This document shows, in pieces, positions 1 through 64,000 of a stretch of DNA of 64,000 bases. Each line of letters opens with the position of its first letter. Within the stretch, counting starts at the first letter, position 1. The stretch is taken from NCBI GenBank assembly GCA_051251855.1, contig JBPOGI010000006.1, forward strand, positions 96,001 to 160,000. The letters are read 5' to 3'. Source of the DNA: Roseibacillus sp. GTDB taxonomy: Bacteria; Verrucomicrobiota; Verrucomicrobiia; Verrucomicrobiales; Akkermansiaceae. The notes under the pieces are model-generated. The model worked only from the letters and a program-made list of their open reading frames with translations. It was not told the DNA's origin and searched no databases. The translations under genes were made by a program, and so were the position numbers.

Positions 1-805
1 GGCTGCTCAGTCCGAGTAAGAAGGCGGATGAAGGTTCTGGGATGGACTGCACGGAGCAGATATTACCTCCTCCAATTTCTTCGATAAACACGGCCTTCAC
101 ATTGTTGTCGTCATCCCAGGAACCGGCGTGAGTGTTGTCATTGACGCCTAGGAAAAATCTCACTTCCACGGATTGACCGGGATCGAGAATGCCGGTGTCG
201 ATGGCCCAGCTTGCGGTGGTAAGGGAGACGTTCCAACCGGGAACGTTGCTCGCGCCAAAGTCAGCATCTTGTTCGTCGATGGAATTGTAGGCTGCTTGGT
301 TATTGGATGCGAGTCCCAGAGTGGTGAACGAAATTCCATTATCCACACTGTAGGCTGCAAGAATACTGAAGTCCATAGACCCAGAGGAGCCCGAGGAAAC
401 TGCAGAACCGAAGGTGATGGAAATGGTGGAGTTGATGGAATTTCCAGAGTCATCCATGCCTGTGGAGAGGCAGTGATCGGCTCCTGGGGAGAGGACCATG
501 CACATATAGTCGCTACTACTCACGGTAGGAGTGCCCGCGCTCATGGTGCTGGGATTGTAGACGCGCGATGATGCTCCTCCCTGAACAGGGGACCATCCGG
601 CATATCCGGCACCGGCATCAATACCGCCCTCTTCGCACAAGGCGCCGATGGAGAGTGGGCAGGAAGGATCGGCATCAGGGGATAAGGAGCCGCCACACGA
701 AAAATTGACATCACAACAAATGGTTGTGGCGTGGGCCCCTGCTGCCAGTGCTCCAAGGAGGGATAGAGTGGCGAAGGGGCGGTTGGCGAGTTGTTTGGTT
801 TTCAT
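1..805 (-). CDS. PEP-CTERM sorting domain protein, 3' end beyond the left window edge
   Basis: ATG at 805 (MKTKQLANRPFATLSLLGALAAGAHA, signal-like) is in frame with ...VQSIPEPSSAFLLGLSS at the edge; not in ORF track because there is no stop inside the window. Confidence 0.8.
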   Translation of the reverse strand, partial: MKTKQLANRPFATLSLLGALAAGAHATTICCDVNFSCGGSLSPDADPSCPLSIGALCEEGGIDAGAGYAGWSPVQGGASSRVYNPSTMSAGTPTVSSSDYMCMVLSPGADHCLSTGMDDSGNSINSTISITFGSAVSSGSSGSMDFSILAAYSVDNGISFTTLGLASNNQAAYNSIDEQDADFGASNVPGWNVSLTTASWAIDTGILDPGQSVEVRFFLGVNDNTHAGSWDDDNNVKAVFIEEIGGGNICSVQSIPEPSSAFLLGLSS

Positions 806-922
806 CGAATTCTGTAGATTGGATTGACTGATATGAGGTGGGAGTCTGTTTTCTTGCTCCCGCCTACCTAACTGTTGGGAAACAGCTTTATCATCGGACA
901 AACTTTTCTTCCGAAGTGACTT

Positions 923-1699
923 CTATCTTCTTGATGGGCAGTTGCGCTTTCGACGAACGAGCAGGCTCATACTAGAGAGGGCGAGTAGGAGTGCGGAACT
1001 TGGTTCCGGGATGGCTTCCAAGTTTAGGCTGCCGGAGATGGTGGAAAGATTGAGGTTCGGAGAGGGGTCGCTTGGATCAGACGGCGTCGAAGGAGAATTG
1101 GTGAAGGACATTGACCATCCGACTGCGTTGCCCTCCCCTTCTACAGTGGGGACTTTGAACTGGGCACCACTTGAGGTGAGAAAAGCATTGGCTTCCCCGC
1201 TTCCGCTGTCCCCGGGAACCAGGGGATTGCCGCTCATTGCGGTATTGCTGCCATAACCTGCACTTCCCGATTCAAAAATGGTGTTGTTGGTCTCAAAGTA
1301 GAACTCCGATCCCGCAGTATCGCCTACATAAAGTGAAATTTCGTCGGCTTTGGATTCCTCTCCTGAGGAGCTGTCGGCGGCAGATGCGAGATAGACGATT
1401 TCAAATTCAGACGCGATGTTGATATCGTAGAGGAACGTGAAGTTGGTGAATGATTGAAAGTTGATGCTGACATTGGGAACATTGGTTGATGTTAGGGTCA
1501 GAGTTCCCGCGTAAGCCCCGTCCGTGACGTCCCAGACGACAATGCCGGCGCTCGGACTAGATTGCCCCATATTGAGCATGTAGGTGGTGGCATGAAGAGG
1601 GGAGGCCCCACAGCTGATGAGCAATGCCCCCGCGAGGGAAGTGAGGTGATAGGGAGTTTTAGCTGGGTTGAGCGCGGAACGGAATTGACGGCTTTTCAT
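923..1699 (-). CDS. PEP-CTERM sorting domain protein
   Basis: Signal peptide; C-terminal IPEPSSALLLALSSMSLLVRRKR. Confidence 0.9.
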   Translation of the reverse strand: MKSRQFRSALNPAKTPYHLTSLAGALLISCGASPLHATTYMLNMGQSSPSAGIVVWDVTDGAYAGTLTLTSTNVPNVSINFQSFTNFTFLYDINIASEFEIVYLASAADSSSGEESKADEISLYVGDTAGSEFYFETNNTIFESGSAGYGSNTAMSGNPLVPGDSGSGEANAFLTSSGAQFKVPTVEGEGNAVGWSMSFTNSPSTPSDPSDPSPNLNLSTISGSLNLEAIPEPSSALLLALSSMSLLVRRKRNCPSRR

Positions 1700-1867
1700 G
1701 GTGGTTATGCGGTTTGGATTCGCGAAAGGCTATTTGTGTAAGCGCCTTCCACGTATCTGTTGGAAAGCCATCCAAATACCGGACAAAGTTTTTCCGCATT
1801 CCTGCGGAATGAGCTGTGGGGGCCTAGGCGGTCCCAAGGTGATGATCAGGCCAGGGAGAAGCCTTCA

Positions 1868-2620
1868 CTATCGGGCCAAAAGCGAGCGCTGGAGCTGTTG
1901 CATTTCCTCTTGGATAGAATCGGGGGTGGGATTCTCGAGGGTGCCGGCGATGAGGTCTTTCACGGTTTGGCGAAAGCTTTGTCGCAGGCGTTGGATGGCT
2001 TTGTCGCAGCCATCGGCGGTGAGCCCGAGCTCGCGGCAGGCCTCTTCTCGGGAGTAGTCGAGACAGCCATCAGGAGAGAGAAAGCTTCTTAGAATGGCGA
2101 AGCGTTCGGAGCTTTTGGGGGTGCGGGCGGCGTCTTCCTCGAGGTGTTGCAAGGCCGAACGCATGATGGTTTGTGCCCAGTGGCGCTCAAAGCCAAGGGT
2201 GCTGGTTTCTTCTCGGGTTTCCTCGGCCTGGAGCCATTCTTCGGCTTGGTCGGCATCCAGGGAGAGGACCGTTTGGCCGCCACCGCGTTTGAGTGCGGTT
2301 CTTTGGACGGCGAGGTCCTTGAGGTAGCGGGTGAATCCGGTGAGGAGAAAGGTGCGAAGCTTGCCTCTTTCTTTTTCTGCCTTTTCAAAGTAATCGGCGC
2401 TTCCTACCGAAGCGAAAAAACCCTGCACCGCATCTTCGGCATCGGGCTGAGAGATTCCGCGATGTCGAGCAAAGGCGTAGAGTGGAAACCAGTAGCTTTC
2501 GCAGATGCGCCCCCAGCTTTCTTTTCGGCGTGCGTCGTTGTCGGATGCTCGTAAGCTGAGCATCAGGGTCCAACATGTAGTCGGAAAGGCCGCGTGGGAG
2601 CGTTGTCCGGAAGGGTTCAT
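1868..2620 (-). CDS. ECF-type sigma-70 factor (PVC type usually paired with Ser/Thr kinases)
   Basis: FPTTCWTL, YWFPLYAFAR, AEDAVQGFF, RGKLRTFLL, KRGGG, AIQRLR motifs. Confidence 0.85.
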   Translation of the reverse strand: MNPSGQRSHAAFPTTCWTLMLSLRASDNDARRKESWGRICESYWFPLYAFARHRGISQPDAEDAVQGFFASVGSADYFEKAEKERGKLRTFLLTGFTRYLKDLAVQRTALKRGGGQTVLSLDADQAEEWLQAEETREETSTLGFERHWAQTIMRSALQHLEEDAARTPKSSERFAILRSFLSPDGCLDYSREEACRELGLTADGCDKAIQRLRQSFRQTVKDLIAGTLENPTPDSIQEEMQQLQRSLLAR

Positions 2621-2665
2621 CGAGAGAGGTTCAAGAATGCACTCTCAAGACCGAGAAAGCGATTC

Positions 2666-3025
2666 TCAATTCTTGTATTGGCTATCTGAGCCACTGCCGG
2701 AGCCATCGCTACTGGACCCGCCGCCACCGCCCATGATGCTGTCGGAGATGTTGTAGTAGTTGTTGAGAAGTTCTACCAGCTTGTCGTCGAGTGACTGATA
2801 CTTGGGGCTGGCTCGTAAGGCCTCAATTGCTTCTAGAAGGGTGACCACGTGGACTTCGAGTGCAGACTTCAGGCTGGTGTCTGGATCACCCGATTGGCCG
2901 GATTCCAAAAGTGCCTTTCGCACTGAGGTGAGGTTGTTGACGGCATCGGCAACTTCGGCGTCGCCGGCGAATGTTTGTTCAACTGCGTTGCAGCAACCAA
3001 TGAAGGTGTAGTAGTTTTCGTTCAT
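2666..3025 (-). CDS. hypothetical protein
   Basis: 119-aa ORF co-oriented in the operon, Gly/Ser tail. Confidence 0.6.
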   Translation of the reverse strand: MNENYYTFIGCCNAVEQTFAGDAEVADAVNNLTSVRKALLESGQSGDPDTSLKSALEVHVVTLLEAIEALRASPKYQSLDDKLVELLNNYYNISDSIMGGGGGSSSDGSGSGSDSQYKN

Positions 3026-3049
3026 GTTATCTATTTTGTGTTGTTATTT

Positions 3050-4021
3050 CTATTGTCTGGAGAATGGGTGGTCGAACAATCCGTTTGCAGGGTAGTCGGC
3101 AAGGTCAGAGATTCGGTGGTCTTGGGAGTGGCAGAGGTGAGAGCCTGCAGGCCAAACACGGACCACTTCTTCTTGAGAAAAGCTGCGAGCGTCGAAGGCC
3201 GGGATGCGTCCTTGTTGCCACGCTTCATAGGCGGTGCGTCGAAACCATTGGGCAAGTTCGAGGGTACTGGGAGAGGTGGGAGGCTGTGCAAGATACAGGG
3301 AGGGAGGGCTTTCTGTTTCTGAATCCGAGAGGCGGATGAAGGGGAGCTTCCAAAAATCGAGGCCGAGTGGCCACCAGCGTCGCCGAAAGGTTCCTTCGAC
3401 GATACTGGACTCTCCTTCTTCCTGTCCCGCAAGCCACCAAGTGGGAGCATAGGCTGACCAATCGCCGTTCTTTTGATGAACGCTGTATTGGTGGTCGACG
3501 TGCCAGCCTGGGTTTTTGCGGTATTCGCTGTCATCCTTGATGAGTTCGATGAGTTTTTCGAAGAGCGTTCCTCGCACCGCATAGGCATGAGTGCGACCGA
3601 TACCGTTGCTTTTGAGGAGGAGAGGGGTGTTCGCTGGCTTGGGTTTGTTTAGGAACTCACCGCCAAGAAAGAATTGTCCCCAGTCATCAGGTAAAACGGG
3701 CATGAGAGTGTCGAGCCACTCGCTGGCTCGCGGGTGAAAGGTGACGTCGTCTTCGAGGATGAGGACGGAGTCGAGTTTGTCTTGGTGCGCTTGTTGAATG
3801 ACGTTCAGGTGCGAGAAGCGGCAGCCCCAGGCTCCGGGTCCCTGAGTCCACCACGACGGCGGAGGTGACTTACGACCATCTACACCCTCGACCCAGGTGA
3901 GGTCGTCAGGAGTTGCGAGCTGATGAGCTGTTAGATTTTTCACCAAACGTGACCGTCTGTCTTCTCGTTCGGGTAACGAGATGACGGCGATACGTTCGAA
4001 ATGGTCGAGGAGAGGGCTCAT
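3050..4021 (-). CDS. glycosyltransferase family 25-like protein
   Basis: ISLPEREDRR, VEGVDG, GAWGCRFSH, LILEDD, THAYAV motifs. Confidence 0.8.
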   Translation of the reverse strand: MSPLLDHFERIAVISLPEREDRRSRLVKNLTAHQLATPDDLTWVEGVDGRKSPPPSWWTQGPGAWGCRFSHLNVIQQAHQDKLDSVLILEDDVTFHPRASEWLDTLMPVLPDDWGQFFLGGEFLNKPKPANTPLLLKSNGIGRTHAYAVRGTLFEKLIELIKDDSEYRKNPGWHVDHQYSVHQKNGDWSAYAPTWWLAGQEEGESSIVEGTFRRRWWPLGLDFWKLPFIRLSDSETESPPSLYLAQPPTSPSTLELAQWFRRTAYEAWQQGRIPAFDARSFSQEEVVRVWPAGSHLCHSQDHRISDLADYPANGLFDHPFSRQ

Positions 4022-6141
4022 GGTTTGGGAGTGGTGATGGTAAGGCTGGTTTGGTCGACATAGCCTATGTCACCTTTGAGCGAGCTGTTTGTGAATTGAA
4101 GCTCTGACCCGATCCAGGCGGTGCCTTTCGGAATTTTTCCGGTGAAGTTCACTTGCTCCCACGTTCCTGGGTTTCCATCAAGCACGATGCTCTTCGATTT
4201 TACGGGACCAGCTTGAGCGCCCCACCCTGTGGTGAAAAAGTGAATTGTCCAGCCGCCGGTGGCACCGCTTACTTTGGAGTTGAGCAAGGCTCTTAGGTTG
4301 AAGGTAGTGTCTCCAGTGGCAATCTCTGAGGAGTATTCTGCCAAGTTCGTGATTTGAATCGCTTGAGAATGGCTGCCTCCAGTGGCGATGAGTCCGAACA
4401 TTTTTGAGCCAAGGGGATTGATGGAATCAGTCGATTGCGAGAATCTTCCTCGTTCAGCACCCCACTTTCGAGGGTTCACTGAGAAGTCGTCCACGACTCC
4501 GCCGAAAGAGGGAAGACTTGATTGGAGCTCGAAGTCGGGATTGGAGAGTAAGTTTGCACTCGTTGTCGTCTGACTGGGGGTGGCATCCACAGCAATATCG
4601 GTGACCGCTGTTGCTGCTTCTACTGCTTCGGACTCAGTAGCTTCAGCGGGCTCTTTGTGGCTGAATCCTGAGTCTTCAGTTTCACCGACATTGCTCGTGG
4701 GGTGGCTAGGAGAGGGGGTGTCCGAAAGGGCGACCCAGATTCCCGCAGGAATTCCGGCAGCAACGGCTGTGGTGAGTGCTATTTTTTTTAATCGATTTGG
4801 CTTAGGTTTTGCAGGAGTTGGATTGGGCTGGTTGTTAGAGGGAGGTTTTGATTCGGGGTGCGGGTCTTCGTCTGGTCCAAGATGGCCGTGGGGCTTGCCA
4901 TCTTGGGTAAGGTAAACGGAGAGGGGGTCTCCACTTACAGGATGGGGAGCGGTGAATTCTTTGACCGGCCAATAAGGTAAAACAGCTGCCGCAGATGGCT
5001 GCCAAACGAGATTCTTCGTATTAGGGGTGAGGTCTGAGGGTTGAAACTTGGCAGTGGTTCCATCAGGCAATGAGACTGGCTCTTGCGAAGCTTGTTGAGA
5101 GTCTTGTTGGGTAGGAAGGATCGGGGTTTGCCAGTCTTCTAACAGTGAGACTTCTCGCAGGGCCAGTGTCTGGGCATCTAGCATGGCCCAGGCTCCCTTG
5201 GGCGCTTTGGGATCTTGAGGGATAAGTGGGACGAGGTAGAAGTCGTCGCGAGAGTCTTCGGGGTCTTTGACGAGAATCGGATCGCCTGCGCGTGCGTTGA
5301 CGAGGGCTTGGTCCCACTCCGGTGGCGAGTCTTCGCGCCCAGTGAGACCAGAGTCCCGCACGGCGGCTAGGGCGGCTTCGCCTGCATTTTCGAGCGCGTT
5401 GGCAACTGGTGCACCAACGGCTCCGACTCCAGCAACCATGGAGGCTGGTAGTCGGGCCGCTGCTCCCTGGGTTCCTTCGGGAATGAGGGCAATAGCCCCT
5501 TTACCTTCCCAGTCCAATGAGCCCTGCAGGCCGCGATGGCTGAGTAGTTCCTCCATCGTAAAGAATCGTTCGTTGACCTTTCCGGTGCGCTTGTTTTCCT
5601 TGGAGTCGGTAGCTTCCAAACAAGAGCAGGGTGAGTTGCAATGCGTGATGGTAGGCTCATCGGGGAAAATGGAGAGACCGTAGAATCGAGGCATACCGGC
5701 CCAGGCGGGGTCGCGCATGAGGAGCCCAGAGGGAGAACCGTCTTCTTTCTTAAGAAAGCCAAAGGCAACTACCCAGTGCATCCCGCGATTGATCATGATC
5801 ATACAAGGCTGACCTTGACCTGCGATGGCTTCCAAAATGGCCTCTGCTACGGGAGCGGATTCTGTTTGGTAGACTTTCTCCCATTGTGTTGCTCCGTCAG
5901 CGTGATTGTTGATGAGGCTGAGGAGACTTTCGGCGGGGGATTTGATGGGTCGTTTGTCGGAAGCCTGCTTGGCATGGCTTCTGATTTCTCGAAAGAAGTC
6001 GTTTTGGGCAAAAACGGGAGGTGATTTTTTACTGCCTGCAAAGTCCACGACCATTAGGGCGCAGGCGGGTCCGCAGTAGCCGTTGAAGTCTTGTAAATGG
6101 CGAGGGACGTCGATACGGATTGCGTGTTGTTCGTTGCTCAT
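4018..6141 (-). CDS. papain-like (C39-like) cysteine peptidase domain protein with TM helix and C-terminal beta-rich (CBM-like) domain
   Basis: Q..GYCGPAC, HWVV, LMRDP triad pattern; hydrophobic segment; NLLSNPDFE at the start of the C-terminal domain. Confidence 0.6.
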   Translation of the reverse strand: MSNEQHAIRIDVPRHLQDFNGYCGPACALMVVDFAGSKKSPPVFAQNDFFREIRSHAKQASDKRPIKSPAESLLSLINNHADGATQWEKVYQTESAPVAEAILEAIAGQGQPCMIMINRGMHWVVAFGFLKKEDGSPSGLLMRDPAWAGMPRFYGLSIFPDEPTITHCNSPCSCLEATDSKENKRTGKVNERFFTMEELLSHRGLQGSLDWEGKGAIALIPEGTQGAAARLPASMVAGVGAVGAPVANALENAGEAALAAVRDSGLTGREDSPPEWDQALVNARAGDPILVKDPEDSRDDFYLVPLIPQDPKAPKGAWAMLDAQTLALREVSLLEDWQTPILPTQQDSQQASQEPVSLPDGTTAKFQPSDLTPNTKNLVWQPSAAAVLPYWPVKEFTAPHPVSGDPLSVYLTQDGKPHGHLGPDEDPHPESKPPSNNQPNPTPAKPKPNRLKKIALTTAVAAGIPAGIWVALSDTPSPSHPTSNVGETEDSGFSHKEPAEATESEAVEAATAVTDIAVDATPSQTTTSANLLSNPDFELQSSLPSFGGVVDDFSVNPRKWGAERGRFSQSTDSINPLGSKMFGLIATGGSHSQAIQITNLAEYSSEIATGDTTFNLRALLNSKVSGATGGWTIHFFTTGWGAQAGPVKSKSIVLDGNPGTWEQVNFTGKIPKGTAWIGSELQFTNSSLKGDIGYVDQTSLTITTPKP

Positions 6142-8949
6142 TGTTGTTCTTTCGTCGTTGGATTTCGCAGAGCCTGATACTGTTTTCGGAAGCTGCCGTC
6201 GCTTTGTTGATGGGCTGCTTTAATTATTTTGTATGTTTCGGATCGTTCTTCTGGGGTGAGCTTTGAGAGCGATGCTAATATGATGCGAGAGAGATGGGCG
6301 TCGTTGGTGTCGGTTTGTCCATGGGTGCGGTCTCCTGAAGCGATAATCAGGTGGTGAAGGAGCTCCAAGCGGTTCGGGGGCTCGAGTTTTCGGTAGCTAA
6401 GAAGTTCCTCGGCTTGGGTGATGGCTTGGAGGAGATGTTGGTTGGCTTGTGCTTCGGCTTCGTTGGTGCCGAGGCGTGCGAGTTGTCTCCAGGTAAAGCT
6501 TTGGAGGAGGTGCCACCAGGCGACGCGTTCGGGGTTTGTAGCCTGGGCTTGGCGCTCATTGGTGATGGTTGTGTTGAACTCCTGCAGCCAGAGGATAGCA
6601 GCCTGCTCGCCTTCGTTTTTGATAATGAATTTGGTAAAAAATCGAATCAATCGTCGGAGTTGATGGAAGTCTTCGACCTGACCTGTTTGACGGGCTACAG
6701 CAACTCCCAAGCGAATGGCTTCCGCGAAGTGCGGCCGCTGCCAGCTCCAGCCGCGACTGGCCCCCGCATCGAAGCAAAAGAGGTGGGCGTTGCTACGTAC
6801 AGTGAGGGAATCAATTTCAGTGGTCCGTATATCTTGGAGTCGATAGAGGCGCTCGCTTGCGCGACCAATCCATTGTTCACTAGCAGCTGCGTCTCCTCTT
6901 TCTTTGGCGAGTCGGGCAAGAATGACCGCGATGAAGACAGAGTTACTACCCCACTTCAGATTCCCCGGGTCCTGGGCGTATATTTGTTGGCTTCTTTGGT
7001 CGGAAGTGCGGAGGTCGTTGGTAATTTGAATGGGATCGCCTCGTTTTTCTTCCAGGTAGAATCTCCCGCGGACGAGTTGGGCGGTAAAGTGTTCGCTGAC
7101 GAAGGTGAGATTTCCCGGGTCTTCCTCGATGAGGTCAGCCGTCTTTTTGATATAGTCGGAGATGGCTTCTTCTCGCTCGTTGGTATTCTCGAACTCTAGG
7201 TGCACCAGGTTGATGAAGAAGGGGACCCGTGCGACTTCGACCTTAAAGGATTGCGTTTGAGCATTCGAGGGGGCTGCGTCGAGAAGAGCTTCGAAATCTT
7301 GCCAGAGTTGCTCGGTCTTGGTGATGAGTTGGAGGGCAGGCTTGGTTTGGCTGGTTTTCGTGTAGAGAATGACGATCTCGAGACTGAGGCCGGCCTCTAA
7401 GTGAGAGAGCTGGAGGTCGTTTGGGAAGCGGCCTTGCTCCTTCTTGAGAAAAGTGTTGGTTTCGAAGAGGATCTTTTCAGCTTTGGAAAAATTCTGGTCT
7501 TCGATGAGGACTTCTCCCAAGCGCCATCCGGCAGAGGCGCGAGCTCGCACGATGGGAAGAGGGAGAGGAGGCCTGCTTTCGATACACGCTTGTTTCGCGA
7601 GTTGGTGAGCCTTCTGCAGGTGGGCGAGCGATTCGTCGGTGAGGGCTCTTGGTCGCAAAATTTGAGCCCACTGAGTTTGGAAGTCAGCATGGCGGGCGAG
7701 GTTGGCGGGGTCGGTTCGTGCGGGGTTTTGATAGTGCTTGGCGACGTCTTCGAAGACGCTGTCGAGGACTTCGAGCCTACCGAGAGGAGCGACTTGCGCC
7801 GGTAGGTCGCGCACCATGAAGTCGACCCTTTGTTCGGCGTCGTCGAGGGCATGGGTGAGCTCGCGGTTTTTAATCGAAAGGAGGGTGCTGCCGATGGCAA
7901 GACTGGCGAGAAGGAGGAGGGAGAGAATGGCGAGGGCGGGGTTCCGCTTGGCCCAGAGCCAGATTTGCTCGGGGGTGCTGATGGGGCGCGCGAGGATGGG
8001 CCGGCCGTCTAGCCATCTTTGCAAGTCTTCGCGAAAGGCCTTGGCGGAATGGTAGCGGGTTGCCGGTTCGCGCGACATGGCCTTGAGGACGACGACTTCT
8101 AGATCGCGGGGAATTTTATCTGCGATTCGGCGAGGAGGGGGCGGGCTTCCGCTGATGATTTTGGTGAGAACCTCGTTCGCGCTCTCGCCTTCGTAGGGTC
8201 GATGACCGGTGAGCAGTTCGTAGAGGATGGCTCCCAGTCCATAGACGTCGCTGGAGGTGGTGGTGAGCTTGGAACCGCCTTCGGCTGCTTCGGGAGCGAG
8301 ATAGGCCGGTGAACCTAAAAGGTAGGAGGTTTGCGAGATGCCTCCGTCTTCTTCAGCCCATTTGGCGAGGCCAAAGTCGGCGATGTAGGGGTTTTCTTTT
8401 TCGTCGAAGAGGATGTTAGCTGGCTTGAGGTCGCGGTGGAGGATGCCATGCTCGTGGGCATAGGCGATGGCTTCGCAAAGAGTGGTCATCAGGGCAACGC
8501 TCTTGCGCCAGTGGCCGAAGTATTGGGTAAGGTTGTCGGCAAGGGAGCCGCCGCGGACCAATTGCATGGTCAGCCAGGGGCGTCCGAAATCATCTTCGCC
8601 GGACTGATAGAGGGGTAGGACGGAGGGATGCTCGATGGTGGCCATGGCCTCCACTTCGACGAGGAAGCGTTGACGTGCCTCTTCGGCGCGGAGGGAGTAG
8701 GGCGCCACAATTTTGAGGGCGACTTCGCGGGAGGGGCTTTCCTGTTGTGCGCGGTAGACCAGTCCCATGCCCCCTTGTCCAATTTCTTCGAAGACCTGAT
8801 GTCCAGGGATAGTGGGGGGGGGCGGTTTGGTTTTCTCGATCGCGGCTCTCGTCGCTCATTAAGCCTGACCACAAGCAGGCGGGGCAGATCCCTTCCAAGG
8901 CCCCAGCGTCAAGCGGGGAGTCGCAGGTTTGGCAGCGAGAGTTAGGCAA
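6138..8949 (-). CDS. Ser/Thr protein kinase, frameshifted in a G9/C9 run (8814-8822)
   Basis: IGQGGMGLVY, HRDLKPANIL, DFGLAK, YLAPE; the N-terminal CxxC...CPAC zinc ribbon (ATG 8949) is in a different frame and joins if one C is removed. Confidence 0.85.
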
Positions 8950-9319
8950 TGACGAGGTCTACATAGGAGGTTATCGAAAAAAGAAGTGAGGGTATCAGTA
9001 GCAGAAGACGTTCGATCTCCCAGCAAGAAGTCTCAGGAGTGTTGAGTGGAAGAAACGAGGTGCCCTTTCTTCGCAGAAAAGACACCCCGTACACACGGAC
9101 AGAGTTACTTGCTAGCCTCCAAGAGGAAGTGGTCGGGATTTGCTCAGGAGCGCAAAGGCACCGGGGCCATTTGATAGGTTTTTCATTTCTTCTCGGAGGA
9201 AGTTAGTGGGAAGAGTTCCCTTCACTTTCCTTCTTGGGAAGAATGAGCGCGACCGGACAAAATGAATCCGGTTTTTTTAGCGGAGCTTGTTTGTGCTCAC
9301 TGAAGCCTTACGCGGAAGG

Positions 9320-10294
9320 CTATTTCAGGTCGGGAATGGTGTCGACGATGGTGACTCCGGTCTGGTTGATCGGAGAGACGTGCACCTGATTGTTGAGCGG
9401 AATGGCTCCGAAGACTTTGGAAATGGCAGCTCCGGCTTTTTCGGCCGTTTCTTTCCCTTCGCAAAGGGCAAAGACGGAAGGTCCCGCACCACTGATACTG
9501 AAGCCGAGGGCACCAGCGGACATGGCGGCGCGTTTGGCCTCGTAGAATTCAGGAATGAGCTTTTGGCGGCGAGGTTCGGCGATGACGTCGTGGATGCTTC
9601 TACTGATCATCCCGTAGTCAGATTGGATGAGTCCACAAATGAGCCCGCCCAGATTACCAATTTGGGTAGTGGCGTCGGAGAGTGAGATTTCTTTGGGAAG
9701 GATTTCGCGCGCGACTTTGGTGAGGATTTCGATGTCGGGGTGGACGACGGCGGCCCAGAGGTTTTCGGGGACGGGGAGTTTGGCGACGTCGAGTTCGGCA
9801 TTGTCGCGCACGAAGACAATGCCTCCGAGGAGAGACGGTCCTACGTTGTCAGCGTGCCAAGCTCCGTCGGCGGAGGCCTCGCCGGTCATGGCGAAGGGGA
9901 GGAGCTGCTTTTTGGAGAGAGGAGAACCGATGAGGGCATTGACGGCGAAGGCTCCTGCAACGGCGGAAGCGGCAGAAGAGCCGAGACCGGAGCCGAAGGG
10001 CATGCGCTTGTGGATCTCCATCTCGATGCCGAGATCGTTTTTACCGAGGTGATTGAGGAGGTCGAGGGCGGCGACGCCGGCGGTATTTTTGGCGGGTTCG
10101 GAGGGGAGTTTGCCTTCGTCTCCAGTGATAGCAGTGATGCGGAGGCCGGGTTCTTCGGAGCGGCGAACGACGACATAATCGCCAGGAGCATCGATGGCAA
10201 AGCCCAGAACGTCGTAGCCGCAGGCGACATTGGCAACAGTGGCGGGAGCGAAGACGATGACTTCAGATGGTGAGCTGGCCTCAGGCATGCGCAC
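9320..10294 (-). CDS. thrB: homoserine kinase
   Basis: APATVANVACGYD, PFGSGLGSSAAS GHMP motif, HADNV, ISGAGPS. Confidence 0.95.
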   Translation of the reverse strand: MRMPEASSPSEVIVFAPATVANVACGYDVLGFAIDAPGDYVVVRRSEEPGLRITAITGDEGKLPSEPAKNTAGVAALDLLNHLGKNDLGIEMEIHKRMPFGSGLGSSAASAVAGAFAVNALIGSPLSKKQLLPFAMTGEASADGAWHADNVGPSLLGGIVFVRDNAELDVAKLPVPENLWAAVVHPDIEILTKVAREILPKEISLSDATTQIGNLGGLICGLIQSDYGMISRSIHDVIAEPRRQKLIPEFYEAKRAAMSAGALGFSISGAGPSVFALCEGKETAEKAGAAISKVFGAIPLNNQVHVSPINQTGVTIVDTIPDLK

Positions 10295-10385
10295 TCGTTA
10301 GCAGGGAGTCGCAGTTGGGACAATGGAACAAATTGGGAAAGAGGAGTCGGGTGACTCCGCTCAAGGCCTCCATTCCTCCCCACAT

Positions 10386-10901
10386 CTAGAAGGGCCAGAG
10401 GCTGAAGCCGCTCTTGGCCTTGCGCTTGTATTTTCCGTCTCCGATAGAGATGACTTCGACTTCGCAATCGGTGAGGCCTTGGTCTTCGAAGCCAAGTTTC
10501 TTGGCGGCACGCGGGGTGACGTCGATGATGCGTCCGGGGATAAAGGGACCTCGGTCATTGACTCTCATTTTGAGGCTCTTGCCGTTTTTGAGGTTGGTGA
10601 CTTTGACCACGCAAGGGATGGGGAGGGTCTTGTGGGCGGCGGAGATGTGCCAGGGCATTACCTTTTCGCCAAGGGAAGTGTTGCCCCGTTTGAGACCGAA
10701 CATGGAGGATTCGTTATACCAAGAGGCGATTCCGCGTTCCTTGTAGTGGAGCGCTTGGTCGACTGACATGGGTTGGTAGTGAATCCCACGAATGGTGTAG
10801 TCGCGAGTTTGGGTGCCTTTGTAGTTACCATACTTTCCTCCGCAGGAAGTGAGAAAGAGCGCCAGAATGGGAAGGAGGAGGTGAGTGTACAGCTTTTTCA
10901 C
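10386..10901 (-). CDS. rlpA: septal ring lytic transglycosylase RlpA family lipoprotein
   Basis: Lipobox LTSC; GIASWY, SAAHKTLP, VNDRGPF, RIIDV. Confidence 0.9.
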   Translation of the reverse strand: MKKLYTHLLLPILALFLTSCGGKYGNYKGTQTRDYTIRGIHYQPMSVDQALHYKERGIASWYNESSMFGLKRGNTSLGEKVMPWHISAAHKTLPIPCVVKVTNLKNGKSLKMRVNDRGPFIPGRIIDVTPRAAKKLGFEDQGLTDCEVEVISIGDGKYKRKAKSGFSLWPF

Positions 10902-10931
10902 CTCGCAAGATTACCAAGAAAGCTAAGAAGC

Positions 10932-11426
10932 TCAATCTTGGAGCGGTTCATCAGGGAGGTATTCATGCCACTCGTCCGATTCCGCGACGCGCTTAATGAC
11001 CTTGTTGCGCTCCGCCAAGAAACGGCGGAGGTAGGCAGTGAGGAAAGAGTTTTCAATAAACCATCCGATGGGGCCACCGCGTGATTTGTAGTCAAACTCG
11101 TCGGTCATGGTGGTGACACCCTCGTCGTTGGTCTCGTAGCGGTGGAGGTGTTTCATGCGGGCAAAGGCCCCGCTGACCATCTCGTCCGTGAAGTGTTTGG
11201 GCCGCTCCATGGCGACGATGCGCACCTGCAGAGATTGTCGAAAACCAAAGTGAGAGCCTTCCCAAGTCACTTCTTCTCCGTCCTCAATCAATCCATCGGT
11301 GCGGCCTCCGACGGCCCGCTCGCTGGTTTCCCCAGCGCTCTTGAGGTGTAAGTCAATGCTACGAGAAAGGTCGAAGACCCGCTCGACGGGGGCCTTGATC
11401 CGGGTGGTGAGAACGATGAGTGGCAA
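10932..11426 (-). CDS. SRPBCC family protein
   Basis: APVERVFDLSRSIDLH, FTDEMVSGAF..MKHLH. Confidence 0.85.
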   Translation of the reverse strand: MPLIVLTTRIKAPVERVFDLSRSIDLHLKSAGETSERAVGGRTDGLIEDGEEVTWEGSHFGFRQSLQVRIVAMERPKHFTDEMVSGAFARMKHLHRYETNDEGVTTMTDEFDYKSRGGPIGWFIENSFLTAYLRRFLAERNKVIKRVAESDEWHEYLPDEPLQD

Positions 11427-11508
11427 AGTGCTGACGAAGCTACCTGCTCGACCTCGGGCGCGCCAGAATTACTTCGGACGCGCAGTCGAAAAAATTCGTC
11501 TCTTCTTC

Positions 11509-11826
11509 CTAGGACTCACGTTCTTGAACAACTGGTAGAACGGGAGCGACCTGTTCTTTCATCTCCTTGCCGGGCTTGAACTTGACGACGGCACGGGGAG
11601 GAATGGGTACATCTTTGCTGGGATCCTTCGGGTTACGACCGACCTTAGCCTTGGTTACCTTTACCTCGAAAGTGCCAAAATTACGCATGACAACGGTGTC
11701 CCCTTTGGCGAGGTCGCTGGTGATTTCGTCGAGTGTCTTTTGAACAACGTCGAAGACTTGCTGCTGAGTAAGACCAGTTAAATTGCTAATACGATTGACG
11801 AGGTCGCGTTTGGTGACGGTAGGCAT
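11509..11826 (-). CDS. HU/IHF family DNA-binding protein
   Basis: TKRDLV, NFGTFEV, GRNPK, VKFKPGK. Confidence 0.95.
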   Translation of the reverse strand: MPTVTKRDLVNRISNLTGLTQQQVFDVVQKTLDEITSDLAKGDTVVMRNFGTFEVKVTKAKVGRNPKDPSKDVPIPPRAVVKFKPGKEMKEQVAPVLPVVQERES

Positions 11827-12023
11827 GGTGGAGGCAATTAGTTTTGTTAGAGGTTAAGGAAATGTTCTTCAGTTTCGCAATTGCGCAACAGATGACTGGG
11901 TTTTTCTGTGCTCGAAGATGCTAAACACCTGTCTAGCAATTTCTATGCCGAAACCAACTTGAAAACCGGTTCTTAGTCAATGGAGAAACGGTAAAACGCA
12001 TCGATTGAGAGAGCAGCGATTAC

Positions 12024-13085
12024 TTGTTCTTGTTCCAGAGGGGGTGGAGGTCAGACTTGGGTGTGCTCAAGCCTGATTGTTCTCTAAATGCGCTCGTCGA
12101 TAGTGCGAGGTTTCAGTCTCATTTGAGGGTGTGGTTTGAGGGCGAAGGGCAGAGCCACCCTTGGCGGGAGACCGCAGAGCCGTGGGCGATTCTAGTGTCT
12201 GAGGTCATGCTGCAGCAGACGACTGTGGGGGCGGTTCGCGCGGGCCGGAGGTTCGAAAGATTTATAGAGGAGTTCCCGACTATTGAGGCGATCTCCTCCG
12301 CTTCAGAAGAACAAATTCTTAAAGCTTGGGAAGGTTTGGGCTACTACTATCGTGTTAGGAATCTCCAAAAGACTGCTCAAACAGTTATCTCAGAGTGGGG
12401 AGGAAAGTTTCCAAAAACAGTATCTGAAATCGAAACCCTGCCTGGAGTGGGGCCCTACACCGCGGGAGCGCTTGCTAGCTTTGCATTTAATTGCGCTGCC
12501 CCCATCGTTGACGGCAACGTAGCTCGGGTCTTTTCGAGAATCTTCGACGATAAAACCGAGGTGGATTCCACCAAGGGTATCCAGCAGCTCTGGCGCTGGG
12601 CGGATCAATTATTGGATACGGAGAATCCTCGTATCTACAATTCGGCATTAATGGAGGTGGGGCAGGTTTATTGTCGCCCCCGCAAGCCCGATTGCTTGAA
12701 GTGTCCCATTGCAGAATTCTGTCAAACGCGAGAGCCGGAGGAGTTGCCTCGTAAGAAGCCAAAGACGAAGACTGTCAAAGTGGTAGAGCATGCTTTGTTG
12801 GCCAAGCGGCAAGGGCAGATCCTTCTCGCCAAGGAGGAGGGATCGCGACGTAAGGGATTTTATCGCTTACCTCTTCGGAGTGCAGAGGAGGTTGCTGACT
12901 TGGAGCTGTTAGAAACGAGCAAATACGCTATCACCAAGCACCGTGTGACCTTGCATCTCTATCAGGCTACGGGTAATTTGGCGGAAGGGGTGAAGAAGGA
13001 AGAGGCCTGGTTCGATTTGAGTGAAGTAGAAATACTGCCCATGCCTTCTCCTGTTAGAAAAGCATTGGAGCGCGTTCTCGCCTAA
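12024..13085 (+). CDS. mutY: A/G-specific adenine glycosylase
   Basis: VSEVMLQQT, WEGLGYY, LPGVGPYTA HhH, VDGNVARV, CX6CX2CX5C; start uncertain. Confidence 0.92.
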   Translation: MFLFQRGWRSDLGVLKPDCSLNALVDSARFQSHLRVWFEGEGQSHPWRETAEPWAILVSEVMLQQTTVGAVRAGRRFERFIEEFPTIEAISSASEEQILKAWEGLGYYYRVRNLQKTAQTVISEWGGKFPKTVSEIETLPGVGPYTAGALASFAFNCAAPIVDGNVARVFSRIFDDKTEVDSTKGIQQLWRWADQLLDTENPRIYNSALMEVGQVYCRPRKPDCLKCPIAEFCQTREPEELPRKKPKTKTVKVVEHALLAKRQGQILLAKEEGSRRKGFYRLPLRSAEEVADLELLETSKYAITKHRVTLHLYQATGNLAEGVKKEEAWFDLSEVEILPMPSPVRKALERVLA

Positions 13086-13175
13086 GGTCAGCAGGCACGC
13101 GGATACCTAGCGGAGGTCATGAAAAAGGGCGAACGTTTGCCCGTTCGCCCTTTTGAGGAAAGTTGTTCGAGAGAG

Positions 13176-13670
13176 TTAAGATAAGCCTTTGAGGGTCTCT
13201 TTGATTTTGTCGAAGTCGGGCATGTCCTTAGGATGCTCCTGAGCTTCGGAGTATTGAATGACGCCGGCCTTATCGATGACGAAGGCAGAGCGCTTGGGCA
13301 CGCCGCCCATGATGAGATTGGCGTCGGGCAGGAAGCTTTCGTAAGCCACTCCATAGTCTGCGGTGGTTTTGTGCTCGTAGTCAGAGACGAGAGTGAGCTT
13401 GATGCCTTCTTTCTTCGCCCATTCTGCCTGTGCGAAAGGGTTGTCACCGGAAATACCGATGACGGTGGCGTCAAGGCTGGCGTATTCGTCGAGCTCGTTG
13501 GTCACGGAGCAGAACTCAGTGGTGCAGCCGCCAGTGAAGGCCATGGGCACGAAAAGGAGAACGAGATTGGTCTTTCCGATGTGCTCGGAAAGCTTGAAGA
13601 GTTCAGGGCCTTCCGCGCCGAGAGTGACGAGGGTGAAATCGGGAGCTTTGGTTCCAGTGGAGAGTGCCAT
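13176..13670 (-). CDS. peroxiredoxin (AhpC/TSA/redoxin family)
   Basis: APDFTL, PMAFTGGCTTEFC; real start taken as ATG 13670. Confidence 0.9.
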   Translation of the reverse strand: MALSTGTKAPDFTLVTLGAEGPELFKLSEHIGKTNLVLLFVPMAFTGGCTTEFCSVTNELDEYASLDATVIGISGDNPFAQAEWAKKEGIKLTLVSDYEHKTTADYGVAYESFLPDANLIMGGVPKRSAFVIDKAGVIQYSEAQEHPKDMPDFDKIKETLKGLS

Positions 13671-13754
13671 AATAATATTGGTTTCGGTTACGGTGCGCAC
13701 TTTAGGCAGGGAGATGAGTTTGCCAAGTGGGAAGAGACCCATTAAGGAAATGGT

Positions 13755-15044
13755 GTGAGTAGTGAGCAGAATCCCCCCTTGAATTTCGAATGGTCGGAAT
13801 TTGGTCAACGCCTGAGCCAAGGGAGTGGCATCGGGGAGCTCATGACGAATTTGGGTGAAGCGCTGGCGGGCGGGGGTGATGTCAAGATGCTGGGAGGGGG
13901 GCAGCCAGCTCATATTCCTGAGATCGAAGCGGTTTGGCAGCGGCGGTGGCGGGAGCTTGAGGAGGCGGGCGAGCTCCGGAAAGTGCTTGGAAGTTATGAA
14001 GCACCGGCGGGAAACATGGATTTTCGGAAGACTCTCGCAGAGATGTTGCAGCGTGAGTTTGGTTGGGAGGTCGACCCAGAGAACGTTGCGGTGACTGCTG
14101 GTGGGCAGACTGCCTTCTTTTTCCTCTTTAATGCTCTGGCAGGGAAAATGCCGGATGGAAGTCAGCGGAAAATCCTGCTTCCTCTCGTTCCGGAGTATAT
14201 TGGATATGCGGATCAATCGGTGGCAGGGGACCTTTTTCGGGTCTTTCGCCCCAAAATTGAAAAGACGGGTCCACACGAGTTTAAGTACGGCATCGACTTC
14301 GAGGCCCTGAAGGTGGAGGAGGATATCGCCGCCATTTGTGTCTCAAGGCCTACCAATCCCTCGGGAAATCTCTTGCTGGATGATGAGATTGCCCGCTTGC
14401 GGCAGCTTGCGGGGGAGCATGGGATCCCGTTTATTATCGACAATGCCTACGGAGCGCCTTTTCCGAATATCATCTTTGGCGAGGCGACTCCGGTTTGGGG
14501 CGAGGACCTTATTGTCACGATGAGTCTTTCCAAGCTGGGGCTGCCGGGCACACGGACCGGGATCGTGGTGGCCCACCCTGAGATTGCGCGCGCTATTTCT
14601 GAGATGACCGGAATCGTTGGGCTTGCAAACGGCAATGTGGGGCAGGCAATTGTGGAACCCTTGTTAGAGAGCGGGGAACTCCTGAGGCTTTCCAATGAGG
14701 TAATGCGCCCGTTCTACCGCAAGAAGTCACAGCAGGCTCTGGAGTGGGTCGCGGAGTTCTTTCCGGATGAGATGAACTACTTTGTTCATCGCAGCGAGGG
14801 CGCGCTCTTCTTGTGGTTCTGGTTCGAGGGGCTGCCGATTTCATCTAAGGAACTCTACGAACGCTGCAAGGCGCGTGGCGTATTGGTGGTGCCTGGGGAG
14901 TATTTCTTCTTTGAAGAGGAAAAAGACTGGTCCCATGGGCGAGAGTGTATTCGGGTGACCTTCACCATGGATGAGGAGACGGTGCGAGAGGGGATTCGCA
15001 TTATCGCCGAAGAAGCCAAAGCCGCCTACCAACTTGAGTCATGA
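13755..15044 (+). CDS. avtA: valine--pyruvate transaminase
   Basis: MLGGGQPAHIP, PEYIGY, SRPTNPSGN, IDNAYG.PFP, SLSKLGLPG.R. Confidence 0.9.
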   Translation: MSSEQNPPLNFEWSEFGQRLSQGSGIGELMTNLGEALAGGGDVKMLGGGQPAHIPEIEAVWQRRWRELEEAGELRKVLGSYEAPAGNMDFRKTLAEMLQREFGWEVDPENVAVTAGGQTAFFFLFNALAGKMPDGSQRKILLPLVPEYIGYADQSVAGDLFRVFRPKIEKTGPHEFKYGIDFEALKVEEDIAAICVSRPTNPSGNLLLDDEIARLRQLAGEHGIPFIIDNAYGAPFPNIIFGEATPVWGEDLIVTMSLSKLGLPGTRTGIVVAHPEIARAISEMTGIVGLANGNVGQAIVEPLLESGELLRLSNEVMRPFYRKKSQQALEWVAEFFPDEMNYFVHRSEGALFLWFWFEGLPISSKELYERCKARGVLVVPGEYFFFEEEKDWSHGRECIRVTFTMDEETVREGIRIIAEEAKAAYQLES

Positions 15045-16114
15045 AACCTGATACCGGAGCCCTCGTTCGAGCCATTGTCTATAGTGTGGCTTTAGTTTAC
15101 TTGTTCGTGGACTTGTTCGTTCTCAAAGGGCCGCTCTATCGAAGTGTGAAAGATGCCAATCCTCGCAGTGAGAAAGTGATTGCTGAGGAAACGGCGCGCG
15201 GAGTGGCGGCACGGGTCCGTTACCAGCCGATTCTCCTCACTCAAATCGACCGTGCGGTGGAAAAGCGGCTGTGGTCTCGTGGTAAAAGCGCGACAGGTTT
15301 GGAGGGAGAGCAGCTCAAGCAAGAACGTATGGCGGCGCTGAACGAGATGTTTCAGAAGCACCTCTTACGCATCAAGGTGAGGTTCAATGCGGCAGAGTTT
15401 CAGGTGAGCGATGAGGAAGTGGCCGCCGCCGTAAAAACGTTCAAAAAACGCTTCGCTAACGAGCAACTTCTCAAGGGAGCGATTGTCAATCAGGGTTGGG
15501 ACGGGGAAGAAGAGTTGGTTGCGCGCATCCGAGCCAAGCTAGAGCAGGAAGCCTATTTGCGGAAATATGTCGCCGTCGAGGTGACTGAGGAAGAGCTCCA
15601 GGCATACTATCAAGAGCATCGAGCTCGTTTCGCTCTCCCGGAAAGAATCCGAGCGAGGCATATCTTTTTTGCGGCGTTGGAGCATCCTGGAGGGGCCGCC
15701 TTGGCTTTGGCTCAGTCGGTTCGAGATGCCTTGCGAGAAGGTCGTGATTTTAACGAACTATCCGCTGAATATAGTGAAGACCCGGCCACCAAGGAGAAGG
15801 GCGGAGAGCTCGGTTGGATGAGTCGAGGCCGAATGCCAGAGGGTTTAGGGGAACAAGTGTTTCAAATGCAGCCTGGGGCGACGGAGGTTTTGGAGTCTGA
15901 TGTGGGGGCTCATGTATTCGAAGTTCAAGAGCGCAAGCCAGCACGCGAGCGAAGTTTCGAAGAGGTCAAAGATGAACTCGAAGAGGCGTTGTCGAATCAG
16001 CGGCGGGAAGAAGGAACGCAACAATACCTGCGAATTCTTCATCATCGTGATGCCAAAGAACTCGAGATATTTACCGAAGTTCTTGAGCGTCCATGGAGTC
16101 TAACAGATTCTTGA
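15041..16114 (+). CDS. parvulin/PpiC-type peptidylprolyl isomerase (SurA/PrsA-like)
   Basis: ARHIFF, YSEDPATKEKGGELGW; N-terminal TM. Confidence 0.85.
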   Translation: MKPDTGALVRAIVYSVALVYLFVDLFVLKGPLYRSVKDANPRSEKVIAEETARGVAARVRYQPILLTQIDRAVEKRLWSRGKSATGLEGEQLKQERMAALNEMFQKHLLRIKVRFNAAEFQVSDEEVAAAVKTFKKRFANEQLLKGAIVNQGWDGEEELVARIRAKLEQEAYLRKYVAVEVTEEELQAYYQEHRARFALPERIRARHIFFAALEHPGGAALALAQSVRDALREGRDFNELSAEYSEDPATKEKGGELGWMSRGRMPEGLGEQVFQMQPGATEVLESDVGAHVFEVQERKPARERSFEEVKDELEEALSNQRREEGTQQYLRILHHRDAKELEIFTEVLERPWSLTDS

Positions 16115-16183
16115 TGCTGGGGTGAGGGGGTGGCATCTCAAGGCAATGATTTTTTCTTAAGACAAAAAAGATGAAGAAAGGGG

Positions 16184-16210
16184 TTGACCCAAATCATATT
16201 AATCTATAAC
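16184..16210 (+). promoter_or_regulatory. candidate sigma70 promoter of the RNA locus
   Basis: TTGACC-N15-TATAAC; spacer is short. Confidence 0.4.
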
Positions 16211-16265
16211 TCTTCTCGAACGCCGCCGCAGGAGCGGTCAAACCAGAAGGAGGGAATTTTCCATC

Positions 16266-16493
16266 ATGAACGATTTAAGCCATATCAAAACCAACTCGCT
16301 CGCAGCGGCCCAAGTGCACTGTTATCGCGGGATGTCCGGTTCGTTGATTGGCGGCATAGATGGCCTCCGGATTCAACCGACAGGGAATGCAAATGCGTTG
16401 AGTGCAAGACTCAGCTGGGAGAATGGCTCCAAAGGGATGCCCGCATTTGGTACCGAACTGAGCGAGAATAAACTGGCAAGCAGGATTACGTAA
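16266..16493 (+). CDS. putative leader peptide (uORF) of attenuator
   Basis: AGGAGG upstream; last codons and stop lie inside the antiterminator stem. Confidence 0.55.
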   Translation: MNDLSHIKTNSLAAAQVHCYRGMSGSLIGGIDGLRIQPTGNANALSARLSWENGSKGMPAFGTELSENKLASRIT

Positions 16494-16552
16494 ATCACTG
16501 ATTCATAAGGATTTTTACGGCCCTGCTTCCCCCACGGAGGCAGGGCCTTTTT
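16475..16552 (+). promoter_or_regulatory. transcription attenuator (antiterminator + intrinsic terminator)
   Basis: Terminator GGCCCTGCTTCC/GGAGGCAGGGCC-TTTTT (16519-16552); competing stem AAGCAGG..CGTAA (16478-16493) pairs with TTACG..CCTGCTT (16515-16528). Confidence 0.7.
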
Positions 16553-16609
16553 GTATTTAACCATTTAGAAGAACCGAGAAATTGAAATAAGAACGAGAAA
16601 GGGAGAGCT

Positions 16610-17972
16610 CACCCAGGTTGTCGCAATTGCGATGACGACCTGCGATGCGCAGACCCTGAAAACGAATTTGAAAGACAGAACCTGAAAAAGAAGAACCGCC
16701 GCCAGCTGTAACTGGCGACGGCTCCGACAGCACCACCGGACGGAATCCGATGAATCAACTGCGCAAGATGATTCTATCTAAGATGATGTTTCGGTCAAGA
16801 AAGACTTAACTTCACAGATAAGTGAAGGCAGGGAATTCATGTGCTCATTTTCAGGCCCAAAAGGCTTGTTGGAAGATGTGCCAAAGGAAACATCGAAAGG
16901 TCCGCCGAGAAATCCCCGCGGCCACGGTTCGAGAGAACGGTGACGGTGTTTGTTCCTAGAAAATGAATGGAACAAGGACATTCCTGTCCTTGTTCTATTT
17001 TGGAAGGAGCAGGCCTTTGTGGTTTGCTCCTCTCCAAATCGAAGTTCTCTGGAGTTGGAGCACGTCTTACGTTGAGGCGTCGCATGCTCATGCTCACAGA
17101 GGATTTCGATTTGGAGTTATCTGAATGGCGGTCTGGCGTCATGAGATAGGCGTGTCGAAAGGCACGTAAAGGGGCAGCAACCCTGTCTGCCCGCCTTCTT
17201 CCCTTTGGGGAGAAGGACAACCAGACAAACCTAGTTCCAATGACTTCGCGGCCGGCAGCTGCGGAGTGATGCTGGAAGATGGGAGATGCTCCATTGCGGA
17301 CGGCAAGTGCTCAAGCAATGGTGGGTGTAGCAACCCACAGAGTCTTTACGCCAAACATCGACAGTTGAGAACGAAGGGGAGTCACCGAGTGCGAAGCTTA
17401 GCGGCCAAGAGCCCGGTGGCAGTCCAGTGGTGCGGGAAAGGAGACGAGTCTTTCAAACTCGAAACCTCTCCCTAGTCGCGAAGACCGTAACGTCTGTAGC
17501 AACGGACGGGACAAGAGGCGTGTGGAATTTTGTTGTTGAAAAGGCAACGGACCCACCGGACGCACGCGTCTCATAGAAGGGTATCGGATAGTACGAGAGG
17601 AAATCCACCAGACTTTAGATCTGTTCCAAACGCAAAGATGCGTCCTTGATTGTGTGAAAATGGCTTAAGCCCTGACCAAATTTTGGAATCAGGGTCTGAC
17701 GGGACTCGCAAGGTCCCCGAGGATTGATGGAATGCCGCACGGTGGAGTAGCTCTCCTTCATGGCCCAGCCGGGTCGACGGTAGGTTGAACATCGAGAAGC
17801 ACAGTCAGAAGGGAGTGCCGCCACTTCCTCACCAAAGGCAGTCAGGTAGGAATACAAAGGGTGGGCCTCTAGCGCCCTCCTTTGTGGAAGACTTGGGAAG
17901 GTGAGCCGTCGCTGGCTCGCGATAATCCAAGGCGAGTTCCTATGTGCGAGGGTGTCCTTCTCAACCCTTGCT
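16610..17972 (+). ncRNA. large structured ncRNA, GOLLD-like (boundaries approximate; may be more than one RNA)
   Basis: No credible ORF over ~1.3 kb; dense hairpins with G-U pairs and GNRA-type loops; lies immediately 5' of a tRNA array. Confidence 0.6.
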
Positions 17973-17991
17973 ATCTATTTTCTAACAATGT

Positions 17992-18067
17992 GGGAGCGCA
18001 TGTGCCAGAGGGGCGATGCTGCCTTGCAAGCAGCGTGTGGCGGGTGCAAGTCCCGTCACCTCCACCA
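17992..18067 (+). tRNA. tRNA-Ala(TGC), atypical
   Basis: GCTGC-CTTGCAA-GCAGC; G3:U70; T-loop TGCAAGT; ACCA; two acceptor mismatches. Confidence 0.75.
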
Positions 18068-18075
18068 ATTTTTCT

Positions 18076-18151
18076 AGCGGGGAGAGTGTTGGTATCTCAA
18101 GAGGGTCTCATACGCCCTCGTCCGTGGGTTCGATTCCCACCTCCGCAACCA
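18076..18151 (+). tRNA. tRNA-Met(CAT), initiator-like (1:72 mismatch)
   Basis: AGGGT-CTCATAC-GCCCT; GTGGG-TTCGATT-CCCAC; ACCA. Confidence 0.8.
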
Positions 18152-18160
18152 TTTCTAAGG

Positions 18161-18234
18161 GGCGCGCAAACATTATGGTGATGTGCCTGACCTCCAATCA
18201 GGAAAACGGAGTTCGAGTCTCCGGCGTGCTACCA
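18161..18234 (+). tRNA. tRNA with TCC anticodon (Gly-like; C33 and A73 atypical, identity uncertain)
   Basis: GGCGCGC/GCGTGCT acceptor; CCTGA-CCTCCAA-TCAGG; TTCGAGT; ACCA. Confidence 0.65.
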
Positions 18235-18244
18235 ATTTTTCAAA

Positions 18245-18318
18245 GGTCCATTGATGTAAAAGTAGCCTCCCTGTCTGTCGAACAGGTTGAGCCGGAGCAT
18301 TACCGGCATGGACCGCCA
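18245..18318 (+). tRNA. tRNA-Asp(GTC), atypical T-loop
   Basis: GGTCCAT/ATGGACC; CCTGT-CTGTCGA-ACAGG; GCCGG-AGCATTA-CCGGC; GCCA. Confidence 0.8.
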
Positions 18319-18327
18319 TTTTCAAGT

Positions 18328-18404
18328 GGGGACCATGGTGTAACGAGTAAGCATCCGGCACTGTGAACGCCGCGGAATGGGTGCAAGTCCCATTGGTCCC
18401 CCCA
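18328..18404 (+). tRNA. tRNA-His(GTG)
   Basis: G-1:C73; loop CTGTGAA; T-loop TGCAAGT; CCA. Confidence 0.85.
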
Positions 18405-18415
18405 ACTTTTGGAAA

Positions 18416-18491
18416 TGTCCTCGACGGAGCTAGTGAACCGGACGGTTTGCAAAACCGATCATGCGGGGGGCGGAACCCCGGAGGACATCCA
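18416..18491 (+). tRNA. tRNA-Cys(GCA), atypical T-loop
   Basis: TGTCCTC/GAGGACA, U73, CCA; CGGT-TTGCAAA-ACCG; T-loop GGCGGAA. Confidence 0.75.
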
Positions 18492-18502
18492 TCTTTCTAA
18501 AT

Positions 18503-18575
18503 TCCAGCGTGGCGGAAAATCGCGCCGCTCTTGTAAAGCGGATGATGCAGGCAACCAGTCCTGTCGCTGGATCCA
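18503..18575 (+). tRNA. tRNA-Thr(TGT), atypical
   Basis: TCCAGCG/CGCTGGA; CCGCT-CTTGTAA-AGCGG; 8-nt T-loop CAACCAGT; TCCA. Confidence 0.7.
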
Positions 18576-18585
18576 ATTTGACAAT

Positions 18586-18660
18586 TCTTCTGTCGTCCAA
18601 AGGCGAGGACACCAGGCTACGAACCTGGAGATGCGAGTTCGAGTCTCGCCGGAAGTACCA
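18586..18660 (+). tRNA. tRNA-Arg(ACG)
   Basis: CCAGG-CTACGAA-CCTGG; GCGAG-TTCGAGT-CTCGC; ACCA. Confidence 0.85.
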
Positions 18661-18673
18661 TTCTCATGAGAAC

Positions 18674-18747
18674 GCGGGCTTGGTGTAAAAGAAGCACATC
18701 TGTTTTACATGCAGATCGAGGGGGTGCGATACCTCCAGCCCGTACCA
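18674..18747 (+). tRNA. tRNA-Val(TAC)
   Basis: GCGGGCT/AGCCCGT; TCTGT-TTTACAT-GCAGA; T-loop TGCGATA; ACCA. Confidence 0.8.
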
Positions 18748-18753
18748 ACTTTC

Positions 18754-18841
18754 ACGAAGTGTTCCCACCACGGTCTTCTAAGCCGTCGACGATAAACTGT
18801 GGGCAGGATGTCGAGGGGTTCGAGTCCTCCACTTCGTTCCA
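18754..18841 (+). tRNA. tRNA-like RNA with TCT (Arg) anticodon: no D arm, 8/4 acceptor/T stems, large variable region
   Basis: ACGAAGTG/CACTTCGT-T-CCA; ACGGT-CTTCTAA-GCCGT begins only 8 nt after the acceptor; GGGG-TTCGAGT-CCTC. Confidence 0.65.
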
Positions 18842-18846
18842 TTTTT

Positions 18847-18919
18847 GCCTGCGTAGCCCAACGGAAGAGGCGCCCGGCTTAGAACCGGTTCAGTGTGGGT
18901 TCGACTCCCTCCGCAGGTA
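18847..18919 (+). tRNA. tRNA-Leu(TAG), short variable loop, CCA not encoded
   Basis: GCCTGCG/CGCAGGT; CCGG-CTTAGAA-CCGG; TTCGACT. Confidence 0.8.
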
Positions 18920-18928
18920 CTTTTCTAA

Positions 18929-19002
18929 TTCCATGTAGCCCAACTGGTAGAGGCTCTCGACTTAAGATCGAGCAAGTGTCAGTTCGACTCTGACCATGGA
19001 AA
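18929..19002 (+). tRNA. tRNA-Leu(TAA), short variable loop, CCA not encoded
   Basis: TTCCATG/CATGGAA; CTCGA-CTTAAGA-TCGAG; GTCAG-TTCGACT-CTGAC. Confidence 0.8.
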
Positions 19003-19008
19003 TTTTCA

Positions 19009-19098
19009 GGAGTTCGAACCGGACAAGCGAGCCGGTCGCGTTTGCTAAACGCTGAGTTGCCATTTGGTAAAGGGGTGCAAGTCCTCCGAGCTCCGCCG
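19009..19098 (+). tRNA. tRNA-Ser(GCT), 8/4-type
   Basis: GGAGTTCG/CGAGCTCC, G73; GCGT-TTGCTAA-ACGC; long variable arm; 4-bp T stem; ends CCG. Confidence 0.75.
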
Positions 19099-19105
19099 TT
19101 TTTTA

Positions 19106-19193
19106 GGAGGGTGCCGCTAAGTGGCTGGCAACTGGTCTTGAAAACCAGGGTAGGCATTGCGTCCTAGGGGTTCGATTCCTCCACCCTCCGCCA
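19106..19193 (+). tRNA. tRNA-Ser(TGA), 8/4-type
   Basis: GGAGGGTG/CACCCTCC-GCCA; CTGGT-CTTGAAA-ACCAG; long variable arm; GGGG-TTCGATT-CCTC. Confidence 0.85.
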
Positions 19194-19196
19194 ATC

Positions 19197-19271
19197 ATCC
19201 CAGTCGTCTAATTGGTAAGACGCCCCGCGCCGAGCGGGGAGATGCCGCTTCGAAGTCGGCCGGGGAATCCC
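19197..19271 (+). tRNA. degenerate tRNA-Arg(CCG)-like
   Basis: Canonical D arm GTCT-AATTGGTA-AGAC; CCCCG-CGCCGAG-CGGGG (G33); weak acceptor; ends TCCC. Confidence 0.55.
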
Positions 19272-19277
19272 TTTTCT

Positions 19278-19352
19278 GGGTCTGTAGCTCAATTGGTAGA
19301 GCAACCGGTTTTTACCCGGTCGATGCGGGTTCGAGACCCGACAGACCCACCA
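19278..19352 (+). tRNA. tRNA-Lys(TTT)
   Basis: GGGTCTG/CAGACCC-ACCA; ACCGG-TTTTTAC-CCGGT; TTCGAGA. Confidence 0.9.
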
Positions 19353-19361
19353 ATTTTCAAC

Positions 19362-19517
19362 GCTCCTGTCAGCTATGGGTAGGCTTTCGCACTTTCACTG
19401 CGGCAAACCGGGTTCGAATGCATTTCTTGGTTACAAGACATTCTGAACATCCAGCTCGGGGCGAGCTGCATACCGCATGGACCTGAAGGATGAAGGTCAA
19501 TCCCGGCAGGAGTACCA
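19362..19517 (+). tRNA. tRNA-Glu(TTC) interrupted by an 82-nt insert in the T-loop
   Basis: GCTCCTG...TCGCA-CTTTCAC-TGCGG...CCGGG-TTCGAAT [19420-19501] CCCGG-CAGGAGT-ACCA. Confidence 0.8.
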
Positions 19518-19524
19518 ATTTTCT

Positions 19525-19599
19525 CGGGGGGTAGTTCAATGGGAGAACGCGCGCTTTGGAAGCGTGAGGTTGTCGGTTTGAGTCCGGCTCCCCCGACCA
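19525..19599 (+). tRNA. tRNA-Pro(TGG)
   Basis: CGGGGGG/TCCCCCG-ACCA; loop TTTGGAA; T-loop TTTGAGT. Confidence 0.85.
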
Positions 19600-19607
19600 C
19601 TTTTAAT

Positions 19608-19768
19608 TCCCGGATAGCTTAATCGGCAGAGCACTCGACTTTGACTCGAGCAGTGTGGGTTCGATTGCCCTCGCTCCGCTCATGCCATGCGATGTCCAGT
19701 TTCCTCCTCCGGAAACTGAGAAATTCGATGCGCATAAATGTGCGGAAGCATTCCCACTCCGGGCACCA
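19608..19768 (+). tRNA. tRNA-Gln(TTG) interrupted by an 86-nt insert in the T-loop
   Basis: TCCCGGA...CTCGA-CTTTGAC-TCGAG...GTGGG-TTCGATT [19667-19752] CCCAC-TCCGGGC-ACCA. Confidence 0.8.
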
Positions 19769-19789
19769 ATTTTAACCAAACATGAAACA

Positions 19790-20383
19790 ATGATAACACT
19801 AGTAAAAGCGAAAGACCTTCGCCCCATCTTGGAGACGGAACGTCTTCTCTTGCGTCCCCTTGAAATGAACGATGCTGCCGACGTGCGTCGCCTAGTCGGT
19901 GATATTCGTGTGGCCGAAAATCTAGGGCTTGTTCCGCATCCCTATCCAGAGGGACTGGCGGAAGAATGGATTTCTGGTCAGAGAGCAGAATATGAAGCGG
20001 GTAGGCATCTCACTTTTGCGATTACTACCAAAGCAACTAACGAACTGATGGGAGTAATCAGCCTTCATCCCAAAGAAGATCTTCTTCGCGCGTCAGTTGG
20101 TTACTGGGTTGGCGTTCCCTATTGGGGAAACGGCTACACCACGGAGGCTCTCAAGGAGATGCTCCGATTTGGCTTTGACGACTTTGCCCTGCAAAGAATC
20201 TTCGCTACTCACTTTGTCACCAATCCTGCTTCGGGCCGGGTGATGGAGAAAGTGGGGATGCAGCTCGAAGGCGTGATGAAGCTGGGTATCTCAAGATTTG
20301 GGGTGCTGCGCGACAGTATGCAGCGAGCGATCATCAAACCCGATTGGGAACGCCAGCGACAGGCGGAAGAACTTTACTGCTAG
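19790..20383 (+). CDS. GNAT N-acetyltransferase, RimJ/RimL family
   Basis: LETERLLLRP, VGYWVGVPYWGNGYTTEAL, NPASGRVMEKVGM; start moved to ATG 19790 because the longer ORF overlaps tRNA-Gln. Confidence 0.9.
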   Translation: MITLVKAKDLRPILETERLLLRPLEMNDAADVRRLVGDIRVAENLGLVPHPYPEGLAEEWISGQRAEYEAGRHLTFAITTKATNELMGVISLHPKEDLLRASVGYWVGVPYWGNGYTTEALKEMLRFGFDDFALQRIFATHFVTNPASGRVMEKVGMQLEGVMKLGISRFGVLRDSMQRAIIKPDWERQRQAEELYC

Positions 20384-20455
20384 ACCGTGTCGTGTGTGAA
20401 AGCGGCGGGTGGGCACTTTGCCAGCCCACTCGCCGCAAACCCATTTAACTTACCA

Positions 20456-21220
20456 ATGAATAAAAATAGAAATGAGCAGAGGCGTTTGAAATCAGAACGT
20501 CTGGAAACGCGAGACAAAGTGATTCTTGCCCTTGAACGAGAGCGCCGAGATTTGTGGAACCAGCTCCGGAAAGCTCCTTTGGAAGAACTGAAGGAGCCTT
20601 ATCAAAAAGGCTGGGAGCGGTTCTTTGTTCTCAGCGAGCAGGCGAAGCGGAGAAAGGATGCCGAGAAGCTAGAATTGGCCCTTTCCCTTATTCGGAATTA
20701 TCAGCGCTGTTCCGTGAATCCATTTCGACACTATCGCTACAAGAGCAAGCGCATGGTGCCATGGGAGCACAATTTGAGTGGATTAAGAGCGAGAGCTTTT
20801 CTATCTCAACGGACTTCCGAGGAGGTCATGCAATACTTTCGAGTGCGTCTGCGTGAGCCTTTGACTCGAGAGCGAGTTCGAGAATTGGTTCGTTCAGGTT
20901 GGCAGGGAAAATTTTGGTTCCGCTACCCTGAGTATGCGGTTTCTCAAGTGCAGCCATTTATGATCACACACTGCCGCGTAGCTTTGCCCGAGGTGGAGAG
21001 CCGCTTGTCTGAAGTAGAGGCGACCCTTCGAAAAGATGGTAACGAATATCGGCTTCGCCATCTCAAGGATTGGGGCTTTAGCTGTTGGCGTCGGATGGAT
21101 GAAAGGGCTCAAGAAATGAAGGAGGTGCCGCTGATTCGGAGAGAGATTGAAGAAGCGATCTTTGACTTCGAAAGTAAGCAGGAGCCTAGCTACTGGTGTC
21201 CCGTTCTTTTTCTCAATTGA
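20456..21220 (+). CDS. basic hypothetical protein
   Basis: Arg/Lys-rich ORF in the operon; LKEPYQKGWERFFVL motif. Confidence 0.75.
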   Translation: MNKNRNEQRRLKSERLETRDKVILALERERRDLWNQLRKAPLEELKEPYQKGWERFFVLSEQAKRRKDAEKLELALSLIRNYQRCSVNPFRHYRYKSKRMVPWEHNLSGLRARAFLSQRTSEEVMQYFRVRLREPLTRERVRELVRSGWQGKFWFRYPEYAVSQVQPFMITHCRVALPEVESRLSEVEATLRKDGNEYRLRHLKDWGFSCWRRMDERAQEMKEVPLIRREIEEAIFDFESKQEPSYWCPVLFLN

Positions 21221-21542
21221 AGGAGAACGCGACGTCAGTGGCTGCGCTGTGAGTTGCAATACCACGCTTTAAACTAGGAACAAACACCAGGGGATTTCGG
21301 CGGAGCTTTCGATGGGTTCTTTGACTCTGAAACGAGCAGTAGAAAACCCAAGAAATGCAGAAGAGAGCAGCATCAGTGAGAAGAAGAATCCGGCATTTAC
21401 TGGAGAAGAAAGAGAAGCAGAAAAAGAAGATTCAACCCGAGTCTCCCCGCGAGAAAACCGACTATGAACAATCGCCAGTGAATCAAATCACGGTGAGGAC
21501 GATAGAGGGTTTTTGGGGACAGCAATAAGAAGAGAAAAAGAG

Positions 21543-22142
21543 ATGAACACCGTAATGAATAAGAGCGTCGTGCTCGTGCTAAACAGGCACTGGCAAGCCG
21601 TCAATGTCACCACCCCCGCGGAGGCCTTTGCTTCCATGATGACCGATGCCGCGACAGGCTTGGATATTCGAGGGGAAGACTGGATGGTTCCGGTGAAGTG
21701 GCAGGATTGGGTCCAGTTGTCTGTTCGAGAAGGAGACTTCTCGGTAGGGACGGTGGACGGTCAGGTGCGCGTTCCGACGGTGATTGTCTTGAGTCGTTTT
21801 GACCGAGTGCCGCGCAAGCGCCTCAGTTTCTCTTTGCGTGGTCTTTGGCTGCGGGATGGGGGACGGTGTCAATATACCGGACGTTCTCTCCGGCCAGAGG
21901 AAGGCAATATCGACCACGTCATTCCTCGCTCGCGCGGGGGAGAGACTTCTTGGGAGAACTGCGTGCTTTCTGACCGCAAGGTGAACAACCGGAAAGCAGA
22001 CCGGACCCCGGAAGAAGCGGGCTTACGCCTGAATTCCGATCCGGTGCGTCCTCCGGAAGTGCCCGTCACCTATTTGCTGCGGAATCCGTTCCAAATTGCA
22101 GATTGGGAGGTCTTCCTCCCTGAACGCTCGGAAGAAAATTGA
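21543..22142 (+). CDS. HNH endonuclease
   Basis: VLVLN, RDGGRCQYTG, NIDHVIPRSRGG..SWENCV....VNNRK. Confidence 0.92.
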   Translation: MNTVMNKSVVLVLNRHWQAVNVTTPAEAFASMMTDAATGLDIRGEDWMVPVKWQDWVQLSVREGDFSVGTVDGQVRVPTVIVLSRFDRVPRKRLSFSLRGLWLRDGGRCQYTGRSLRPEEGNIDHVIPRSRGGETSWENCVLSDRKVNNRKADRTPEEAGLRLNSDPVRPPEVPVTYLLRNPFQIADWEVFLPERSEEN

Positions 22143-22224
22143 TAAAATCTCGACCAACTTCAAGGCAAGTGGACCTGCAGGGAATTCCCGGAACGGTCTC
22201 CACGCATCGGCTCGATGGTCGAAC

Positions 22225-22329
22225 TCTGAAGTAGCTCAGATGGTAGAGCAACGAACTCATAATTCGTCGGTCACGGGTTCGATCCCCGTCTAACAAAACA
22301 AGCCCCTTTCGCTCCAGATTGCTTCGGCA
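22225..22329 (+). pseudogene. tRNA(CAT) (Met/Ile2) with missing or displaced 3' acceptor strand
   Basis: Perfect D, anticodon (ACGAA-CTCATAA-TTCGT) and T arms to 22289, then no complement to TCTGAAG until CTTCGGC at 22322-22328. Confidence 0.7.
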
Positions 22330-22430
22330 GTCAGCTCGAACTTGGCCCAGCGAATCACGCCGCTCCTCAGTCCCGAATGTTTCCGGATGAGTGACGCGAT
22401 GATTCCCGCCGGGAAAGAGTGGAGTGGGGG
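22303..22430 (+). ncRNA. unidentified ~130-nt structured RNA
   Basis: Closing stem CCCC..CGCTCCA/TGGAGTG-GGGG; GATTGC-TTCG-GCAGTC hairpin; AATCA-CGC/GCG-A-TGATT stem. Confidence 0.45.
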
Positions 22431-22469
22431 AGGCTTACAAATTTAACCCCAAAGAAAGAAAAAGAAGAA

Positions 22470-23237
22470 ATGAATGAATGGATGATCGTAGCAGTGGTTG
22501 TCGCAGTGGCGGCCGCTCTTGGAATGGTGAAAGTGATCCTAGGCAACCGCCAGAAGGTGATCGTGAATAGTTTTGAGAAGGCCCTCATGTTCTACAATGG
22601 CAAGTTGGTGAAAGAGCTGGAAGCGGGTGAGACCGTTTTCTGGGGTCAAGGATACGAAGTGAAACGTGTCGATGGCCGTTGGCAGGAGTTGGTGGTGCAA
22701 AGCCAAGAATTCCTGACCGCCGACCGAGCTTCCGTGAAGGTGAGCGGAGTGGTGCGTTTTCGCGTGGCGGATGCGCTGAAGTATTTCGGCGAATCCCAAG
22801 CGCCTCTCGTGACCGTTCATACCGCGACTCAGATGGCACTGCGTGATGTGGTGGGAAGTCTGGGCGTGGAAGCGGTGCTGGAGCGTCAAGACGGTCTCGG
22901 TGATCGAATGAAGGCTCTGGTTGCGGCCCCAGCGGAAGCTCTTGGAATCGAAGTCAACGCTGTCGTGGCGCGTGACCTGATGCTCGCCGGTGACCTGAAG
23001 AAGGCCTACCAGGCGACTTTGAGCGCGAAACAAGAAGCTCTCGCAGGACTTGAAAAGGCCCGTGGCGAGGCGGCTGCTATACGTGTGAAAGCGAATGCTG
23101 CCCGGGTTTACGAAAAGAACCCTGCCTTGCTGCAACTCGAAGCTCTCGAGACCGTGGCGAAGCTGGGGGACGGAATGAACAACCATCTGGTGCTTGGATC
23201 ACTCGATTCCTTGCTGAAGATGGTGAAAACTGAATGA
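22470..23237 (+). CDS. SPFH/band-7 (slipin-like) membrane protein
   Basis: N-terminal TM; QEFLTADR, QMALRDVVG, LEKARGEAAAIR..ANAARV..NPALLQL. Confidence 0.88.
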   Translation: MNEWMIVAVVVAVAAALGMVKVILGNRQKVIVNSFEKALMFYNGKLVKELEAGETVFWGQGYEVKRVDGRWQELVVQSQEFLTADRASVKVSGVVRFRVADALKYFGESQAPLVTVHTATQMALRDVVGSLGVEAVLERQDGLGDRMKALVAAPAEALGIEVNAVVARDLMLAGDLKKAYQATLSAKQEALAGLEKARGEAAAIRVKANAARVYEKNPALLQLEALETVAKLGDGMNNHLVLGSLDSLLKMVKTE

Positions 23238-23302
23238 TAGAAAAACTGGGGACGCCTCGCCGTGAATGCTGCGGGGCGTCCCTTACAAACTTTTGAAAAA
23301 CA

Positions 23303-24877
23303 ATGAGCCTGATTGGACAGGAAGAATTAATTGAAGCGGGTTGGGAACCTGGTCCGCACTTTGGAGAGATGATCGTGAAGCTGCGTGAATATGAAGAGCG
23401 TGGTATTTGCGATAAGAAGTATTTGCTCAAGCTGTTAGCGAAGGACTTTGGGGAACCAGAGCCTAAGTTGGCGATGCGTCCTGCGCCGGTGAAGTGCGCG
23501 GAAGCGATTCGTCCCGAGAACGATGAGGAGAAGGAGAATGTGTCGAGAGTTCGTCAGAAGATGAGCGAGCTCTTGAAGGTTCCCGTGATTTCTCAAGGGG
23601 CGGTGATGCCCGATGCGTGTCCGGCGGGAATGCATGAAGCGACCATTCCGGTGGGCGGGGCCATTGCGGTGGAAAATGCGATCATTCCAAGCGCGCATTC
23701 AGCGGATGTTTGCTGCTCCATGTTTGCCTCTTTCTACGTGGAACGCAGTAGTGTCGCCAGCGAGCTGGATGCTTTGACGGCGGCGACTCGTTTCGGTCCC
23801 GGTGGTCGTCACTATGACCACTTGGTGGAGCATACCGTGAATGAGGAAGACTTTTGGTCGAATCCGTTTTTGAGCGGGTTGAAGGACTACGGACGCATTC
23901 ACATGGCTGACCAAGGGGACGGGAATCACTTTGCCTACTTGGGTGAAGTCGAGGTGACCTCTGATGTTGTGAGCAAGCTGCACTTGGCTGGATATGGCGC
24001 GCTTGCGGATCAGCTTTCGGGTTCTGGAGAGAATCAAGAGACGCTGCGTCTTCGCGTTCTGGTGACTCATCATGGGTCGCGAGGATTGGGAGCGCATCTC
24101 TATAAGCGAGGTCAAAAGGCGGCTTTGAAGCAAACCGACAAGGCAGCGCGAGGGGTTCCTTCGGCAGCGGCGTGGTTGGATGCGCGCAGTGATGACGGCC
24201 GTGCTTATTGGGAGGCTTTGCAATATGTGGGTCTTTGGACTCGTGCCAACCACGAGGCTATCCATGAGCGTTTCTTGAACAACATCGGAGCGGAAAAGCT
24301 GGCGAGCTTTGGCAATGAACATAACTTCGTGTGGAAGCGTGGGGATGTCTTCATGCATGGCAAGGGAGCGACTCCAGCTTGGAAAGACTCCGATGGGCGT
24401 CCGCTGTTAGGATTGATTCCGCTCAATATGGCGGAGCCGATTCTGATGGTGCTGGGCGGCGACCAGAGCGAGTTCCTTTCCTTTGCTCCTCACGGTGCCG
24501 GCCGAAATGTTTCCCGAACCAAGTTGCGTGGTCGTTACGGCGACGAGGCCACTCGTCAGAATGTGATTGCGCATCATACCCGGGACATCGACGTGCGCTG
24601 GTATTGTGGTAAGGCGGACCTGAGCGAAACTCCGGTGGCCTACAAAAATGCCGACCAGGTGAAGGCGCAGATTCAGGAATTCGGCCTCGCGGAAATCGTG
24701 GCTGAGATTCGTCCTCTGGGATGCATCATGGCCGGCGAGAGCCCTCGGATGGATTGGAAGAAGTATCGCAAGGAGCAGTTAAGTCCGAAGCAGAAGCGTC
24801 AGATTCAGCATCGTGCGGAGCGACGTAAGACCAAGCAAGGTCTCGGGAATTGGGACGAGCCCGATTCCTTAGATTGA
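23303..24877 (+). CDS. rtcB: RtcB family RNA ligase
   Basis: MPDAC, IPVGG, ADVCC, GDGNHF, THHGSRG, HNF, HGKGAT, HGAGR, AYKN motifs. Confidence 0.92.
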   Translation: MSLIGQEELIEAGWEPGPHFGEMIVKLREYEERGICDKKYLLKLLAKDFGEPEPKLAMRPAPVKCAEAIRPENDEEKENVSRVRQKMSELLKVPVISQGAVMPDACPAGMHEATIPVGGAIAVENAIIPSAHSADVCCSMFASFYVERSSVASELDALTAATRFGPGGRHYDHLVEHTVNEEDFWSNPFLSGLKDYGRIHMADQGDGNHFAYLGEVEVTSDVVSKLHLAGYGALADQLSGSGENQETLRLRVLVTHHGSRGLGAHLYKRGQKAALKQTDKAARGVPSAAAWLDARSDDGRAYWEALQYVGLWTRANHEAIHERFLNNIGAEKLASFGNEHNFVWKRGDVFMHGKGATPAWKDSDGRPLLGLIPLNMAEPILMVLGGDQSEFLSFAPHGAGRNVSRTKLRGRYGDEATRQNVIAHHTRDIDVRWYCGKADLSETPVAYKNADQVKAQIQEFGLAEIVAEIRPLGCIMAGESPRMDWKKYRKEQLSPKQKRQIQHRAERRKTKQGLGNWDEPDSLD

Positions 24878-24883
24878 TGGACG

Positions 24884-26425
24884 CTAATCCCGAGTGCCGC
24901 GGGGATCCTTTTTGGGGACCTTGAGTTCTGTCCGAAGACGCGTGAGCTCTTTTTCGAGAGTCTTGCGCGTTTCAGCATAGCTCGGGTCCTCAAAAACGCT
25001 CTTCAATTCATGCGGATCAGTTTGGAGGTCGAAGAGTTGCCAGTAGTCATCGGGCTTGTAGAGATGGACCAGTTTGTAGCGGTCGGTAATGACGCCATAG
25101 TGGCGTGGCACGCTGTGGACGCCGGGAAACTCGTAGTAGTGATAGTAGAAGCTCTTTCGCCAGTCTTCGGGTGTTTCTCCCTTGAAAAGAGGAAGCAGGC
25201 TTTGGCCCTGCATGTGGCTGGGGACGGGAATGTCGGCGGCTTCGAGGAAGGTTTCGGCGAAGTCCAAGTTGGAAACGATGTCTTTGTTCACGCTGCCGGG
25301 CGCAATGACGTCGGGCCAGCGCACGAGGAGAGGTGTTCGCACCGATTCTTCATAAATCCAGCGCTTATCAAACCAGCCGTGCTCGCCAAGGTAGAAGCCT
25401 TGGTCGGAGGAGTAAACGACGATGGTGTTTTCTCCTAAACCAGATTCGTCCAAATAGTCTAACAGTTTTCCCACGCTGTCATCGACGGAAGCAATGCAGG
25501 CCAAGTAGTCGTGCATGTAACGTTGATACTTCCAGCGAACCAATTCTTCTCCTTCGAGATTGGCTGCTAAGAATTTCTCGTTACGAGGTTGATAGTAGGC
25601 GTGCCATTGGTCGCGGACGGACTTGGGAATGCTGCTGTTGATTTTCAGTTTGAGGTCGCCCTCATGCATGGTCTTGGCGAGGGACATGTCTTGGTTTCGT
25701 TCGCCGGGGCCACGGCCTGAGTAGTCATCGAAGAGTGTCTCTGGTTCGGGGTAAGGTTTGCCGTTATCATGATCGAGTTTGTCGACGTGGGGCGACCAGT
25801 TGCGATGGGGCGCCTTGTGCTGGCACATCAGGAGAAAGGGTTTGGAGGGGTCGCGTTTTTCCTTCAACCATTCCAGACTGAGGTCGGTCACGATATCGCT
25901 GACGTAACCCTTTTCGCGAACGTCTTCTCCATTGAGAATCATCTTGGGGTTGTAGTATTGCCCTTGGCCGGGGAGGACTTGCCAGTGGTCAAAACCGGTG
26001 GGAGAGCTGCCCAAGTGCCACTTGCCGATGACGGCGGTTTGGTAGCCGTTGGCTTGTAGCTGTTTGGGGAAGGTGACTTGCGAGCCATCGAATTTGCAGC
26101 CGGCATTGTCGACGAAGCCGTTGATGTGATTGTAGGTGCCGGACATGATGGTGGCCCGGCTGGGTCCGCAGATGGAGTTCGTTACAAGGCAACGGTCGAA
26201 GCGCATCCCTTCCTTGGCGAGGCGATCAATGTTGGGAGTTTTGTTACGGTTCGAGCCATAGGCGCTGATGGCTTGGTAAGCGTGGTCGTCCGAAAAGATG
26301 AAGACGATGTTGGGCTGCTCCTTGGCGACGAGTAAGCCACTAGAGGCGAAAGCGAGTAAGGCGCTACTCAGGACGGCTAAAGAGGATCGAAAGAAAGAAG
26401 AGCGAGGAATCATCCCTATGAGCAA
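24884..26425 (-). CDS. sulfatase
   Basis: [34 protein letters not shown]. Confidence 0.95.
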
Positions 26426-26469
26426 AGCAAGTCGGTGACTTTAACTCAAGGGGCGAAATCGTTTTATAG

Positions 26470-27327
26470 CTACAAAACAATCTCGGTGCCGATTCCCTTG
26501 GAGGTGAAAATCTCTAACAGGAGCGAGTGGGGGAGGCGGCCGTCGATGAAGTGAACCTTTTGAGTGCCGGCCTGGAGGGCATCGAGAGCGGAGGTCACTT
26601 TCGGAATCATGCCACCCGAGATGGTGCCGTCGGCGAGGTAGCCGTTAGCTTCTTCTTGGTTGAGAGAGGCGATCAGAGTCTCGGGCTTGGCGGGGTCGCG
26701 CATGAGGCCGGGGACATCGGAAAGGTAGACCAGCTTGGCTGGCTGCAGCGATTTAGCCAAAGCGGCGGCCGCGAGGTCGGCATTGATATTGAGAGAAGCG
26801 CCGGTCCCGATTTCGCGGCCGAGAGGGGAGATGACGGGAACGATCCCGCTGGAGGTGGCGTAGAGAATGTCTTCGGTGGCGCAGGTTTCGACCTCACCCA
26901 CAAAGCCGATGTCTTTGCCAGCGGGCTTCATGCGGCGGGCTTGGAAAACGTCGGTGCCTGGGATGGCGGAGGCGCGTCCTCCATGACCGTTGAGGAGTTC
27001 GACGAGCTGGGGACTGAGAGTGTGCGTGAGGGTGTTTTCAACGAGCGAAATCGCTTTTTCACAAGTGACTCGAAAGCCTTCCACCCATTCGGGTTCGAGC
27101 CCGGACTCGGCCATGGCTGCCGAGATGGCTTTGCCTCCCCCGTGAACGAGAATGGGGTTGATACCGGCGACCTCGAGAAAAAGAATGTCGCGCATGAAGT
27201 CGGAGACCAACTGAGGATCCTCCATCACGGAGCCACCGATTTTGATGAGAAAGGTTTTCCCTCGAAAGCGCTGCAGGTAGGGCAGGGCCTTGATGAGAAC
27301 GGAGGCTTTGGCTTGCGGGTCGGTCAC
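26470..27327 (-). CDS. argB: acetylglutamate kinase
   Basis: IKIGGS, VHGGG, NINAD, GGMIPKV, IDGRLPH. Confidence 0.95.
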   Translation of the reverse strand: MTDPQAKASVLIKALPYLQRFRGKTFLIKIGGSVMEDPQLVSDFMRDILFLEVAGINPILVHGGGKAISAAMAESGLEPEWVEGFRVTCEKAISLVENTLTHTLSPQLVELLNGHGGRASAIPGTDVFQARRMKPAGKDIGFVGEVETCATEDILYATSSGIVPVISPLGREIGTGASLNINADLAAAALAKSLQPAKLVYLSDVPGLMRDPAKPETLIASLNQEEANGYLADGTISGGMIPKVTSALDALQAGTQKVHFIDGRLPHSLLLEIFTSKGIGTEIVL

Positions 27328-27382
27328 GGCATTGAGGAAAGCAAAGCCAGCGGATGAGTCGAGACTTTGCTGAGGGTTTTAT

Positions 27383-28525
27383 CTACTCGTCCGCGGCTTT
27401 GGCGGCACTACGGATAGCAGCTTTGGCTTTGAGAAGGCGTTCGGGCCACTCGAAGGTGGGAGCGGTGCTGGGATCGTAGCCTTCGAGATGTCCCGTGAGG
27501 CGGGTGGCGGGCTTGGTGTAGACCAGCTCGGTATCGCGAAAGACCTCGCGGCAGAGTTCAGCGAGCGCGGGGTCGTATTCGATGAGTTCTTCTCTCGTGT
27601 TGACGTGATTGTGGTCGTGGTCGTTCTCGCGATTGTTTCCGAACCAAGACTGCACCCCTTCCGCAAAGTATTCGAAGTGATTGGTGGCAGCATACTTGTC
27701 TTTCCAGAGACCGGCCTGCATCGCTGCTTGGTAAGTTGCCTCTAACCGCTGGTCGAAAGTGGGGTCGACATTGAGGAGACCACGCAGATGAATGTTGTGC
27801 GCGAATTCATGGATGAGAATGTTCTCTGCCTCGTAGGGGTCGCCGGGATAGCCGAGGAGGTTTTCTTCTCCGCAGGAGCAGTAGCAATCCGTTCGGCTCC
27901 CACCCAAGCCACGGGCGCGCGCATCCCAAAAGGCTTTTGCGCTTACTCCTGGGTAATGGTCTTTGCCTTGAGCGAGGCGGGCGAATTCGGGGAGATCGGT
28001 CGTGAACTCGTTGTAGGCCATCACGCTCATGCGCGCTCCGCTATCGACCATGGCTTTGGCAATGTCGGGGCGCTTGGCGAGCATCTTGTCGATGAGGTAG
28101 GCTGCTTCTTTCAAGGCATAGGGATTCACTTTCTCGGAAGCGACGATGGGGTAGCCCACGGCTTTGAGCTGTTGTTGATAGAAAGTCGGAACGCCGTCTT
28201 GGCTGGCGGGGTCATAGCGATAGCCCTGCACTGGCACTTTCGAGGTCACATTGATGCGGGTGTCGCTTTCTTGTCCCACCACTTCGAATTCGTGTCCAAG
28301 GGTGGTGGTGATGAGGGTTTCCTTTCCCGGGGCGACGGTGCCATTGGGGACTCGTTTTCCTTCGGGATTGAGCCAGTAGATCGCGATCTCTTCTTCGCTG
28401 GCATTGAGGAATTGCAACTGCGGCCGCGATTTGGTGGGCGACTTTTCTTTCGAAATGCCCATAGCGAGAAGGGCACCTAAAATCATGAGAGGAAAGAAAG
28501 CGAGAGCGCGGCGATGGTTTCTCAT
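27383..28525 (-). CDS. exported protein with VHL-beta-like domain and HEXXH zinc-peptidase-like domain
   Basis: Signal peptide; IYWLNPEG; ENILIHEFAH, EYFAEGVQSWF. Confidence 0.7.
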   Translation of the reverse strand: MRNHRRALAFFPLMILGALLAMGISKEKSPTKSRPQLQFLNASEEEIAIYWLNPEGKRVPNGTVAPGKETLITTTLGHEFEVVGQESDTRINVTSKVPVQGYRYDPASQDGVPTFYQQQLKAVGYPIVASEKVNPYALKEAAYLIDKMLAKRPDIAKAMVDSGARMSVMAYNEFTTDLPEFARLAQGKDHYPGVSAKAFWDARARGLGGSRTDCYCSCGEENLLGYPGDPYEAENILIHEFAHNIHLRGLLNVDPTFDQRLEATYQAAMQAGLWKDKYAATNHFEYFAEGVQSWFGNNRENDHDHNHVNTREELIEYDPALAELCREVFRDTELVYTKPATRLTGHLEGYDPSTAPTFEWPERLLKAKAAIRSAAKAADE

Positions 28526-28750
28526 GGAGGGGAGGCTACGTGTTCTGGCTCAAAAGTCTCTCGAATACGTTCGCTCGGTCCTCTCGACTGGATGCCCTAC
28601 AATCGGGAGCGTGGTCTTTCTAAGCCGCCACCTGTAGAGGTGGAAGGTTCAGGGTAAGGCCTGGAGACTTTCGGTCAAAAGGCGAGGTTCGGGTAATGGG
28701 GGTTGCGACTCGTTCCACCCTAGCGGCTTACAAAGCCACGCTCCCATCAA

Positions 28751-29653
28751 TCAACCGAGATGCTCTTTGAAAAACGCAATCGTCCGCGTCCAAGCCAACT
28801 CCGCTTGCTCTTTGTCGTAGCGCCCAGTGGAGTCATTGTGGAAACCGTGATTGGCCTCGGGATACATCTGCATTTGGTAATCCGCGCCCGCCGCTTTGAG
28901 GTCTTCCTCATACTCGGGCCAACTGGCATTAACGCGCTTGTCGAGTTCTCCGAGTTGAATAAGTAATGGTCCTTTGATGTTCTTGCGCAGCTCCTTCGCT
29001 GCGGGGGTGCCGTAGAAAGGCACGCCGGCATTGAGTTCTTCGGGAAGGGTGGCTGCCAGCATGTTCACGATGTAGCCGCCAAAGCAAAAGCCGACCGCGC
29101 CCAGCTTTCCGTTGCTGAGCTTGTGCGCCTTGATGAACTTGGCCGCTGCGATGAAGTCTTGCTCCAGCTTGGCTTTATCCATTCCCTTTTGCATCGCGCG
29201 GCCCTCATCATCGTTGCCAGGATAACCACCGGAAGGATGCAGGCCATCAGGAGCGAAGGCGACAAATCCTGCTTTGGCCACGCGGCGGGCGACATCCTTG
29301 ACGTAGGGATTGAGCCCTCGGTTCTCGTGAATCACCAAGACGACATAAGCGGGGCCCTCCAGGTTGGTAGGGACCACCAGATAGCCCTTGCCCTCACCGT
29401 GACCTTGCGGGGAAGGAAAGGTCTCGTAGGTGGCTTTGATTTCGGGGTCATTGAAGCTGACTTGCTCGGCTGCGACATAGTTCGGGGTCAGCGCGGTCAA
29501 GAGTGTGCCCATCGTCAGGGTCGCGGTGGTGATTGTTCCCAAGCGCGCCAAGAAGGTGCGGCGGTCGATGACGCCATGGGCATACTCATCATACCAGTCG
29601 AAGGCTTCTTGCGGGATAGGGTGGGTGGTGGTGGATTCTTGGGATGGGTTCAT
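28751..29653 (-). CDS. dienelactone hydrolase family protein (YghX-like), Tat-type leader
   Basis: YDEYAHG..DRRTF, HENRGLN, GFCFGG, HGFHND. Confidence 0.92.
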   Translation of the reverse strand: MNPSQESTTTHPIPQEAFDWYDEYAHGVIDRRTFLARLGTITTATLTMGTLLTALTPNYVAAEQVSFNDPEIKATYETFPSPQGHGEGKGYLVVPTNLEGPAYVVLVIHENRGLNPYVKDVARRVAKAGFVAFAPDGLHPSGGYPGNDDEGRAMQKGMDKAKLEQDFIAAAKFIKAHKLSNGKLGAVGFCFGGYIVNMLAATLPEELNAGVPFYGTPAAKELRKNIKGPLLIQLGELDKRVNASWPEYEEDLKAAGADYQMQMYPEANHGFHNDSTGRYDKEQAELAWTRTIAFFKEHLG

Positions 29654-29879
29654 GAAATGTTTTTGAGTTCCTCTCCTTCTTAGCGCGAAGCTTCCTTGTC
29701 GGAAAGGAATCAGTGTGAGGAATGTTCGTTGTCTCTCTTCAAAACGGAGCAAGGACATTCTTGTCCTTGAAAAGCGAGACTCCAAGTCCTCAGGACTCCT
29801 CGTTGTGAAAATTTTTCGGCCCCGGTGTCAGAACGTCAAGGTCGAGGGGTATGCCTTGGTGAACCTACCTAATTGAACG

Positions 29880-30392
29880 ATGAAAATCAGCACTCTCTCC
29901 AAGTCTCTTGCTCTTGCCGTCCCGCTTGTCGCGGTGGCTCCCGCCCATCTCGATGCCGCCGCCTATATCAAGTTTGATGGCATTATTGGCGAGGTCTCCG
30001 AAACCGGGTTCGAAGGTTATATCAAGTTCGATGGCTTCAAGATCGAGATTGATGGCACCAAGGCGACCGAGAAATTTGGAATTCCTTCTTTTAGTTTCCA
30101 AATGGAGAAGTCCTCGCCTCGGCTCATGTTGGCCTGTGCCAATGGCCTGACCATTCCCTCTGCGACTATTATCATGACAAGGCCTCACAGCAGTGGTCAG
30201 GAGAAAAGTTACCTCAAATATGAGCTCACCAATGTCAGAGTGCTCACTTACGGAAGCGATCGGAATGAACTGACGGATATCCCGGCAGATTCTTTTAGTC
30301 TCAACTATGAGGAGATTAAGGTCACCTATCAGGTCCTCGACTCTGCGGGCAATCCAATTGAAACCGTGACCACCGGCCCCTTGTTGCGATAG
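29880..30392 (+). CDS. Hcp (T6SS tube) family protein with N-terminal signal peptide
   Basis: YIKFDGIIGE, KSSPRLMLACANG, YLKYELTNVRV, SFSLNYEEIKVTY. Confidence 0.8.
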   Translation: MKISTLSKSLALAVPLVAVAPAHLDAAAYIKFDGIIGEVSETGFEGYIKFDGFKIEIDGTKATEKFGIPSFSFQMEKSSPRLMLACANGLTIPSATIIMTRPHSSGQEKSYLKYELTNVRVLTYGSDRNELTDIPADSFSLNYEEIKVTYQVLDSAGNPIETVTTGPLLR

Positions 30393-30414
30393 CTAACTAA
30401 GCGAAGAATCCACC

Positions 30415-31293
30415 ATGAATTCACGCACACTTCATAGAGTCCTTCTCATCGGACTCTTGCTCACCTCGGGACTTCCGGGGGCTAGGCTTTATCTCAAGAT
30501 TGAAGGGATTCGGGGAGAGTCGACGCATGCGGCCTACCCCGGTTGGATTGCCGCCGATAGCTTGCAGTTCGCTGGTTCGCTTTTCAACGGAGCCGCTGGA
30601 GGGTTTGGAGTGGTGAAGTCTCCTGACCGTTCCTCGGTGAGGTTGTTGCAAGCCTTAGCCAGTGAGCGTTATCTTCCCCGCGTCACGGTCGCCTTTCTCA
30701 AGCCTGATCCAACCAACAATGCGGGGGAAGATGTCGAGTTTGCGCGCGTTCTTTTCCGTGATGTTCTCGTTCGCTCCTGTGAGCAGGAGACCTTCACTTC
30801 GGGAACAGGGGAGGTGCTCTTGCAGGAAAAATATCGCCTAAGCTTTCGGGCCGTTTTCTATCGCTACCAGTCGGACGCGGGGGAGTCCGAGACCTCCTAT
30901 GTTGATTTGGATTTGGGAGCGGATACGGATGGCGACGGGATGACCGATAACTATGAAGACTTCTTCGGTCTCAACAAAAACCTCGATGATAGCGCGCTCG
31001 ATACCGACGGTGATGGCTTGACCCATCTGGAAGAGTTTCGATTGGGGCTCAATCCTCGTCTCTCGTCGTCTTCCTTCGTGCCCCGGGGTGGGGTGGATCC
31101 GGAAGACGCGGAGAACTTTCAGCTCACTTGGGCGACTAAGCCTGCCAAGTCCTATGACGTTTACTTCACTTCCGATTTGGCGCAGGAACCGGCCTTCCTT
31201 CGCCGAGTGACGGCGAGTGAGATGGATTCTTCGACGAGTTTTCGTCGCCTGCAATCGCGTGGGTTTTTCTCAATTCGAGAAGTGGTGGAGTGA
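30415..31293 (+). CDS. Hcp-like domain + DxDxDG Ca-binding repeats + C-terminal beta domain, signal peptide
   Basis: YLKIEGIRGEST....GWI, DRSSVRL; DTDGDG twice; ends RGFFSIREVVE. Confidence 0.7.
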   Translation: MNSRTLHRVLLIGLLLTSGLPGARLYLKIEGIRGESTHAAYPGWIAADSLQFAGSLFNGAAGGFGVVKSPDRSSVRLLQALASERYLPRVTVAFLKPDPTNNAGEDVEFARVLFRDVLVRSCEQETFTSGTGEVLLQEKYRLSFRAVFYRYQSDAGESETSYVDLDLGADTDGDGMTDNYEDFFGLNKNLDDSALDTDGDGLTHLEEFRLGLNPRLSSSSFVPRGGVDPEDAENFQLTWATKPAKSYDVYFTSDLAQEPAFLRRVTASEMDSSTSFRRLQSRGFFSIREVVE

Positions 31294-32726
31294 TGAAGGA
31301 AGACCTTTTGGCGGATTGGAATCCGGAGAGTTTTCTCCACGACCTCGTTGCGGGTCACTACACGGTTGAGAGTAGTCCGAAGGGTTCGTCCCTCGATACG
31401 GTGACCTTGAAGCCGCGCTCGGTGGTGCATGAACAGTTGCTCCGGCTCTTTCTCGCGGGAGAGGATTGTGCAACTGATCTTGTCAAAGAGGCTTTGCCGA
31501 CCTCGGCGCAGGAACTCATCGCGCTGGGGATTCTGGAAGAAGAGGAGGGGATGATTCGCTCCCAGTTTCGCATCCGTCCTCATCCGGAAGGTTATCTCGC
31601 GGAGGATTTTCCGGCTCGGCTCTATACGTCGGCAACGGACTTTGTGATGGGGGTGGCGCCCACCACGCGCATGACGAGTCGTATTGCACCCGACTGCTCA
31701 CCGGAGACCGTGCTCGACCTCTGTTGTGGGGGCGGGTGGTTGGCTTTGACCCAGGCGCTGGCGGGTCGTTCGGTGACCGCCTGTGACCTCAATCCGCGTG
31801 CCTTACAAGTGGCTGCACTCAATAGTCGACTGCTCCAGGCCCCTGCGGTTTCGTGGCGACAAGGTCCATGGCTGGAACCGGTTGCGGGCGAAACCTTCGA
31901 CCTCATCGTGGCCAACCCTCCTTTTGTGCAAACCCCCGGGAGTTCCTCGGTGGCCCTCGATACTCCGGCCGAAGAAGATACCGCGGCGATTCTTCTTCCG
32001 CAGCTGGCCCATCATCTCAATCCGGGCGGCTATGCCTGCCTCTTGATGGACTGGCAATTCACCTCGCCGGAAGACTGGCAAAGTGCCATTGAGTGTCTTA
32101 TTCCTAGGGAGGGAATTCAGTCTTTGCTCTTTGAGGTGCAACGTCAGTCACCCGAAGATTACGCGCGCCATTGGTTGCGGCAGGACACCCGCTTTCAAGA
32201 GGAAGACGCGCTCGGCCCCGAGTTGCAGCGCTGGCTCGATCACTTTGCCAGTCGAGGAACGGTGGGGATTTCTTCGGGCTTCATTGTGCTGCGCAAGTGT
32301 GAGGTGGGGCAGGAGTTTTCATTCCATGAGTCCCGATCGGTGGCGCACTTTCCGCCTGAGACTTCGGCGGAATTGAGCCGCTTTTTTACGAATCAAGATT
32401 GGTTGCGCGAGCAGACCGGTGACCTATTGGATGAGATTTTCGAAGGAGTGGAGGGAGTGCGTAAACTGGCCGGAAGCGTGCGCGAGTCCACGGGTTGGGT
32501 GACCGAGTCGCTGCAGCTCTCCAGTCCCGCTCGTCTTCTCTACGATGGCAACGTGGACCCTGCGCTCCTTCTAATCTTAGAAACGGCTTCGGTCGGAAAA
32601 CCGGTTAGAAGCGCTCTCCCCGAACTCGCGCGCATCGTGGGTGCCGATGAGGAAGCCCTGGCTCCGCAAGTGACTGATCTGCTGAAGGAGTTGATCACGC
32701 GCACTTTATTGGTGCCTTGTGGCTGA
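31290..32726 (+). CDS. class I SAM-dependent methyltransferase (HemK-like, NPPF)
   Basis: VLDLCCGGG, DLNPRAL, FDLIVANPPF. Confidence 0.85.
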   Translation: MMKEDLLADWNPESFLHDLVAGHYTVESSPKGSSLDTVTLKPRSVVHEQLLRLFLAGEDCATDLVKEALPTSAQELIALGILEEEEGMIRSQFRIRPHPEGYLAEDFPARLYTSATDFVMGVAPTTRMTSRIAPDCSPETVLDLCCGGGWLALTQALAGRSVTACDLNPRALQVAALNSRLLQAPAVSWRQGPWLEPVAGETFDLIVANPPFVQTPGSSSVALDTPAEEDTAAILLPQLAHHLNPGGYACLLMDWQFTSPEDWQSAIECLIPREGIQSLLFEVQRQSPEDYARHWLRQDTRFQEEDALGPELQRWLDHFASRGTVGISSGFIVLRKCEVGQEFSFHESRSVAHFPPETSAELSRFFTNQDWLREQTGDLLDEIFEGVEGVRKLAGSVRESTGWVTESLQLSSPARLLYDGNVDPALLLILETASVGKPVRSALPELARIVGADEEALAPQVTDLLKELITRTLLVPCG

Positions 32727-32815
32727 TGAATTCTAGGGAGGAAGGAGATTCCCGTTCGTGAAACAAACCGCAGGAGAGGGAAGAGGCTAAACGCTATCGG
32801 AGAGGCGGCCTTTAC

Positions 32816-32949
32816 CTTGGCCTTCGTAGCCTTGGCGAAGGATGCTGCCGCCAGCAACGGTCCAATCAATTGCGATGAAACCCCAAAGCCGCGTGCTGAA
32901 CCTCAGAAGGATAAAGCTCTTCATCCGAAAGTTCACCCGCCTCCGCCCT
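32816..32949 (+). repeat. ~135-bp direct repeat, copy 1 (copy 2 at ~33814-33947)
   Basis: CCTTGGCCTTCGwAGCCTTGGCGAAGGATG...GAAGGATAAAGCTCyTCATCCGAAAGTTCACCCGCCT in both. Confidence 0.85.
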
Positions 32950-33066
32950 TCGACATTTAAAATGTTCCGATGCGAGGACTATTGAACTCAAATTCTGACG
33001 TTCATCGCCATTTCTCGACATTAAAAGCAATCTTGAGAATCTGGCTCAAATGTGTAAAATTCTACC

Positions 33067-33282
33067 ATGCAAACGCTTTCGGAAATTGAAGAAGCGATTC
33101 AACGTCTCCCTAAGAAACAGATGTTTGAGCTGGTTGAACGGCTTGAAACCAAAGCTGGAAATGCGTGGGATCAACAGATTGAAGAAGACGTGAAAGCGGG
33201 CAAACTTGATGCGATCGCTGAACAAGCTTTAGCGGAGCATCGTGCTGGCAAGTCTTTACCCTTTCCTTCCAATGGAAAGTAA
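33067..33282 (+). CDS. putative antitoxin
   Basis: 71 aa acidic, WDQQIEEDVKAGKLD; overlaps toxin start; TTGAGA-N16-TAAAAT just upstream. Confidence 0.75.
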   Translation: MQTLSEIEEAIQRLPKKQMFELVERLETKAGNAWDQQIEEDVKAGKLDAIAEQALAEHRAGKSLPFPSNGK

Positions 33283-33526
33283 GGCGGTTTCTTCATTCTA
33301 GATCGGTTACAACAAGCTTCCCGCTCATGTTCATGAACGTGCTAACAAGCAGTTTCAGCTTTGGGAAAAGGACCACTATCACCCCTCGGTCCATTTTAAG
33401 AAGGTTGGCAAGTATTGGTCAGCACGTGTGACCGGAAGCTATCGCGCTGTCGGTTTGCTTGACGGCGATACAATCGTTTGGTTCTTCATCGGAACTCATG
33501 CAGAGTACGACCGCCTTCTGTCCTAA
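33272..33526 (+). pseudogene. RelE/ParE-like toxin with in-frame TAG at codon 10
   Basis: MESKAVSSF*IGYNKLP...HPSVHFKKVGKYWSARV..SYRAVG...WFFIGTHAEYDRLLS. Confidence 0.8.
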
Positions 33527-33813
33527 CGAGATCAATGGAAGAAAGCGCAGCAAGAGCAAACTCACCTAAGACGGAACGCGAATCTTCCGCAAGTCCTCCA
33601 TAGCTTTTGCGAAGGAGGAAGTTCGCCCCACCGGTCCGATTCTTAACGACAGCAGAGCAAGCCTTTCGAGTCGCGGAAGAGGTCAAACGCTATCGCAGCT
33701 AAGCCCCTCACGGAGCGGCGGCCTTTACTGCCGCCGAAAAGTTGATCACGGAAGGTCAAAGTCTCCCAAACCACCATCAATCGACTAATCCCTGCAATCA
33801 ATCCATTCATCCA

Positions 33814-33947
33814 CCTTGGCCTTCGAAGCCTTGGCGAAGGATGATGCCGCCAGTACCGGTCCGGTCAATTGCGATAAAACCCAAAGCCGCGTGTTGTGAT
33901 CGAGAAGGATAAAGCTCCTCATCCGAAAGTTCACCCGCCTGCGCCCT
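33814..33947 (+). repeat. ~135-bp direct repeat, copy 2
   Basis: Matches 32816-32949. Confidence 0.85.
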
Positions 33948-34129
33948 CCGGCTTCTAGAATGTTCAGATACGAGGATTGACCCCAAATTCTCCAAAAAGC
34001 TTGAAACGACGGCGATTGACAGCCAAGTGAGCATCGAACAGCTCAAAGCCGTCCACCGCCAAGCCCACCCCGCAGGGAGTGGAGAAAAAGGAGGCTCGAA
34101 AAATGACGATAGAAGCGTATCTTAGGGAC

Positions 34130-34357
34130 ATGACAGCGGAAACCATCCTTTCAAAAAGCGTTCGGTATGATCGCGGCGGGAAGCCACTCGAAGTGGTGAT
34201 CCCCTATGAGGAATTCGTCGATTTCGTGGAAAGCCACGGGCTTGATTTGACCAAAGAGGAAAAGGAATCAGTTCGCGAAGCTCAAGCGGATCGAGAGGCT
34301 GGAAGAAGCGAAAACTTCGTGTCGCTGGAGGATCTAGAGAAAGAGCTTTCGATCTAA
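34130..34357 (+). CDS. putative antitoxin
   Basis: Small acidic ORF coupled (TAATG) to a RelE-like gene. Confidence 0.7.
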   Translation: MTAETILSKSVRYDRGGKPLEVVIPYEEFVDFVESHGLDLTKEEKESVREAQADREAGRSENFVSLEDLEKELSI

Positions 34358-34632
34358 TGCGAGCGATCGTTTTTCACCGCAGAGCGGCGAAGTGACTGGG
34401 AAAAATGCCCAAAGACCGAGCGGCTCAAGTGCGGGATGCTTTGCTGGAAGTAGCGGCTTTGGATGACATCGACGCTCATCCCAACGTGAAGCAAATGAGC
34501 GGCGGCATGGCTGGGTGGACTCGATTGCGGGTGGGAGGTTATCGGGCCATCCTGCAAGTGACGATTATCAAGGTGGACGAGGTCATCTATGTGGACGCAA
34601 TCGGCCCACGGGGTGACGTCTACAAGGGCTAA
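34357..34632 (+). pseudogene. RelE/ParE family toxin with in-frame TGA at codon 13
   Basis: MRAIVFHRRAAK*LGKMPK...RLRVGGYRAI...IGPRGDVYKG. Confidence 0.8.
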
Positions 34633-34826
34633 ATGGCCTTTTCCTTTAGCGGTTCAAAGCTGCTACTTGTCGAGCTAGAAAGCGGATGATCAATAATTTG
34701 TCTGCCCGACTACGACGCCCTCCACGAACTTGCCCGCATCGTCGGAGCCGAAGAACAAGCCCTCGTTCCGCAAGTGGGGGAATTGCTGAAGGAGTTGGTG
34801 ATGCCGACGTTGCTGGGGCCTGAAAG

Positions 34827-35312
34827 TTACTGACTGAAAGTTACCTGTCCCTTTCCAGAGTTCCCACCCCTTTTTCTGCGTGCCTTCACCATCCCGTGCC
34901 GCTTGAGAACCTCTCCCACAGTGCTCACCACCGGAGGATTTTCCATTCCATGTTTCGTCCCCAACACATGTTGAATCTTCTTCGCTCCCCATGTCGGATG
35001 GAGGCGCCTCTCGGCAACAATCAACCTCTCTACAGCCTGATCGGTTCGGCAAGTCACGGACTTCGGAGCACGGCTCCGGGGCTCCAGACCGGCCATCCCG
35101 GAAGCGGCATGCCGGTCCCTCCACTTGTAACCAGTCTTGCGCGAAATACCGAACGTTTCGCAAAGTTCGGACATCGTGAATTGCCCGCTCAAAAGCAGGC
35201 TGATAAATTGCTGTTTTTCTTCCATCGCCGACACGTTTTTCCAGGGCATCCGCCCAGTCTAATGTGTAACCCATGTCCTCGGTTTATTTGTTACCTATGT
35301 GGTCGGTTCATA
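34827..35312 (-). mobile_element. IS481-family element remnant (left end + transposase N-terminus)
   Basis: MPWKNVS..E..QFI, ELCETFGISRKTGYKW..R, HPTWGAKKI; truncated before the integrase core; repeated TGTwACCyATGT end motifs at 35265-35300. Confidence 0.85.
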
Positions 35313-35314
35313 CC

Positions 35315-36166
35315 CATGGCTCTCTTGGTGATGCTGAACTGGTAAAGCGCCTTTTGGAAGAGGAAGAGATTGCCGGGATTGTGAATTTTGCCGCGCAGAC
35401 TCACGTTGATCGCTCGATTGATCATCCCCTGAATTTTTGGGATGTGAATGTGATGGAGACCTTGGTCTTTATGGAAGCCGTTCGGAATTATTTTGAGATC
35501 CTTCCTCCAGACAAAAAGGCCTTATTTCGGGTGCTTCATGTTTCGACAGATGAAGTTTTTGGAAGTCTTTCGAGGGATGAAGCGCCGTTTGATGAGCAGT
35601 CTCCTTTACGGCCCAATAACCCCTATTCAGCGAGTAAAGCGGCAAGCGAACATTTTTTGAGAGCTTATTTTCATACCTTTGGATTTCCCTTCATCATCAC
35701 CAATTGCACAAATAACTACGGGCCGTTTCAGTTTCCTGAGAAGCTGATTCCACTCGTCATTAGCAAGGCTCTTAATCAGGAGACGATTCCGATCTACGGG
35801 GATGGAACGAATCGGAGAGACTGGATCTATGTGGAGGATCATGTAGAGGCGCTAATCATGGCCTTTCAAAAAGGGGAAATTGGCGAGTCATACTGCGTCG
35901 GAGCCGGTGAGGAAAAAAGTAATTTGGAGTTGGTTGAGGAAATCTGTGAAATCCTCGAAGACCTCGTGCCCTGTGAAATTGGTCGCTATCGCGATCAGAT
36001 ATCGTTTGTGACGGATCGCCTGGGGCATGATTTTCGCTATGCGATCGATGCCTCGAAGCTCCAATCTCAGACGGGATGGCGTCCAAAATTTAGTTTTTCC
36101 AATGGCTTAAGAAGGACGGTGGAGTGGTATCTTGAAAAGGAGATCGCTTCCCGAAAGATGAAATGA
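35315..36166 (+). pseudogene. rfbB: dTDP-glucose 4,6-dehydratase, 5'-truncated by the IS
   Basis: NFAAQTHVDRSI, HVSTDEVFG, YSASKA, NNYGPFQFPEKLIP; N-terminal GxxGxxG missing. Confidence 0.85.
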
Positions 36167-36178
36167 CGGGTGTCTTAG

Positions 36179-36685
36179 TTACCTAATTTCAGTGGATTGA
36201 TCCTTTGGAGAAAGGATGGGGGCAGAATGCAGCCAGGGGAAATTCCAATCTGGGTCATTCCAGAGGAGTGTTTTCTCGGATTCGGGGTGATAGGGTGCGT
36301 CGGTGAGGTAGGAGATTAGGGCTGGCTCGTGACCGGTGACGAGAAATCCATGAGCGCAGCCCTTTGGGACAAAGAGTTGGTTTTGAGCCGAGGCGTCCAG
36401 GTGATAGACGGCATAGTGCAGGTAGGTGGGGGAGTCGGGCCTGAGGTCGGCGACGATGTCTTGCACGCTTCCTTCGAGGAGGATCAGAAATTTGCTCTGG
36501 GCGTGGGGGCTTTGATAGTGAAGTCCGCGAAGTGTTCCCGGATTGGAATGGGAGATGTTTTGTAAAACCCAGTTGGCTTTAAAATCGTCTCCGGTCAGGG
36601 CGGGCAGGAACCATCCTCGCTCATCTTGGAGCTTGGGTCTGCTGGAGATGGTGACGTCTTGAATGCTATCAGTCTGGCGATTCAT
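36179..36685 (-). CDS. rfbC: dTDP-4-dehydrorhamnose 3,5-epimerase
   Basis: DERGWF, GTLRGLHYQ, DLRPDSPTY, VPKGCAHGF, LSPKD. Confidence 0.9.
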   Translation of the reverse strand: MNRQTDSIQDVTISSRPKLQDERGWFLPALTGDDFKANWVLQNISHSNPGTLRGLHYQSPHAQSKFLILLEGSVQDIVADLRPDSPTYLHYAVYHLDASAQNQLFVPKGCAHGFLVTGHEPALISYLTDAPYHPESEKTLLWNDPDWNFPWLHSAPILSPKDQSTEIR

Positions 36686-38025
36686 TTTGTGAAGAGTTCG
36701 GTGGCGGCGGTGGCTCCCATGCGCATCGCGCTGTGCATGTTGGGGTAGGTGAAGGCTCCTTGACGACCGGTAGTACGAAGGTTGCTGAAGTTCGAGAGGT
36801 AGGTGGTGATTATCTCGAATGATTGTTCGAAGCCATTTACGAAGATGGGGTAGGCGTGGGTGGCGTGGATGAGGTGGTGGCTGACGACTTGGTCGGGGGT
36901 GCAGAGACCTTCGGCTTCGAGGTCGCCGAGGATTTGCGGGAGGGCGTCGCCGGTCCATTTTTCATCGCCGATTTCGCAGGTGGTCTCGACGATGAGGGTG
37001 GTGTGTCCTGCTGGGCGGACGAGGAGGCCGGCATTTTTCGGTTCGCCGACGCGATGGTAGATGCGGTCACGGTAGTAAGTGTAGAGGGCGTCCATGCACT
37101 TTTCCCTTTTTACAAGGAGGGCGTAGACGGTCATGGGTTTGAAGCGAAGTTGGTTGGCGGCGTGGAGAATCTCGGGAGGGGCTGGTGGATCAAGGGCTTT
37201 GATGAGGTGAGGAAGCGGGATTGTGGAGAGGAATTGTGAGTCTTCAGAGGAGGAGTGATTGGTGCCGGTGATTTTTCCCTGATGGTGGGTGATTTTGGTA
37301 ATGGGAGAATTTGGGATGAGATCGGCTCCGCGTTTTTGGAGGGAGGTGGCGAGGCTGCGAGGGAGGGTTTCGGAGCCGGTCTTTGAGTAGTGGAGAGTCT
37401 CAAAGCGGAGGGCGCCTTCAGTGGCGTTGCGGGGTTTGGTGAGCCGGAGTTTTTCGAGGAGGTTTTTGAAGACATCGACGGCGGAAAGGCGGGGCATTTT
37501 TCGGCGGACGAACTCGGCGGAGAGATCGCGGGGGTGGATGCCCCAGTAGCGGTGGGTAAAGTCGCGGAAGAAGAATTCGTAGAGGGGGTCGCCGTAGAGT
37601 TCGATGAGGGCGGATTCGGCGTCGTCGCCGGGGGTGAAGTTGCTGAAGCGGGTTTGGAGCTCGGCGATGAGGAGGCCGGTGAGACAGCGGGCTAGGGTGA
37701 CGGGAGGGATGCCGGCGAGGATGTCGCGTCCGCGGAGAGGGTAGTGGTAGATTTTGCCGCCCCATTTGATGTGGGATTTGAGGGGGACTTCGATTCGCTC
37801 TTCTCCCATCGCTTCTTTGCAGGTGGCAAAGATTTCGGGATCGAAGGCGTGGAGCATGTGGACGCCGAGGTCGAACCAATTGCCTCCGTGTTGGTGGCCG
37901 GCGGCGAGTCCACCGAATTGGGATTCTTTTTCGAAGAGGCTGACTTTAGCGCCTAGTTCGAGAGCGGTGTGGGCGGCGTAGAGTCCGCAAGGGCCTCCGC
38001 CGAGGATGGTGAGGTGCTTTTCCAT
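36682..38025 (-). CDS. FAD-dependent oxidoreductase (protoporphyrinogen oxidase/UDP-galactopyranose mutase-like)
   Basis: ILGGGPCGL, EKESQFGG, GRQGAFTY.NM. Confidence 0.8.
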   Translation of the reverse strand: MEKHLTILGGGPCGLYAAHTALELGAKVSLFEKESQFGGLAAGHQHGGNWFDLGVHMLHAFDPEIFATCKEAMGEERIEVPLKSHIKWGGKIYHYPLRGRDILAGIPPVTLARCLTGLLIAELQTRFSNFTPGDDAESALIELYGDPLYEFFFRDFTHRYWGIHPRDLSAEFVRRKMPRLSAVDVFKNLLEKLRLTKPRNATEGALRFETLHYSKTGSETLPRSLATSLQKRGADLIPNSPITKITHHQGKITGTNHSSSEDSQFLSTIPLPHLIKALDPPAPPEILHAANQLRFKPMTVYALLVKREKCMDALYTYYRDRIYHRVGEPKNAGLLVRPAGHTTLIVETTCEIGDEKWTGDALPQILGDLEAEGLCTPDQVVSHHLIHATHAYPIFVNGFEQSFEIITTYLSNFSNLRTTGRQGAFTYPNMHSAMRMGATAATELFTK

Positions 38026-38027
38026 GC

Positions 38028-38438
38028 TTATCGCCAGGGGTTGAGAATTTTCACGCCGGTGTCGTGGAAGTGTTTGACGTTTCGGGTGACGACGGTGAGG
38101 TCATGGACAAGGGCGGTGGCGGCTATGAGCAGGTCCGGCAGGTCACGGCTGGGGAGGAGGGCGAGCTGAGCGGCGGTTTGGGAGATTTTCGAAGTGACGG
38201 GGATGATCCGTTTTTCGAAGGAGGGCCTGAGGGTGAGGTCGAGCCAATTTTAAATGGCTGCGGCGAAATTGGGGTCTTTGGGGTGGACGCGATGAATGCC
38301 GTGTTGGATTTCGAATTCACTGATGGTTGAGATGAACGAAAGGCGGAGGTCCGAGGTGCTTTCCCACTGGGCGAACTCGGGGGACCAGCGGCTGGAATTG
38401 CGCAGGTGGGAGAGTGTATTGGTGTCCAAAAGGAACAT
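38028..38438 (-). pseudogene. PIN-domain (VapC) toxin with in-frame TAA at codon 63
   Basis: MFLLDTN...AAAI*NWLD...DLLIAATALVHDLTVVTRNVKHF.DTGVKILNPWR continues in the same frame. Confidence 0.85.
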
Positions 38439-38720
38439 TTAGTGTTCGAAGGTGATCGTTTTTGGAGTTGGGAGGTCAACTTTTGGGAAGTCCCAGTCCT
38501 GATTTTGGTCGAGGTCGGTGAGGTCCATGGCGAGGGCGGAGCCGAGGGATGTTCTGGGCTCGGGTGCGCGGGTTTCGAGGCGAAGGGGGAAGGAGCGACC
38601 GTTGCGAGTGATGGTGACACAGCCTTCGGTGAGAAGGGCTTCGAAGAATTCGCCGGTGCGCGTTTTGAGCTCGGTGGCGATGAGGGTCTTCATGCTCATA
38701 TTAAAGACTGAATCGACCAA
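38439..38720 (-). CDS. Phd/YefM-like antitoxin
   Basis: ATELKTRTGEF..., VTITRNGR; directly upstream of the PIN gene. Confidence 0.75.
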   Translation of the reverse strand: MVDSVFNMSMKTLIATELKTRTGEFFEALLTEGCVTITRNGRSFPLRLETRAPEPRTSLGSALAMDLTDLDQNQDWDFPKVDLPTPKTITFEH

Positions 38721-38747
38721 TTAGGTCAAGTCGATTGATTTGGCTGA

Positions 38748-39887
38748 TTAAGAATCGAGGTTGTGAGAGGCGAGGGCTTGATCTTGCATGAGGTCGGCGG
38801 CGAGGGTGACTTGGGCTTCGAGGGTGGCGATGGGGACTTTTTGTGGGTCGAGGGGTTCGACGAGGCCGTAGAGTTCGGCGGAGCCGATGGCGTGGGAGAT
38901 TTTTGTGCCGGCGGGGAGGTCGCGTTTGGCGTAGGCGTAAACGTCGCAGGTTTTTTTCGTTGGTGGAGTGAGGATGGCTTTGCCGGAGGCGGCTTGGAGG
39001 ATGGCTTTTGGGGTTTCGAGGTGGCAGAGGTGGTAGGGGCGGTAGAGGAGTTGGTATTTCCCGCAGGGGCTCGTACGAAGTTTGTAGTAGTTTAGGTAGA
39101 AGGCTTGCTCGGTGGGGATTTCTTTTTTTGGGGTGACGATGAGGTAGACGCCGCCGCCGGGTTCGGCGCCGAGGAGGTAGTCGATGCGTGGGGTGCCGTT
39201 ATAAGAATCGAAGTCGAAGAGGGTGAGGGCTTCTTCAACTCGTGCGGCGCGGGGGCCGGTCATGCCTCCTGCGGGTGGGAGGTAGCCGAGGGCGTTGGCA
39301 AGGACGGCCATCTCGATGTGGAGCTTGGTGCCATCGGTGTAGGCGCAGCATTGGGTGGCGGAGAGATTGCGCTTTTCGGCCTCGTGTTTGATGGAGTCGG
39401 GGGTGGCGCTGCGGTCGAGGAAGCCTTTGATGTTGCCGGCTTGGACGATGTCGAAGCCCATGAGGTCGGCTTCTTCAATCATGGTGGCGAGAACGCCGTG
39501 TTGGTCTCCGGCATCGGAGGTGAGGGTGAGCTTGTTTTTTGTGGCGAGAGCGGCGAGGCGGGGGCCGTGAGCGAGGTCGACCTCGGCATTCATGAGGACG
39601 ACGTGGGCTTGGTTTTCGAGGGCGGCTTGGCAGTAGTCGGCGGCGGCTTCGATGGAGTTGGTGGCTTCGACGAGAACGTCGATGGGGTGATTTTTCAGGA
39701 GGTCATGGAAGTCGCTTCCGTGTGCTGCGTCGGGGGCCAGGGTGGCGACGTCTGCAGCGGTCGCTTGATCGAGGTCGGCGACCCAGGTGAGGTCCATGCC
39801 GGGAGTGGCGTTGACTTGGAAGGCGATGCCGCGGCCCATGCAGCCGGCACCGACGAGGCCGACTCTGATATTATTCTGAGAGGTCAT
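38748..39887 (-). CDS. NAD(P)-dependent oxidoreductase with C-terminal SAF domain
   Basis: VGLVGAGCMGRG, GDQHG, DGTKL..EM, YRPYHLCHLE, AKRDLPAG. Confidence 0.85.
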   Translation of the reverse strand: MTSQNNIRVGLVGAGCMGRGIAFQVNATPGMDLTWVADLDQATAADVATLAPDAAHGSDFHDLLKNHPIDVLVEATNSIEAAADYCQAALENQAHVVLMNAEVDLAHGPRLAALATKNKLTLTSDAGDQHGVLATMIEEADLMGFDIVQAGNIKGFLDRSATPDSIKHEAEKRNLSATQCCAYTDGTKLHIEMAVLANALGYLPPAGGMTGPRAARVEEALTLFDFDSYNGTPRIDYLLGAEPGGGVYLIVTPKKEIPTEQAFYLNYYKLRTSPCGKYQLLYRPYHLCHLETPKAILQAASGKAILTPPTKKTCDVYAYAKRDLPAGTKISHAIGSAELYGLVEPLDPQKVPIATLEAQVTLAADLMQDQALASHNLDS

Positions 39888-40020
39888 GAAGGTGGGTTTT
39901 GATTGAGCTAGAGTTGGAGGATGAGGATGGCTGCGATTTGTTTTAACGGGAGAAAGGTGGTGGTGTCGAGGAGGGGTTGAGGAGGGGTTGAGGAGGGGTT
40001 GAGGATAGTATGCTGGCGAG

Positions 40021-41127
40021 TTAGCCAATCCCTACTCGTAGATCCCTCAAACTCCAGAGTTGATCCTTTGCCGCTGAAGCCGCACCTCGCATCTGCCGAG
40101 CTCCATCTTTACGTTTTTCCGGAAATCTCTCTCGGGCCGCCGCAAACGTATCGTCGACAAACGTCTTACTGCCAATCACTGCTCCATCCGTGAAATATCG
40201 CACCCGGCATCTCAGCATCCCGGCCATCCCAAGATCTGGCAACACGGTCTCATTGTCTTTGGATTCCAGCATTTCGGCCTCATTTTTTGAAACTCCCGTC
40301 TTGCCTGTTGTTTGAGCGTTGAGTTTTGAAGTTTTTCTCCCCAGCGCCAAGCCCATCGCCCTGCGGTAAATCCGTGAAACCCTCTTCCATTGTGTGGCAA
40401 GGTCTTCTGTGTCTTGCTCGGAGTATTGGTAACTTCCCGAATCGCACACCCTCACCAAGCCCGCTCTTGCTCGCTTCCCGTTGCTCTTTTTTCCACCACC
40501 CACAGCCTCACCGTAGCTGCTCCAACGATACTCCGCCGGATCTTTCACCATTCCTGCTCGCACTGGATTGAGATCAATATACGCCGCCATCGTCCGAGCT
40601 GCTGTCCCGCTCTCCACGATTACGCTCTTGAAACGATCTTCCCACAGCCCGCCCTTGCGCTTGTGAAGCCCATTGAACCACTGGGTGAAACGCTGCATCA
40701 AACCTTTCATGAACTCCCCTAAGTCATGCATCCGGTAGTCGAAGCGCTCCTTGATCTCAGTCACACGCTCAGGATTTCCTCCTTCAATACCGCCTTCATG
40801 GCGAGCCGCATCCAATTGCGCCGCTACATCCGCCACGAAAGATTCCCCGTAAAGCGCAGAAAGCCTCACCAAGAACTCGCCGTTTGAGATGCCATCCTTC
40901 GGCTTCGGCGGTACCTCCAACAAGATGTGAATGTGGTTACACATCAGGCAGTAGGATAGGACTCGACAGCCTGTAAACTTCTCCATCATCCGCATCAACA
41001 TGCGGAAATGCTCCTTTTCCTCTGCCCCGAAGGCGAACCGCCTCTCCACCACCCTGCTAACACAGTGATAAATGGCCGGTTTTGTCTCCGAATCCTTCCA
41101 GGGGGCAATCCAACGTGCGCGTCTCAT
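40021..41127 (-). mobile_element. REP-associated tyrosine transposase (RAYT / Y1 HUH)
   Basis: YHCVSRVV, LSYCLMCNHIHILL, LWEDRFKS, YIDLNPVRAG, YRWSSY. Confidence 0.88.
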
Positions 41128-41225
41128 GCCCCCTTCTAGCCTCTTCAGCCAAATTCGCAAGGCGATTCTCTACAAAGGGTCTGTCCCTAAAATTTTTGCG
41201 GGAAATTGGATGAAACGACGGCGAA

Positions 41226-41260
41226 TAAAAAAGCTGCTCCCCTGATCGGGAAGCAGCTTG
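41226..41260 (-). terminator. intrinsic terminator
   Basis: AAGCTGCTyCCC inverted repeat followed by a T-run on the minus strand. Confidence 0.7.
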
Positions 41261-41287
41261 TTAGAATTGTTTTACTAAGCTAAGAGC

Positions 41288-42019
41288 TTAGGCCCGCTTG
41301 CGGCGAAGGAGGCTTAGTGAGCCGAGCCCTAGCAGAAGAGCGGATGATGGCTCGGGGACGACACATGTCAGAGACAAATTGTCAACGGACACTAGCGAAG
41401 ATCCTCCATCTACGCTTTCAATCGCATAATATACTTCTACAGAATCGAATGCGCCACTTGCCTGCGCGATATTAAAATCGAAAGTAGCAGTTTCCTTATT
41501 ATCTACAGAGGAAGAACCGGACGAGACCTCAACACCACCCAAAAAGGTTGTGTAACCAATAGTGCCAGTTGAGCCTGTATCAAATCTTGACGGCGCCGCC
41601 ATCACACCAGTAAATGAGAGATCGCAAGTGATATCAGTAACTAACTGCGACATCGACGCTTCATAGCCCGGCACAATCCCCGACTTAAGTTTGATGCCCC
41701 CAGCGTACAGACCGCCAGCGTCACCTACTGTGTCAAACATTGCGTTCTCATCAGCGTTGACCCATGAGGTAGCATCATCAGGGTCTTTAGCGTGCCATAT
41801 CCATGCGTCATCACTGCCACCAATATCGTTGAGGGTCCAACCTGGAACAGGAGATAAAGCACGGTTTGAATAATCAGCGTAATCAGCAACCCAACCCAGC
41901 GCGGGGCCTGTTTCGAAATCGCCGTTAATCAGCAAATTCTGGGCTTGAGCACTACCCGAGCATAGCAAGGTTGCTACTGCGGGGAGTGCTAACCTCTTTA
42001 TTGTTATTTTTGTTTTCAT
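41288..42019 (-). CDS. PEP-CTERM sorting domain protein
   Basis: Signal peptide, NLLINGDFE, VPEPSSALLLGLGSLSLLRRKRA. Confidence 0.9.
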   Translation of the reverse strand: MKTKITIKRLALPAVATLLCSGSAQAQNLLINGDFETGPALGWVADYADYSNRALSPVPGWTLNDIGGSDDAWIWHAKDPDDATSWVNADENAMFDTVGDAGGLYAGGIKLKSGIVPGYEASMSQLVTDITCDLSFTGVMAAPSRFDTGSTGTIGYTTFLGGVEVSSGSSSVDNKETATFDFNIAQASGAFDSVEVYYAIESVDGGSSLVSVDNLSLTCVVPEPSSALLLGLGSLSLLRRKRA

Positions 42020-42099
42020 ATAGTTTAGCTTTATGTCAGGTGATTTACCCACAGGACTTTCCATTGGGTAAGAAGTGATGTCATCCCATAGCAGGTCTC

Positions 42100-42480
42100 G
42101 TTGTCTATTTTCTGGAGTCGTCTGGCCATCGCCACTCTCCCAGATAAGGGGGAATCTAGTAAGGTGATGCCAGCTCCCTGAGCCCAGGATAGCCAATGCG
42201 TGAGATAGCGTTCGATCCGTGCGAGATTTCGCAGCTGACCTTGTTCATAAAACTGAACGCAGGATGAAAAGTGTTCGGTGAGTTTACCTTTGAGTCTTTC
42301 TAGTGAGACTCTTGAAGGGTGAACTGTGATTTGTGACTTGTGAATGACTCCCTGTGGGTTGCTTGCAGGCAGGTGATCCACACCTAGGAAGTCAAAGCCC
42401 TTGGAGACCTTCCCGATGAAGGTCTTCTGTGGATGGGTGACGAGGTCTAGCTGAGGCTTGTGAAAGCGTTCGAATCCAGA
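42100..42480 (-). pseudogene. reverse transcriptase C-terminal remnant
   Basis: HPQKTFIGKVSKGFDFLG, YEQG, RYLTHWLSWA; no YADD core present. Confidence 0.6.
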
Positions 42481-43187
42481 ACGAGGGCAGGTGTCAGCTG
42501 CGAATAAGGCGTACTTTTTTTGTGATCTTCCATCATGCTGGTTACAAATCACATCAGGTGAATGAAGCCCGGCCACACGTCGCACGACACCATCACTCAA
42601 TGGAGAGCGAGGGTGGTGTTGAAGGGCTTGATCTGCTGACGAAATCATCGGGAATTATTGGGCATTAAGATTTTTTAAAGATTAAGTCAACCAGAATATC
42701 CGATTTCCTGTGGGAAACAGTTAGGAAAAGCCGTCGGACGACACCTATAATTGAGTTCGACGACAATTAGAAAATGAATTGTTCCACGGCAAAATCGGGA
42801 GGTCATCATTCTTTCCCAACACAGCCGATAAGGACCCTCCCTGCGGTTGTGTTGGGAAAGAATGACGACCGGCGAATGTGTTCCACAGTTGTCGTTGGGG
42901 TTTAGTTTTAATTGTCGTTCTACAAAAGCAGGTGTTTATTCCCATGCTCATTATTTTTTCTAAAACTGCCGTGAGCTTGATCAGAAATCTGAGATCTGGG
43001 GGGTTTTGGCTCGATGTCTTTCAAGGACACGACAAGCGAAGCGCTAGGTTGACAGCTGGAAGAGATTCTTGATCTTCCAGAGTAGTAAAGCGCCCGAAGG
43101 GTGGGCAAAGTGTATCAAAGGAATACCGCCATTCAAATAGGGGGTTCGCACCAGGGGTCCTACTCAAGGGGGGCGGAGAGAAGTTAC

Positions 43188-43488
43188 CCACAGATTTCGG
43201 AGATTTTCACAGATTAAGACTTATACCACTCCGCAAACCAGAAGAGAGGAAAGGCGGGCGGTTTTGGCGAATCTCTTCGTTGTCATCATGTCCAGATATC
43301 CATATCAGGAAATGATTCCGTCTCGATCTTCACCAAAATCACCTCGCCTCATTCCTCTCTTCTGTTTCGCTACTTGGTATTATGAATGCGGTGGGAAAAG
43401 CGAGAGGCGGGATGAGAGAGTGGCCTCCATTGTCATCATCAGGAAAGCTCGTATCCCTCTGCTCTGTGAAAATCTGCGAAATCGGTGG
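43188..43488. repeat. MITE/REP-like unit with 26-bp terminal inverted repeats
   Basis: CCACAGATTTCGGAGATTTTCACAGA vs TCTGTGAAAATCTGCGAAATCGGTGG. Confidence 0.6.
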
Positions 43489-43508
43489 ATAAGCAAGCCT
43501 TGGGCTCC

Positions 43509-45110
43509 TTACTTGATGGCCTCACGGCATTGCTGAGCGGCTAAGGGGTATGCTTTGTTGTTTGGAGCGAGCTGGCTGGCTTTTTCGAGGTGGGGGAGGG
43601 CGGCCCGGAAATTGTTTGTTTCTAGGTAGATTTTGGACAGCCCCACATGGGCGTTGAGATGGTTTGGGGCGTGGACGAGTTGCTTGAGAAAGTGTTTCTG
43701 AGCGAGGGCTGAGTTGCCAGCTTGTAGCTCGATCATGCCGAGCTTTGCCCAGAGGTAACGGTTGCCTTCGCGGAGTTCGAGGGAGCGTTCGATGTGATGG
43801 CGGGCTTTTTGGGTTTGGTCTTGGGCGAGGTAGTAAAGGGCGAGGTGGTTGTGGGGGGCGTAGCTATTGGGGTGGGCTTTGATCGCGGCGGCGGTGAGGG
43901 TTTCCATGTTTTTCCAGGCTGGTGCGCGAAGAATGGTGAGGCAGGTCAGGGGGATGAGGATGATGACGGTGAGGAGGGATGAAATGGGGGCGGCTTGCTG
44001 AGGGGGGAGATTGAGACGTCGGACGCCTTTGGAGGCGAGGATGGTGAGGAGGAGGAAGGGGCCGGTGTAGGCGAGGTAGGAGTAGCGGTCGGGGGCGTTG
44101 GCTTCTCCGGCGACAATGAAACCGCAGACCGGGGCGAGGGTGACGAAGAAGCTGCCCCAAGCCCAAAGGAGGAGGGGGAAGGAGTGGCGGAGCCTCCATG
44201 AAAAATAGGTGAGGAGGAGGGAGAGGGTGAGTCCGAGGGTGCCTCCGGCGAAGGGGTAAGTCTGCAAGGGCTGGTAGAAATAGGAGAGAGGGTGTGGGAA
44301 GAAGATTTTGGAGAGGTAGATCCAGATGTTGTTGAATCCTACGATGAGGTTTTCGTGAGGGCTACGGGTGGCGATGACTTTGATGATGCCTTCTCCTCGG
44401 TTGAGCTGAAAGGAGTAGGTGATTCCGGCGATGATGAGGCAGATGAGGAGGTGAGGGATGAGTTTTTTGAGGGTGGGGAGGTGAGCTTTGAGGTTTTTGT
44501 GGGGAGCTTGCCATTGGGCGGTGAGGAGGAGGACGGCTGGCCAGACGATGAGGCTGGGCTTGCTCATGAGTCCGCAGGTGAGGAAGAGGAGGGAGAGGGT
44601 GTAGTTGAGTTTGGATGGCTGATGGCCGATGAAGCGTGCCCAGAAGCCGAGGCTGAGGAAGGCGAAGAGGGCGGAGAGGGTGTCTTTTCGTTCGGAAAGC
44701 CATGCCCACGATTCGACATGCATGGGGTGGAGGAGGAAGAGAAGGGTGGTGACGAAAGCAATGGGTTTGGAGACTAAGGCTTGTCCGGTGGGCTTTTGGG
44801 CGCTGTTTTCTTGGCCAGCTCCGGTAAATGGGGAGGGGGATTTGATTTGGCAGAGGGCGAAGAAGAGGGCAAGGCCCGCGAGGAGATGATAGAAAAGGGC
44901 GGAAAGGTGGTGTAGGTCGGGGTTGAGGCCGAAGAGGGTGACGTCGAGTTGGTGTGACCAGAGGGTGAGTGGGTGCCAGAGATTGAGAACTTCTGTTTTG
45001 AGGGCGAGGATGATGTTTTCGAGAGAGAGCCCGCTGTTGACGACGGGGTTTTCTGAGATGATGGCAGTGTCATCCCATGAGAGGAATTCGGTGTGATCGG
45101 AGGAATTCAT
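43509..45110 (-). CDS. polytopic membrane protein with C-terminal TPRs (TMTC/GT-C-like)
   Basis: WDD...NPVV..GLS, WHPLT..SH, HPMHVES.AW.SERKD, DRYSY; TPRs. Confidence 0.85.
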   Translation of the reverse strand: MNSSDHTEFLSWDDTAIISENPVVNSGLSLENIILALKTEVLNLWHPLTLWSHQLDVTLFGLNPDLHHLSALFYHLLAGLALFFALCQIKSPSPFTGAGQENSAQKPTGQALVSKPIAFVTTLLFLLHPMHVESWAWLSERKDTLSALFAFLSLGFWARFIGHQPSKLNYTLSLLFLTCGLMSKPSLIVWPAVLLLTAQWQAPHKNLKAHLPTLKKLIPHLLICLIIAGITYSFQLNRGEGIIKVIATRSPHENLIVGFNNIWIYLSKIFFPHPLSYFYQPLQTYPFAGGTLGLTLSLLLTYFSWRLRHSFPLLLWAWGSFFVTLAPVCGFIVAGEANAPDRYSYLAYTGPFLLLTILASKGVRRLNLPPQQAAPISSLLTVIILIPLTCLTILRAPAWKNMETLTAAAIKAHPNSYAPHNHLALYYLAQDQTQKARHHIERSLELREGNRYLWAKLGMIELQAGNSALAQKHFLKQLVHAPNHLNAHVGLSKIYLETNNFRAALPHLEKASQLAPNNKAYPLAAQQCREAIK

Positions 45111-45127
45111 AATGATGAGGCTGAGGT

Positions 45128-46969
45128 TTATTGAGAGTGTTGGTCGAGCCAGAGTTGGAGGATGAGGATGGAGGCGAGTTGTTTCAGTGGAAGGAAGGTG
45201 GTGGCGTCGAGGAGGGGGCGGACTTTTTCTGGGTTTAGGAGGCCGTGGCAGGTGAAGTTTTGGGGGGCGAGGAGGTCGTGTGCTATTTTGAGGAAGGGCT
45301 TGCGCCAGGCGGGGGATTCGAGGGGGAGGTAGAAGGGTTGCTTGGGGCGGTGGGTGATGTGTTTTGGGAGGTGGCGGGAGGCGAGGGTGCGCCAGATGAG
45401 TTTGTCCTGACGACGGGAGATTTTTTGAGAGTCGGGGAGGGTGAAGGCGAAGTCGATGAGGCGGTGGTCGAGGAAGGGGGCGCGGTATTCGAGCGAATGG
45501 GCCATGGTGTTTCGGTCTTGGCGGATGAGGGACCAGTCGGGTAGCCAAGACGAGTATTGAGTGGCGAGGATTCCGCTGAGATTGGAGATGTCGAATTCGG
45601 GTTCGGTGGGAGCTTCTTGGGAGCAGAGGAGATCTGGGTTGAGGAGGGCTTGGGCTTCTGAGGGGGAGAAGAGGGAGTGGAGGCCGCTGAGTTGTTGGTG
45701 AGGGGTGAGGGTGGAGAAGTCGCGGAGGTAGGTGGTGATTTTTGCACGGCCTGCGGGGCCTAGGTTGGCTGGGAAGTTGGCGAGGTGGTCGAGGAGGAAG
45801 GAGGGGGCGGTGGAGAGGGCGGTGGCGGCGAGGCTGCGACCGAGGGGGCCGAGTTTACGGGCGGTGAGTTGGGATTTTTGGAAGGAGTATCCGCCGAAGT
45901 GTTCGTCCGGGCCTTCGCCGCCGAGGGCGACTTTTGCGCCGAGTGAGGTGGTGTGGGAGGCGAGGGCATCGAAGGCGAGGATGAGGGCATCGCCGATGGG
46001 GAGGTCCATTTGGGAGACGACGCGGGGGAGGTCGGCGAGGGAGTCGGGGGTGAGTTGGAGGGGGTGGTGATCTAGGCCGAGATAGGTGGCCGTGGCTTGG
46101 GCTTGAGGTGTCTCGTCGGATTCGGCGCCGAAGCCGAGGGAGACGGTTTTTGGAGAGGATCCGAGGTCGCGGAGGTAGTGGCCGAGGAGGGCGGAGTCGA
46201 CGCCGCCGGAGAGGTAGGCGGCGACGGGGACATCGGATTGGAGGGCAAGTTCGACGGAGGAGCGGGTGAGTGAGTCGAGGGTATCGATGGGGTCGTTTTC
46301 TCGGTCGAATGGGGAGGTGGACGGTTTCCAATATTGGGTCGTTTCTCGGGTGCCGTTTTTTTGGATGAGGGTCCAGTGGGCGGCGGGGAGGGTTTGGATG
46401 TTTTTGTAGAGAGTTTGAGGCTCGGGGAGGTAGCGGAGGGTGAGCCAGGTTTGGAGGTGCGAGGGATCGGGGGTGAGGGGGACACCGGCGGCGCGGAGGG
46501 CCTTGATTTCGGAGGCGAAGCGGAGGGGGCCGGATTCTGGTGAGGTGAGGTAGAGGGGTTTTTGGCCGCAGCGGTCGCGGGCGAGGAAGAGGGTGTCGTT
46601 TTCGTCATCGTGGATGGCGAGGGCGAACATGCCGTTGAGTTTTGCGGGGAGGTCGGTGCCCCATTCGAGGTAGGCGGCGGGGAGGATCTCGGCGTCGCAG
46701 CGGGTGTGGAAGCGGTGGCCTTTTTTTTCTAGTTCGGTGCGGAGTTCCTGCCAGTTGTAGATTTCCCCGTTGCAGATGGCGTGGATGTGGGGGGAGGAAA
46801 AGGGTTGCTTGCCGTGCTCGAGATCGAGGATGGCGAGGCGGGTCATGCCCATCGAGAAGGTGGATCCGGGGTGGGCGCCTGATCCATCGGGGCCGCGGTG
46901 TTGGAGGGTACGGAGCATGGCGCCGAGGTGATCGGGTGAGAGATGGAGGCCGCCGGCGATTCCGCACAT
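45128..46969 (-). CDS. asnB: asparagine synthase (glutamine-hydrolysing) family amidotransferase
   Basis: MCGIAG, HRGPD, NGEIYN, RDRCGQKPLY, LSGGVDS, EYRAPFLD. Confidence 0.92.
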   Translation of the reverse strand: MCGIAGGLHLSPDHLGAMLRTLQHRGPDGSGAHPGSTFSMGMTRLAILDLEHGKQPFSSPHIHAICNGEIYNWQELRTELEKKGHRFHTRCDAEILPAAYLEWGTDLPAKLNGMFALAIHDDENDTLFLARDRCGQKPLYLTSPESGPLRFASEIKALRAAGVPLTPDPSHLQTWLTLRYLPEPQTLYKNIQTLPAAHWTLIQKNGTRETTQYWKPSTSPFDRENDPIDTLDSLTRSSVELALQSDVPVAAYLSGGVDSALLGHYLRDLGSSPKTVSLGFGAESDETPQAQATATYLGLDHHPLQLTPDSLADLPRVVSQMDLPIGDALILAFDALASHTTSLGAKVALGGEGPDEHFGGYSFQKSQLTARKLGPLGRSLAATALSTAPSFLLDHLANFPANLGPAGRAKITTYLRDFSTLTPHQQLSGLHSLFSPSEAQALLNPDLLCSQEAPTEPEFDISNLSGILATQYSSWLPDWSLIRQDRNTMAHSLEYRAPFLDHRLIDFAFTLPDSQKISRRQDKLIWRTLASRHLPKHITHRPKQPFYLPLESPAWRKPFLKIAHDLLAPQNFTCHGLLNPEKVRPLLDATTFLPLKQLASILILQLWLDQHSQ

Positions 46970-47221
46970 GAGTGAAAGCTAAAGGAAAGATGAATCTGGA
47001 GCTCTTCTGAATGCCTCGGAGCTTGCCCCGGGCTCTTCTGAATGCCCCAGGGTTTCTTTACTTCTGCTAGGGAGTTCCTGCTTCATATCGCCATTTCACA
47101 CCAACTCAAAACCAGGTCAAGACTTTGAAAGATGCCTGACATGTTTTACTATATATAGTGATGGTGTTTGTAGGGGGGCGAGGGCTCGCAACTTACCCGC
47201 CCCAAATTATCGTTATTCGCT

Positions 47222-47300
47222 CAGGCTCTCTTACGGCGTAGGAGGGCTAGTGAGCCGAGACCTAGGAGAAGGGCTGATGATGGCTCTGGGATAGGTGCTC
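47222..47300 (-). pseudogene. PEP-CTERM gene remnant
   Basis: APIPEPSSALLLGLGSLALLRRKRA* preceded by an in-frame stop; tail nearly identical to that of the gene ending at 41288. Confidence 0.7.
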
Positions 47301-47569
47301 CATAGAGTGCCTGCGCTCCTGCAATGTCATCAGCTTGCGGTCCTGAAAATGCTTCACTATAGGTGGGATTCAGTAGTGAATCTGGGACATCAGTGTGGCC
47401 TAACCCAATGGCGTGACCAATTTCATGGGCGGCAACGAAGAAGATGTCAAAACCAAACCCTCCTGCTGGGGTCTTCCAAGGATCACCTGTGTCAAAGTGA
47501 AGATCACCGTGGAATCCTGATTCAGATCCGAGGGTCTGCTAGGGGACGGACACCTTTCAGGACGTTCGT

Positions 47570-48301
47570 TTAACTCACGAACAAGTGTCTTCGATGCCAT
47601 TGAAGAGCTTCTTGGGACGGGAGGTTTTTTTCGGGCAACGTAAGGGGTTGCCCCTCTCTCGATGTCAGGGTCTTTTCGAGTTCTTCGTTAGGCAGGAAGT
47701 CTGAGATCCGAGAGCCAATCAACAACCGGTAGTCGTCATCAAAGGAGATGAGGCCACGGTCGAAGGCGGCATCGAAAGTGGCGGAAAGGCAGAGGCCGTT
47801 GGTAGGCTTGAGGCGTAATTCCTCTGACTGTGACCATGGGATGATGTGAGAGGCACGGAGTAGGTCGGGCACGGGGTTCCCTGTGACGCAGCAACGGTTT
47901 TGGTAGGTTGCTAAGATTGTGCGGCGAAAGAAGGACTGATGGCGCCGAGTCTTGGTGAGTGAAAGGCTTTCGCTTGGTCCAACGGGTTCGGTAGGTTCGA
48001 CGGGTTCCTTGTCTAACAAGGGCTCGGATTCTTCGGCGAGGGCGGGGAGGTTGTTCTCGAATTCGTGCCAGATTTCGCGATCAAGATTGCTGGCTCCGGA
48101 GAGGCCTTTTATGCCCCTTTTCTTCTCAATGGGATCCAGCGAGGTGAGGTTGTTGAGTTTCATCGAAATTGAGCCGGGAGTTCGGCCTAGTTTTTCCGCT
48201 AACTCAACGATGGGCGGATAGGTGCTGTGTTGCTTTCCAAAGGGAGTGCGATGATACAAGTTGAGCGCTTGAAGTAATTCCTCTCGGGTCCATCGGGCCA
48301 T
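47570..48301 (-). CDS. HNH endonuclease (putative restriction-type)
   Basis: GRTPGSISMKL.N, QSFFRR, CCVTG, ASHIIPW, NGLCL, DAAFDRG. Confidence 0.88.
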   Translation of the reverse strand: MARWTREELLQALNLYHRTPFGKQHSTYPPIVELAEKLGRTPGSISMKLNNLTSLDPIEKKRGIKGLSGASNLDREIWHEFENNLPALAEESEPLLDKEPVEPTEPVGPSESLSLTKTRRHQSFFRRTILATYQNRCCVTGNPVPDLLRASHIIPWSQSEELRLKPTNGLCLSATFDAAFDRGLISFDDDYRLLIGSRISDFLPNEELEKTLTSREGQPLTLPEKNLPSQEALQWHRRHLFVS

Positions 48302-48413
48302 AGTGTGAGATTAGGAAGAAATTTCAGAGGTGTCGAGAAAGGGGGCAGTGAAGACTAGCCCGAATTTCTCACGGGACATGAGAGATTCGCCCGTAGGGCC
48401 GACTTTTTCGGGG

Positions 48414-48665
48414 CTAGGATTGTTCCTGAAGTTGTTTCTCGATAATGGCGAGAATTCGGGAGTAGTTGTCGGCTATCCATTGTGCTTCCGTCGCGTTGGA
48501 GCACTCTTTGAAATTTTGAGGAAATTCGGTGAGCTTGCCGGAGTGCCAGTCTGCGGTTTGTTGCCACTCCTGCTGTCGAGATGACATTCCTTCAAGGATT
48601 TGCCATAGGTCAAGGCGACTGAGTTTGATGGTGATTGTTTCCTCTTGAGGAGTTCTTCCGGCCAT
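48414..48665 (-). CDS. small hypothetical protein
   Basis: 83 aa; its 5' part is duplicated upstream. Confidence 0.55.
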   Translation of the reverse strand: MAGRTPQEETITIKLSRLDLWQILEGMSSRQQEWQQTADWHSGKLTEFPQNFKECSNATEAQWIADNYSRILAIIEKQLQEQS

Positions 48666-49002
48666 TGGTCATGGTAAGAATTTTTGGGAAATATGGCTAC
48701 CGACTATGAGTATCATTGGGCTTTCTGTGGTGAGGAAGGAAAGTGACGCATCGGAGGGGATCGAGGTTTATGCCGGTGCGGGTGAATTGGAGCGAGATTT
48801 GGGGGGAGCAGTGAGCTTGCCGGAGTGCCAGTCCGCAGTTTGTTGCCATTCCTGCTGTCGACAGGACATGCCTTCGAGGACTTGCCCGAGATCGAGGCGG
48901 CTGAGTTTGATGGTGATTGTTTCCTCTTGAGGAATTCTTCCGGCCATTCGTCATGGTAAGAATTTTCGGGAAATATGGCTACGGACTATGAGTATCATCG
49001 GG
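48529..49002. repeat. ~190-bp direct repeat pair (48529-48720, 48811-49002)
   Basis: Near-identical copies covering the upstream region and first ~46 codons of the small ORF. Confidence 0.9.
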
Positions 49003-49228
49003 AGAAGGTTGACGCATATGGTCTGGGAGTGCTGTTGCCTTAACGGGGTGTCTGGATGACGGGGTTGGTGGGGCCCCGACCATGTCGGGGGAACCCGGTC
49101 GCAGACCAGCGCTCCCAGTGACGGTTCGGTTGGTCAGGGACTGGAATGTCCCTGCTCCTTTGGACTCGCTTTGGGCGATTGCCTTTTGGATCTCTGTTTG
49201 GACGGTGGGTCAGGTGAGATGGGGTATG

Positions 49229-49894
49229 CTAGTTTCTCGTTCGGCGGAAAAGTCCGGTAAGCGAAAGTAGAATGAGAAGCATTGTGTGAGGTTCGGGAAT
49301 TGTGACTTGATCACGGATCTCGAAGGAGCGTTCGCTGGCATTGGCAAAGGTCCAGCTGTCTCCCTCACCAAGCTCGCGTCGCGCAAGCCCCCAACCGGGT
49401 TGTCGGTAGAGCAGTCCTAAATCGCTTTCATGCCAAACCCAAAGAGAGCTCTGTTCTAAAGAGGGATAGGTCTTTACCACCGAAAGCCAATAGTCCCCTT
49501 GGTCAAGTGGGATCGTAGCTGCCGCAGTGTAGAGATAAATAATGCCTCCGATCGCTGTCGACCGAGTAGCTGTCGGGGTCAATGGTGCAATGACGGGAGT
49601 TGAAAAAAGGGGTGTTTCCGAGGGGAGCCCGTTGAGGTCTTCGAAAACGCGAATAAGAAAGGTATCTGGGGCGTTGTTGGGCCCAACAATCATGTGGCCG
49701 TGCCACGCAATTTCGCGGATTGTCGAAGCTGTCGAGAGGGAAAAATTATCTGCGGTTTGGTTCAATGATGCCGGATTATTACTCAAGTTGGATGTCCAAC
49801 CCGAGGGATTCTCATCGATTGGGAAATGAGTGTAGAGAACAGCTGCAGATGCATAAATGCTCTGTAAAAACAGAGAGATAGGAACAAGTTTCAT
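49229..49894 (-). CDS. PEP-CTERM sorting domain protein
   Basis: Signal peptide; ADNFSL; IPEPHTMLLILLSLTGLFRRTRN; flanked by REP-like repeats at ~49122-49162 and ~49940-49980. Confidence 0.88.
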   Translation of the reverse strand: MKLVPISLFLQSIYASAAVLYTHFPIDENPSGWTSNLSNNPASLNQTADNFSLSTASTIREIAWHGHMIVGPNNAPDTFLIRVFEDLNGLPSETPLFSTPVIAPLTPTATRSTAIGGIIYLYTAAATIPLDQGDYWLSVVKTYPSLEQSSLWVWHESDLGLLYRQPGWGLARRELGEGDSWTFANASERSFEIRDQVTIPEPHTMLLILLSLTGLFRRTRN

Positions 49895-50063
49895 GAGATA
49901 GGGTCGCCTTGGTTTTTCTTTTTCGCAAGTGAGAGCGTTGGCTCGGTTGGTCAGGGACTGGTTTGTCCCTGGTCCTTTGGCTTTCGCTTCGGTCTTTGTG
50001 CTGTCGTGGCGGGAGGGAGATTTTATTTTTCGAAGGGGAGTGGAGTTCTGATAGAGTGCGCTT

Positions 50064-50846
50064 GTGATTGGGTTTCTTGATTCCGGGGTGGGAGGGCTTT
50101 CTGTTTTGCGGGAGGTGCAGGCGTTGTTGCCGGGGGAGGATTTGGTCTATGTGGGGGATTCGGCGTTTTGTCCTTATGGGGCGAAGTCGACGGAGGTGTT
50201 GCGGGAGCGGGTGGGAAAGATTGTGGAGTTTCTCCTAGGCGAGGGGGCGGAGGTGATTGTGCTGGCTTGCAATTCGGCGACCATTCAGGCGGTGGAGTGG
50301 TGTCGGGAGAAATGGCCGGAGGTGAAATTTGTGGGAATGGAGCCGGGGGTGAAGCCGGCGGTGAAGGCGACGGAAAGTGGGGTGATCGGGGTTTTGGCGA
50401 CGGAGGCGAGCTTGACGGGGGAGATGTTCCAGAAGTTGGTGGAGAAGTATGGGCAGGGTTGCGAGGTGCTGACGCAGGCGTGCCCGAAGTTCGTGGAATT
50501 GGTGGAGACGGGTTCGTTAGCAGGGCCGGAGGTGGATGAGGCGATTTGGGAGTATGGCGGGCCGTTGGTGATGGGGGGAGCGGATGTGTTGGTGCTGGGA
50601 TGTACGCACTATCCTTTTTTAAAGGGAGAGATTGCGCGGCTCTTTCCTGAGGTGACTCTGATTGATACCGGTCTCGCAGTGGCGCGACGAGTGGTGGAGG
50701 TGTTGGAGAATCCGAAGGTGGAGTCTGGTGGAGATGAGGTGGTGCGTATTTTGACCAGTGGTGCGCCCGAGGTGTGGAATGAATTGTTGCCTGATTTGGT
50801 GCCGGCAGTAAGGGCCTTGATCTGGCCGCTCAGTTTGAAGGGGTGA
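50064..50846 (+). CDS. murI: glutamate racemase
   Basis: DSGVGGLSV, PYG, LACNSAT, LGCTHYP. Confidence 0.95.
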   Translation: MIGFLDSGVGGLSVLREVQALLPGEDLVYVGDSAFCPYGAKSTEVLRERVGKIVEFLLGEGAEVIVLACNSATIQAVEWCREKWPEVKFVGMEPGVKPAVKATESGVIGVLATEASLTGEMFQKLVEKYGQGCEVLTQACPKFVELVETGSLAGPEVDEAIWEYGGPLVMGGADVLVLGCTHYPFLKGEIARLFPEVTLIDTGLAVARRVVEVLENPKVESGGDEVVRILTSGAPEVWNELLPDLVPAVRALIWPLSLKG

Positions 50847-50856
50847 AGTTGTTAGT

Positions 50857-50982
50857 CGTTATTGGTTATTGGAGGAGACTTTCGAACTTTAGGAACTCCT
50901 CCGTGCACGAGGACGAGAGTTACTTGGACGCGATGTTGGATGTTGGGAGATTTGAGAGTCTTGAGTCCAATAACCAATAACG
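50857..50982. repeat. intergenic 17-bp inverted repeat pair
   Basis: CGTTATTGGTTATTGGA / TCCAATAACCAATAACG. Confidence 0.7.
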
Positions 50983-51035
50983 CCTCCCCTTGTTTTGGGA
51001 TTTGAATTTTTGAGGATGTGGGCTTCTTTAGGGCG

Positions 51036-52376
51036 ATGACTGCACGACGCGATTTTTTGAGGACGGGGATTTTGGCGGGTGGCTTTGTGGGCTTGCAGCG
51101 GGCGTTGGGGGCTCCGACTGAAAGTGGGGCGCGTTTGTGTGAGGGCTATGGCGGTTTGGTGACGGATGCGGAGAAGGTGATGGATTTGCCGAAGGGGTTT
51201 TCTTATCAGGTGCTTTCGCGTCGAGGAGGAAGGATGAGCGATGGCTTTCAAGTGCCGGGTGCTCCGGATGGGATGGCGGCTTTCCCGGGGAAGGATGGTC
51301 GGGTGGTGGTAGTGCGCAATCACGAGCTGACGCTAGGTTCGTCGGCTTGGGGGGCATTGCCGAATACGAAGAGTTATCCCGAGGGGGTGCCGTGTTACGA
51401 TGCGGGGGCGGAGGGCGAGCTGGTTTATCAAGGGGGGACGACGCATTTGATCTACAATCCGGCGACGGGGGAGGTGGAGAAGGAATTTTTGAGTTTGGTG
51501 GGGACGGATCGGAATTGTGCGGGAGGACCGACGCCTTGGGGCTCGTGGATTACTTGTGAGGAACCGGAGCTGATGATCGAGGGGCGGGGGAAGAACCATG
51601 GCTGGTGCTTCGAGGTAAGGGCGGATGCGGAGGGGGTGGAGGAGCCGGTGGCCTTGAAGGGGTTGGGGCGCTTTCGCCATGAGGCGGTGGCAGTGGATCC
51701 GAAGACGGGGGTGGTTTTTCTAACGGAGGATCGCCACGAGGGGCTGTTCTATCGCTTTGTGCCTCGGGTGAAGGGGGATTTGAGCCGAGGCGGCAAGTTA
51801 CAGGCGCTCGCTTTGTGGGGGCAGCGGCGGAGTGATTCGAGGAATTGGCGAGGGAAGACGATGGAGGAGGGGAAGGCGGTGAAGATGAAGTGGATCGACT
51901 TGGAGGATACGGATTCGCCGAAGGATGATCTACGGATTCGAGGGGCGCGAGCGGGAGCGACGGTTTTTGCTCGTGGTGAAGGTTGTTGGTGGGGGGATGG
52001 CGAGGTGTGGTTTTGTTGCACCAATGGAGGCCCGGAGAAGAGGGGGCAGTTGTTTCGACTGACGCCAAAGGGAGACGGCGGGGAGCTGGAATTGTTTTTG
52101 CAGCCGCGGAAATCGGAGCTGCTCACTAATGGGGACAATCTAACAGTGGCCTCCAATGGTGATATTATCATCGCGGAGGACCGAGGAGATGATAGGTGCT
52201 CGCTGAGAGGGGTGACCGCTGAGGGGAAGGTTTACACTTTGGCGACCAATCGCATGAATGCATCGGAGCTGGCGGGAGTTTGTTTCTCGCCTGATGGGGA
52301 GACGCTTTTTGTCAATATCCAGAATCCGGGGCTGACTTTGGCTATCAAAGGTGATTGGAGCAGCCGGAGATCATAG
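51036..52376 (+). CDS. phoX: PhoX-family alkaline phosphatase (DUF839), Tat signal
   Basis: RRDFL; VRNHE, NCAGGPTPWGSWITCEE, GRFRHEAVAVD, SELAGVCFSPDG. Confidence 0.85.
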   Translation: MTARRDFLRTGILAGGFVGLQRALGAPTESGARLCEGYGGLVTDAEKVMDLPKGFSYQVLSRRGGRMSDGFQVPGAPDGMAAFPGKDGRVVVVRNHELTLGSSAWGALPNTKSYPEGVPCYDAGAEGELVYQGGTTHLIYNPATGEVEKEFLSLVGTDRNCAGGPTPWGSWITCEEPELMIEGRGKNHGWCFEVRADAEGVEEPVALKGLGRFRHEAVAVDPKTGVVFLTEDRHEGLFYRFVPRVKGDLSRGGKLQALALWGQRRSDSRNWRGKTMEEGKAVKMKWIDLEDTDSPKDDLRIRGARAGATVFARGEGCWWGDGEVWFCCTNGGPEKRGQLFRLTPKGDGGELELFLQPRKSELLTNGDNLTVASNGDIIIAEDRGDDRCSLRGVTAEGKVYTLATNRMNASELAGVCFSPDGETLFVNIQNPGLTLAIKGDWSSRRS

Positions 52377-52835
52377 GCCACCTTCGAGATGGTAAAAGAC
52401 GGCGTAGGCGATACCGACAGCGCTCCCAATGGCGAGAACTACTCGGAGATCTCTACTCCTTAAGAACGAGAGAAGATGATGGCTTCTCTGGGAATACCTC
52501 GGGATGGGACTCGGGACAGTGTCGGGAGAGTGGTTCGATTGCTCGCGCCAAGTGCGGAATTTGGGCACTTTTGCCGGAATTCTGCTGGGGCGGAGGACGT
52601 GTCGATTGACGACAGGACTGGCTTGGTTTCGTTGAGAAGCACTCATTTTATGGGCAAGGTTGAGGAGCACGGGGGCGACATTCGTAAGGCACAAAGGTAG
52701 GTCTTTCTGGCTTGCCGCCGCAAAAGACAGGCAGTTGCAGTGCCAAGGGACATGAAAAGTTCTTTTAAGGAAGGACTTTGTCTGCTTGACGATGTGGCCG
52801 AAGGTGTGCAGCCTGCGCCTCCTTTCACCGTAAGC

Positions 52836-53882
52836 ATGGCAGCAAAAATTTATACAGACAAAGACGCGAACATTTCTTCTATCAAACGAAAGAAGCTCGC
52901 CGTCATCGGTTTTGGCTCACAGGGACACGCACACGCCCTTAACCTGAAGGATAGTGGATGCGATGTCGTCATTGGTCTTTATCCCAAATCAAAGTCCCGT
53001 GAAGTGGCGAAGAAGCTGGGCTTCGAGGTCATGGACACAGGTGACGCGGTCGCTGCGGCAGACGTCGTTTTCGTGGCAGTACCTGATACCGTGGTTCCTG
53101 CTTGTTATAAGAAGGACATCGAGCCGAACCTGAAGAAAGGGAAGTGCCTTCTCTTCTCACACGGCTTTGCGATTCACTTCAAGACGATTGAGGTGCCAGA
53201 AGATATCGACGTTATCATGGTCGCTCCTAAGGGACCTGGCCACACAGTGCGTAGTCAATTTGTTGAAAAGAAGGGTGTTCCCACTCTGATTGCGATTCAT
53301 CAGGACTTCACTGGCAAGGCTCACAAGATTGCTCTCGGCTGGGCCAAGGGCATCGGCGGCACTCGCGCAGGTGTTTTCGAAACGAATTTCCGTGAAGAGA
53401 CTGTTACTGACCTCTTTGGTGAGCAGGTGGTTCTCTGTGGTGGCGCTAGCGCGCTCGTGAAGGCTGGCTTCGAGACTCTCGTTGAAGCGGGATATCAGCC
53501 AGAGATGGCTTACTTTGAGTGTTTGCATGAGTTGAAGCTCATCGTTGACCTCATGGTTGAAAGCGGAATCGCTGGAATGCGTTTCTCGATTTCCGAGACT
53601 GCTGAGTATGGTGATGTGACCGTCGGTCCGAAAATCATCGATGCTTCCGTCAAGAAGCGCATGCAGAAGCAGCTCAAGGTGATTGAGAGCGGCAAGTTCG
53701 CGCAAGAATGGACGGAAGAGTATAACAACAAGTGTAAGAACTTTAATGCCATTCGCCGTGAGGAGGCCAAGCACCCTATCGAAAAGGTTGGCACAAAGCT
53801 CCGTGGTATGATGAGCTGGTTGGGAGCTAAGAAGGTTGGTAAAGGTCAAAGCCAAGCTAGCTACGTCTCAGGTTCAAAGTAA
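52836..53882 (+). CDS. ilvC: ketol-acid reductoisomerase
   Basis: IGFGSQGHAHALNL, APKGPGH, DLFGEQ.VLCGG, SETAEYG. Confidence 0.97.
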   Translation: MAAKIYTDKDANISSIKRKKLAVIGFGSQGHAHALNLKDSGCDVVIGLYPKSKSREVAKKLGFEVMDTGDAVAAADVVFVAVPDTVVPACYKKDIEPNLKKGKCLLFSHGFAIHFKTIEVPEDIDVIMVAPKGPGHTVRSQFVEKKGVPTLIAIHQDFTGKAHKIALGWAKGIGGTRAGVFETNFREETVTDLFGEQVVLCGGASALVKAGFETLVEAGYQPEMAYFECLHELKLIVDLMVESGIAGMRFSISETAEYGDVTVGPKIIDASVKKRMQKQLKVIESGKFAQEWTEEYNNKCKNFNAIRREEAKHPIEKVGTKLRGMMSWLGAKKVGKGQSQASYVSGSK

Positions 53883-53936
53883 TAACAACGTTTTTATAAA
53901 CTTTGGGAACGCCGGTGGGGACCGGCTCCCAATATC

Positions 53937-53974
53937 AAAGCCGTGCGGTGGGGGCCGCACGGCTTTACTTTTTT
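53937..53974 (+). terminator. intrinsic terminator
   Basis: AAAGCCGTGCGG/CCGCACGGCTTT + T-rich tail. Confidence 0.8.
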
Positions 53975-54099
53975 CGTCACGAAAGTGGCACTTTCCCGAA
54001 AAACGGATCTATTTCCGTCGTATGGGGAGGATTGCCTTGAGGTGGAGAGGGATTTGTCCAAACTCGGCGTCAGGCTAAAAAACCACTAAACATACAAAC

Positions 54100-55701
54100 A
54101 TGAGTTCAACAGAAGTAAATCGGAGCCGCCTCTTGTGGGCAGGCTTTATGGCGATTCTCGCCGCAGGTGTCGGTTTCGGTATCCGTGGGGGAATTTTTGA
54201 CAACTGGGCAACAGAATATGGCTTTTCTGCGGCTCAGTTGGGAGCGATTGGAGGAGCAGGATTCACTGGATTCTGTTTCGGAATTATTATCGGCGGTATC
54301 GTGGTGGACAAGATCGGCTATGCCGCACTCGTCATCGCGGCGGTGGCTTGCCACATCTTATCGGCCTTTGTGACCTTCGGGGCGAGCACTCCCGATAATG
54401 CCTATCTGATGCTGTGGCTGGGTATGTTCATCTTTGCCTTCGCTAACGGCACCTTGGAAGCTGTCTCCAACCCTCTCGTGGCGACTCTTTATCCTGAGAA
54501 CAGGAACCACTACCTGAACATTCTTCATGCCTCTTGGCCGTTGGGTATGATCATTGGTGCTCTCATCGGTTGGGTTCTCGACGATAAGATGAACGTGCAC
54601 TGGAAAATCCAGCTCGCGCTCTATCTCGTGCCTACCATCGTTTATGGCCTCATGTTCTTCCGTCAGAAATTCCCTCGCTCTGAGGCTGTCGAGAAGGGGA
54701 TTCCTTTCGCCGACATGTTCAAGGACGTCGGTCTTCTCGGTGGTGCCGTTGTTTGCTACCTCCTCGGTAAGTTCCTTGATGGCTTGATTCCTGTGCCTTA
54801 CCTCGGTCTCGCGATTGGCGCGGCTCTCTGGGTGGGTCTTGGTTTGATGACCAAGTTCTCAAAGGGTTCGGTTCTTCTTTTTGTCCTCTTCATCATCCAC
54901 GCGCTTGTGGGTTCGGTTGAGCTTGGAACGGATGGTTGGATTCAGAATATCACGGGTAACTTGTTCAGCTCTGAGGCTGGTAAGTGGCTCTTCATCTGGA
55001 CTTCGGCGATTATGTTCGGACTTCGCTTCTGTGCTCACTTTATTGAGGAGAAGCTCGGTCTCTCACCGATTGCTTTGCTTCTGGTGTGTTCTGTCCTCGC
55101 CTTCCTCGGCTTGACTTTCGCTAGCGGAATGCAGTCTCTGGTTGCCGCCTTCGGTGCCTTGGGTCTCTACGCGATTGGTAAGACCTTCTTCTGGCCTTCC
55201 ATGTTGGCTGTTGCTTCTGACCGTTTCCCTCGCACAGGTGCAGTGGCTATCTCCCTGATGGGCGGTATCGGAATGATGTCGGCTGGTTTGATTGGAACAC
55301 CGGGTCTTGGTTACATGAAGGACCGCTACTCTGCTGACGAGCTCAAGGCGACCGCGCCTGCTGTCTACGAGACCGTAAAGGCTGAGGAGCCTAGCTCCTT
55401 CCTCGGGATGGCTTCTACGGAGGTGCTACCGATTGACGGTAAGCTGCTTGGTGAAGCCAAGGAAGCTGCTAAGGAAGAAACAGCGACTGACGCTCAGAAG
55501 GCGATGATTGCAGCTGACCAAGTGGGTGACCGCAAGACTCTGAAGTCGGATGCGATTATCCCTGGTATCATGGCTGTGATGTTCCTTGGACTGTTGATCT
55601 ACTTCAAGAGCATCGGTGGCTATAAGGCGTTGAGCATTGGAGATGAGGATGAGACCTCTCAGGCCATGAAGGACGCTGCCAAGCACGCGGGCGAGGCGTA
55701 A
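54100..55701 (+). CDS. MFS transporter
   Basis: About 12 TM segments; [10 protein letters not shown] motif [11 protein letters not shown]. Confidence 0.9.
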
Positions 55702-55725
55702 GCTGATCTGTAACTGATTTTTCTA

Positions 55726-55754
55726 AAGCCCACTCTTCGGAGTGGGCTTTTTTT
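55726..55754 (+). terminator. intrinsic terminator
   Basis: AAAGCCCACTC-TTCG-GAGTGGGCTTTTTTT. Confidence 0.88.
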
Positions 55755-55799
55755 ATTGGAGGGTGGACTTTCTTGGCCATCAGCGCAGCTTCATAGGAA

Positions 55800-56573
55800 A
55801 TGAAGACGACCATTGGACGCTGTTCTCCCGAGGGCATTGAAGAGCTGACCGATCAGGTGGCTGATGAGGAGCCCTTGCAAATCACGGTGGATGGCTTTCC
55901 GGTAGCGGTGGTGATGCGGACGCCGGGGGATGACTTGGATTTGGTGAGAGGGTTTCTTTTGACGGAGGGGTTTGTAACGTCATTGAACGAGGTTTCGCGA
56001 GTGGATTTGGAGCAAAAGGACAACCACGCGCTGGTGTTTCTGGCGGATGGAGTAGAATTTGATCGGGCGCGCTTGAGTCGCAATCTCTTCAGTGCGTCGT
56101 CGTGTGGGATTTGCGGCAAGGCGAGTATTGAATCGATTCGACAACACTACGAAGCGGTGCCGGATGGGTTTCGAATTTCGCGCGAGGTGTTGCTGACTTT
56201 TCCTGATCAATTGAGGAAGGCGCAGGATGCTTTTGAGAAGACGGGCGGGATTCATGCAGCGGCTTTGTTCAATTCTGAAGGTCGATTGTTGGTGTTGCGC
56301 GAGGATGTGGGACGCCACAATGCTATCGATAAGGCGATTGGCTGGGCGGTGCAGGAAGGGGTGGGTTGCTCCGAGCTCGTCTTGCAGGTCTCGGGGCGGG
56401 TCTCCTTCGAGGTGATGCAGAAGGCGCTGGCGGTGGGGATTCCGGTGTTGTCAGCGATATCGGCTCCTTCTTCCTTGGCGGTGGAATTCGCGGAGGAGAG
56501 TGGGCAGACCCTCGTGGGTTTTTTACGGCCGCCTACCTTCAATATCTATGCGGGAGCGGCACGCTTGGTTTAG
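55800..56573 (+). CDS. fdhD: formate dehydrogenase accessory sulfurtransferase
   Basis: EEPL, MRTPG, SSCGICGK, TGGIHAA, EDVGRHNAIDK, SAPSSLA. Confidence 0.95.
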   Translation: MKTTIGRCSPEGIEELTDQVADEEPLQITVDGFPVAVVMRTPGDDLDLVRGFLLTEGFVTSLNEVSRVDLEQKDNHALVFLADGVEFDRARLSRNLFSASSCGICGKASIESIRQHYEAVPDGFRISREVLLTFPDQLRKAQDAFEKTGGIHAAALFNSEGRLLVLREDVGRHNAIDKAIGWAVQEGVGCSELVLQVSGRVSFEVMQKALAVGIPVLSAISAPSSLAVEFAEESGQTLVGFLRPPTFNIYAGAARLV

Positions 56574-56706
56574 CTTGTGGCTCTGGATGAGTTTTTCCAA
56601 TGACTGCGTTATTTTTCGATTGTTGGTCTCGACCAACTCCTTCGTCACGCCTTGTCCTTGAAAGAACTCATCTCAGCGAGATCGGCAATTCCATCTGGAA
56701 AACGGT

Positions 56707-58407
56707 CTAGTTGAGAATCTGCCAGAGTCCGAACTCGTTCTTTTCCTCAAGGGAGAGACTGTTGGCGCCGGGAACGAGGCGATGGTAGCGATCGATGATA
56801 GTGCCGCTGCTGTATTCTTGAGCCTTGTGAGCGTCGAAATAAAGCCGGAGTCGGAGAGTGTCCGAGAGGGAGGGGCTTTCCATCGATAATTCTCCTTGGT
56901 AAGGGCCCGTCGCTTTGTATTCGACATCGAGAACAGAATGGGTGCCATTGAGGTCGCCACCGAATCCAGTAAGCGAGCCAGACACGCCAGAAGAATTCAG
57001 GGTCACAACGAAATTGTTGAGAGATTGGGGACCGTTGGTGGAATCGATTTGACGGCCTTGAAACTGTATCTGTTTGCTGATGGTGAGGAACTGTTGGGCC
57101 GGCCAAGAGGAGTAGCTCACAACCAACGGATTGACGCGGAAGAATTGGCGCGGGTATGTTTTGCCGAAAGAGACACCGGTCTCGCCTGAGGTGAGGGAAG
57201 GGGTGCTCGACTCACCGGCACGGAACCATTGTTGAAGGTCGAAGGAGCTGTCGACGAGCCGGACTTGGAAGAGCGAGGCGTCGGTGAAGATGCGTGGGTC
57301 GCTGGGAGTGGTGCAATCGATGGTGGCCTGGCTGTCTACAAGGCTTACCTGAGGAGCAGTAGGTGCATCGTCGATGGGCTGATAGGGCGTGCCAATGGTC
57401 TCGAATCGAATGGATTTGAGAGTGGCGTTGCGCGAGCCATTGAGAATGTTTCTAACAAGGGTGCGGCTACCGGATACCGAGGTGGTAGGAATGATGGTGT
57501 TGTTCAGGTAGTTGCCAGAGAAGACGGTTCCGATGAAGGTGTGGCGGCCCTCGAAGTCAGGGTTGCCAGTTAGGCCGGTGACCAAGAGTTTGGAAGCGGT
57601 GGTGTTCGGAGAGGTCAGGTCCTCGTTGGCGAAAGCGACGGCGTAAGTTTGGAGTGAGGTGACGTTGCCCGAGGCGTTGGCAAAGTGATTGCCGAAGACG
57701 GCATTGCTGTTGATAGAGTTGGCGTTGGGGTTAATGACCTCGTTAGGAATCAGCCAACCAGGCGAGGAGTTGACGCCGGAGCTGCGTTCCCCAAGGACCA
57801 TGAAGGGATTGGAGCCACCACTGACGGGAATGGAGCCGGTGTTGTCGTAAAAAGGGTCGCTGGAAAGGGATCCGTTAGATTCGTTGAGGTAAGGGAGGTC
57901 CGGCTCAACGTTGAGCATGTAGCGATTGAAGAGGGAGCTGTAAGAAATGCCGAAATCGAAAGCGTCGAAGGAGTCCTTCTGATGAATCCAAGTGCTGCTT
58001 CCGCTGAGGCGAAAGGTCGCCACGGTGCCTCCTCCGCTGCGGACGACGGTGGCGATGGAATTCGACGGGACATTGACGGCGTTGGTGCTTCCGTTGACCG
58101 AAATGGTATAGGTGTCGACTCCGCCTGGGGTGAGAATGCCATCTTCGTCGGAGGGGCGGTAGAAGCCGGAAGGGTTGTTGGTAAGGGTCGCAAAACCGCG
58201 ATTGCGAAAGTGCTTTAACGAAGGGTCGGCCAGCATCATGAGTTGGGCGATGCTGCGGGGCGCATTATCGGGGTCGAGCGTGATTACGAAGCGTGCATTG
58301 GAATCGGTGGGGTTGGTGGCGGACACCGTGACGATGGCGTAAAGGCTTTGCGAAGGCAGAGGGAGCAGGCTGCAAAGAAGCAGGGAAAAACAGATTAGGA
58401 GTCTCAT
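56707..58407 (-). CDS. exported protein with degenerate, split cyclophilin-like domain
   Basis: APRSIAQLMMLA ... PGWLIPNE ... VAFAN ... GRHTFIGTV; C-terminal part resembles the neighbouring gene. Confidence 0.6.
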   Translation of the reverse strand: MRLLICFSLLLCSLLPLPSQSLYAIVTVSATNPTDSNARFVITLDPDNAPRSIAQLMMLADPSLKHFRNRGFATLTNNPSGFYRPSDEDGILTPGGVDTYTISVNGSTNAVNVPSNSIATVVRSGGGTVATFRLSGSSTWIHQKDSFDAFDFGISYSSLFNRYMLNVEPDLPYLNESNGSLSSDPFYDNTGSIPVSGGSNPFMVLGERSSGVNSSPGWLIPNEVINPNANSINSNAVFGNHFANASGNVTSLQTYAVAFANEDLTSPNTTASKLLVTGLTGNPDFEGRHTFIGTVFSGNYLNNTIIPTTSVSGSRTLVRNILNGSRNATLKSIRFETIGTPYQPIDDAPTAPQVSLVDSQATIDCTTPSDPRIFTDASLFQVRLVDSSFDLQQWFRAGESSTPSLTSGETGVSFGKTYPRQFFRVNPLVVSYSSWPAQQFLTISKQIQFQGRQIDSTNGPQSLNNFVVTLNSSGVSGSLTGFGGDLNGTHSVLDVEYKATGPYQGELSMESPSLSDTLRLRLYFDAHKAQEYSSGTIIDRYHRLVPGANSLSLEEKNEFGLWQILN

Positions 58408-59561
58408 GGGGTTGTGAGGGTGTAGGGACCGCTGATAGGTGCCGGCGAGGCGGTAAAGGCTGTTCCGGTCATTCGCCCATTGTCGGGGCCATCCGCGCCT
58501 AGCTTGAACCGGAGAGGAACAAAAGCGTCCGAAAGCACGAGGAGTGACGCGCCATAAGCATTGGTAAATTCTTGCCGGAATTCCGTGATGGGGGCGACAT
58601 TTGCATCAATAGCGATGGTTCCGATGGATGGGCTGTTAGCGGCATTGAGGGTGGCAACAAAGGTGTTCGAGCCGACCGTGAAGGTGAGGGTCTTGCCATG
58701 GTAGCTTGCGGGGGCCGGGGCCGATGCGGGCCAAGTGACAAGCGCGGATAAGGAGGGAGTGCGATAGAATTCACGCGGGAGATAGCTCTTCTCTAGGGGA
58801 GTTAAGGCTGTCTGACTGCTATCGAGAAAGCGTTCGGCACCACTCCAGTTGACGAGGTCGTTACTCTTCTCGATCGAGATAGAAGTGCCGGGAGGTTGGT
58901 CTAGGGTGATTTGACCATCTGCGGCTGAGAATTGGCGAGTCAGGGTGCTCACGGTAGGCAACTCCTCAGCAAATTCGTCGAAGGCCTCGGCGGTGCTACC
59001 GACTCTGCGAATCGTGACCGAGTTGATGATGACATCGGTGGTGGGAGAAGAGCCGCTGACGGGAGTGGCATGGATGGTGTCGATGACGGATTGCCCGGCT
59101 ACAGCGACGCTTCCAAAGATGGTGTGAATCCCGTTGAGATGGGTGGGAGTGTTTTCGGTGATGAAGAATTGGGAGCCGTTTGAGTTGGGGCCGGAATTGG
59201 CCATCGCGAGCAGGTAGGGGGTATCAAAGGCGAGGCCATTTGCGGTTTCATCAGGGAAGACGTATCCTGGGCCATCGGTGCCCTGGCCGTTGGGGGAACC
59301 CGCTTGGATGATGAAGTTGTCGATCACGCGGTGGAACTTGATACCGGTGTAATAGGGGGTGTTGCTTTGCAAAGCACCGGTAGTGGAATCGATCCATGGG
59401 CGGCTGCCCTCGGCGAGAATGATGAAGTTAGCGACGGTTTTGGGCGAGTTGACCTCGTCAAGTTGAACGGTGAAGTCTCCCAAGGTGGTTGAAAAATCAG
59501 CGAAGATTTGTCCATGAGCAGAGCTTGCCAAGAGGGAGAGAAGGAGAGGAATGTGCTTCAT
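58404..59561 (-). CDS. exported cyclophilin-type peptidylprolyl isomerase with C-terminal extension
   Basis: PKTVANF, FHRVI..FIIQAG, MANSGPNSNGSQFFIT, HTIFG. Confidence 0.92.
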   Translation of the reverse strand: MKHIPLLLSLLASSAHGQIFADFSTTLGDFTVQLDEVNSPKTVANFIILAEGSRPWIDSTTGALQSNTPYYTGIKFHRVIDNFIIQAGSPNGQGTDGPGYVFPDETANGLAFDTPYLLAMANSGPNSNGSQFFITENTPTHLNGIHTIFGSVAVAGQSVIDTIHATPVSGSSPTTDVIINSVTIRRVGSTAEAFDEFAEELPTVSTLTRQFSAADGQITLDQPPGTSISIEKSNDLVNWSGAERFLDSSQTALTPLEKSYLPREFYRTPSLSALVTWPASAPAPASYHGKTLTFTVGSNTFVATLNAANSPSIGTIAIDANVAPITEFRQEFTNAYGASLLVLSDAFVPLRFKLGADGPDNGRMTGTAFTASPAPISGPYTLTTP

Positions 59562-59659
59562 AAGCAGAGAGGAAGGGGCACTTTAGGAAGAAAATTGCGA
59601 ATTGGAAATGTTAACCTCAGGGCTTGCACGGGGGGCCGAGTCCGAGTTGCTTGGAGCTT

Positions 59660-60391
59660 GTGAGCGATTCTTCTTCCGCCAAGGGGTGGGCCCTCTTTGA
59701 CCTCGATCAGACCATTGTGCCTTGGGATCTACAGGTGTGCTTCTGCAACTTTGTCCTGCGAAGGGAAGGGTGGCGACGGATTCTGTTGGTGCCGTTCTTT
59801 TTACTCCTTCCGTTGGCCAAAGTGCTGGGTTCGGAGGTGATGAAGAGGGTCTTTATGGGGTTCGCTTGGGGGATGGAGAAGGAAAGGCTCCTAGAATGGG
59901 GCAACGAGTTTGCAGACAAAGTCGCAGCAGAGCTCACTTATCCTGAGGTGATTGCTGAGATTGAACGCCATCGGAGTGAGGGACGAACGCTGGTTTTGGT
60001 TTCGGCCAGTCCGGAAACCTATGTCTCGCGCATTGGTGAGCAACTGGGCTTTGACCATGTCTTTGGCACTGTGGTGGAGGTAGGGGAGCGCTTGGCCTGG
60101 TTCCCGCCTTTTCCTCTTGGAAACAATAAAAAGGAGAACAAAGTCGTGAGACTGCGGGACGAGCTGGGTTTGGTGGGTGTCTTGCCCAATAGCGAAGGAT
60201 ATTCTGACAGCAAAGCCGACCTCCCGATGCTGGAGATGTGCGAAAAGGTAGTGGCGATTCATCCAGAGGGAATTTTGGCAGAAAAGGCGAAGGCCAATGG
60301 CTGGAGAGTGCTCACCCCCGACAAACCATGGCGAGATCGCAAGCAGTTTGCTTGGGATTGCTTGAAAATGATGCTGGGGCTCTATCGTTAG
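59660..60391 (+). CDS. HAD-IB family hydrolase
   Basis: FDLDQT, LVSAS, YSDSKADLPML; start uncertain. Confidence 0.85.
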   Translation: MSDSSSAKGWALFDLDQTIVPWDLQVCFCNFVLRREGWRRILLVPFFLLLPLAKVLGSEVMKRVFMGFAWGMEKERLLEWGNEFADKVAAELTYPEVIAEIERHRSEGRTLVLVSASPETYVSRIGEQLGFDHVFGTVVEVGERLAWFPPFPLGNNKKENKVVRLRDELGLVGVLPNSEGYSDSKADLPMLEMCEKVVAIHPEGILAEKAKANGWRVLTPDKPWRDRKQFAWDCLKMMLGLYR

Positions 60392-60612
60392 AGGGGTGAC
60401 CGTCTTTCTTTCTTCGCTTTTTCCCTTTCGGAGGCACCAATGCGATGCTAACTGATTAGCAGTTCATGAAGCGAGAACGACGAGAAGCCATCACCGGGTG
60501 TGGGTCCACATCCAGCGTCAAGCCGAAGACATACCGTCTGACCGGAGCCCTAGGCTCGTAGCGTCGACGGTTTTTTTGTGCTCGCCCATGAATCCTTCTT
60601 ATTAAAAAGAGT

Positions 60613-61518
60613 ATGAATACATTACTGAAAGTTGCCGCCCTCGGATCACTCGCCATTTTGGCCAGTTGTAAGCCCAAAGGCGAAGAACAAGCCAACGGAG
60701 AAGAAGCCAAAGGGGGAACTCTCGTCATTACCGCGATTCCTGACGAAAAGGTTTCTGACCAAGAAGCCAAGTTTGCGGCCTTGCAGGGCTATCTCAAAGA
60801 AGAGCTCGATATCGATGTGAGCTTCTCTATCTCGGCGGATTATCCAGCGGCGGTGCAACGCTTCAAAAACGGAGAGGTTCACCTCGTTTGGTTCGGTGGA
60901 CTCACTGGAGTGCAAGCTCGCGCGGCCGTTCCTGGTGCACGCGCCATTGCCCAAGGTGATGTCGATCCCAACTACGTGAGCTACTTCATCGCTCACAAGT
61001 CGACTGGCCTGACTAAGTCTGATGCTTTCCCAACTGCCATCAAGGACATGACCTTTACCTTTGGCAGCCCAAGCTCGACTTCAGGTCGCTTGATGCCGAC
61101 CTACTTCATCCAGCAAGAGACCGGAAAGTCTCCTGAAGATTTCTTCAGCAAGCCAGTTCAGTTCCAAGACAAGGGTAGTCACGATGCCACCGCACGCGCG
61201 GTTGCAAGTGGTTCGATTCAGGTGGGAGCTTTGAGTTACAAGAAGTATGATTCCATGGTGGCTGATGGTGAAATCAGCGCCGAAGACGCGCCCATCATTT
61301 GGACGACTCCCGATTATGCGGACTACAACCTCACCGTGCACCCCGCTTTGGAGGAAATGTTCGGAGAAGGCTTTATCGACAAGTTGCAGAAGTCTCTCGT
61401 GGACTGCACTGACAAGGAAGTCCTGAAGGCCTTCAACCGTGACGACCTGATTCCTGCCAAGAACGAAGACTTTGATGGCATCGTCAAGGTTGCGAAAGAG
61501 CTGGAGTTCATCCGCTAG
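60613..61518 (+). CDS. PhnD-like ABC substrate-binding lipoprotein (putative selenate/phosphonate type)
   Basis: Lipobox LASC; AIPD, WFGGLTGVQAR, SSTSGRLMP, SHDAT. Confidence 0.88.
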   Translation: MNTLLKVAALGSLAILASCKPKGEEQANGEEAKGGTLVITAIPDEKVSDQEAKFAALQGYLKEELDIDVSFSISADYPAAVQRFKNGEVHLVWFGGLTGVQARAAVPGARAIAQGDVDPNYVSYFIAHKSTGLTKSDAFPTAIKDMTFTFGSPSSTSGRLMPTYFIQQETGKSPEDFFSKPVQFQDKGSHDATARAVASGSIQVGALSYKKYDSMVADGEISAEDAPIIWTTPDYADYNLTVHPALEEMFGEGFIDKLQKSLVDCTDKEVLKAFNRDDLIPAKNEDFDGIVKVAKELEFIR

Positions 61519-61583
61519 TTCGCTCTCGAATCATCAAACCTTTGGCGAGCGGGGGAAGTCATCCTCCGCTCGTCTTTTTTACT

Positions 61584-62315
61584 ATGTTTCAGCTTCAGAA
61601 AGCCTCTCTCAGCTACGGCAGCACGCGTGCGTTGGCCGAGATGGATCTGAAGATTGGGGCGGGCGAGCAAGTTTGTCTGATCGGCCCAAGTGGGGCAGGG
61701 AAGACGAGCTTGCTCGCCCTCCTCAATGGACGGCGCTTTCCCACCGCAGGAGAAGTGGTCGTCGAGGGACAGCCGCTGAGTACCCTTTCGACTAAGGAGC
61801 TGCGGCAAGTGCGTTCCCATATTGCCTGGGTGCCGCAAGACCTCGGGCTTGTTCCGAATTTACGGGTGAATCAAAACGTGGCCTGCGGGCGCGTGGGGGA
61901 GAAGGGGACTTGGGGATTGATGCGCAGCTTTTTGGCGATGTCCAAGGTCGAGCGCGATGAGATTCATGTCCTTCTCCAACGCTTGGGTATTGGGGAAAAA
62001 CTCTACCAGCGCACTGATCACCTTTCTGGAGGGCAGCAGCAGCGGGTCGCGGTTGCGCGAGCTCTTTTTCAAAAGCCGAAAGCGATTCTTGCCGACGAGC
62101 CGGTGAGTGCGGTTGACCCTGAGCGAGCGCGCGACTTGATGAAATTACTCACCAGCGTAGCCCGTGAAGAAGGGCTTTCCTTGGTTGCCAGCTTGCACGA
62201 TTTGTCGCTGGCTCGAAGTTGCTTCGACCGCGTGATTGGATTGAGGGAGGGCGAGGTGGTCTTCGATGGTCAGGCCAGCGAGCCGGAGGTTGAGAAACTT
62301 TATCGACTCTCATGA
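61584..62315 (+). CDS. PhnC-like ABC ATP-binding protein
   Basis: GPSGAGKT, LSGGQQQRV, LADEP. Confidence 0.92.
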   Translation: MFQLQKASLSYGSTRALAEMDLKIGAGEQVCLIGPSGAGKTSLLALLNGRRFPTAGEVVVEGQPLSTLSTKELRQVRSHIAWVPQDLGLVPNLRVNQNVACGRVGEKGTWGLMRSFLAMSKVERDEIHVLLQRLGIGEKLYQRTDHLSGGQQQRVAVARALFQKPKAILADEPVSAVDPERARDLMKLLTSVAREEGLSLVASLHDLSLARSCFDRVIGLREGEVVFDGQASEPEVEKLYRLS

Positions 62316-64000
62316 AGCGTCGCTGGTTTCTTTTAGCTGCCTGCCTGGTTTTTCTAACTGGGCTATGGATTCTGGGAGCCCATCCCCGTGACTTGATTCC
62401 TTCACCGGCCGGCCAGGCCCTCGCTGGGGAATTTGCCAAAACCGCTTTTCAGCCTGCTTTGGATTTTGAGGCGGTTGAGATGAGAGAAAGTGGAGCGAGT
62501 TTTGTAGGGAAAGTCTTCACCGCACTCTGGCTGACTGTTCGCTACGCGGCGGTGGCGATGAGTCTCGCTCTGGTGATTGGGGTGGTGGGTGGAGTCTTGG
62601 GCGCGCGCAGCTGGTGGACTCGTTCGACGCCGCTGTTAGAATTTTTTCGGCGAGGAGTTCGTCTGTTGGCCACGGCGGTACGATCTGTTCACGAGCTCAT
62701 GTGGGCGTTGCTTTTTATCTCTGCGGTGGGAACTTCTCCCATTGCTGCAGTGCTGGCGTTGGCGCTGCCGTATGGTGGCACTTTGGCTAAGGTGTTCTCC
62801 GAGCTACTGGATGAAGCGCATTCGTCGGCCAGCGAAGTGATGCGAGCGACAGGCGGAAGTGGCTTTGCGGCTTTCTCGGGTGGAGTGGTGATGCGTGCGT
62901 TGCCGGATTTGATTACTTATGCGCTCTATCGTTTTGAGTGTGCCATTCGGTCTTCTGCGGTGTTGGGTTTTGTGGGGATTCCGACCATTGGTTATCACAT
63001 CACCACTTCATACGAAGATGGTCATTGGCGCGAGATTTGGACTTATCTCTACGCGCTGATTATTGTGGTGCTTTTGTTCGAGTGGATGGGTTCCCGAGTT
63101 CGGGAGGTGATGGCGAAGGGTGCACCCGCGCGCACGGTGGCTGCACCGGAACACTCGATGGACGCGCTCAAGAAGTCCCGTCCGCGAAGCTATTTTCTAC
63201 GAGGGGCTGCTCTTTTTGTCGTTCTCTTGACTGCAGCCAGCTGGTTCTTCGAGTCGGACTGGACATCGGGAGTGAGCGCCGAGCGTCGTCTGGAGAACTT
63301 ACAGAGATTCTCCCTCGAGTTGGTTCCCTTTCCCATGCGTGATTCGGGCGATTGGAGCGCTCTGGGACCTTGGTTGAAGGAGTTGTTGCTGTGGGATGGT
63401 CTCGATGCCTTGTGGCGAACGTTACATTTAGGAACTTCGGCTGCGCTTTTGGCGGGGGCAGTGGCTTTGGTGGGGATGCTTTGGGGTTCTCGCAGTCTGG
63501 CTACGGATCAGCCTCGGGGAATTTTCCTCGGTGGTGGCGTTGGCAGAAAATTATTGGGGCGTTTTGTCCGTGGAGCAGCGGTGCTTTCGCGTTCCATGCC
63601 TGAGTTCATTCTGGCCTTCCTTCTTCTGCAGATTTTTGGTCCTACCATCTGGGCTCTGATTCTCGCGCTGGCGGTTCACAATGCGGGGATTCTTCTGAGG
63701 CTTGGAGCCGAGGTTGTCGATAATGCCTCCAGCCGAGGTGCGGAAGTGATTCTTCTGCAGGGCGGTGGTAGGACGAGTGCTTACTTCGGAGCCCTTTTGC
63801 CCGAGGGGTTCAATCGACTGGTTCTCTTTCTCTTCTATCGTTGGGAAACCTGTATTCGGGAAGCGACGATGTTGGGAATGTTGGGAGTAGGGTCGCTCGG
63901 TTTTCTGATTTCAGAGGCGGGGGTTCGCTTCTATTACGACGAGATGATTCTTTGGGTGGTTTTGGGTGGTTCGCTTGTTTTTGCGGGCGACCTGGCCTCG
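62312..64000 (+). CDS. PhnE-like ABC permease with two fused TM domains, runs off the window
   Basis: RSVHELMWALLF, YRFECAIRSSAVLGFVG, then a second RSMPE...YRWETCIREATMLG. Confidence 0.85.
   Translation, partial: MKRRWFLLAACLVFLTGLWILGAHPRDLIPSPAGQALAGEFAKTAFQPALDFEAVEMRESGASFVGKVFTALWLTVRYAAVAMSLALVIGVVGGVLGARSWWTRSTPLLEFFRRGVRLLATAVRSVHELMWALLFISAVGTSPIAAVLALALPYGGTLAKVFSELLDEAHSSASEVMRATGGSGFAAFSGGVVMRALPDLITYALYRFECAIRSSAVLGFVGIPTIGYHITTSYEDGHWREIWTYLYALIIVVLLFEWMGSRVREVMAKGAPARTVAAPEHSMDALKKSRPRSYFLRGAALFVVLLTAASWFFESDWTSGVSAERRLENLQRFSLELVPFPMRDSGDWSALGPWLKELLLWDGLDALWRTLHLGTSAALLAGAVALVGMLWGSRSLATDQPRGIFLGGGVGRKLLGRFVRGAAVLSRSMPEFILAFLLLQIFGPTIWALILALAVHNAGILLRLGAEVVDNASSRGAEVILLQGGGRTSAYFGALLPEGFNRLVLFLFYRWETCIREATMLGMLGVGSLGFLISEAGVRFYYDEMILWVVLGGSLVFAGDLAS

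What the first reader, a model, noticed from the sequence alone, without database searches (positions are those of the whole stretch)
16184..24877. Attenuator-controlled RNA repair/translation-stress operon: giant ncRNA + 19-tRNA array + GNAT + HNH + SPFH + RtcB
Seen: all elements are co-oriented between a PPIase gene and a convergent sulfatase, with no integrase or phage genes. Known: cryptic tRNA arrays with an adjacent HNH gene, induced by translational stress and co-regulated with rtcB, are described in cyanobacteria (Anabaena); GOLLD RNAs associate with tRNA clusters; RtcB seals 2',3'-cyclic phosphate/5'-OH ends. Inference: one inducible module that supplies spare or nuclease-resistant tRNAs and repairs RNA. 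The combination with an attenuator, interrupted tRNAs and a membrane scaffold in a verrucomicrobium looks undescribed to me.
Basis: partly seen in the sequence, partly recalled or inferred. Interest (0 to 1): 0.85.

Follow-up and report, generated by a model that had tools for sequence, protein, structure and literature searches.

The report
Ribosome-sensing switch before GOLLD–tRNA–RtcB operon
A marine verrucomicrobium carries one co-oriented gene block (a giant GOLLD-type RNA, 19 spare tRNA genes, an RNA ligase and four other proteins) behind a short leader gene and terminator that probably switch it on when protein synthesis falters, giving the unexplained GOLLD RNA a testable cellular setting.

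Summary
Window 16170-24877 (+) carries, in order:
- a conserved promoter-like box, a 75-codon leader ORF and an intrinsic terminator;
- a ~1.3 kb two-domain structured RNA whose 3' half matches GOLLD (E 1e-31, below Rfam's cut-off);
- 19 tandem tRNA-like units;
- GNAT, a new basic protein, HNH, a tRNA-like element without an acceptor stem, SPFH, and a phage-type RtcB with all catalytic motifs.

No integrase or phage structural genes lie within 3-38 kb.

Synteny is conserved. The leader/terminator precedes (tRNA)-HNH-(SPFH/GNAT)-RtcB in many Akkermansiaceae-type genomes, sometimes with only about 20-45 nt between terminator and first gene. In two genomes separate copies head a GOLLD unit and an HNH-RtcB unit.

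The last leader codons carry a copy of the terminator's 3' arm, which could act as an antiterminator and fits ribosome-dependent attenuation. No RNA data exist, so induction is inferred.

Already in print: GOLLD+array+HNH in Mycobacterium; array, HNH, RtcB, GNAT and slipin as the Anabaena TrcR translational-stress regulon; leader-peptide control of RtcB-like armZ in Pseudomonas.

New here: the attenuator family, its control of GOLLD, and fusion of all parts into one operon.

Verdict: new variant of a known kind; interest about 0.7.

The parts
16170..16210 (+). Conserved promoter-like box: GATGAAGAAAG, then TTGACC (16184-16189), then TATAAC (16205-16210), with a 15-nt spacer by my count
   Evidence: Conserved in the window, L003, L005 and L010. 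A TTGAC motif aligns in most leaders. Promoter function is inferred; the sigma-70 scan did not report it.
16266..16493 (+). Leader ORF of 75 codons, with AGGAGG 10 nt upstream of the ATG. The rare Arg codon AGG (16482-16484) lies 3 codons before the TAA stop
   Evidence: ORFs of 28-88 codons end 26-37 nt before the terminator stem in 28 of 28 loci. The peptide sequence is poorly conserved.
16478..16484 (+). Putative antiterminator strand AAGCAGG. It is a copy of the terminator's 3' arm and complementary to CCTGCTT in the 5' arm
   Evidence: The strand varies group by group together with the terminator arm.
16519..16553 (+). Intrinsic terminator: 12-bp stem, 5-nt loop, T run
   Evidence: The sequence is conserved in 25 other loci. 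It is the only copy in this genome.
16657..17512 (+). 5' domain of the giant ncRNA (verrucomicrobial GOLLD-type RNA)
   Evidence: nhmmer matches in L005, L092, L093, L094, L012 and L091, partial in L003 and L002. 164 predicted pairs, 65 with compensatory changes. ORFs on both strands are 'conserved' alike with L005, as expected of non-coding DNA.
17513..17967 (+). 3' domain matching Rfam GOLLD (RF02032)
   Evidence: 116.3 bits, E 1e-31, model positions 1-416, below the gathering score of 150. 123 predicted pairs, 52 compensatory, in 7 sequences.
17990..19682 (+). Array of 19 tRNA-like units: Ala, Met, Gly, Asp, His, Cys, Thr, Arg(ACG), Val, a long-arm unit (UCU), Leu(UAG), Leu(UAA), Ser(GCU), Ser(UGA), Arg(CCG), Lys, Glu (interrupted), Pro, Gln
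   Evidence: They are 37-75% identical to the housekeeping tRNA with the same anticodon for the 18 of 19 units that have one; the low value is the interrupted Glu, the rest are 49-75%. The two Leu units are 74 nt, against 82-88 nt for housekeeping Leu.
19420..19498 (+). About 80-nt insertion in the T-loop region of tRNA-Glu(UUC)
   Evidence: Absent at the homologous place in L001 and L005. Folds into a long helix, -57.3 kcal/mol, z -2.55. Single copy in the genome.
19655..20383 (+). GNAT acetyltransferase (Acetyltransf_3, RimJ/RimL-like). The likely start is the ATG at 19790
   Evidence: PF13302, E 4.8e-32. Weak RimJ/RimL matches. Homologues are 183-210 aa.
20387..21220 (+). Conserved basic protein of unknown fold. 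The likely start is the ATG at 20456
   Evidence: 11-sequence alignment with 16 invariant columns. Only 15 relatives found among 5.8 billion proteins. AlphaFold2 pLDDT 78; no informative fold match.
21513..22142 (+). HNH nuclease with a conserved N-terminal VLVLNR.W domain
   Evidence: PF13395/PF01844. phrog_16726, E 1e-24. 25-sequence alignment. 41% identity over the HNH core to the HNH gene beside the Anabaena trn array.
22230..22291 (+). tRNA-like element with D, anticodon and T arms but no acceptor stem
   Evidence: Rfam tRNA, 50.9 bits, model positions 6-65. Conserved between HNH and SPFH in 10 of 10 loci aligned; the anticodon loop is not conserved.
22419..23237 (+). SPFH/Band 7 protein with an N-terminal hydrophobic helix. 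The likely start is at 22470
   Evidence: PF01145, E 1.2e-20. Sequence.
23303..24877 (+). RtcB RNA ligase of a phage-like subfamily, with a basic C-terminal tail
   Evidence: PF01139, E 8e-36. phrog_1075 at 259.6 bits against 93.6 bits for the best NCBIfam model. Motifs D135xxC138, GDGNH 205-209, HGSRG, H340 and HGAGR 397-401.

Best explanation
This is a chromosomal, long-resident translation-stress and RNA-damage response operon of Akkermansiaceae-type Verrucomicrobiales. It is governed by a ribosome-dependent (leader-peptide) transcription attenuator.

Proposed mechanism:
1. Transcription starts at the conserved promoter-like box.
2. When translation is healthy, a ribosome translates the leader ORF to its end. 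There it covers the strand AAGCAGG (the last codons), so the downstream hairpin forms and transcription stops.
3. When ribosomes are slow, stalled or scarce, that strand stays free. It pairs with the 5' arm of the terminator, and RNA polymerase reads through.
4. The read-through RNA is cut by tRNA-processing enzymes into three kinds of product: a ~1.3 kb GOLLD-type RNA; a second, divergent set of tRNAs; and mRNAs. The mRNAs encode a GNAT (ribosomal-protein-acetylase-like), a basic protein, an HNH nuclease, a membrane SPFH protein and an RtcB ligase. RtcB reseals RNA ends bearing 2',3'-cyclic or 3' phosphate and 5'-OH.

Shown: the anatomy, the conservation, the family assignments and the intact RtcB motifs. 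Inferred: the promoter, translation of the leader, antitermination, co-transcription, induction by stress, and every activity.
For: Anatomy.

Conserved module. Of 67 RtcB loci with at least 1.5 kb upstream, 27 have HNH just upstream on the same strand, 24 have the terminator motif, and 18 have at least one tRNA (maps).

Independent sample. A covariance model of the attenuator hits 67 of 151 genomes of the family at E <= 0.001. Of the 29 best non-own loci fetched, 24 have tRNA, HNH, GNAT, SPFH or RtcB within 1.5 kb downstream.

Read-through is needed. L019 has terminator, about 20 nt, tRNA-His, 25 nt, RtcB. In L030 and L116 the terminator ends about 45 nt before HNH.

Leader translation.
- An ATG aligns across groups.
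- ORFs end 26-37 nt before the stem in 28 of 28 loci.
- The AGG of the putative antiterminator strand is an in-frame codon in 23 of 28 loci and in 21 of 28 of the second sample, 10 of which repeat earlier loci.
- AGG is the rarest Arg codon here, 5.4% of Arg codons.

Antiterminator. The upstream strand copies the terminator's 3' arm and changes with it between groups. In transcripts truncated before the 3' arm, 0.82 of the 5' arm pairs upstream, against 0.58 after shuffling.

Same switch on separate units. G010 and G027 each have terminator-GOLLD-tRNA(-GNAT) at one place and terminator-(tRNAs)-HNH-RtcB at another.

Residency. The aminotransferase-PPIase flank is shared with L003, L005 and L010, and no mobility genes were found.

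Experimental parallels.
- The Anabaena trn array, HNH all8564 and rtcB are induced by ribosome-targeting antibiotics (PMC8421152).
- The TrcR regulon table lists RtcB, two HNH, two GNAT, and a hypothetical gene with a slipin (PMC10272220).
- The RtcB-like armZ is controlled by leader peptide PA5471.1 on ribosome stalling (PMC12057347).
Against: - There is no expression evidence of any kind.
- Thermodynamic support for the antiterminator is modest. The median z of the best duplex is -1.4, and in many loci 30-80 of 300 shuffles do as well. A G+C-rich arm finds partners easily.
- The frame and ORF counts are not independent, because the loci are relatives.
- Leader peptides are poorly conserved, and several lack a visible Shine-Dalgarno sequence.
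- The -35 and -10-like boxes are only 15 nt apart, and the promoter scan missed them.
- A 290-nt gap before HNH (21221-21512) could hold an internal promoter.
- Of the 67 RtcB loci, 37 show neither HNH nor the motif by my definitions.
- GOLLD and long arrays are patchy: 7 of 151 genomes in 4 of 20 genera. The RtcB and HNH look phage-like. Parts of the cargo may therefore be imported.
Confidence: 0.6

Rival explanations
1. The block is a domesticated or decaying mobile 'tRNA array unit' of phage or plasmid origin. GOLLD, the tRNAs, a homing HNH endonuclease and RtcB arrived together as a phage-style cassette against tRNA-cutting defences. They persist as largely cryptic cargo, and the HNH serves spread rather than physiology.
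For: - RtcB fits the phage family phrog_1075 far better than cellular models. 502 phage records hold relatives.
- The HNH's best family is a phage one. Its relatives sit on Nostoc, Acaryochloris and Mycobacterium plasmids.
- Array tRNAs are 37-75% identical to housekeeping ones, i.e. not recent duplicates.
- GOLLD and long arrays are patchy.
- The literature treats such arrays as horizontally transferred and the HNH as a homing enzyme (PMC6582537 and PMC8421152).
Against: - No integrase, transposase or phage genes, and G+C content like the flanks.
- The same chromosomal flank in three other genomes.
- HNH and RtcB identities fall together across genera, and HNH-RtcB stays behind a conserved host-type attenuator in many genomes with zero or one tRNA. 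A selfish homing gene would not be expected to keep that arrangement.
Confidence: 0.17
2. The leader ORF and terminator are an independent small gene (or small RNA) ending at its own terminator. GOLLD, the tRNAs and the protein genes are then transcribed from their own promoters, and the adjacency has no regulatory meaning.
For: No RNA data exist. The terminator is strong (12 bp plus T run). A 290-nt gap precedes HNH. Antiterminator energetics are only modestly better than shuffles.
Against: In several loci only about 20-90 nt separate the terminator from the first downstream gene (L019, L020, L030, L116, L119). The peptide is not conserved, while the terminator arms and their upstream copy are. 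The element recurs specifically in front of this gene set (24 of 29 loci).
Confidence: 0.1
3. The core pair is a damage-and-repair or defence pair. On this view the HNH nuclease is a stress- or phage-triggered effector acting on nucleic acid. RtcB and the spare tRNAs then limit or reverse the damage to the cell itself.
For: HNH and RtcB are adjacent, or overlap by a few bases, in many loci. There are weak PADLOC matches of the HNH to PtuB, E about 1e-3.
Against: The PADLOC matches are weak, and the other five proteins have none. From general knowledge, not tested here: His-Me finger nucleases usually leave 3'-OH and 5'-phosphate ends, which are not RtcB substrates.
Confidence: 0.08

Closest known systems
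Anabaena sp. PCC 7120 trn L-array and the TrcR translational-stress regulon (PMC8421152; PMC10272220; passages read)
   Same: A long same-strand array of supernumerary tRNAs sits next to an HNH gene. I confirmed 24 tRNAs after the HNH on pCC7120delta, and the HNH cores are 41% identical. The regulon holds the same protein families: RtcB, HNH, GNAT, and a slipin/SPFH with a hypothetical partner. Both arrays carry short Leu tRNAs: 74 nt here and 75-78 nt there.
   Different: In Anabaena the genes are scattered over the chromosome and a plasmid, and are repressed by the RHH protein TrcR at operators. Here they form one block behind a leader ORF and terminator. No TrcR-type control was looked for or seen. 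No GOLLD is reported there (0 occurrences of the word). HNH similarity is limited to the catalytic core.
GOLLD RNA (Rfam RF02032) inside tRNA arrays of Mycobacterium and phages (PMC6582537; PMC12286853; PMC12990946; passages read)
   Same: A large structured RNA directly abuts tRNA genes, an HNH gene lies in the cluster, and some relatives carry a tRNA inside the linker (L012 and G144).
   Different: The score is below Rfam's cut-off here (116 bits against 150). The conserved 5' domain is ~850 nt, giving ~1.3 kb in all. The setting is chromosomal and non-phage, in Verrucomicrobia. It is preceded by a conserved attenuator and linked to RtcB, SPFH and GNAT. My searches found no paper linking GOLLD to Verrucomicrobia and no mention of RtcB in the GOLLD papers read.
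PA5471.1 leader peptide controlling armZ (RtcB-like) in Pseudomonas aeruginosa (PMC12057347, passages read)
   Same: A short leader ORF followed by terminator(s) lies upstream of an RtcB-family gene. Read-through is proposed when ribosomes stall.
   Different: The leader sequence is unrelated. armZ acts as an anti-repressor of MexZ and belongs to another RtcB branch. No tRNAs, GOLLD or HNH are involved.
E. coli/Salmonella rtcBA RNA-repair operon under RtcR and sigma-54 (as described in PMC10272220)
   Same: An RtcB ligase is induced when the translation apparatus is damaged.
   Different: There is no RtcA and no RtcR here. The RtcB subfamily, the regulator type and the companion genes all differ.

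Membership tests
GOLLD RNA (Rfam RF02032) | Reaches the curated gathering score (150 bits) | tested here: not met
   116.3 bits, E 1e-31. Among the 7 hits in family genomes only G144 passes, at 153.1 bits. I therefore call it a divergent GOLLD homologue, not a curated member.
GOLLD RNA (Rfam RF02032) | End-to-end alignment to the conserved 3' domain, with its conserved motifs | tested here: met
   Model positions 1-416 are aligned.
GOLLD RNA (Rfam RF02032) | Structure supported by compensatory changes among relatives | tested here: met
   52 of 123 predicted pairs have double changes in 7 sequences. This is descriptive; no phylogeny-aware test was run.
GOLLD RNA (Rfam RF02032) | Lies beside tRNA genes, or has a tRNA in the linker | tested here: met
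   The first tRNA-like unit starts 22 nt after the match. L012 and G144 have a tRNA inside the linker.
GOLLD RNA (Rfam RF02032) | Forms an RNA-only multimeric cage | not testable with these tools
   Needs cryo-EM or biophysics.
Long tRNA array (L-array, PMC8421152) | Many same-strand, closely spaced tRNA genes that add to a dispersed housekeeping set | tested here: met
   19 units in 1.7 kb. About 40 dispersed tRNAs lie elsewhere in the genome.
Long tRNA array (L-array, PMC8421152) | Patchy distribution among relatives and an HNH neighbour | tested here: met
   Array sizes range from 0 to 13 ARAGORN-called tRNAs among the loci. HNH is present in the block.
Long tRNA array (L-array, PMC8421152) | Silent, then induced by translational stress; tRNAs are aminoacylated | not testable with these tools
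   No RNA run holds this DNA.
RtcB RNA ligase (PF01139) | Pfam score above the cut-off | tested here: met
   124.6 bits against a cut-off of 27.
RtcB RNA ligase (PF01139) | Metal-binding and guanylylated residues present. The residue roles are recalled from the P. horikoshii enzyme: D95, C98, N202/H203, H234, H329, H404 | tested here: met
   D135, C138, N208/H209, H256, H340 and H397 correspond by alignment to 4dwr/1uc2 and by motif. H340 (for H329) and GDGNH 205-209 (for N202/H203) are placed by motif only, not by the alignment.
Ribosome-dependent (leader-peptide) transcription attenuator | Short ORF between promoter and an intrinsic terminator that precedes the regulated genes | tested here: met
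Ribosome-dependent (leader-peptide) transcription attenuator | Alternative pairing that competes with the terminator and overlaps the translated region | tested here: inconclusive
   The strand is conserved and varies with the arm. Energetics are only modestly above shuffles.
Ribosome-dependent (leader-peptide) transcription attenuator | Read-through changes with ribosome stalling | not testable with these tools
   Needs reporter or term-seq experiments.
TrcR regulon (Anabaena) | RHH repressor TrcR and its operator at the promoters | not tested
   I did not search for a TrcR homologue or its operator. The locus is compared by function only.
HNH (His-Me finger) nuclease | Pfam HNH above the cut-off, with the DH...N...N core conserved | tested here: met
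   PF13395 at 37.2 bits against 22. D134, H135, N149 and N158 are invariant in 25 sequences.

The most novel reading that the evidence does not exclude
GOLLD is not only a phage accessory. In these bacteria it would be a cellular RNA made on demand when translation fails. A previously undescribed class of ribosome-sensing leader attenuator would switch it on together with spare tRNAs and the RtcB ligase. The cage-forming RNA would then work with that kit, for example by holding, shielding or presenting tRNAs or damaged RNAs during repair. The acceptor-less tRNA-like element and the new basic protein would be further parts of the same machine.
Probability: 0.3. Interest if true: 0.85.

Novelty: new variant of a known kind. 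Interest (0 to 1): 0.72.

Why it matters
GOLLD is one of the largest bacterial RNAs. It is known to build RNA-only cages, but it has no known function and has mostly been seen in phages.

Here a GOLLD-type RNA sits in a stable chromosomal operon with a defined on/off element, next to an RNA ligase and spare tRNAs. Two cultured, non-pathogenic strains carry the locus: Roseibacillus persicicus KCTC 12988 (L005), with the whole block, and Oceaniferula spumae NT6N (L012), where searches show GOLLD, tRNAs, HNH and RtcB. The question 'when is GOLLD made and with what partners' therefore becomes directly testable.

In Anabaena the same gene families are dispersed and controlled by a repressor. Here they are gathered into one attenuator-controlled unit in another phylum. 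That argues that tRNA array + HNH + RtcB + GNAT + SPFH is a recurring functional kit rather than a chance neighbourhood.

The leader/terminator also looks like an uncatalogued cis-regulatory family. It was found in 67 of 151 sampled genomes at E <= 0.001; the weak end of that list may be generic terminators.

Tried and rejected
- Expression: no RNA holder is listed for the 8.75-kb stretch.
- The 277-aa protein: no family in Pfam, NCBIfam, PADLOC or PHROGs and no usable Atlas hit. Foldseek against the PDB gave nothing at E <= 0.001. VIA-align gave only helical-hairpin look-alikes, Z <= 8.8 over 52-112 residues, which is not informative.
- Defence-system reading: PADLOC gave only Cas9-type and weak PtuB matches to the HNH core, and nothing for the other five proteins.
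- Repeated-element reading of the 80-nt insert in tRNA-Glu: there is no second copy in the genome.
- A protein-coding reading of 16560-17970: ORFs on both strands are equally 'conserved' with L005, which simply reflects 85% nucleotide identity.
- A second attenuator copy in this genome: none found.
- MAFFT could not align the antiterminator strands of all groups in register. I therefore did not run the count of structure pairs on it and used per-sequence energetics instead.
- Papers not held: PMC7549688 (Morgado 2020, known to me only as a reference) and an id I recalled for Weinberg 2009. What they say about GOLLD taxonomy and neighbours could bear on the novelty claim.
- I could not fetch the Anabaena chromosomal proteins (RtcB all3526, GNATs, alr0739/alr0740). 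Homology of those with the window's proteins is therefore untested.

Full report
**What is there.**

The stretch lies between a PPIase gene (15041-16114, +) and a convergent sulfatase (24884-26425, -). Everything in 16170-24877 is on the + strand.

Rfam finds the conserved 3' domain of GOLLD at 17513-17967. The whole model (1-416) is aligned at 116.3 bits and E about 1e-31, below the curated cut-off of 150.

The ~850 nt before it (16657-17512) is conserved at sequence level in every other GOLLD-bearing verrucomicrobial locus I fetched. In 7 sequences, 65 of 164 predicted pairs in the 5' part and 52 of 123 in the 3' part keep pairing through changes on both sides. ORFs on both strands of this region are 'conserved' alike with the closest relative, as expected for non-coding DNA that is 85% identical. 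The 'giant ncRNA' is therefore real: about 1.3 kb, with two domains.

The first tRNA-like unit starts 22 nt after it.
- Default ARAGORN tRNAs.
- Relaxed ARAGORN and Rfam add four.
- Five more slots are tRNA-like by fold and by my reading.

By my reading, about 14 of the 19 end in an encoded CCA.

One unit is interrupted. The Glu(UUC) gene carries an ~80-nt insert in its T-loop region. The insert is missing from the orthologous units of L001 and L005 and occurs once in the genome.

The genome has about 40 dispersed housekeeping tRNAs. Eighteen of the 19 array units have a housekeeping tRNA with the same anticodon. They are 49-75% identical to it (37% for the interrupted Glu), so they are a second, old set and not recent copies. 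The two Leu units are 74 nt, without the long arm of the housekeeping Leu tRNAs (82-88 nt). The Leu tRNAs of the Anabaena array are also short (75-78 nt).

The protein genes are:
- a GNAT of the RimJ/RimL type;
- a conserved basic protein with no family;
- an HNH nuclease;
- an SPFH protein with an N-terminal hydrophobic helix;
- RtcB.

RtcB fits the phage family phrog_1075 (259.6 bits) much better than cellular models (93.6 bits). It keeps the residues that I recall as metal ligands and the guanylylated histidine.

Between HNH and SPFH lies a tRNA-like element with D, anticodon and T arms but no acceptor stem. It is conserved in all 10 loci aligned, with a variable anticodon loop.

No integrase, transposase or phage structural family appears among 26 ORFs between 3 and 38 kb. 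G+C content does not set the block apart.

**The leader.**

Upstream of the big RNA lie:
- a conserved box, GATGAAGAAAG...TTGACC...TATAAC (16170-16210);
- a 75-codon ORF (16266-16493) with AGGAGG before its ATG;
- a 12-bp terminator with a T run (16519-16553).

The terminator is conserved in sequence, not just in shape, in 25 other loci found through RtcB.

In 28 of 28 loci examined, an ATG-started ORF of 28-88 codons ends 26-37 nt before the stem. The peptides are barely conserved, but the start codon aligns across groups.

The last codons contain a copy of the terminator's 3' arm: GGAAGCAGG, GCAGGGT or GGAAACAGGG, depending on the group. This copy changes together with the terminator's 5' arm. 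Its AGG is read as an in-frame codon in 23 of 28 loci. In a second sample it is in frame in 21 of 28 loci, 10 of which repeat earlier ones. AGG is the rarest Arg codon in this genome, 5.4% of Arg codons.

Energetics alone are weak. The best duplex has a median z of -1.4. In transcripts cut before the 3' arm, 0.82 of the 5' arm pairs upstream, against 0.58 after shuffling. The loci are relatives, so none of these counts is a probability.

**Synteny.**

Of 80 RtcB loci, all Verrucomicrobiota, 67 have at least 1.5 kb upstream. Among those 67:
- 27 have HNH directly upstream on the same strand;
- 24 have the terminator motif;
- 18 have at least one tRNA;
- 37 show neither HNH nor the motif by my definitions.

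The common layout is leader/terminator, then 0-13 tRNAs (most often His, then Met or Gln), then HNH, then optionally the tRNA-like element with SPFH, optionally GNAT, then RtcB. The basic protein sometimes follows RtcB.

In L019 the terminator is about 20 nt from tRNA-His, which is 25 nt from RtcB. In L030 and L116 the terminator ends about 45 nt before HNH. That leaves little room for another promoter.

A covariance model of the attenuator finds matches in 67 of 151 genomes of the family, in 16 of 20 genera, at E <= 0.001. The weak ones may be ordinary terminators. Of the 29 best non-own loci fetched, 24 have tRNA, HNH, GNAT, SPFH or RtcB within 1.5 kb downstream.

GOLLD is rarer: 7 of 151 genomes, including this one, in 4 of 20 genera.

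In G010 and G027 one attenuator heads GOLLD-tRNA(-GNAT), and a second, elsewhere in the genome, heads (tRNAs)-HNH-RtcB. The same kind of switch thus serves both units there, while in this window they are fused behind a single copy.

The aminotransferase-PPIase flank is shared with L003, L005 and L010, which argues for long residence at one chromosomal site. Roseibacillus persicicus KCTC 12988 (L005) has the whole block. In Oceaniferula spumae NT6N (L012), searches show GOLLD, tRNAs, HNH and RtcB.

**How it most likely works.**

I read the leader as a ribosome-dependent attenuator of the trp type.
- A ribosome that reaches the end of the leader ORF covers the antiterminator strand. The hairpin then forms and transcription stops.
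- If ribosomes lag or fail to load, the strand pairs with the 5' arm of the terminator and polymerase reads on.

The long RNA would then be cut at the tRNAs. This would release GOLLD (its 3' end set by cleavage at the first tRNA), the tRNAs and the mRNAs. All of this is inference; no RNA run holds the DNA.

The outputs fit a response to a damaged translation apparatus:
- a spare, divergent tRNA set;
- a ligase for cut RNAs;
- an acetylase related to those that modify ribosomal proteins;
- a membrane scaffold.

The roles of HNH, the basic protein, the tRNA-like element and GOLLD itself stay open.

**Comparison with what is known.**

Anabaena sp. PCC 7120 is the closest case.
- Its trn array and the HNH gene all8564 are neighbours and are co-induced by ribosome-targeting antibiotics, as is rtcB (PMC8421152, passages).
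- Deletion of the repressor TrcR raises RtcB, two HNH genes, two GNATs and a hypothetical-plus-slipin pair (PMC10272220, Table 1 passage).
- I confirmed the HNH-then-24-tRNA layout on pCC7120delta and 41% identity of the HNH cores.
- The same paper lists Verrucomicrobia among phyla with long arrays.

Mycobacterium tRNA clusters hold GOLLD and an HNH gene (PMC6582537). GOLLD forms 14-mer cages and is described as phage or prophage RNA near tRNA islands (also PMC12990946).

In Pseudomonas aeruginosa the RtcB-like armZ is controlled by the leader peptide PA5471.1 through proposed attenuation on ribosome stalling (PMC12057347).

L003 and L002 here likewise keep only part of the 5' domain.

I found no paper linking GOLLD with Verrucomicrobia. 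The one paper linking rtcB with leader-peptide attenuation is the Pseudomonas review. Nothing describes this attenuator. These searches cover only the held library.

**Verdict.**

Three things are new: the attenuator family, its control of a GOLLD-type RNA in a non-phage chromosomal setting, and the fusion of the whole kit into one operon. The kit itself and each pairwise link are already known.

I rate it a new variant of a known kind, with interest about 0.7.

Noticed in passing
window 22230-22291; also L001, L002, L005, L007, L010, L020, L032, L041, L055 (alignment A5): A conserved tRNA-like element with D, anticodon and T arms but no acceptor stem lies between HNH and SPFH. The anticodon loop varies between loci (CAU here). 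It could be a processing or stability signal, or a ligand for one of the proteins.
   Followed up: partly
window 18847-18920 and 18929-19002; L081 4326-4862: The array tRNAs with Leu anticodons are short (74 nt here, 75-78 nt in the Anabaena plasmid array) and lack the long variable arm of housekeeping bacterial Leu tRNAs (82-88 nt in this genome).
   Followed up: partly
window 18754-18840: A long-variable-arm tRNA-like unit whose anticodon loop reads UCU (Arg) by my reading. ARAGORN does not call it, and Rfam gives only a weak tRNA-Sec-like match (25.5 bits).
   Followed up: no
window 19420-19498: A lineage-specific ~80-nt insert in the T-loop region of tRNA-Glu(UUC), predicted to fold into a long helix. 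Whether it is removed from the RNA, and by what, is unknown.
   Followed up: partly
window 20387-21220: A basic protein family with only 15 detectable relatives in 5.8 billion proteins. It is confined to this module and has a confident but unmatched predicted fold (coiled-coil hairpin plus a beta-rich core).
   Followed up: yes
L003 5226-5668 and L002 3588-3902: These loci keep only part of the 5' domain of the verrucomicrobial GOLLD-type RNA, ahead of their tRNA arrays, with no detectable Rfam 3' domain.
   Followed up: partly
window 29880-30392 and 30415-31293: Two adjacent genes with type VI secretion Hcp domains (PF05638), about 5 kb downstream of the module.
   Followed up: no
window 19682: An in-frame ATG of the GNAT reading frame directly abuts the 3' end of the last tRNA (Gln). 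Homologues suggest the real start is at 19790.
   Followed up: no

Follow-up and report, generated by a model that had tools for sequence, protein, structure and literature searches.

Few bacterial RNAs whose function is unknown are as large as GOLLD, which was recently shown to form cages made of RNA alone. We know of no report of GOLLD in Verrucomicrobiota, and to our knowledge the regulation of transferable tRNA arrays, a setting in which the RNA can also be found, is known in one cyanobacterium only. Two structural papers (PMC12286853, PMC12990946) describe GOLLD as an RNA that self-assembles into a closed homo-oligomer, a 10- to 14-mer by cryo-EM, and document a tRNA embedded in the linker as a trait of the family. 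According to PMC8421152, transferable tRNA arrays, or L-arrays, are acquired by transfer and have rtcB and an HNH homing endonuclease in their neighborhood; Verrucomicrobia is one of the phyla concerned, and the Anabaena array is induced under translational stress. A mycobacterial tRNA cluster with both GOLLD and HNH is described in PMC6582537.

Here, we analyze a stretch of 64,000 nucleotides (the window) from Roseibacillus sp. (GenBank assembly GCA_051251855.1, contig JBPOGI010000006.1), and within it positions 16610-17972, which a preliminary description had read as a ~1.3-kb structured RNA of GOLLD type, possibly an enlarged variant. We conclude, with a probability of about 80%, that these 1.36 kb hold a divergent GOLLD copy (~850-970 nt) together with two separate, uncatalogued small RNA elements 5' of it, and that they are not one giant RNA. 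These 1.36 kb are probably the non-coding front part of a tRNA-array operon that has spread horizontally, an island of 'L-array' type (~16560-24880) carried on the chromosome of a marine member of the Akkermansiaceae (Roseibacillus and its kin). In our favored reading, which we hold with good confidence, it has four separable parts: a minus-strand small RNA gene, a plus-strand leader, an inserted palindromic repeat, and GOLLD with lineage-specific 5' hairpins. The GOLLD homology of both domains, the strand of each element and the separability of leader and GOLLD are supported directly, and the structures of the leader motif, the GOLLD 5' domain and the minus-strand terminator hairpin are backed by covariation in sets of 8 to 25 related sequences, all from one bacterial family.

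The most conserved part of the locus is readily placed. A permissive Rfam scan of positions 16300-18100 returned GOLLD as the best match, with positions 1-416 of the 416 in RF02032 aligned to the plus strand at 17513-17967 (116.3 bits, E 1.8e-31, below the Rfam gathering cut-off of 150 bits), and gave no noteworthy intron, RNase P, ROOL, OLE or tmRNA; in gathering mode, tRNAs alone were reported for the whole window. None of the seven open reading frames inside 16610-17972 has a Pfam match. RF02032 has a long-range helix around its central hairpins, and all ten pairs of this helix form here (UUGAUUGUGU with GCACAGUCAG). Their sequence departs from the consensus, which we read as compensatory evidence of GOLLD homology. 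The terminal hairpins with their CGCAAG and AUAAUCC motifs are likewise present, and CCCTGA/TCAGGG and GGGAC-TCGCAAG-GTCCC, both singled out in the preliminary description, are modelled hairpins of the match. The linker at 17576-17650 aligns poorly to RF02032 and holds no tRNA in the window; in two relatives it contains one, tRNA-Ile in G106 and tRNA-Arg in G168. The initial assignment, which leaned on a conserved 3' ~500 nt beside a tRNA cluster, is thus borne out by a full-length match with the array right behind it. Among 151 sampled genomes of the family, seven, from four of 20 genera, carry the GOLLD core, and none does among 150 other genomes sampled across the phylum. The family relatives score 98.4-153.1 bits, and six of the seven fall below the cut-off (G168 alone lies above it, at 153.1 bits), so that Rfam's threshold misses a whole clade.

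Ahead of this core, ~390 nt are conserved from ~17122 on in an alignment of the eight GOLLD-bearing loci, one of them cut by a contig end. RNAalifold folds this part into a closed multi-helix 5' domain (17128-17488; 113 pairs, 44 with compensatory change) whose closing helix joins 17128-17130 to 17486-17488, and with a terminal hairpin at 17491-17508 the domain as a whole occupies 17122-17512. Counting controls bear out the fold: 97.2% of cells are paired, against 38-44% with partners slid; 45 pairs are changed on both sides, against 5-10 with partners slid; and none of 500 shuffles reaches the observed pairing values. Several invariant G·U pairs fix the reading on the plus strand. Helices 4 and 20 of this domain correspond to two hairpins listed in the preliminary description, CGTGTC-GAAA-GGCACG and CGTCTGT-AGCA-ACGGACG.

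For comparison with canonical GOLLDs, we collected loci from more than 120 viral contigs by a 3'-end pattern and used 80 of them; six of the eight that were checked against Rfam proved to be GOLLD at 185-307 bits. With E<=1e-3 as the threshold, a profile of the window family's 3' domain matches 11 of the 80 viral loci, and a profile of its 5' domain matches three (nhmmer; L119 at 2e-5, L137 at 8e-4 and L077 at 1e-3). The similarity of the 5'-domain matches is weak, and they lie just upstream of the viral cores, co-linear with the window's domain and with recognizable common blocks. Because both profiles match viral GOLLDs at or just upstream of their cores, in the right order and with common blocks, we judge from sequence comparison that both domains at 17122-17967 are homologous to GOLLD, with the canonical 5' edge at ~17122-17127. 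The GOLLD RNA would measure ~850 nt (17122-17970), or ~970 nt if the 5' hairpins are counted from ~17000. The idea of an enlarged ~1.3-kb variant fails at this point, because 850-970 nt falls in the range of known GOLLDs (700-833 nt for those solved; 'many exceeding 800').

The likeness to canonical GOLLD (RF02032; by cryo-EM env-38 at 833 nt and S. agalactiae at 700 nt) therefore covers the full 3'-domain match, the long-range helix, a separate closed 5' domain (~350-420 nt, less conserved) with recognizable blocks, a length of ~850 nt, a place at a tRNA array and a variable linker, which in two relatives of the window locus takes up a tRNA. The setting is different: canonical GOLLDs are found in phage or prophage, whereas the window's GOLLD, scoring below the Rfam cut-off, lies in a chromosomal island of Verrucomicrobiota. 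The flanks examined hold no virion or integrase genes and code for cellular proteins (Ser/Thr kinase, GHMP kinase, HhH-GPD glycosylase, aminotransferase, PPIase and sulfatase). A blastn search of deposited phages gave no match for the locus, and window-family patterns had no match in the viral contigs; in metagenome contigs, a word from the window family's 5' domain was found nowhere and a word from the leader motif described below twice. Named records that share the locus' conserved words are Verrucomicrobiota, Akkermansiaceae, Roseibacillus, and in a cultured Roseibacillus strain the locus is 87% identical across the whole 1.4 kb.

Directly before the 5' domain, on the plus strand, stand two hairpins (17005-17116), of which the first is small (17005-17031) and the second long (17032-17116). 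The long hairpin, already noted in the preliminary description, is real and near-perfect (z -8.5), and a long near-perfect hairpin of 20-27 bp, varying in sequence, occupies this place in all eight loci (z -5.7 to -9.8). None of three canonical viral GOLLDs tested has a long hairpin at the matching position, and a profile of 17000-17122 finds no match in the 80 viral loci. The long hairpin at the window GOLLD's 5' edge is thus a lineage-specific feature.

Upstream of these hairpins the locus takes on a different character. When the stretch was compared with relatives by BLAST, the query split into blocks, one of which (~16841-16965) also occurs in genomes that lack GOLLD, right before their tRNA genes. 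This leader motif, block b, has a core of ~100 nt on the plus strand (16863-16955; match to covariance model R1 at 16826-16984). Its single-sequence fold is unremarkable (z -0.73), and its support is comparative: in 15 aligned copies, nine of 22 predicted pairs show compensatory change on both sides, the share of paired cells falls from 98.8% to 25-59% once partners are slid, and one G·U pair invariant in all 15 copies gives the plus-strand reading. It belongs to no Rfam family, and a search at E<=10 gave nothing beyond noise. The covariance model finds exactly one copy in each of 25 of the 151 family genomes (eight of 20 genera) and no copy in 150 genomes sampled elsewhere in the phylum. In 20 of these 25 loci, block b is followed by a tRNA array on its own strand (19 by ARAGORN, one by Rfam); of the remaining five, three have ~560 nt or less before the contig ends, one (G118) has its array ~4.3 kb downstream, and one has no array within 1.5 kb. 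In some GOLLD-less loci a gap of 300-700 nt, without an Rfam match, separates block b from the first tRNA.

These data bear on the reading in which 16610-17972 is a single plus-strand RNA of ~1.36 kb, its 5' third a lineage-specific expansion of GOLLD's variable 5' region. Block b lies upstream of GOLLD in all eight GOLLD-bearing loci, so a mature RNA may span both; no protein-family match interrupts 16610-17972; and a module, TGGAAGATG...AAACATCGA, is common to block b (16870-16899) and the GOLLD 5' domain (17273-17364), all of which such an expansion would accommodate. Yet block b occurs without GOLLD in 17 of its 25 carrier genomes, directly before the tRNAs, and is thus the more widespread of the two (25 of 151 genomes, against seven for GOLLD); it is found in none of the 80 viral GOLLD loci (best E 0.56); its spacing from GOLLD varies by hundreds of nucleotides among genera; in some genomes only, a repeat is inserted between them; and 16683-16766 reads on the opposite strand. 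RNA-library contigs, described below, reach no further upstream than 17120, which adds a weak point against a single RNA, missing cover being no evidence. We therefore consider one enlarged GOLLD unlikely. Since block b also stands directly before tRNAs in genomes without GOLLD, we interpret it as the head piece of the tRNA arrays, with GOLLD as an optional insert between the two. Most helices of the preliminary description hold up; of the others, the long-range pairing of GATGTTTC with GAAACATC is not conserved, ACATC pairing locally with GATGT (16875-16879) with covariation, and the helix formed by CAGGTTGTC and GACGACCTG is found only in this genome. The preliminary description also raised the option that the 5' part is a separate new RNA. 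This option fits better, and it applies to two or more elements, one of which reads on the opposite strand.

Block b could also be a stand-alone gene for a trans-acting small RNA that is not co-transcribed with what follows, with GOLLD and the array served by a promoter of their own. Its form as a compact conserved unit with its own covarying helices would suit such a gene, as would the distance of ~4.3 kb to the array in G118 and the hairpin with a T-rich tail (16970-17003) that stands behind block b in the window and in G008. That hairpin is, however, an inserted repeat that the closest relative, G004, lacks, and the ~35 nt between the repeat and the GOLLD hairpins contain no promoter-like site. 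In G005 tRNA-Met begins a few nucleotides past the block b model match with no GOLLD between, and in G033 a tRNA follows after ~90 nt, leaving no terminator and no room for a promoter. A stand-alone gene is accordingly improbable in our view, if somewhat less so than the single enlarged RNA, and we retain a co-transcribed leader as the preferred reading of block b. The search for a plus-strand promoter, by consensus scan and by eye in alignments of the loci, found none.

The inserted repeat itself is a perfect palindrome with 10-bp arms (16970-16995) between leader and GOLLD. It is missing at the matching place in G004 and present in G008, and as a dispersed element it has four sites at two or fewer mismatches in its own genome, against none for a reversed control, with further short matches as well. 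On the plus strand it is followed by a T-rich tail, and the two together (16970-17003) could terminate transcription before GOLLD in this genome.

Upstream of block b, the evidence points to the other strand. The 84 nt at 16683-16766 fold far better on the minus strand (-42 kcal/mol, z -5.84) than on the plus strand (-22.5 kcal/mol, z -1.74), so the plus-strand preference first described for all of 16610-17972 holds for 17000-17970 (-401.5 kcal/mol, z -6.8, against -344.9 kcal/mol, z -4.1, on the minus strand) and is reversed here. A hairpin at 16692-16725 lies at a fixed distance upstream of block b in nearly all loci, and across 25 loci eight of its 13 pairs show compensatory change. Read on the minus strand, 93.6% of its cells are paired, against 77.2% on the plus strand, with 56 G·U cells against five. 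A T-rich tail stands behind the minus-strand hairpin in 16 of the 25 loci, and a promoter-like TTGACN-15..18-TAnnnT precedes it in 18, with the -35 box invariant in alignment A1; in the window the site reads TTGACC-16 nt-TAGAAT (16771-16798, minus strand; 10 of 12 matches). From these sequence features, 16683-16766 looks like a small RNA gene of ~80 nt (~16764 to 16683), pointing away from GOLLD, with its own sigma-70-like promoter, a 5' hairpin and an intrinsic terminator formed by the hairpin at 16725-16692 and a U-run. In size, two-hairpin shape with U-tail, possession of its own promoter and place opposite a neighboring transcription unit, the candidate resembles countertranscript or antisense small RNAs such as ctRNA_pGA1. 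Rfam does match that family (RF00236) on the minus strand at 16680-16756, with 30.2 bits (E 0.0015) and so below the gathering cut-off of 45 bits, and the plasmid replication context of ctRNA_pGA1 is lacking here. Between the minus-strand promoter and the leader motif, the window has a short hairpin, CTTCAC-AGATAA-GTGAAG (16810-16827), whose place is taken by differing hairpins in other loci.

The pairing data also weigh on the view that everything upstream of GOLLD is relic DNA, a decaying mobile-element sequence of integration scars and dead tRNA or GOLLD pieces that no longer has a function. The island is mobile-like and does contain degenerate pieces: a tRNA-like element (17990-18067), a tRNA fragment (22230-22291) and the inserted palindrome. 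Block b and the minus-strand hairpin, on the other hand, keep their pairing through many compensatory changes across eight genera and remain single-copy at a fixed place, which is not expected of decaying sequence, and we regard this view as very improbable.

Downstream, the locus continues into the tRNA array. About 23 nt past the end of the GOLLD match at 17967 begins the tRNA-like element, on the plus strand, with a cloverleaf-like fold and an anticodon-loop-like CUUGCAA; ARAGORN does not call it, and Rfam gives it weak tRNA-like or tmRNA noise. The first tRNA that ARAGORN does call starts at 18076, so the preliminary description, which had the RNA end ~20 nt before the first tRNA, was right about the distance to a tRNA-like fold and not about the first called gene. 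In G004, a tRNA-Met directly follows GOLLD in place of this element. The array proper (18076-19678, plus strand) comprises ten ARAGORN tRNAs (Met, Gly, His, Arg, Val, Leu, Leu, Ser, Lys, Pro), at a density of ten in 1.5 kb on one strand, and a further Rfam tRNA match at 19611-19678. Behind it, all on the plus strand, come genes for a GNAT acetyltransferase (19655-20383), an unassigned protein of 277 aa (20387-21220), an HNH endonuclease (21513-22142), an SPFH/Band 7 protein (22419-23237) and an RtcB RNA ligase (23303-24877); the tRNA fragment (22230-22291), also on the plus strand, lies between the HNH and SPFH/Band 7 genes. In eight other loci (~11 kb each), HNH follows the array in six (60-79% identity) and RtcB is present in four (66-69%), and the window's host flanks (PPIase, sulfatase) are not common to these eight.

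The island thus combines a dense same-strand array, patchy occurrence among relatives, differing flanks, and linked HNH and RtcB, and it is of a kind already described in cyanobacteria and mycobacteria. The published arrays share with it the dense same-strand array, the patchy spread and the linked HNH and RtcB, and the mycobacterial clusters have GOLLD in or beside the array, as here. By comparison, the present island is small, with just 10-13 tRNAs, and its HNH gene lies downstream and not upstream. Direct-repeat operator sites are described for the Anabaena array, which a ribosome-targeting antibiotic induces at sub-lethal dose; in this island, a structured leader RNA and a small RNA pointing the other way take their place.

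Sequence libraries from near relatives offer a view of expression. Contigs from four runs, mostly 95-99% alike to the window, cover 17120-17901, and in one run also 17998-18093; three of the runs (X18, X19 and X20) are filed as RNA and the fourth (X11) is guessed to be RNA, the contigs carry no end or strand information, and DNA carry-over is possible. These contigs carry a different, longer linker. Within the compared span, 16500-18100, no contig falls on 16500-17093. In three runs, which come from two studies, contigs start at 17146, and one contig abuts adapter at 17120; these starts hint weakly that a 5' end may lie close to the base of the long hairpin. Taken together, this cover weakly suggests that the relatives express GOLLD proper, and it has no bearing on expression of the leader or the small RNA.

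These observations suggest a model for how the island's head may work. We propose that one plus-strand primary transcript would start upstream of block b and run through GOLLD into the tRNAs. RNase P cleavage at the tRNA or tRNA-like element ~23 nt downstream would set the GOLLD 3' end, and the long perfect hairpin, which the three tested canonical GOLLDs lack, might act as a double-strand-specific (RNase III-type) processing site or as an insulating site, freeing GOLLD from the leader. By analogy with the solved GOLLDs, the freed RNA could then join copies of itself in a closed multimeric shell. The entire island may have the role proposed for cyanobacterial L-arrays, which is to sustain the tRNA pool when translation is stressed or tRNAs come under cleaving attack, with HNH as its putative spreading agent and RtcB as its putative repair ligase. 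A more tentative step, which we think possible rather than probable, is that block b and the adjoining divergent or antisense small RNA form an undescribed RNA-based control and processing module for acquired tRNA-array operons, with GOLLD as optional cargo between leader and tRNAs. If so, the module would do with RNA what a protein repressor is described as doing for the Anabaena array, and the TGGAAGATG...AAACATCGA module of leader and 5' domain would mark a common binding partner or docking contact.

The locus also offers material for studying GOLLD itself. It places a chromosomal GOLLD in a phylum with cultured marine species, including the named Roseibacillus strain with the 87% identical copy, and the sister genomes that have the same island head minus GOLLD form a natural presence/absence series for GOLLD's contribution to a tRNA array. 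It further brings to light two RNA elements, neither of them catalogued, that stand at the front of transferable tRNA arrays.

We also considered a boxA-type antitermination word in the leader, by comparison with the rRNA leaders of four relatives (the window's own assembly has no 16S gene), and rejected it: the candidate matches the G004 rRNA leader word at nine of 13 positions and is conserved only within genus g1. As in rRNA operons with boxA-type leaders, a long, highly structured and untranslated transcript is preceded by a conserved leader in the island, but with so poor a match to the family's boxA-like word (9/13) the likeness is not supported. At its outer edges, the stretch 16610-17972 is flanked by the same-strand array of ten tRNA genes on the right (18076-19599) and, on the left, by an intrinsic-terminator-like hairpin with a T-run (16519-16555, plus strand; 12-pair stem, nine of the pairs GC) that ends an upstream small open reading frame and marks the left edge of the non-coding block. 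This hairpin is alignable in G004, G008 and the g11 genus. The small open reading frame (16266-16493) has no Pfam match and is shared with G004 only; in other genera it is no part of the island.

The leader motif, a structured plus-strand RNA motif of about 100 nt that heads tRNA arrays with or without GOLLD, shares a two-part module with the 5' domain of the divergent GOLLD RNA itself. The module lies at 16870-16899 in the leader motif and at 17273-17364 in the GOLLD 5' domain, and consists of a first part, TGGAAGATG(T/G)G, and a second part, (G/C)AAACATCGA(A/C)AG. A GATG/CATC pairing is found in both copies, in helix 2 of the leader motif and helix 11 of the GOLLD 5' domain. Judged from sequence, the shared module could have arisen by duplication, or it could represent a tertiary motif common to both elements or a binding site that they share.

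Further along GOLLD, the linker at 17582-17628 differs in near relatives represented in two sequencing runs (X19 and X11), where 84 nt replace 45 nt. Because the loose ends at this linker carry a T-arm-like word, we propose that the relatives' linker may hold a tRNA-like insert.

tRNA-like pieces also lie outside the called array in the window itself. An element at 17990-18067, lying 3' of GOLLD and ahead of the first called tRNA, has a cloverleaf-like fold with an anticodon-loop-like CUUGCAA, and was called as a tRNA by neither ARAGORN nor the Rfam tRNA model; at this place, immediately 3' of GOLLD, the close relative G004 has a tRNA-Met. Away from the array, directly behind the HNH endonuclease gene, a tRNA fragment at 22230-22291 matches positions 6-65 of the Rfam tRNA model (50.9 bits), and is possibly what a homing or recombination event left behind.

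In islands that lack GOLLD, gaps of 300-700 nt separate the leader motif from the first tRNA, or one tRNA from another. An Rfam search of such gaps in three loci (L047, 1662-2250; L048, 1662-2035 and 2111-2700; L044, 1008-1500) gave no match, and further structured RNAs absent from the catalogues may occupy GOLLD's slot there.

A dispersed, perfect 26-nt palindrome at 16970-16995, REP-like or bidirectional-terminator-like in character, recurs in the window's own genome at C8:250970, C8:273389 and C9:295847, and several copies occur in G004 as well. In this bacterial family the 16S rRNA leaders, represented by those of G106 (L192), G004 (L194), G118 (L193) and G162 (L191), conserve a boxA-like word, GATCTTTnACAGTG (GTTCCTTTACAGTG in G004), some 250-330 nt 5' of the 16S start.

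Among the island's proteins, an uncharacterised one of 277 aa (20387-21220) has homologues in the islands of G004 and G022, and bears a faint, below-cut-off match to a primase C-terminal domain (PriCT_1, E 0.007). Elsewhere in the window, GC skew is very high (0.38-0.54) at 36000-40000, 43000-47000 and 50000-52000, far exceeding that of the remaining sequence, and long minus-strand ORFs overlap these stretches.

Follow-up and report, generated by a model that had tools for sequence, protein, structure and literature searches.

Two tRNA genes at the 3' end of a tRNA array in Roseibacillus sp., tRNA-Glu(UUC) and tRNA-Gln(UUG), are each interrupted in the T-loop by a short insert. Both inserts are very probably copies of a small, non-autonomous mobile DNA element that disrupts redundant genes of a GOLLD-linked array. 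The two inserts belong to one repeat family, they lie in opposite orientations, they are polymorphic among relatives, and members of the family also occupy sites that are not tRNA genes; the two split genes are themselves redundant in the genome. Most likely the array copies of tRNA-Glu and tRNA-Gln are simply inactivated and their transcripts are not repaired. The first-pass annotation of the window (the whole stretch of 64,000 nucleotides that was analysed) had proposed a new class of bacterial tRNA intron. This proposal is not supported, since the same element is found in both orientations and also at non-tRNA sites, including a protein-coding gene. A false lead is removed in this way: short, structured, exactly excisable inserts near RtcB look like introns, yet they are in all likelihood insertions of a mobile element. 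The family has unusual traits, namely a preference for tRNA-loop DNA, the lack of real inverted repeats, covarying stems and conserved loops, and on these grounds it is either a candidate mobile small RNA or a candidate for hairpin-guided transposition.

The split genes and their empty counterparts

The interrupted genes with their 82- and 86-nt T-loop inserts are confirmed. ARAGORN reports 10 tRNAs in the 64-kb window, all between 18076 and 19599, and misses both split genes as they stand, while the Rfam tRNA model matches only the 5' part of the Gln gene (19611-19678, model positions 4-67). In practice tRNA finders miss interrupted genes of this kind. When the inserts are excised in silico, ARAGORN calls a tRNA-Glu(ttc) and a 75-nt tRNA-Gln(ttg), which bears out the earlier claim that precise removal gives canonical tRNAs. 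The 3-nt ambiguity of the junctions (AAT, ATT) is real, and so is the plan that the inserts were said to share, which on folding comprises a GC start, a central hairpin and a 3' hairpin. The plan is shared because both inserts are copies of one nearly symmetrical element read in opposite directions.

Table 1. Positions of the split tRNA genes, their inserts and the neighbouring features, counted from the first letter of the window
Feature	Position	Strand	Basis or remark
GOLLD-like RNA, directly upstream of tRNA array	17513..17967	+	Rfam RF02032
tRNA array, ~19 tRNA or tRNA-like genes	17988..19768	+	10 by ARAGORN, the rest by eye
tRNA-Glu(TTC), whole split gene	19362..19517		
tRNA-Glu(UUC), 5' part through T-loop	19362..19419	+	T-loop TTCGAAT at 19413-19419
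Insert in tRNA-Glu, 82 nt	19420..19501	-	element copy antisense to the tRNA; boundaries can be shifted by 3 nt (19417-19498)
tRNA-Glu, 3' part: T-stem 3' strand (CCCGG), acceptor strand, ACCA	19502..19517	+	sequence reading, excision test
tRNA-Pro(UGG), uninterrupted, between the two split genes	19525..19599	+	ARAGORN
tRNA-Gln(TTG), whole split gene	19608..19768		
tRNA-Gln(UUG), 5' part through T-loop	19608..19666	+	T-loop TTCGATT at 19660-19666
Insert in tRNA-Gln, 86 nt	19667..19752	+	element copy sense to the tRNA; R1 108 bits, R2 86.7 bits
tRNA-Gln, 3' part	19753..19768	+	sequence reading, excision test
GNAT acetyltransferase, first gene of array-linked module	19784..20383	+	Pfam Acetyltransf_3, E 3e-32
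277-aa protein of no known family	20387..21220	+	no match in Pfam, NCBIfam, PHROGs, Atlas
HNH endonuclease	21513..22142	+	Pfam HNH_4 and HNH; phrog_16726, E 1e-24
SPFH/Band 7 protein	22419..23237	+	Pfam Band_7, E 1e-20
RtcB-family RNA ligase, phage type	23303..24877	+	Pfam RtcB, E 8e-36; phrog_1075, E 1e-76

The array was compared by BLAST with 61 genomes, namely the source genome (G000) and 60 relatives, and homologous arrays are present in genomes of the same genus. Uninterrupted Glu(ttc) and Gln(ttg) genes are called by ARAGORN in the arrays of G008, G004 and G002. Alignments of the split genes with these orthologues contain single gaps of exactly the insert lengths, and therefore the split genes are not a chance observation. 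Metagenome contigs bridge the same sites. In a contig from run X7, position 19417 is joined to 19501 with one letter between, and the 146 letters upstream, which are the shorter side, are identical; run X8 has a similar Glu joint with a shorter side of 24 letters. For the Gln gene, a contig from run X5 joins 19664 to 19753 with two letters between and a shorter side of 33 letters. The intron reading is not supported here either, as the inserts are absent from the same-genus Glu and Gln orthologues and from the bridging contigs. The insertions into the array Glu and Gln genes look recent.

Both genes have intact counterparts in the source genome. It holds 50 tRNAs called by ARAGORN, 10 of which are in the array, and intact Glu(ttc) and Gln(ttg) genes lie elsewhere, at C1:1076770 and C6:203577. 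The array copies are therefore spare, and the insertions are tolerated because these housekeeping genes are intact.

Members and structure of the repeat family

A script seeking insert-split T-arms found three more split tRNA genes in the array of G002, for Met(CAT), Arg(ACG) and Ser(TGA), with inserts of 79-85 nt that are plainly homologous to the Gln insert. A covariance model (R1) was built from the Gln insert and these three, and a broader model (R2) from 37 copies. Of the genomes of the bacterial family that were searched (151), 52 have matches to R1 at E<=0.01; they represent 11 of 20 genera, and a single genome has up to 12 matches. With R2 the source genome has six copies, of which the array, C6 and C1 have two each, so that several related short copies exist both within this genome and across genomes. 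The elements are about 80-120 nt long, have three hairpins and are non-coding. When one genome per species was scanned with a sequence pattern, 80 loci were obtained, 20 of which contain a total of 24 R1 matches. Of these 20 loci, 17 score at least 24 bits; 16 of the 17 have names from Verrucomicrobiota (Akkermansiaceae, Luteolibacter, Haloferula, Chthoniobacteraceae/-ales and Verrucomicrobiae) and one is from an unnamed bacterium. The pattern matches outside Verrucomicrobiota were rejected as chance matches in coding DNA, and in scans of viral contigs the two element patterns used produced either no match or two matches, both attributed to chance and located in coding DNA.

The members have diverged to the point that simple searches do not join them. 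BLAST of both inserts within the source genome returned only the inserts themselves; its other copies are too diverged to be visible to BLAST, and a covariance model was therefore needed. When the Glu insert was compared by BLAST with 150 genomes of the family, the matches did not exceed chance level. Metagenome pattern scans for the Glu insert gave 0 and then 99 matches, and none of the 80 that were checked shared more than the pattern. It was placed in the family only once R2 had been built. A search of the full-text literature and Rfam, with IS catalogues such as ISfinder outside its scope, found no description of short bacterial T-loop inserts or of this repeat, and the repeat family in Verrucomicrobiota is apparently undescribed.

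The element opens with P1, a stem of 3-4 bp around a conserved CGCTCCGCTC-type loop, which is followed by CATGCGG. Next comes P2, an 8-bp hairpin with a conserved CCTCCTCC loop, and then P3, a variable hairpin, and a tail ending GC(A/G)TT. The 5' hairpin starts at the first base and the 3' hairpin stops a few bases before the terminus. Terminal inverted repeats of at least 10 bp are absent from the alignments, and the ends share only GCC...GGC. Covariation in the inserts, which the first-pass annotation had named as a check, is strong in the stems across the family. Among 37 copies, standard pairs fill 93% of cells compared with 61% in shuffles, both-sided changes occur at 15 of 16 pairs, and the observed covariation score was reached by none of 500 shuffles. 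The alignment of these copies was fitted to P2 and P3 and not to P1, and P1 still covaries. Wobble pairs (17 G-T and 9 A-C, biased by the orientation of the model) were considered as a guide to the strand of function and are too weak to use.

Small non-autonomous bacterial elements of the MITE type include Correia/NEMIS, RUP and ERIC-like repeats. The element resembles them in being about 100 bp long, non-coding, present in several copies per genome, folded into hairpins and polymorphic between strains, as well as in its very short junction repeat and its insertion into both genes and intergenic DNA. Unlike MITEs, it has only the GCC...GGC ends and no long terminal inverted repeats, and no parent IS was found. 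It differs also in having two conserved loops on stems that covary across genera and a strong preference for tRNA-loop DNA. The conservation of the loops and the covariation exceed what a passive MITE needs, and they hint that the element functions either as an RNA or as single-stranded DNA in folded form.

Orientation, target sequence and insertion sites

A minus-strand match of R2 to the Glu insert spans 19413-19505 (31.3 bits, E ~3e-8 for the 4 kb searched), and the alignment covers GGGAUUG, P1, CCAUGCGG, P2, P3 and GCAUUCGAA. On the plus strand the Glu insert gave no match to R2 at E<=1, and the backward reading of the Gln insert reached only 10.1 bits. It follows that both inserts belong to one element family and that they face opposite ways relative to their tRNAs. 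The orientation in the host tRNA is not fixed as sense, being antisense in Glu and sense in Gln, and an intron defined by its RNA fold should not work in both directions. The orientation follows the strand of the T-loop DNA that reads GATT^C. The sense strand does so in Gln (TTCGATT-CC), and also in the Met and Ser genes of G002, and the antisense strand does so in Glu (TTCGAAT-CC, read as GGGATT^CGAA). Eight of nine array copies are in sense orientation. This bias is attributed to the target sequence, although a splice-dependent element would show it too. Over 72 distinct copies, TT lies just 5' of the element in 65, the element ends in TT followed by C in 45, and the reverse complement of a tRNA 3' end lies to the left of the element in 20; these flank positions are part of the model, and the counts are biased that way. 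The presence of TT at both junctions fits either a 2-bp duplication or a TT-ending element that inserts after TT.

Empty sites that lack exactly the element are seen alongside filled ones for Glu, for Gln and for an IS110-family insertion sequence in G162. That genome has six identical copies of the insertion sequence (L177-L182), of which five are uninterrupted and one carries the element. All five empty sites read ..CTGGGAACTTC.., and the filled copy has the element in the transposase reading frame, antisense, with AA/TT on both sides. The filled copy differs from the empty ones solely by the element and an additional AA, which is TT on the strand of the element, and in this within-genome comparison TT was present before the insertion. 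The IS110 gene beside one copy had been considered as a partner and proved to be a target. In three of four cross-genome comparisons of filled and empty sites, the empty allele has no TT. Empty Gln alleles have GC or TC where the filled site has TT, two insertion sites in tRNA-Gly of G004 are CT in the source genome, and empty Glu alleles have AAT in G004 and AGT in the metagenome contigs. These loop positions are variable, and the ancestors may have differed there; the alternative is a conversion of the flank upon insertion. The GATT^C target rule therefore assumes polymorphic ancestors.

Other insertion sites vary. The G002 array has three sites in T-loops and one in a T-arm, and further copies lie in tRNA 3'-end fragments and in intergenic DNA. 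In G004, a tRNA-Gly(TCC) gene (L018, 5018-5260, minus strand) has a clear copy in the anticodon loop, where it splits the anticodon between positions 34 and 35, and a second, weaker member of the family in its T-loop (14.8 bits, E 0.02). Another short element, which has long inverted ends (GGAGCAAGGACATTCCTGTCCTTG...), is present twice between tRNA genes of the same locus, at ~5590-5690 and 5250-5326 on the minus strand; long tRNA arrays seem to collect small mobile elements. Of 37 R1 matches examined, a junction-spanning tRNA is restored by excision only for four array genes and for one tRNA-Pro(CGG), which lies outside an array (L049, G117) and has the element in its T-loop and an intact 5' part. 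Beside this gene L049 has a second tRNA-Pro(CGG), intact except for a masked run of N in its T-loop (1281-1369), and a masked run occurs also in L035 (G138).

These sites bear on whether the inserts could be kept in the mature RNA. In that case the hairpins would form an additional protruding arm, and the products would be tRNA-like RNAs with a working or regulatory role that might be connected with GOLLD. Positions 59 and 60 of tRNA point away from the elbow core and may be tolerant, and both inserts do lie at the 3' edge of the T-loop with intact exons and separate hairpins. However, the split of the G004 anticodon at 34/35 would be intolerable, the lack of inserts in close relatives speaks against a conserved role at these sites, and two orientations would give complementary and different RNAs. 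Retention of the inserts is considered extremely improbable.

Copies beside housekeeping tRNA genes have a different form. They are antisense and lie 60-100 nt downstream of an intact tRNA. Five of six tested are bounded by direct repeats of 17-70 bp (L084, L094, L095, L096 and C1:6699-6971 of the source genome), and the sixth has a doubtful 15-nt repeat. The repeats hold the tRNA 3' end from the T-loop onward together with the downstream flank. A further conserved segment, about 50 nt long and with a GGGTTCTCRTCCC motif, accompanies these copies. By eye the segment resembles the anticodon-to-T-stem part of tRNA-Pro; an origin as a decayed duplicate of the neighbouring tRNA was rejected, with alignment z-scores of -1.3 to 2.7. 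At C6:83700-84700 of the source genome, a putative integrase gene recognised by eye precedes a tandem series of tRNA 3'-end fragments with terminators, in which one fragment has a full copy of the element and another a truncated one.

The integrases of some genomic islands cross over in the tRNA T-loop, and the copies beside housekeeping tRNAs look like site-specific integration at the T-loop, yet no integrase was found in 54 flanking reading frames around 26 copies. The likeness to T-loop genomic islands lies in the T-loop target and in the flanking direct repeats of the tRNA 3' end; the differences are a unit of only 100-150 bp, the lack of an integrase, and array copies without a duplicated tRNA end. 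It may be suggested that a tyrosine integrase moves a miniature integrative element into T-loops and that the present element, rather than being a transposon, is its recombination end, with the array copies as a minimal form. The direct repeats give the classic attL/attR picture, the extra segment accompanies these copies, and one copy in the source genome adjoins the putative integrase gene. Set against this, the array copies and the IS110 insertion have only TT in place of such repeats, no integrase turned up in the flanks scanned, and each tRNA has repeats of its own, to which a mobile attP could not correspond. Such an origin is quite unlikely. In a weaker form of the mobile-RNA reading given further below, the long form beside housekeeping tRNAs would be a new miniature T-loop-integrating element that duplicates the tRNA 3' end. 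The first-pass annotation had offered scars of T-loop-targeting integrative elements as its alternative. The targeting of the T-loop at the DNA level comes close to the evidence, but the copies are intact small mobile elements and not scars of large ones.

For the preferred reading, a small non-autonomous mobile element, a course of insertion can be proposed. The element, non-coding and of ~80-120 bp as it occurs in this bacterial family and in other Verrucomicrobiota, would insert after TT and before C, with GATT^C as the preferred context, leaving TT at both junctions. The T-arm DNA (GGTTCGAWTCC) is nearly palindromic and would present the target on one strand or the other, which would account for both inserts lying at the end of the T-loop and pointing opposite ways. 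As a guess, movement would depend on a trans-acting enzyme that recognises the terminal hairpins, either of the HUH type or of a recombinase type with a TT core. A 3' hairpin near the terminus and TT junctions recall hairpin-guided HUH elements or dinucleotide-core recombinases. The nearest systems for comparison are the palindrome-associated elements derived from IS200/IS605 and REP/RAYT. The element is like them in its hairpins near the ends, the absence of inverted repeats, the fixed short 5' flank, the set orientation relative to the target strand and the 3' hairpin a few bases from the end. It is unlike IS200/IS605-derived elements in that its 5' hairpin begins at the first base and that none of the eight Y1_Tnp genes of the source genome adjoins a copy as an autonomous partner. 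No IS110-type transposase was found in the source genome, and no partner transposase or recombinase emerged from the pattern matches. The eight genes with a Y1 (IS200-like) transposase domain include one in the window (40903-41073, minus strand), and four of the eight are unusually long (382-427 aa) with the domain N-terminal.

The array setting and the fate of the transcripts

The array is preceded by a match to GOLLD (RF02032) that spans the full model (1-416) with 116.3 bits and E 6e-31. The score is below the gathering score of 150, and the RNA is probably a divergent member of GOLLD. GOLLD-homologous stretches also precede related arrays in G004, G018 and G034. Most array genes end in CCA, which is followed by an ATTTTC-type spacer. 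Long tRNA arrays (L-arrays) with HNH and RtcB neighbours have been published, and in Anabaena such arrays are induced by translation inhibitors (PMC8421152). Clusters of tRNA genes that are linked to GOLLD and have HNH have also been published (PMC6582537). By the features given in the available text of PMC8421152, namely a CCA-encoding run that duplicates housekeeping isoacceptors with HNH and RtcB nearby, the present array is an L-array. It shares with those described in these excerpts the long CCA-encoding array duplicating isoacceptors, the HNH and RtcB flank and the GOLLD upstream, and it differs in its T-loop inserts, of which none is reported for long arrays in the available text of either paper (PMC8421152, PMC6582537).

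The genes downstream of the array recur in relatives. The GNAT gene is conserved in G004, G008, G002 and G034. By tblastn, GNAT, the 277-aa protein and HNH are found in G004, G008 and G002, SPFH and RtcB in G004 and G002, and HNH and RtcB also in G005 and G033. SPFH and RtcB were not found in G008, where the contig ends ~3 kb below the stretch searched. Beside related arrays, HNH is present at 6 of 9 loci searched and RtcB at 4 of 9. R1 has no match in the G008 genome (342 bases were outside the search). As judged from these comparisons, the GNAT-unknown-HNH-SPFH-RtcB module is kept beside related arrays whichever tRNAs carry inserts. The 277-aa protein is conserved between GNAT and HNH beside related arrays in four other genomes.

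The presence of RtcB is one reason why the inserts had been read as introns. It was suggested that HNH cutting or self-cleavage is followed by ligation by RtcB, so that the inserts would be true intervening sequences. Both junctions would be cut by a self-cleaving fold or an endonuclease, the exons would be held by the tRNA body and joined by RtcB, and the result would be IStron-like. In favour of this, exact excision gives back canonical tRNAs, the RtcB gene is located 3.5 kb downstream, sense orientation prevails among the array copies (eight of nine), the stems covary and the loops are conserved. The inserts are also like archaeal non-canonical tRNA introns in part, being short inserts in the T-loop region with exact removal restoring the tRNA and RtcB in the genome. 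Both interrupted genes keep perfect exons, and the recency of insertion explains this equally well.

No known splicing system was recognised, however. The scan of the inserts for Rfam ribozymes that had been called for returned no ribozyme or intron family in 16000-22000 at E<=1. Group I and group II introns have a catalytic core that is recognised by covariance models and are >200 nt in size, compared with the 82 and 86 nt of the inserts. An EndA-type endonuclease (PF01974) has no match in the source genome, which is 95% complete, while in control genomes matches were obtained in four archaea. Reading of the junctions reveals no bulge-helix-bulge; they pair as a plain helix of 6-7 bp (GAWTGC with GCAWTC) without 3-nt bulges. 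Unlike archaeal protein-spliced introns, which these tests address, the inserts occur in both orientations and have copies outside tRNAs. The Glu copy is antisense to its own tRNA, and the family is found antisense in a transposase gene as well as in intergenic DNA. The HNH-RtcB module is not tied to the inserts. The tRNAs that can be restored are almost all dispensable array genes, and an orthologous insert-bearing tRNA in G034 has, by eye, lost its anticodon arm. Removal of the inserts by cleavage and RtcB ligation is not supported, and true intervening sequences are very unlikely.

A related possibility combines mobility with RNA repair. The element could be a mobile gene for a small structured RNA that homes to the DNA of tRNA T-loops and anticodon loops, with sense copies being excised from array transcripts and the tRNA halves joined again by the RtcB of the array module. 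On its covarying stems this RNA would have two C-rich loops that are nearly invariant, one of them resembling an anti-Shine-Dalgarno sequence. This possibility is judged quite unlikely. If it were true, the element would be an IStron-like harmless transposon without a group I ribozyme. IStrons, as described in the available text of PMC4227781, are likewise DNA transposons that are in principle removable from RNA, which makes their insertions harmless, but they are far larger and have a group I ribozyme and an IS gene, while no ribozyme signature is present here.

The array itself has further unusual members. Between 17988 and 19270 of the window, about nine tRNA-like units missed by ARAGORN were recognised by eye. 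Among them are genes that resemble Asp(GTC), Cys(GCA) and Thr(TGT) and have non-canonical T-loops, as well as one that resembles Ser(GCT) and lacks CCA; the units may be degenerate or specialised tRNAs. A long variable arm is expected in bacterial tRNA-Leu. The leucine anticodons TAG and TAA occur here in 74-nt tRNAs at 18847-18920 and 18929-19002 that do not have this arm, and similar short tRNAs with leucine anticodons are present in the array of G008.
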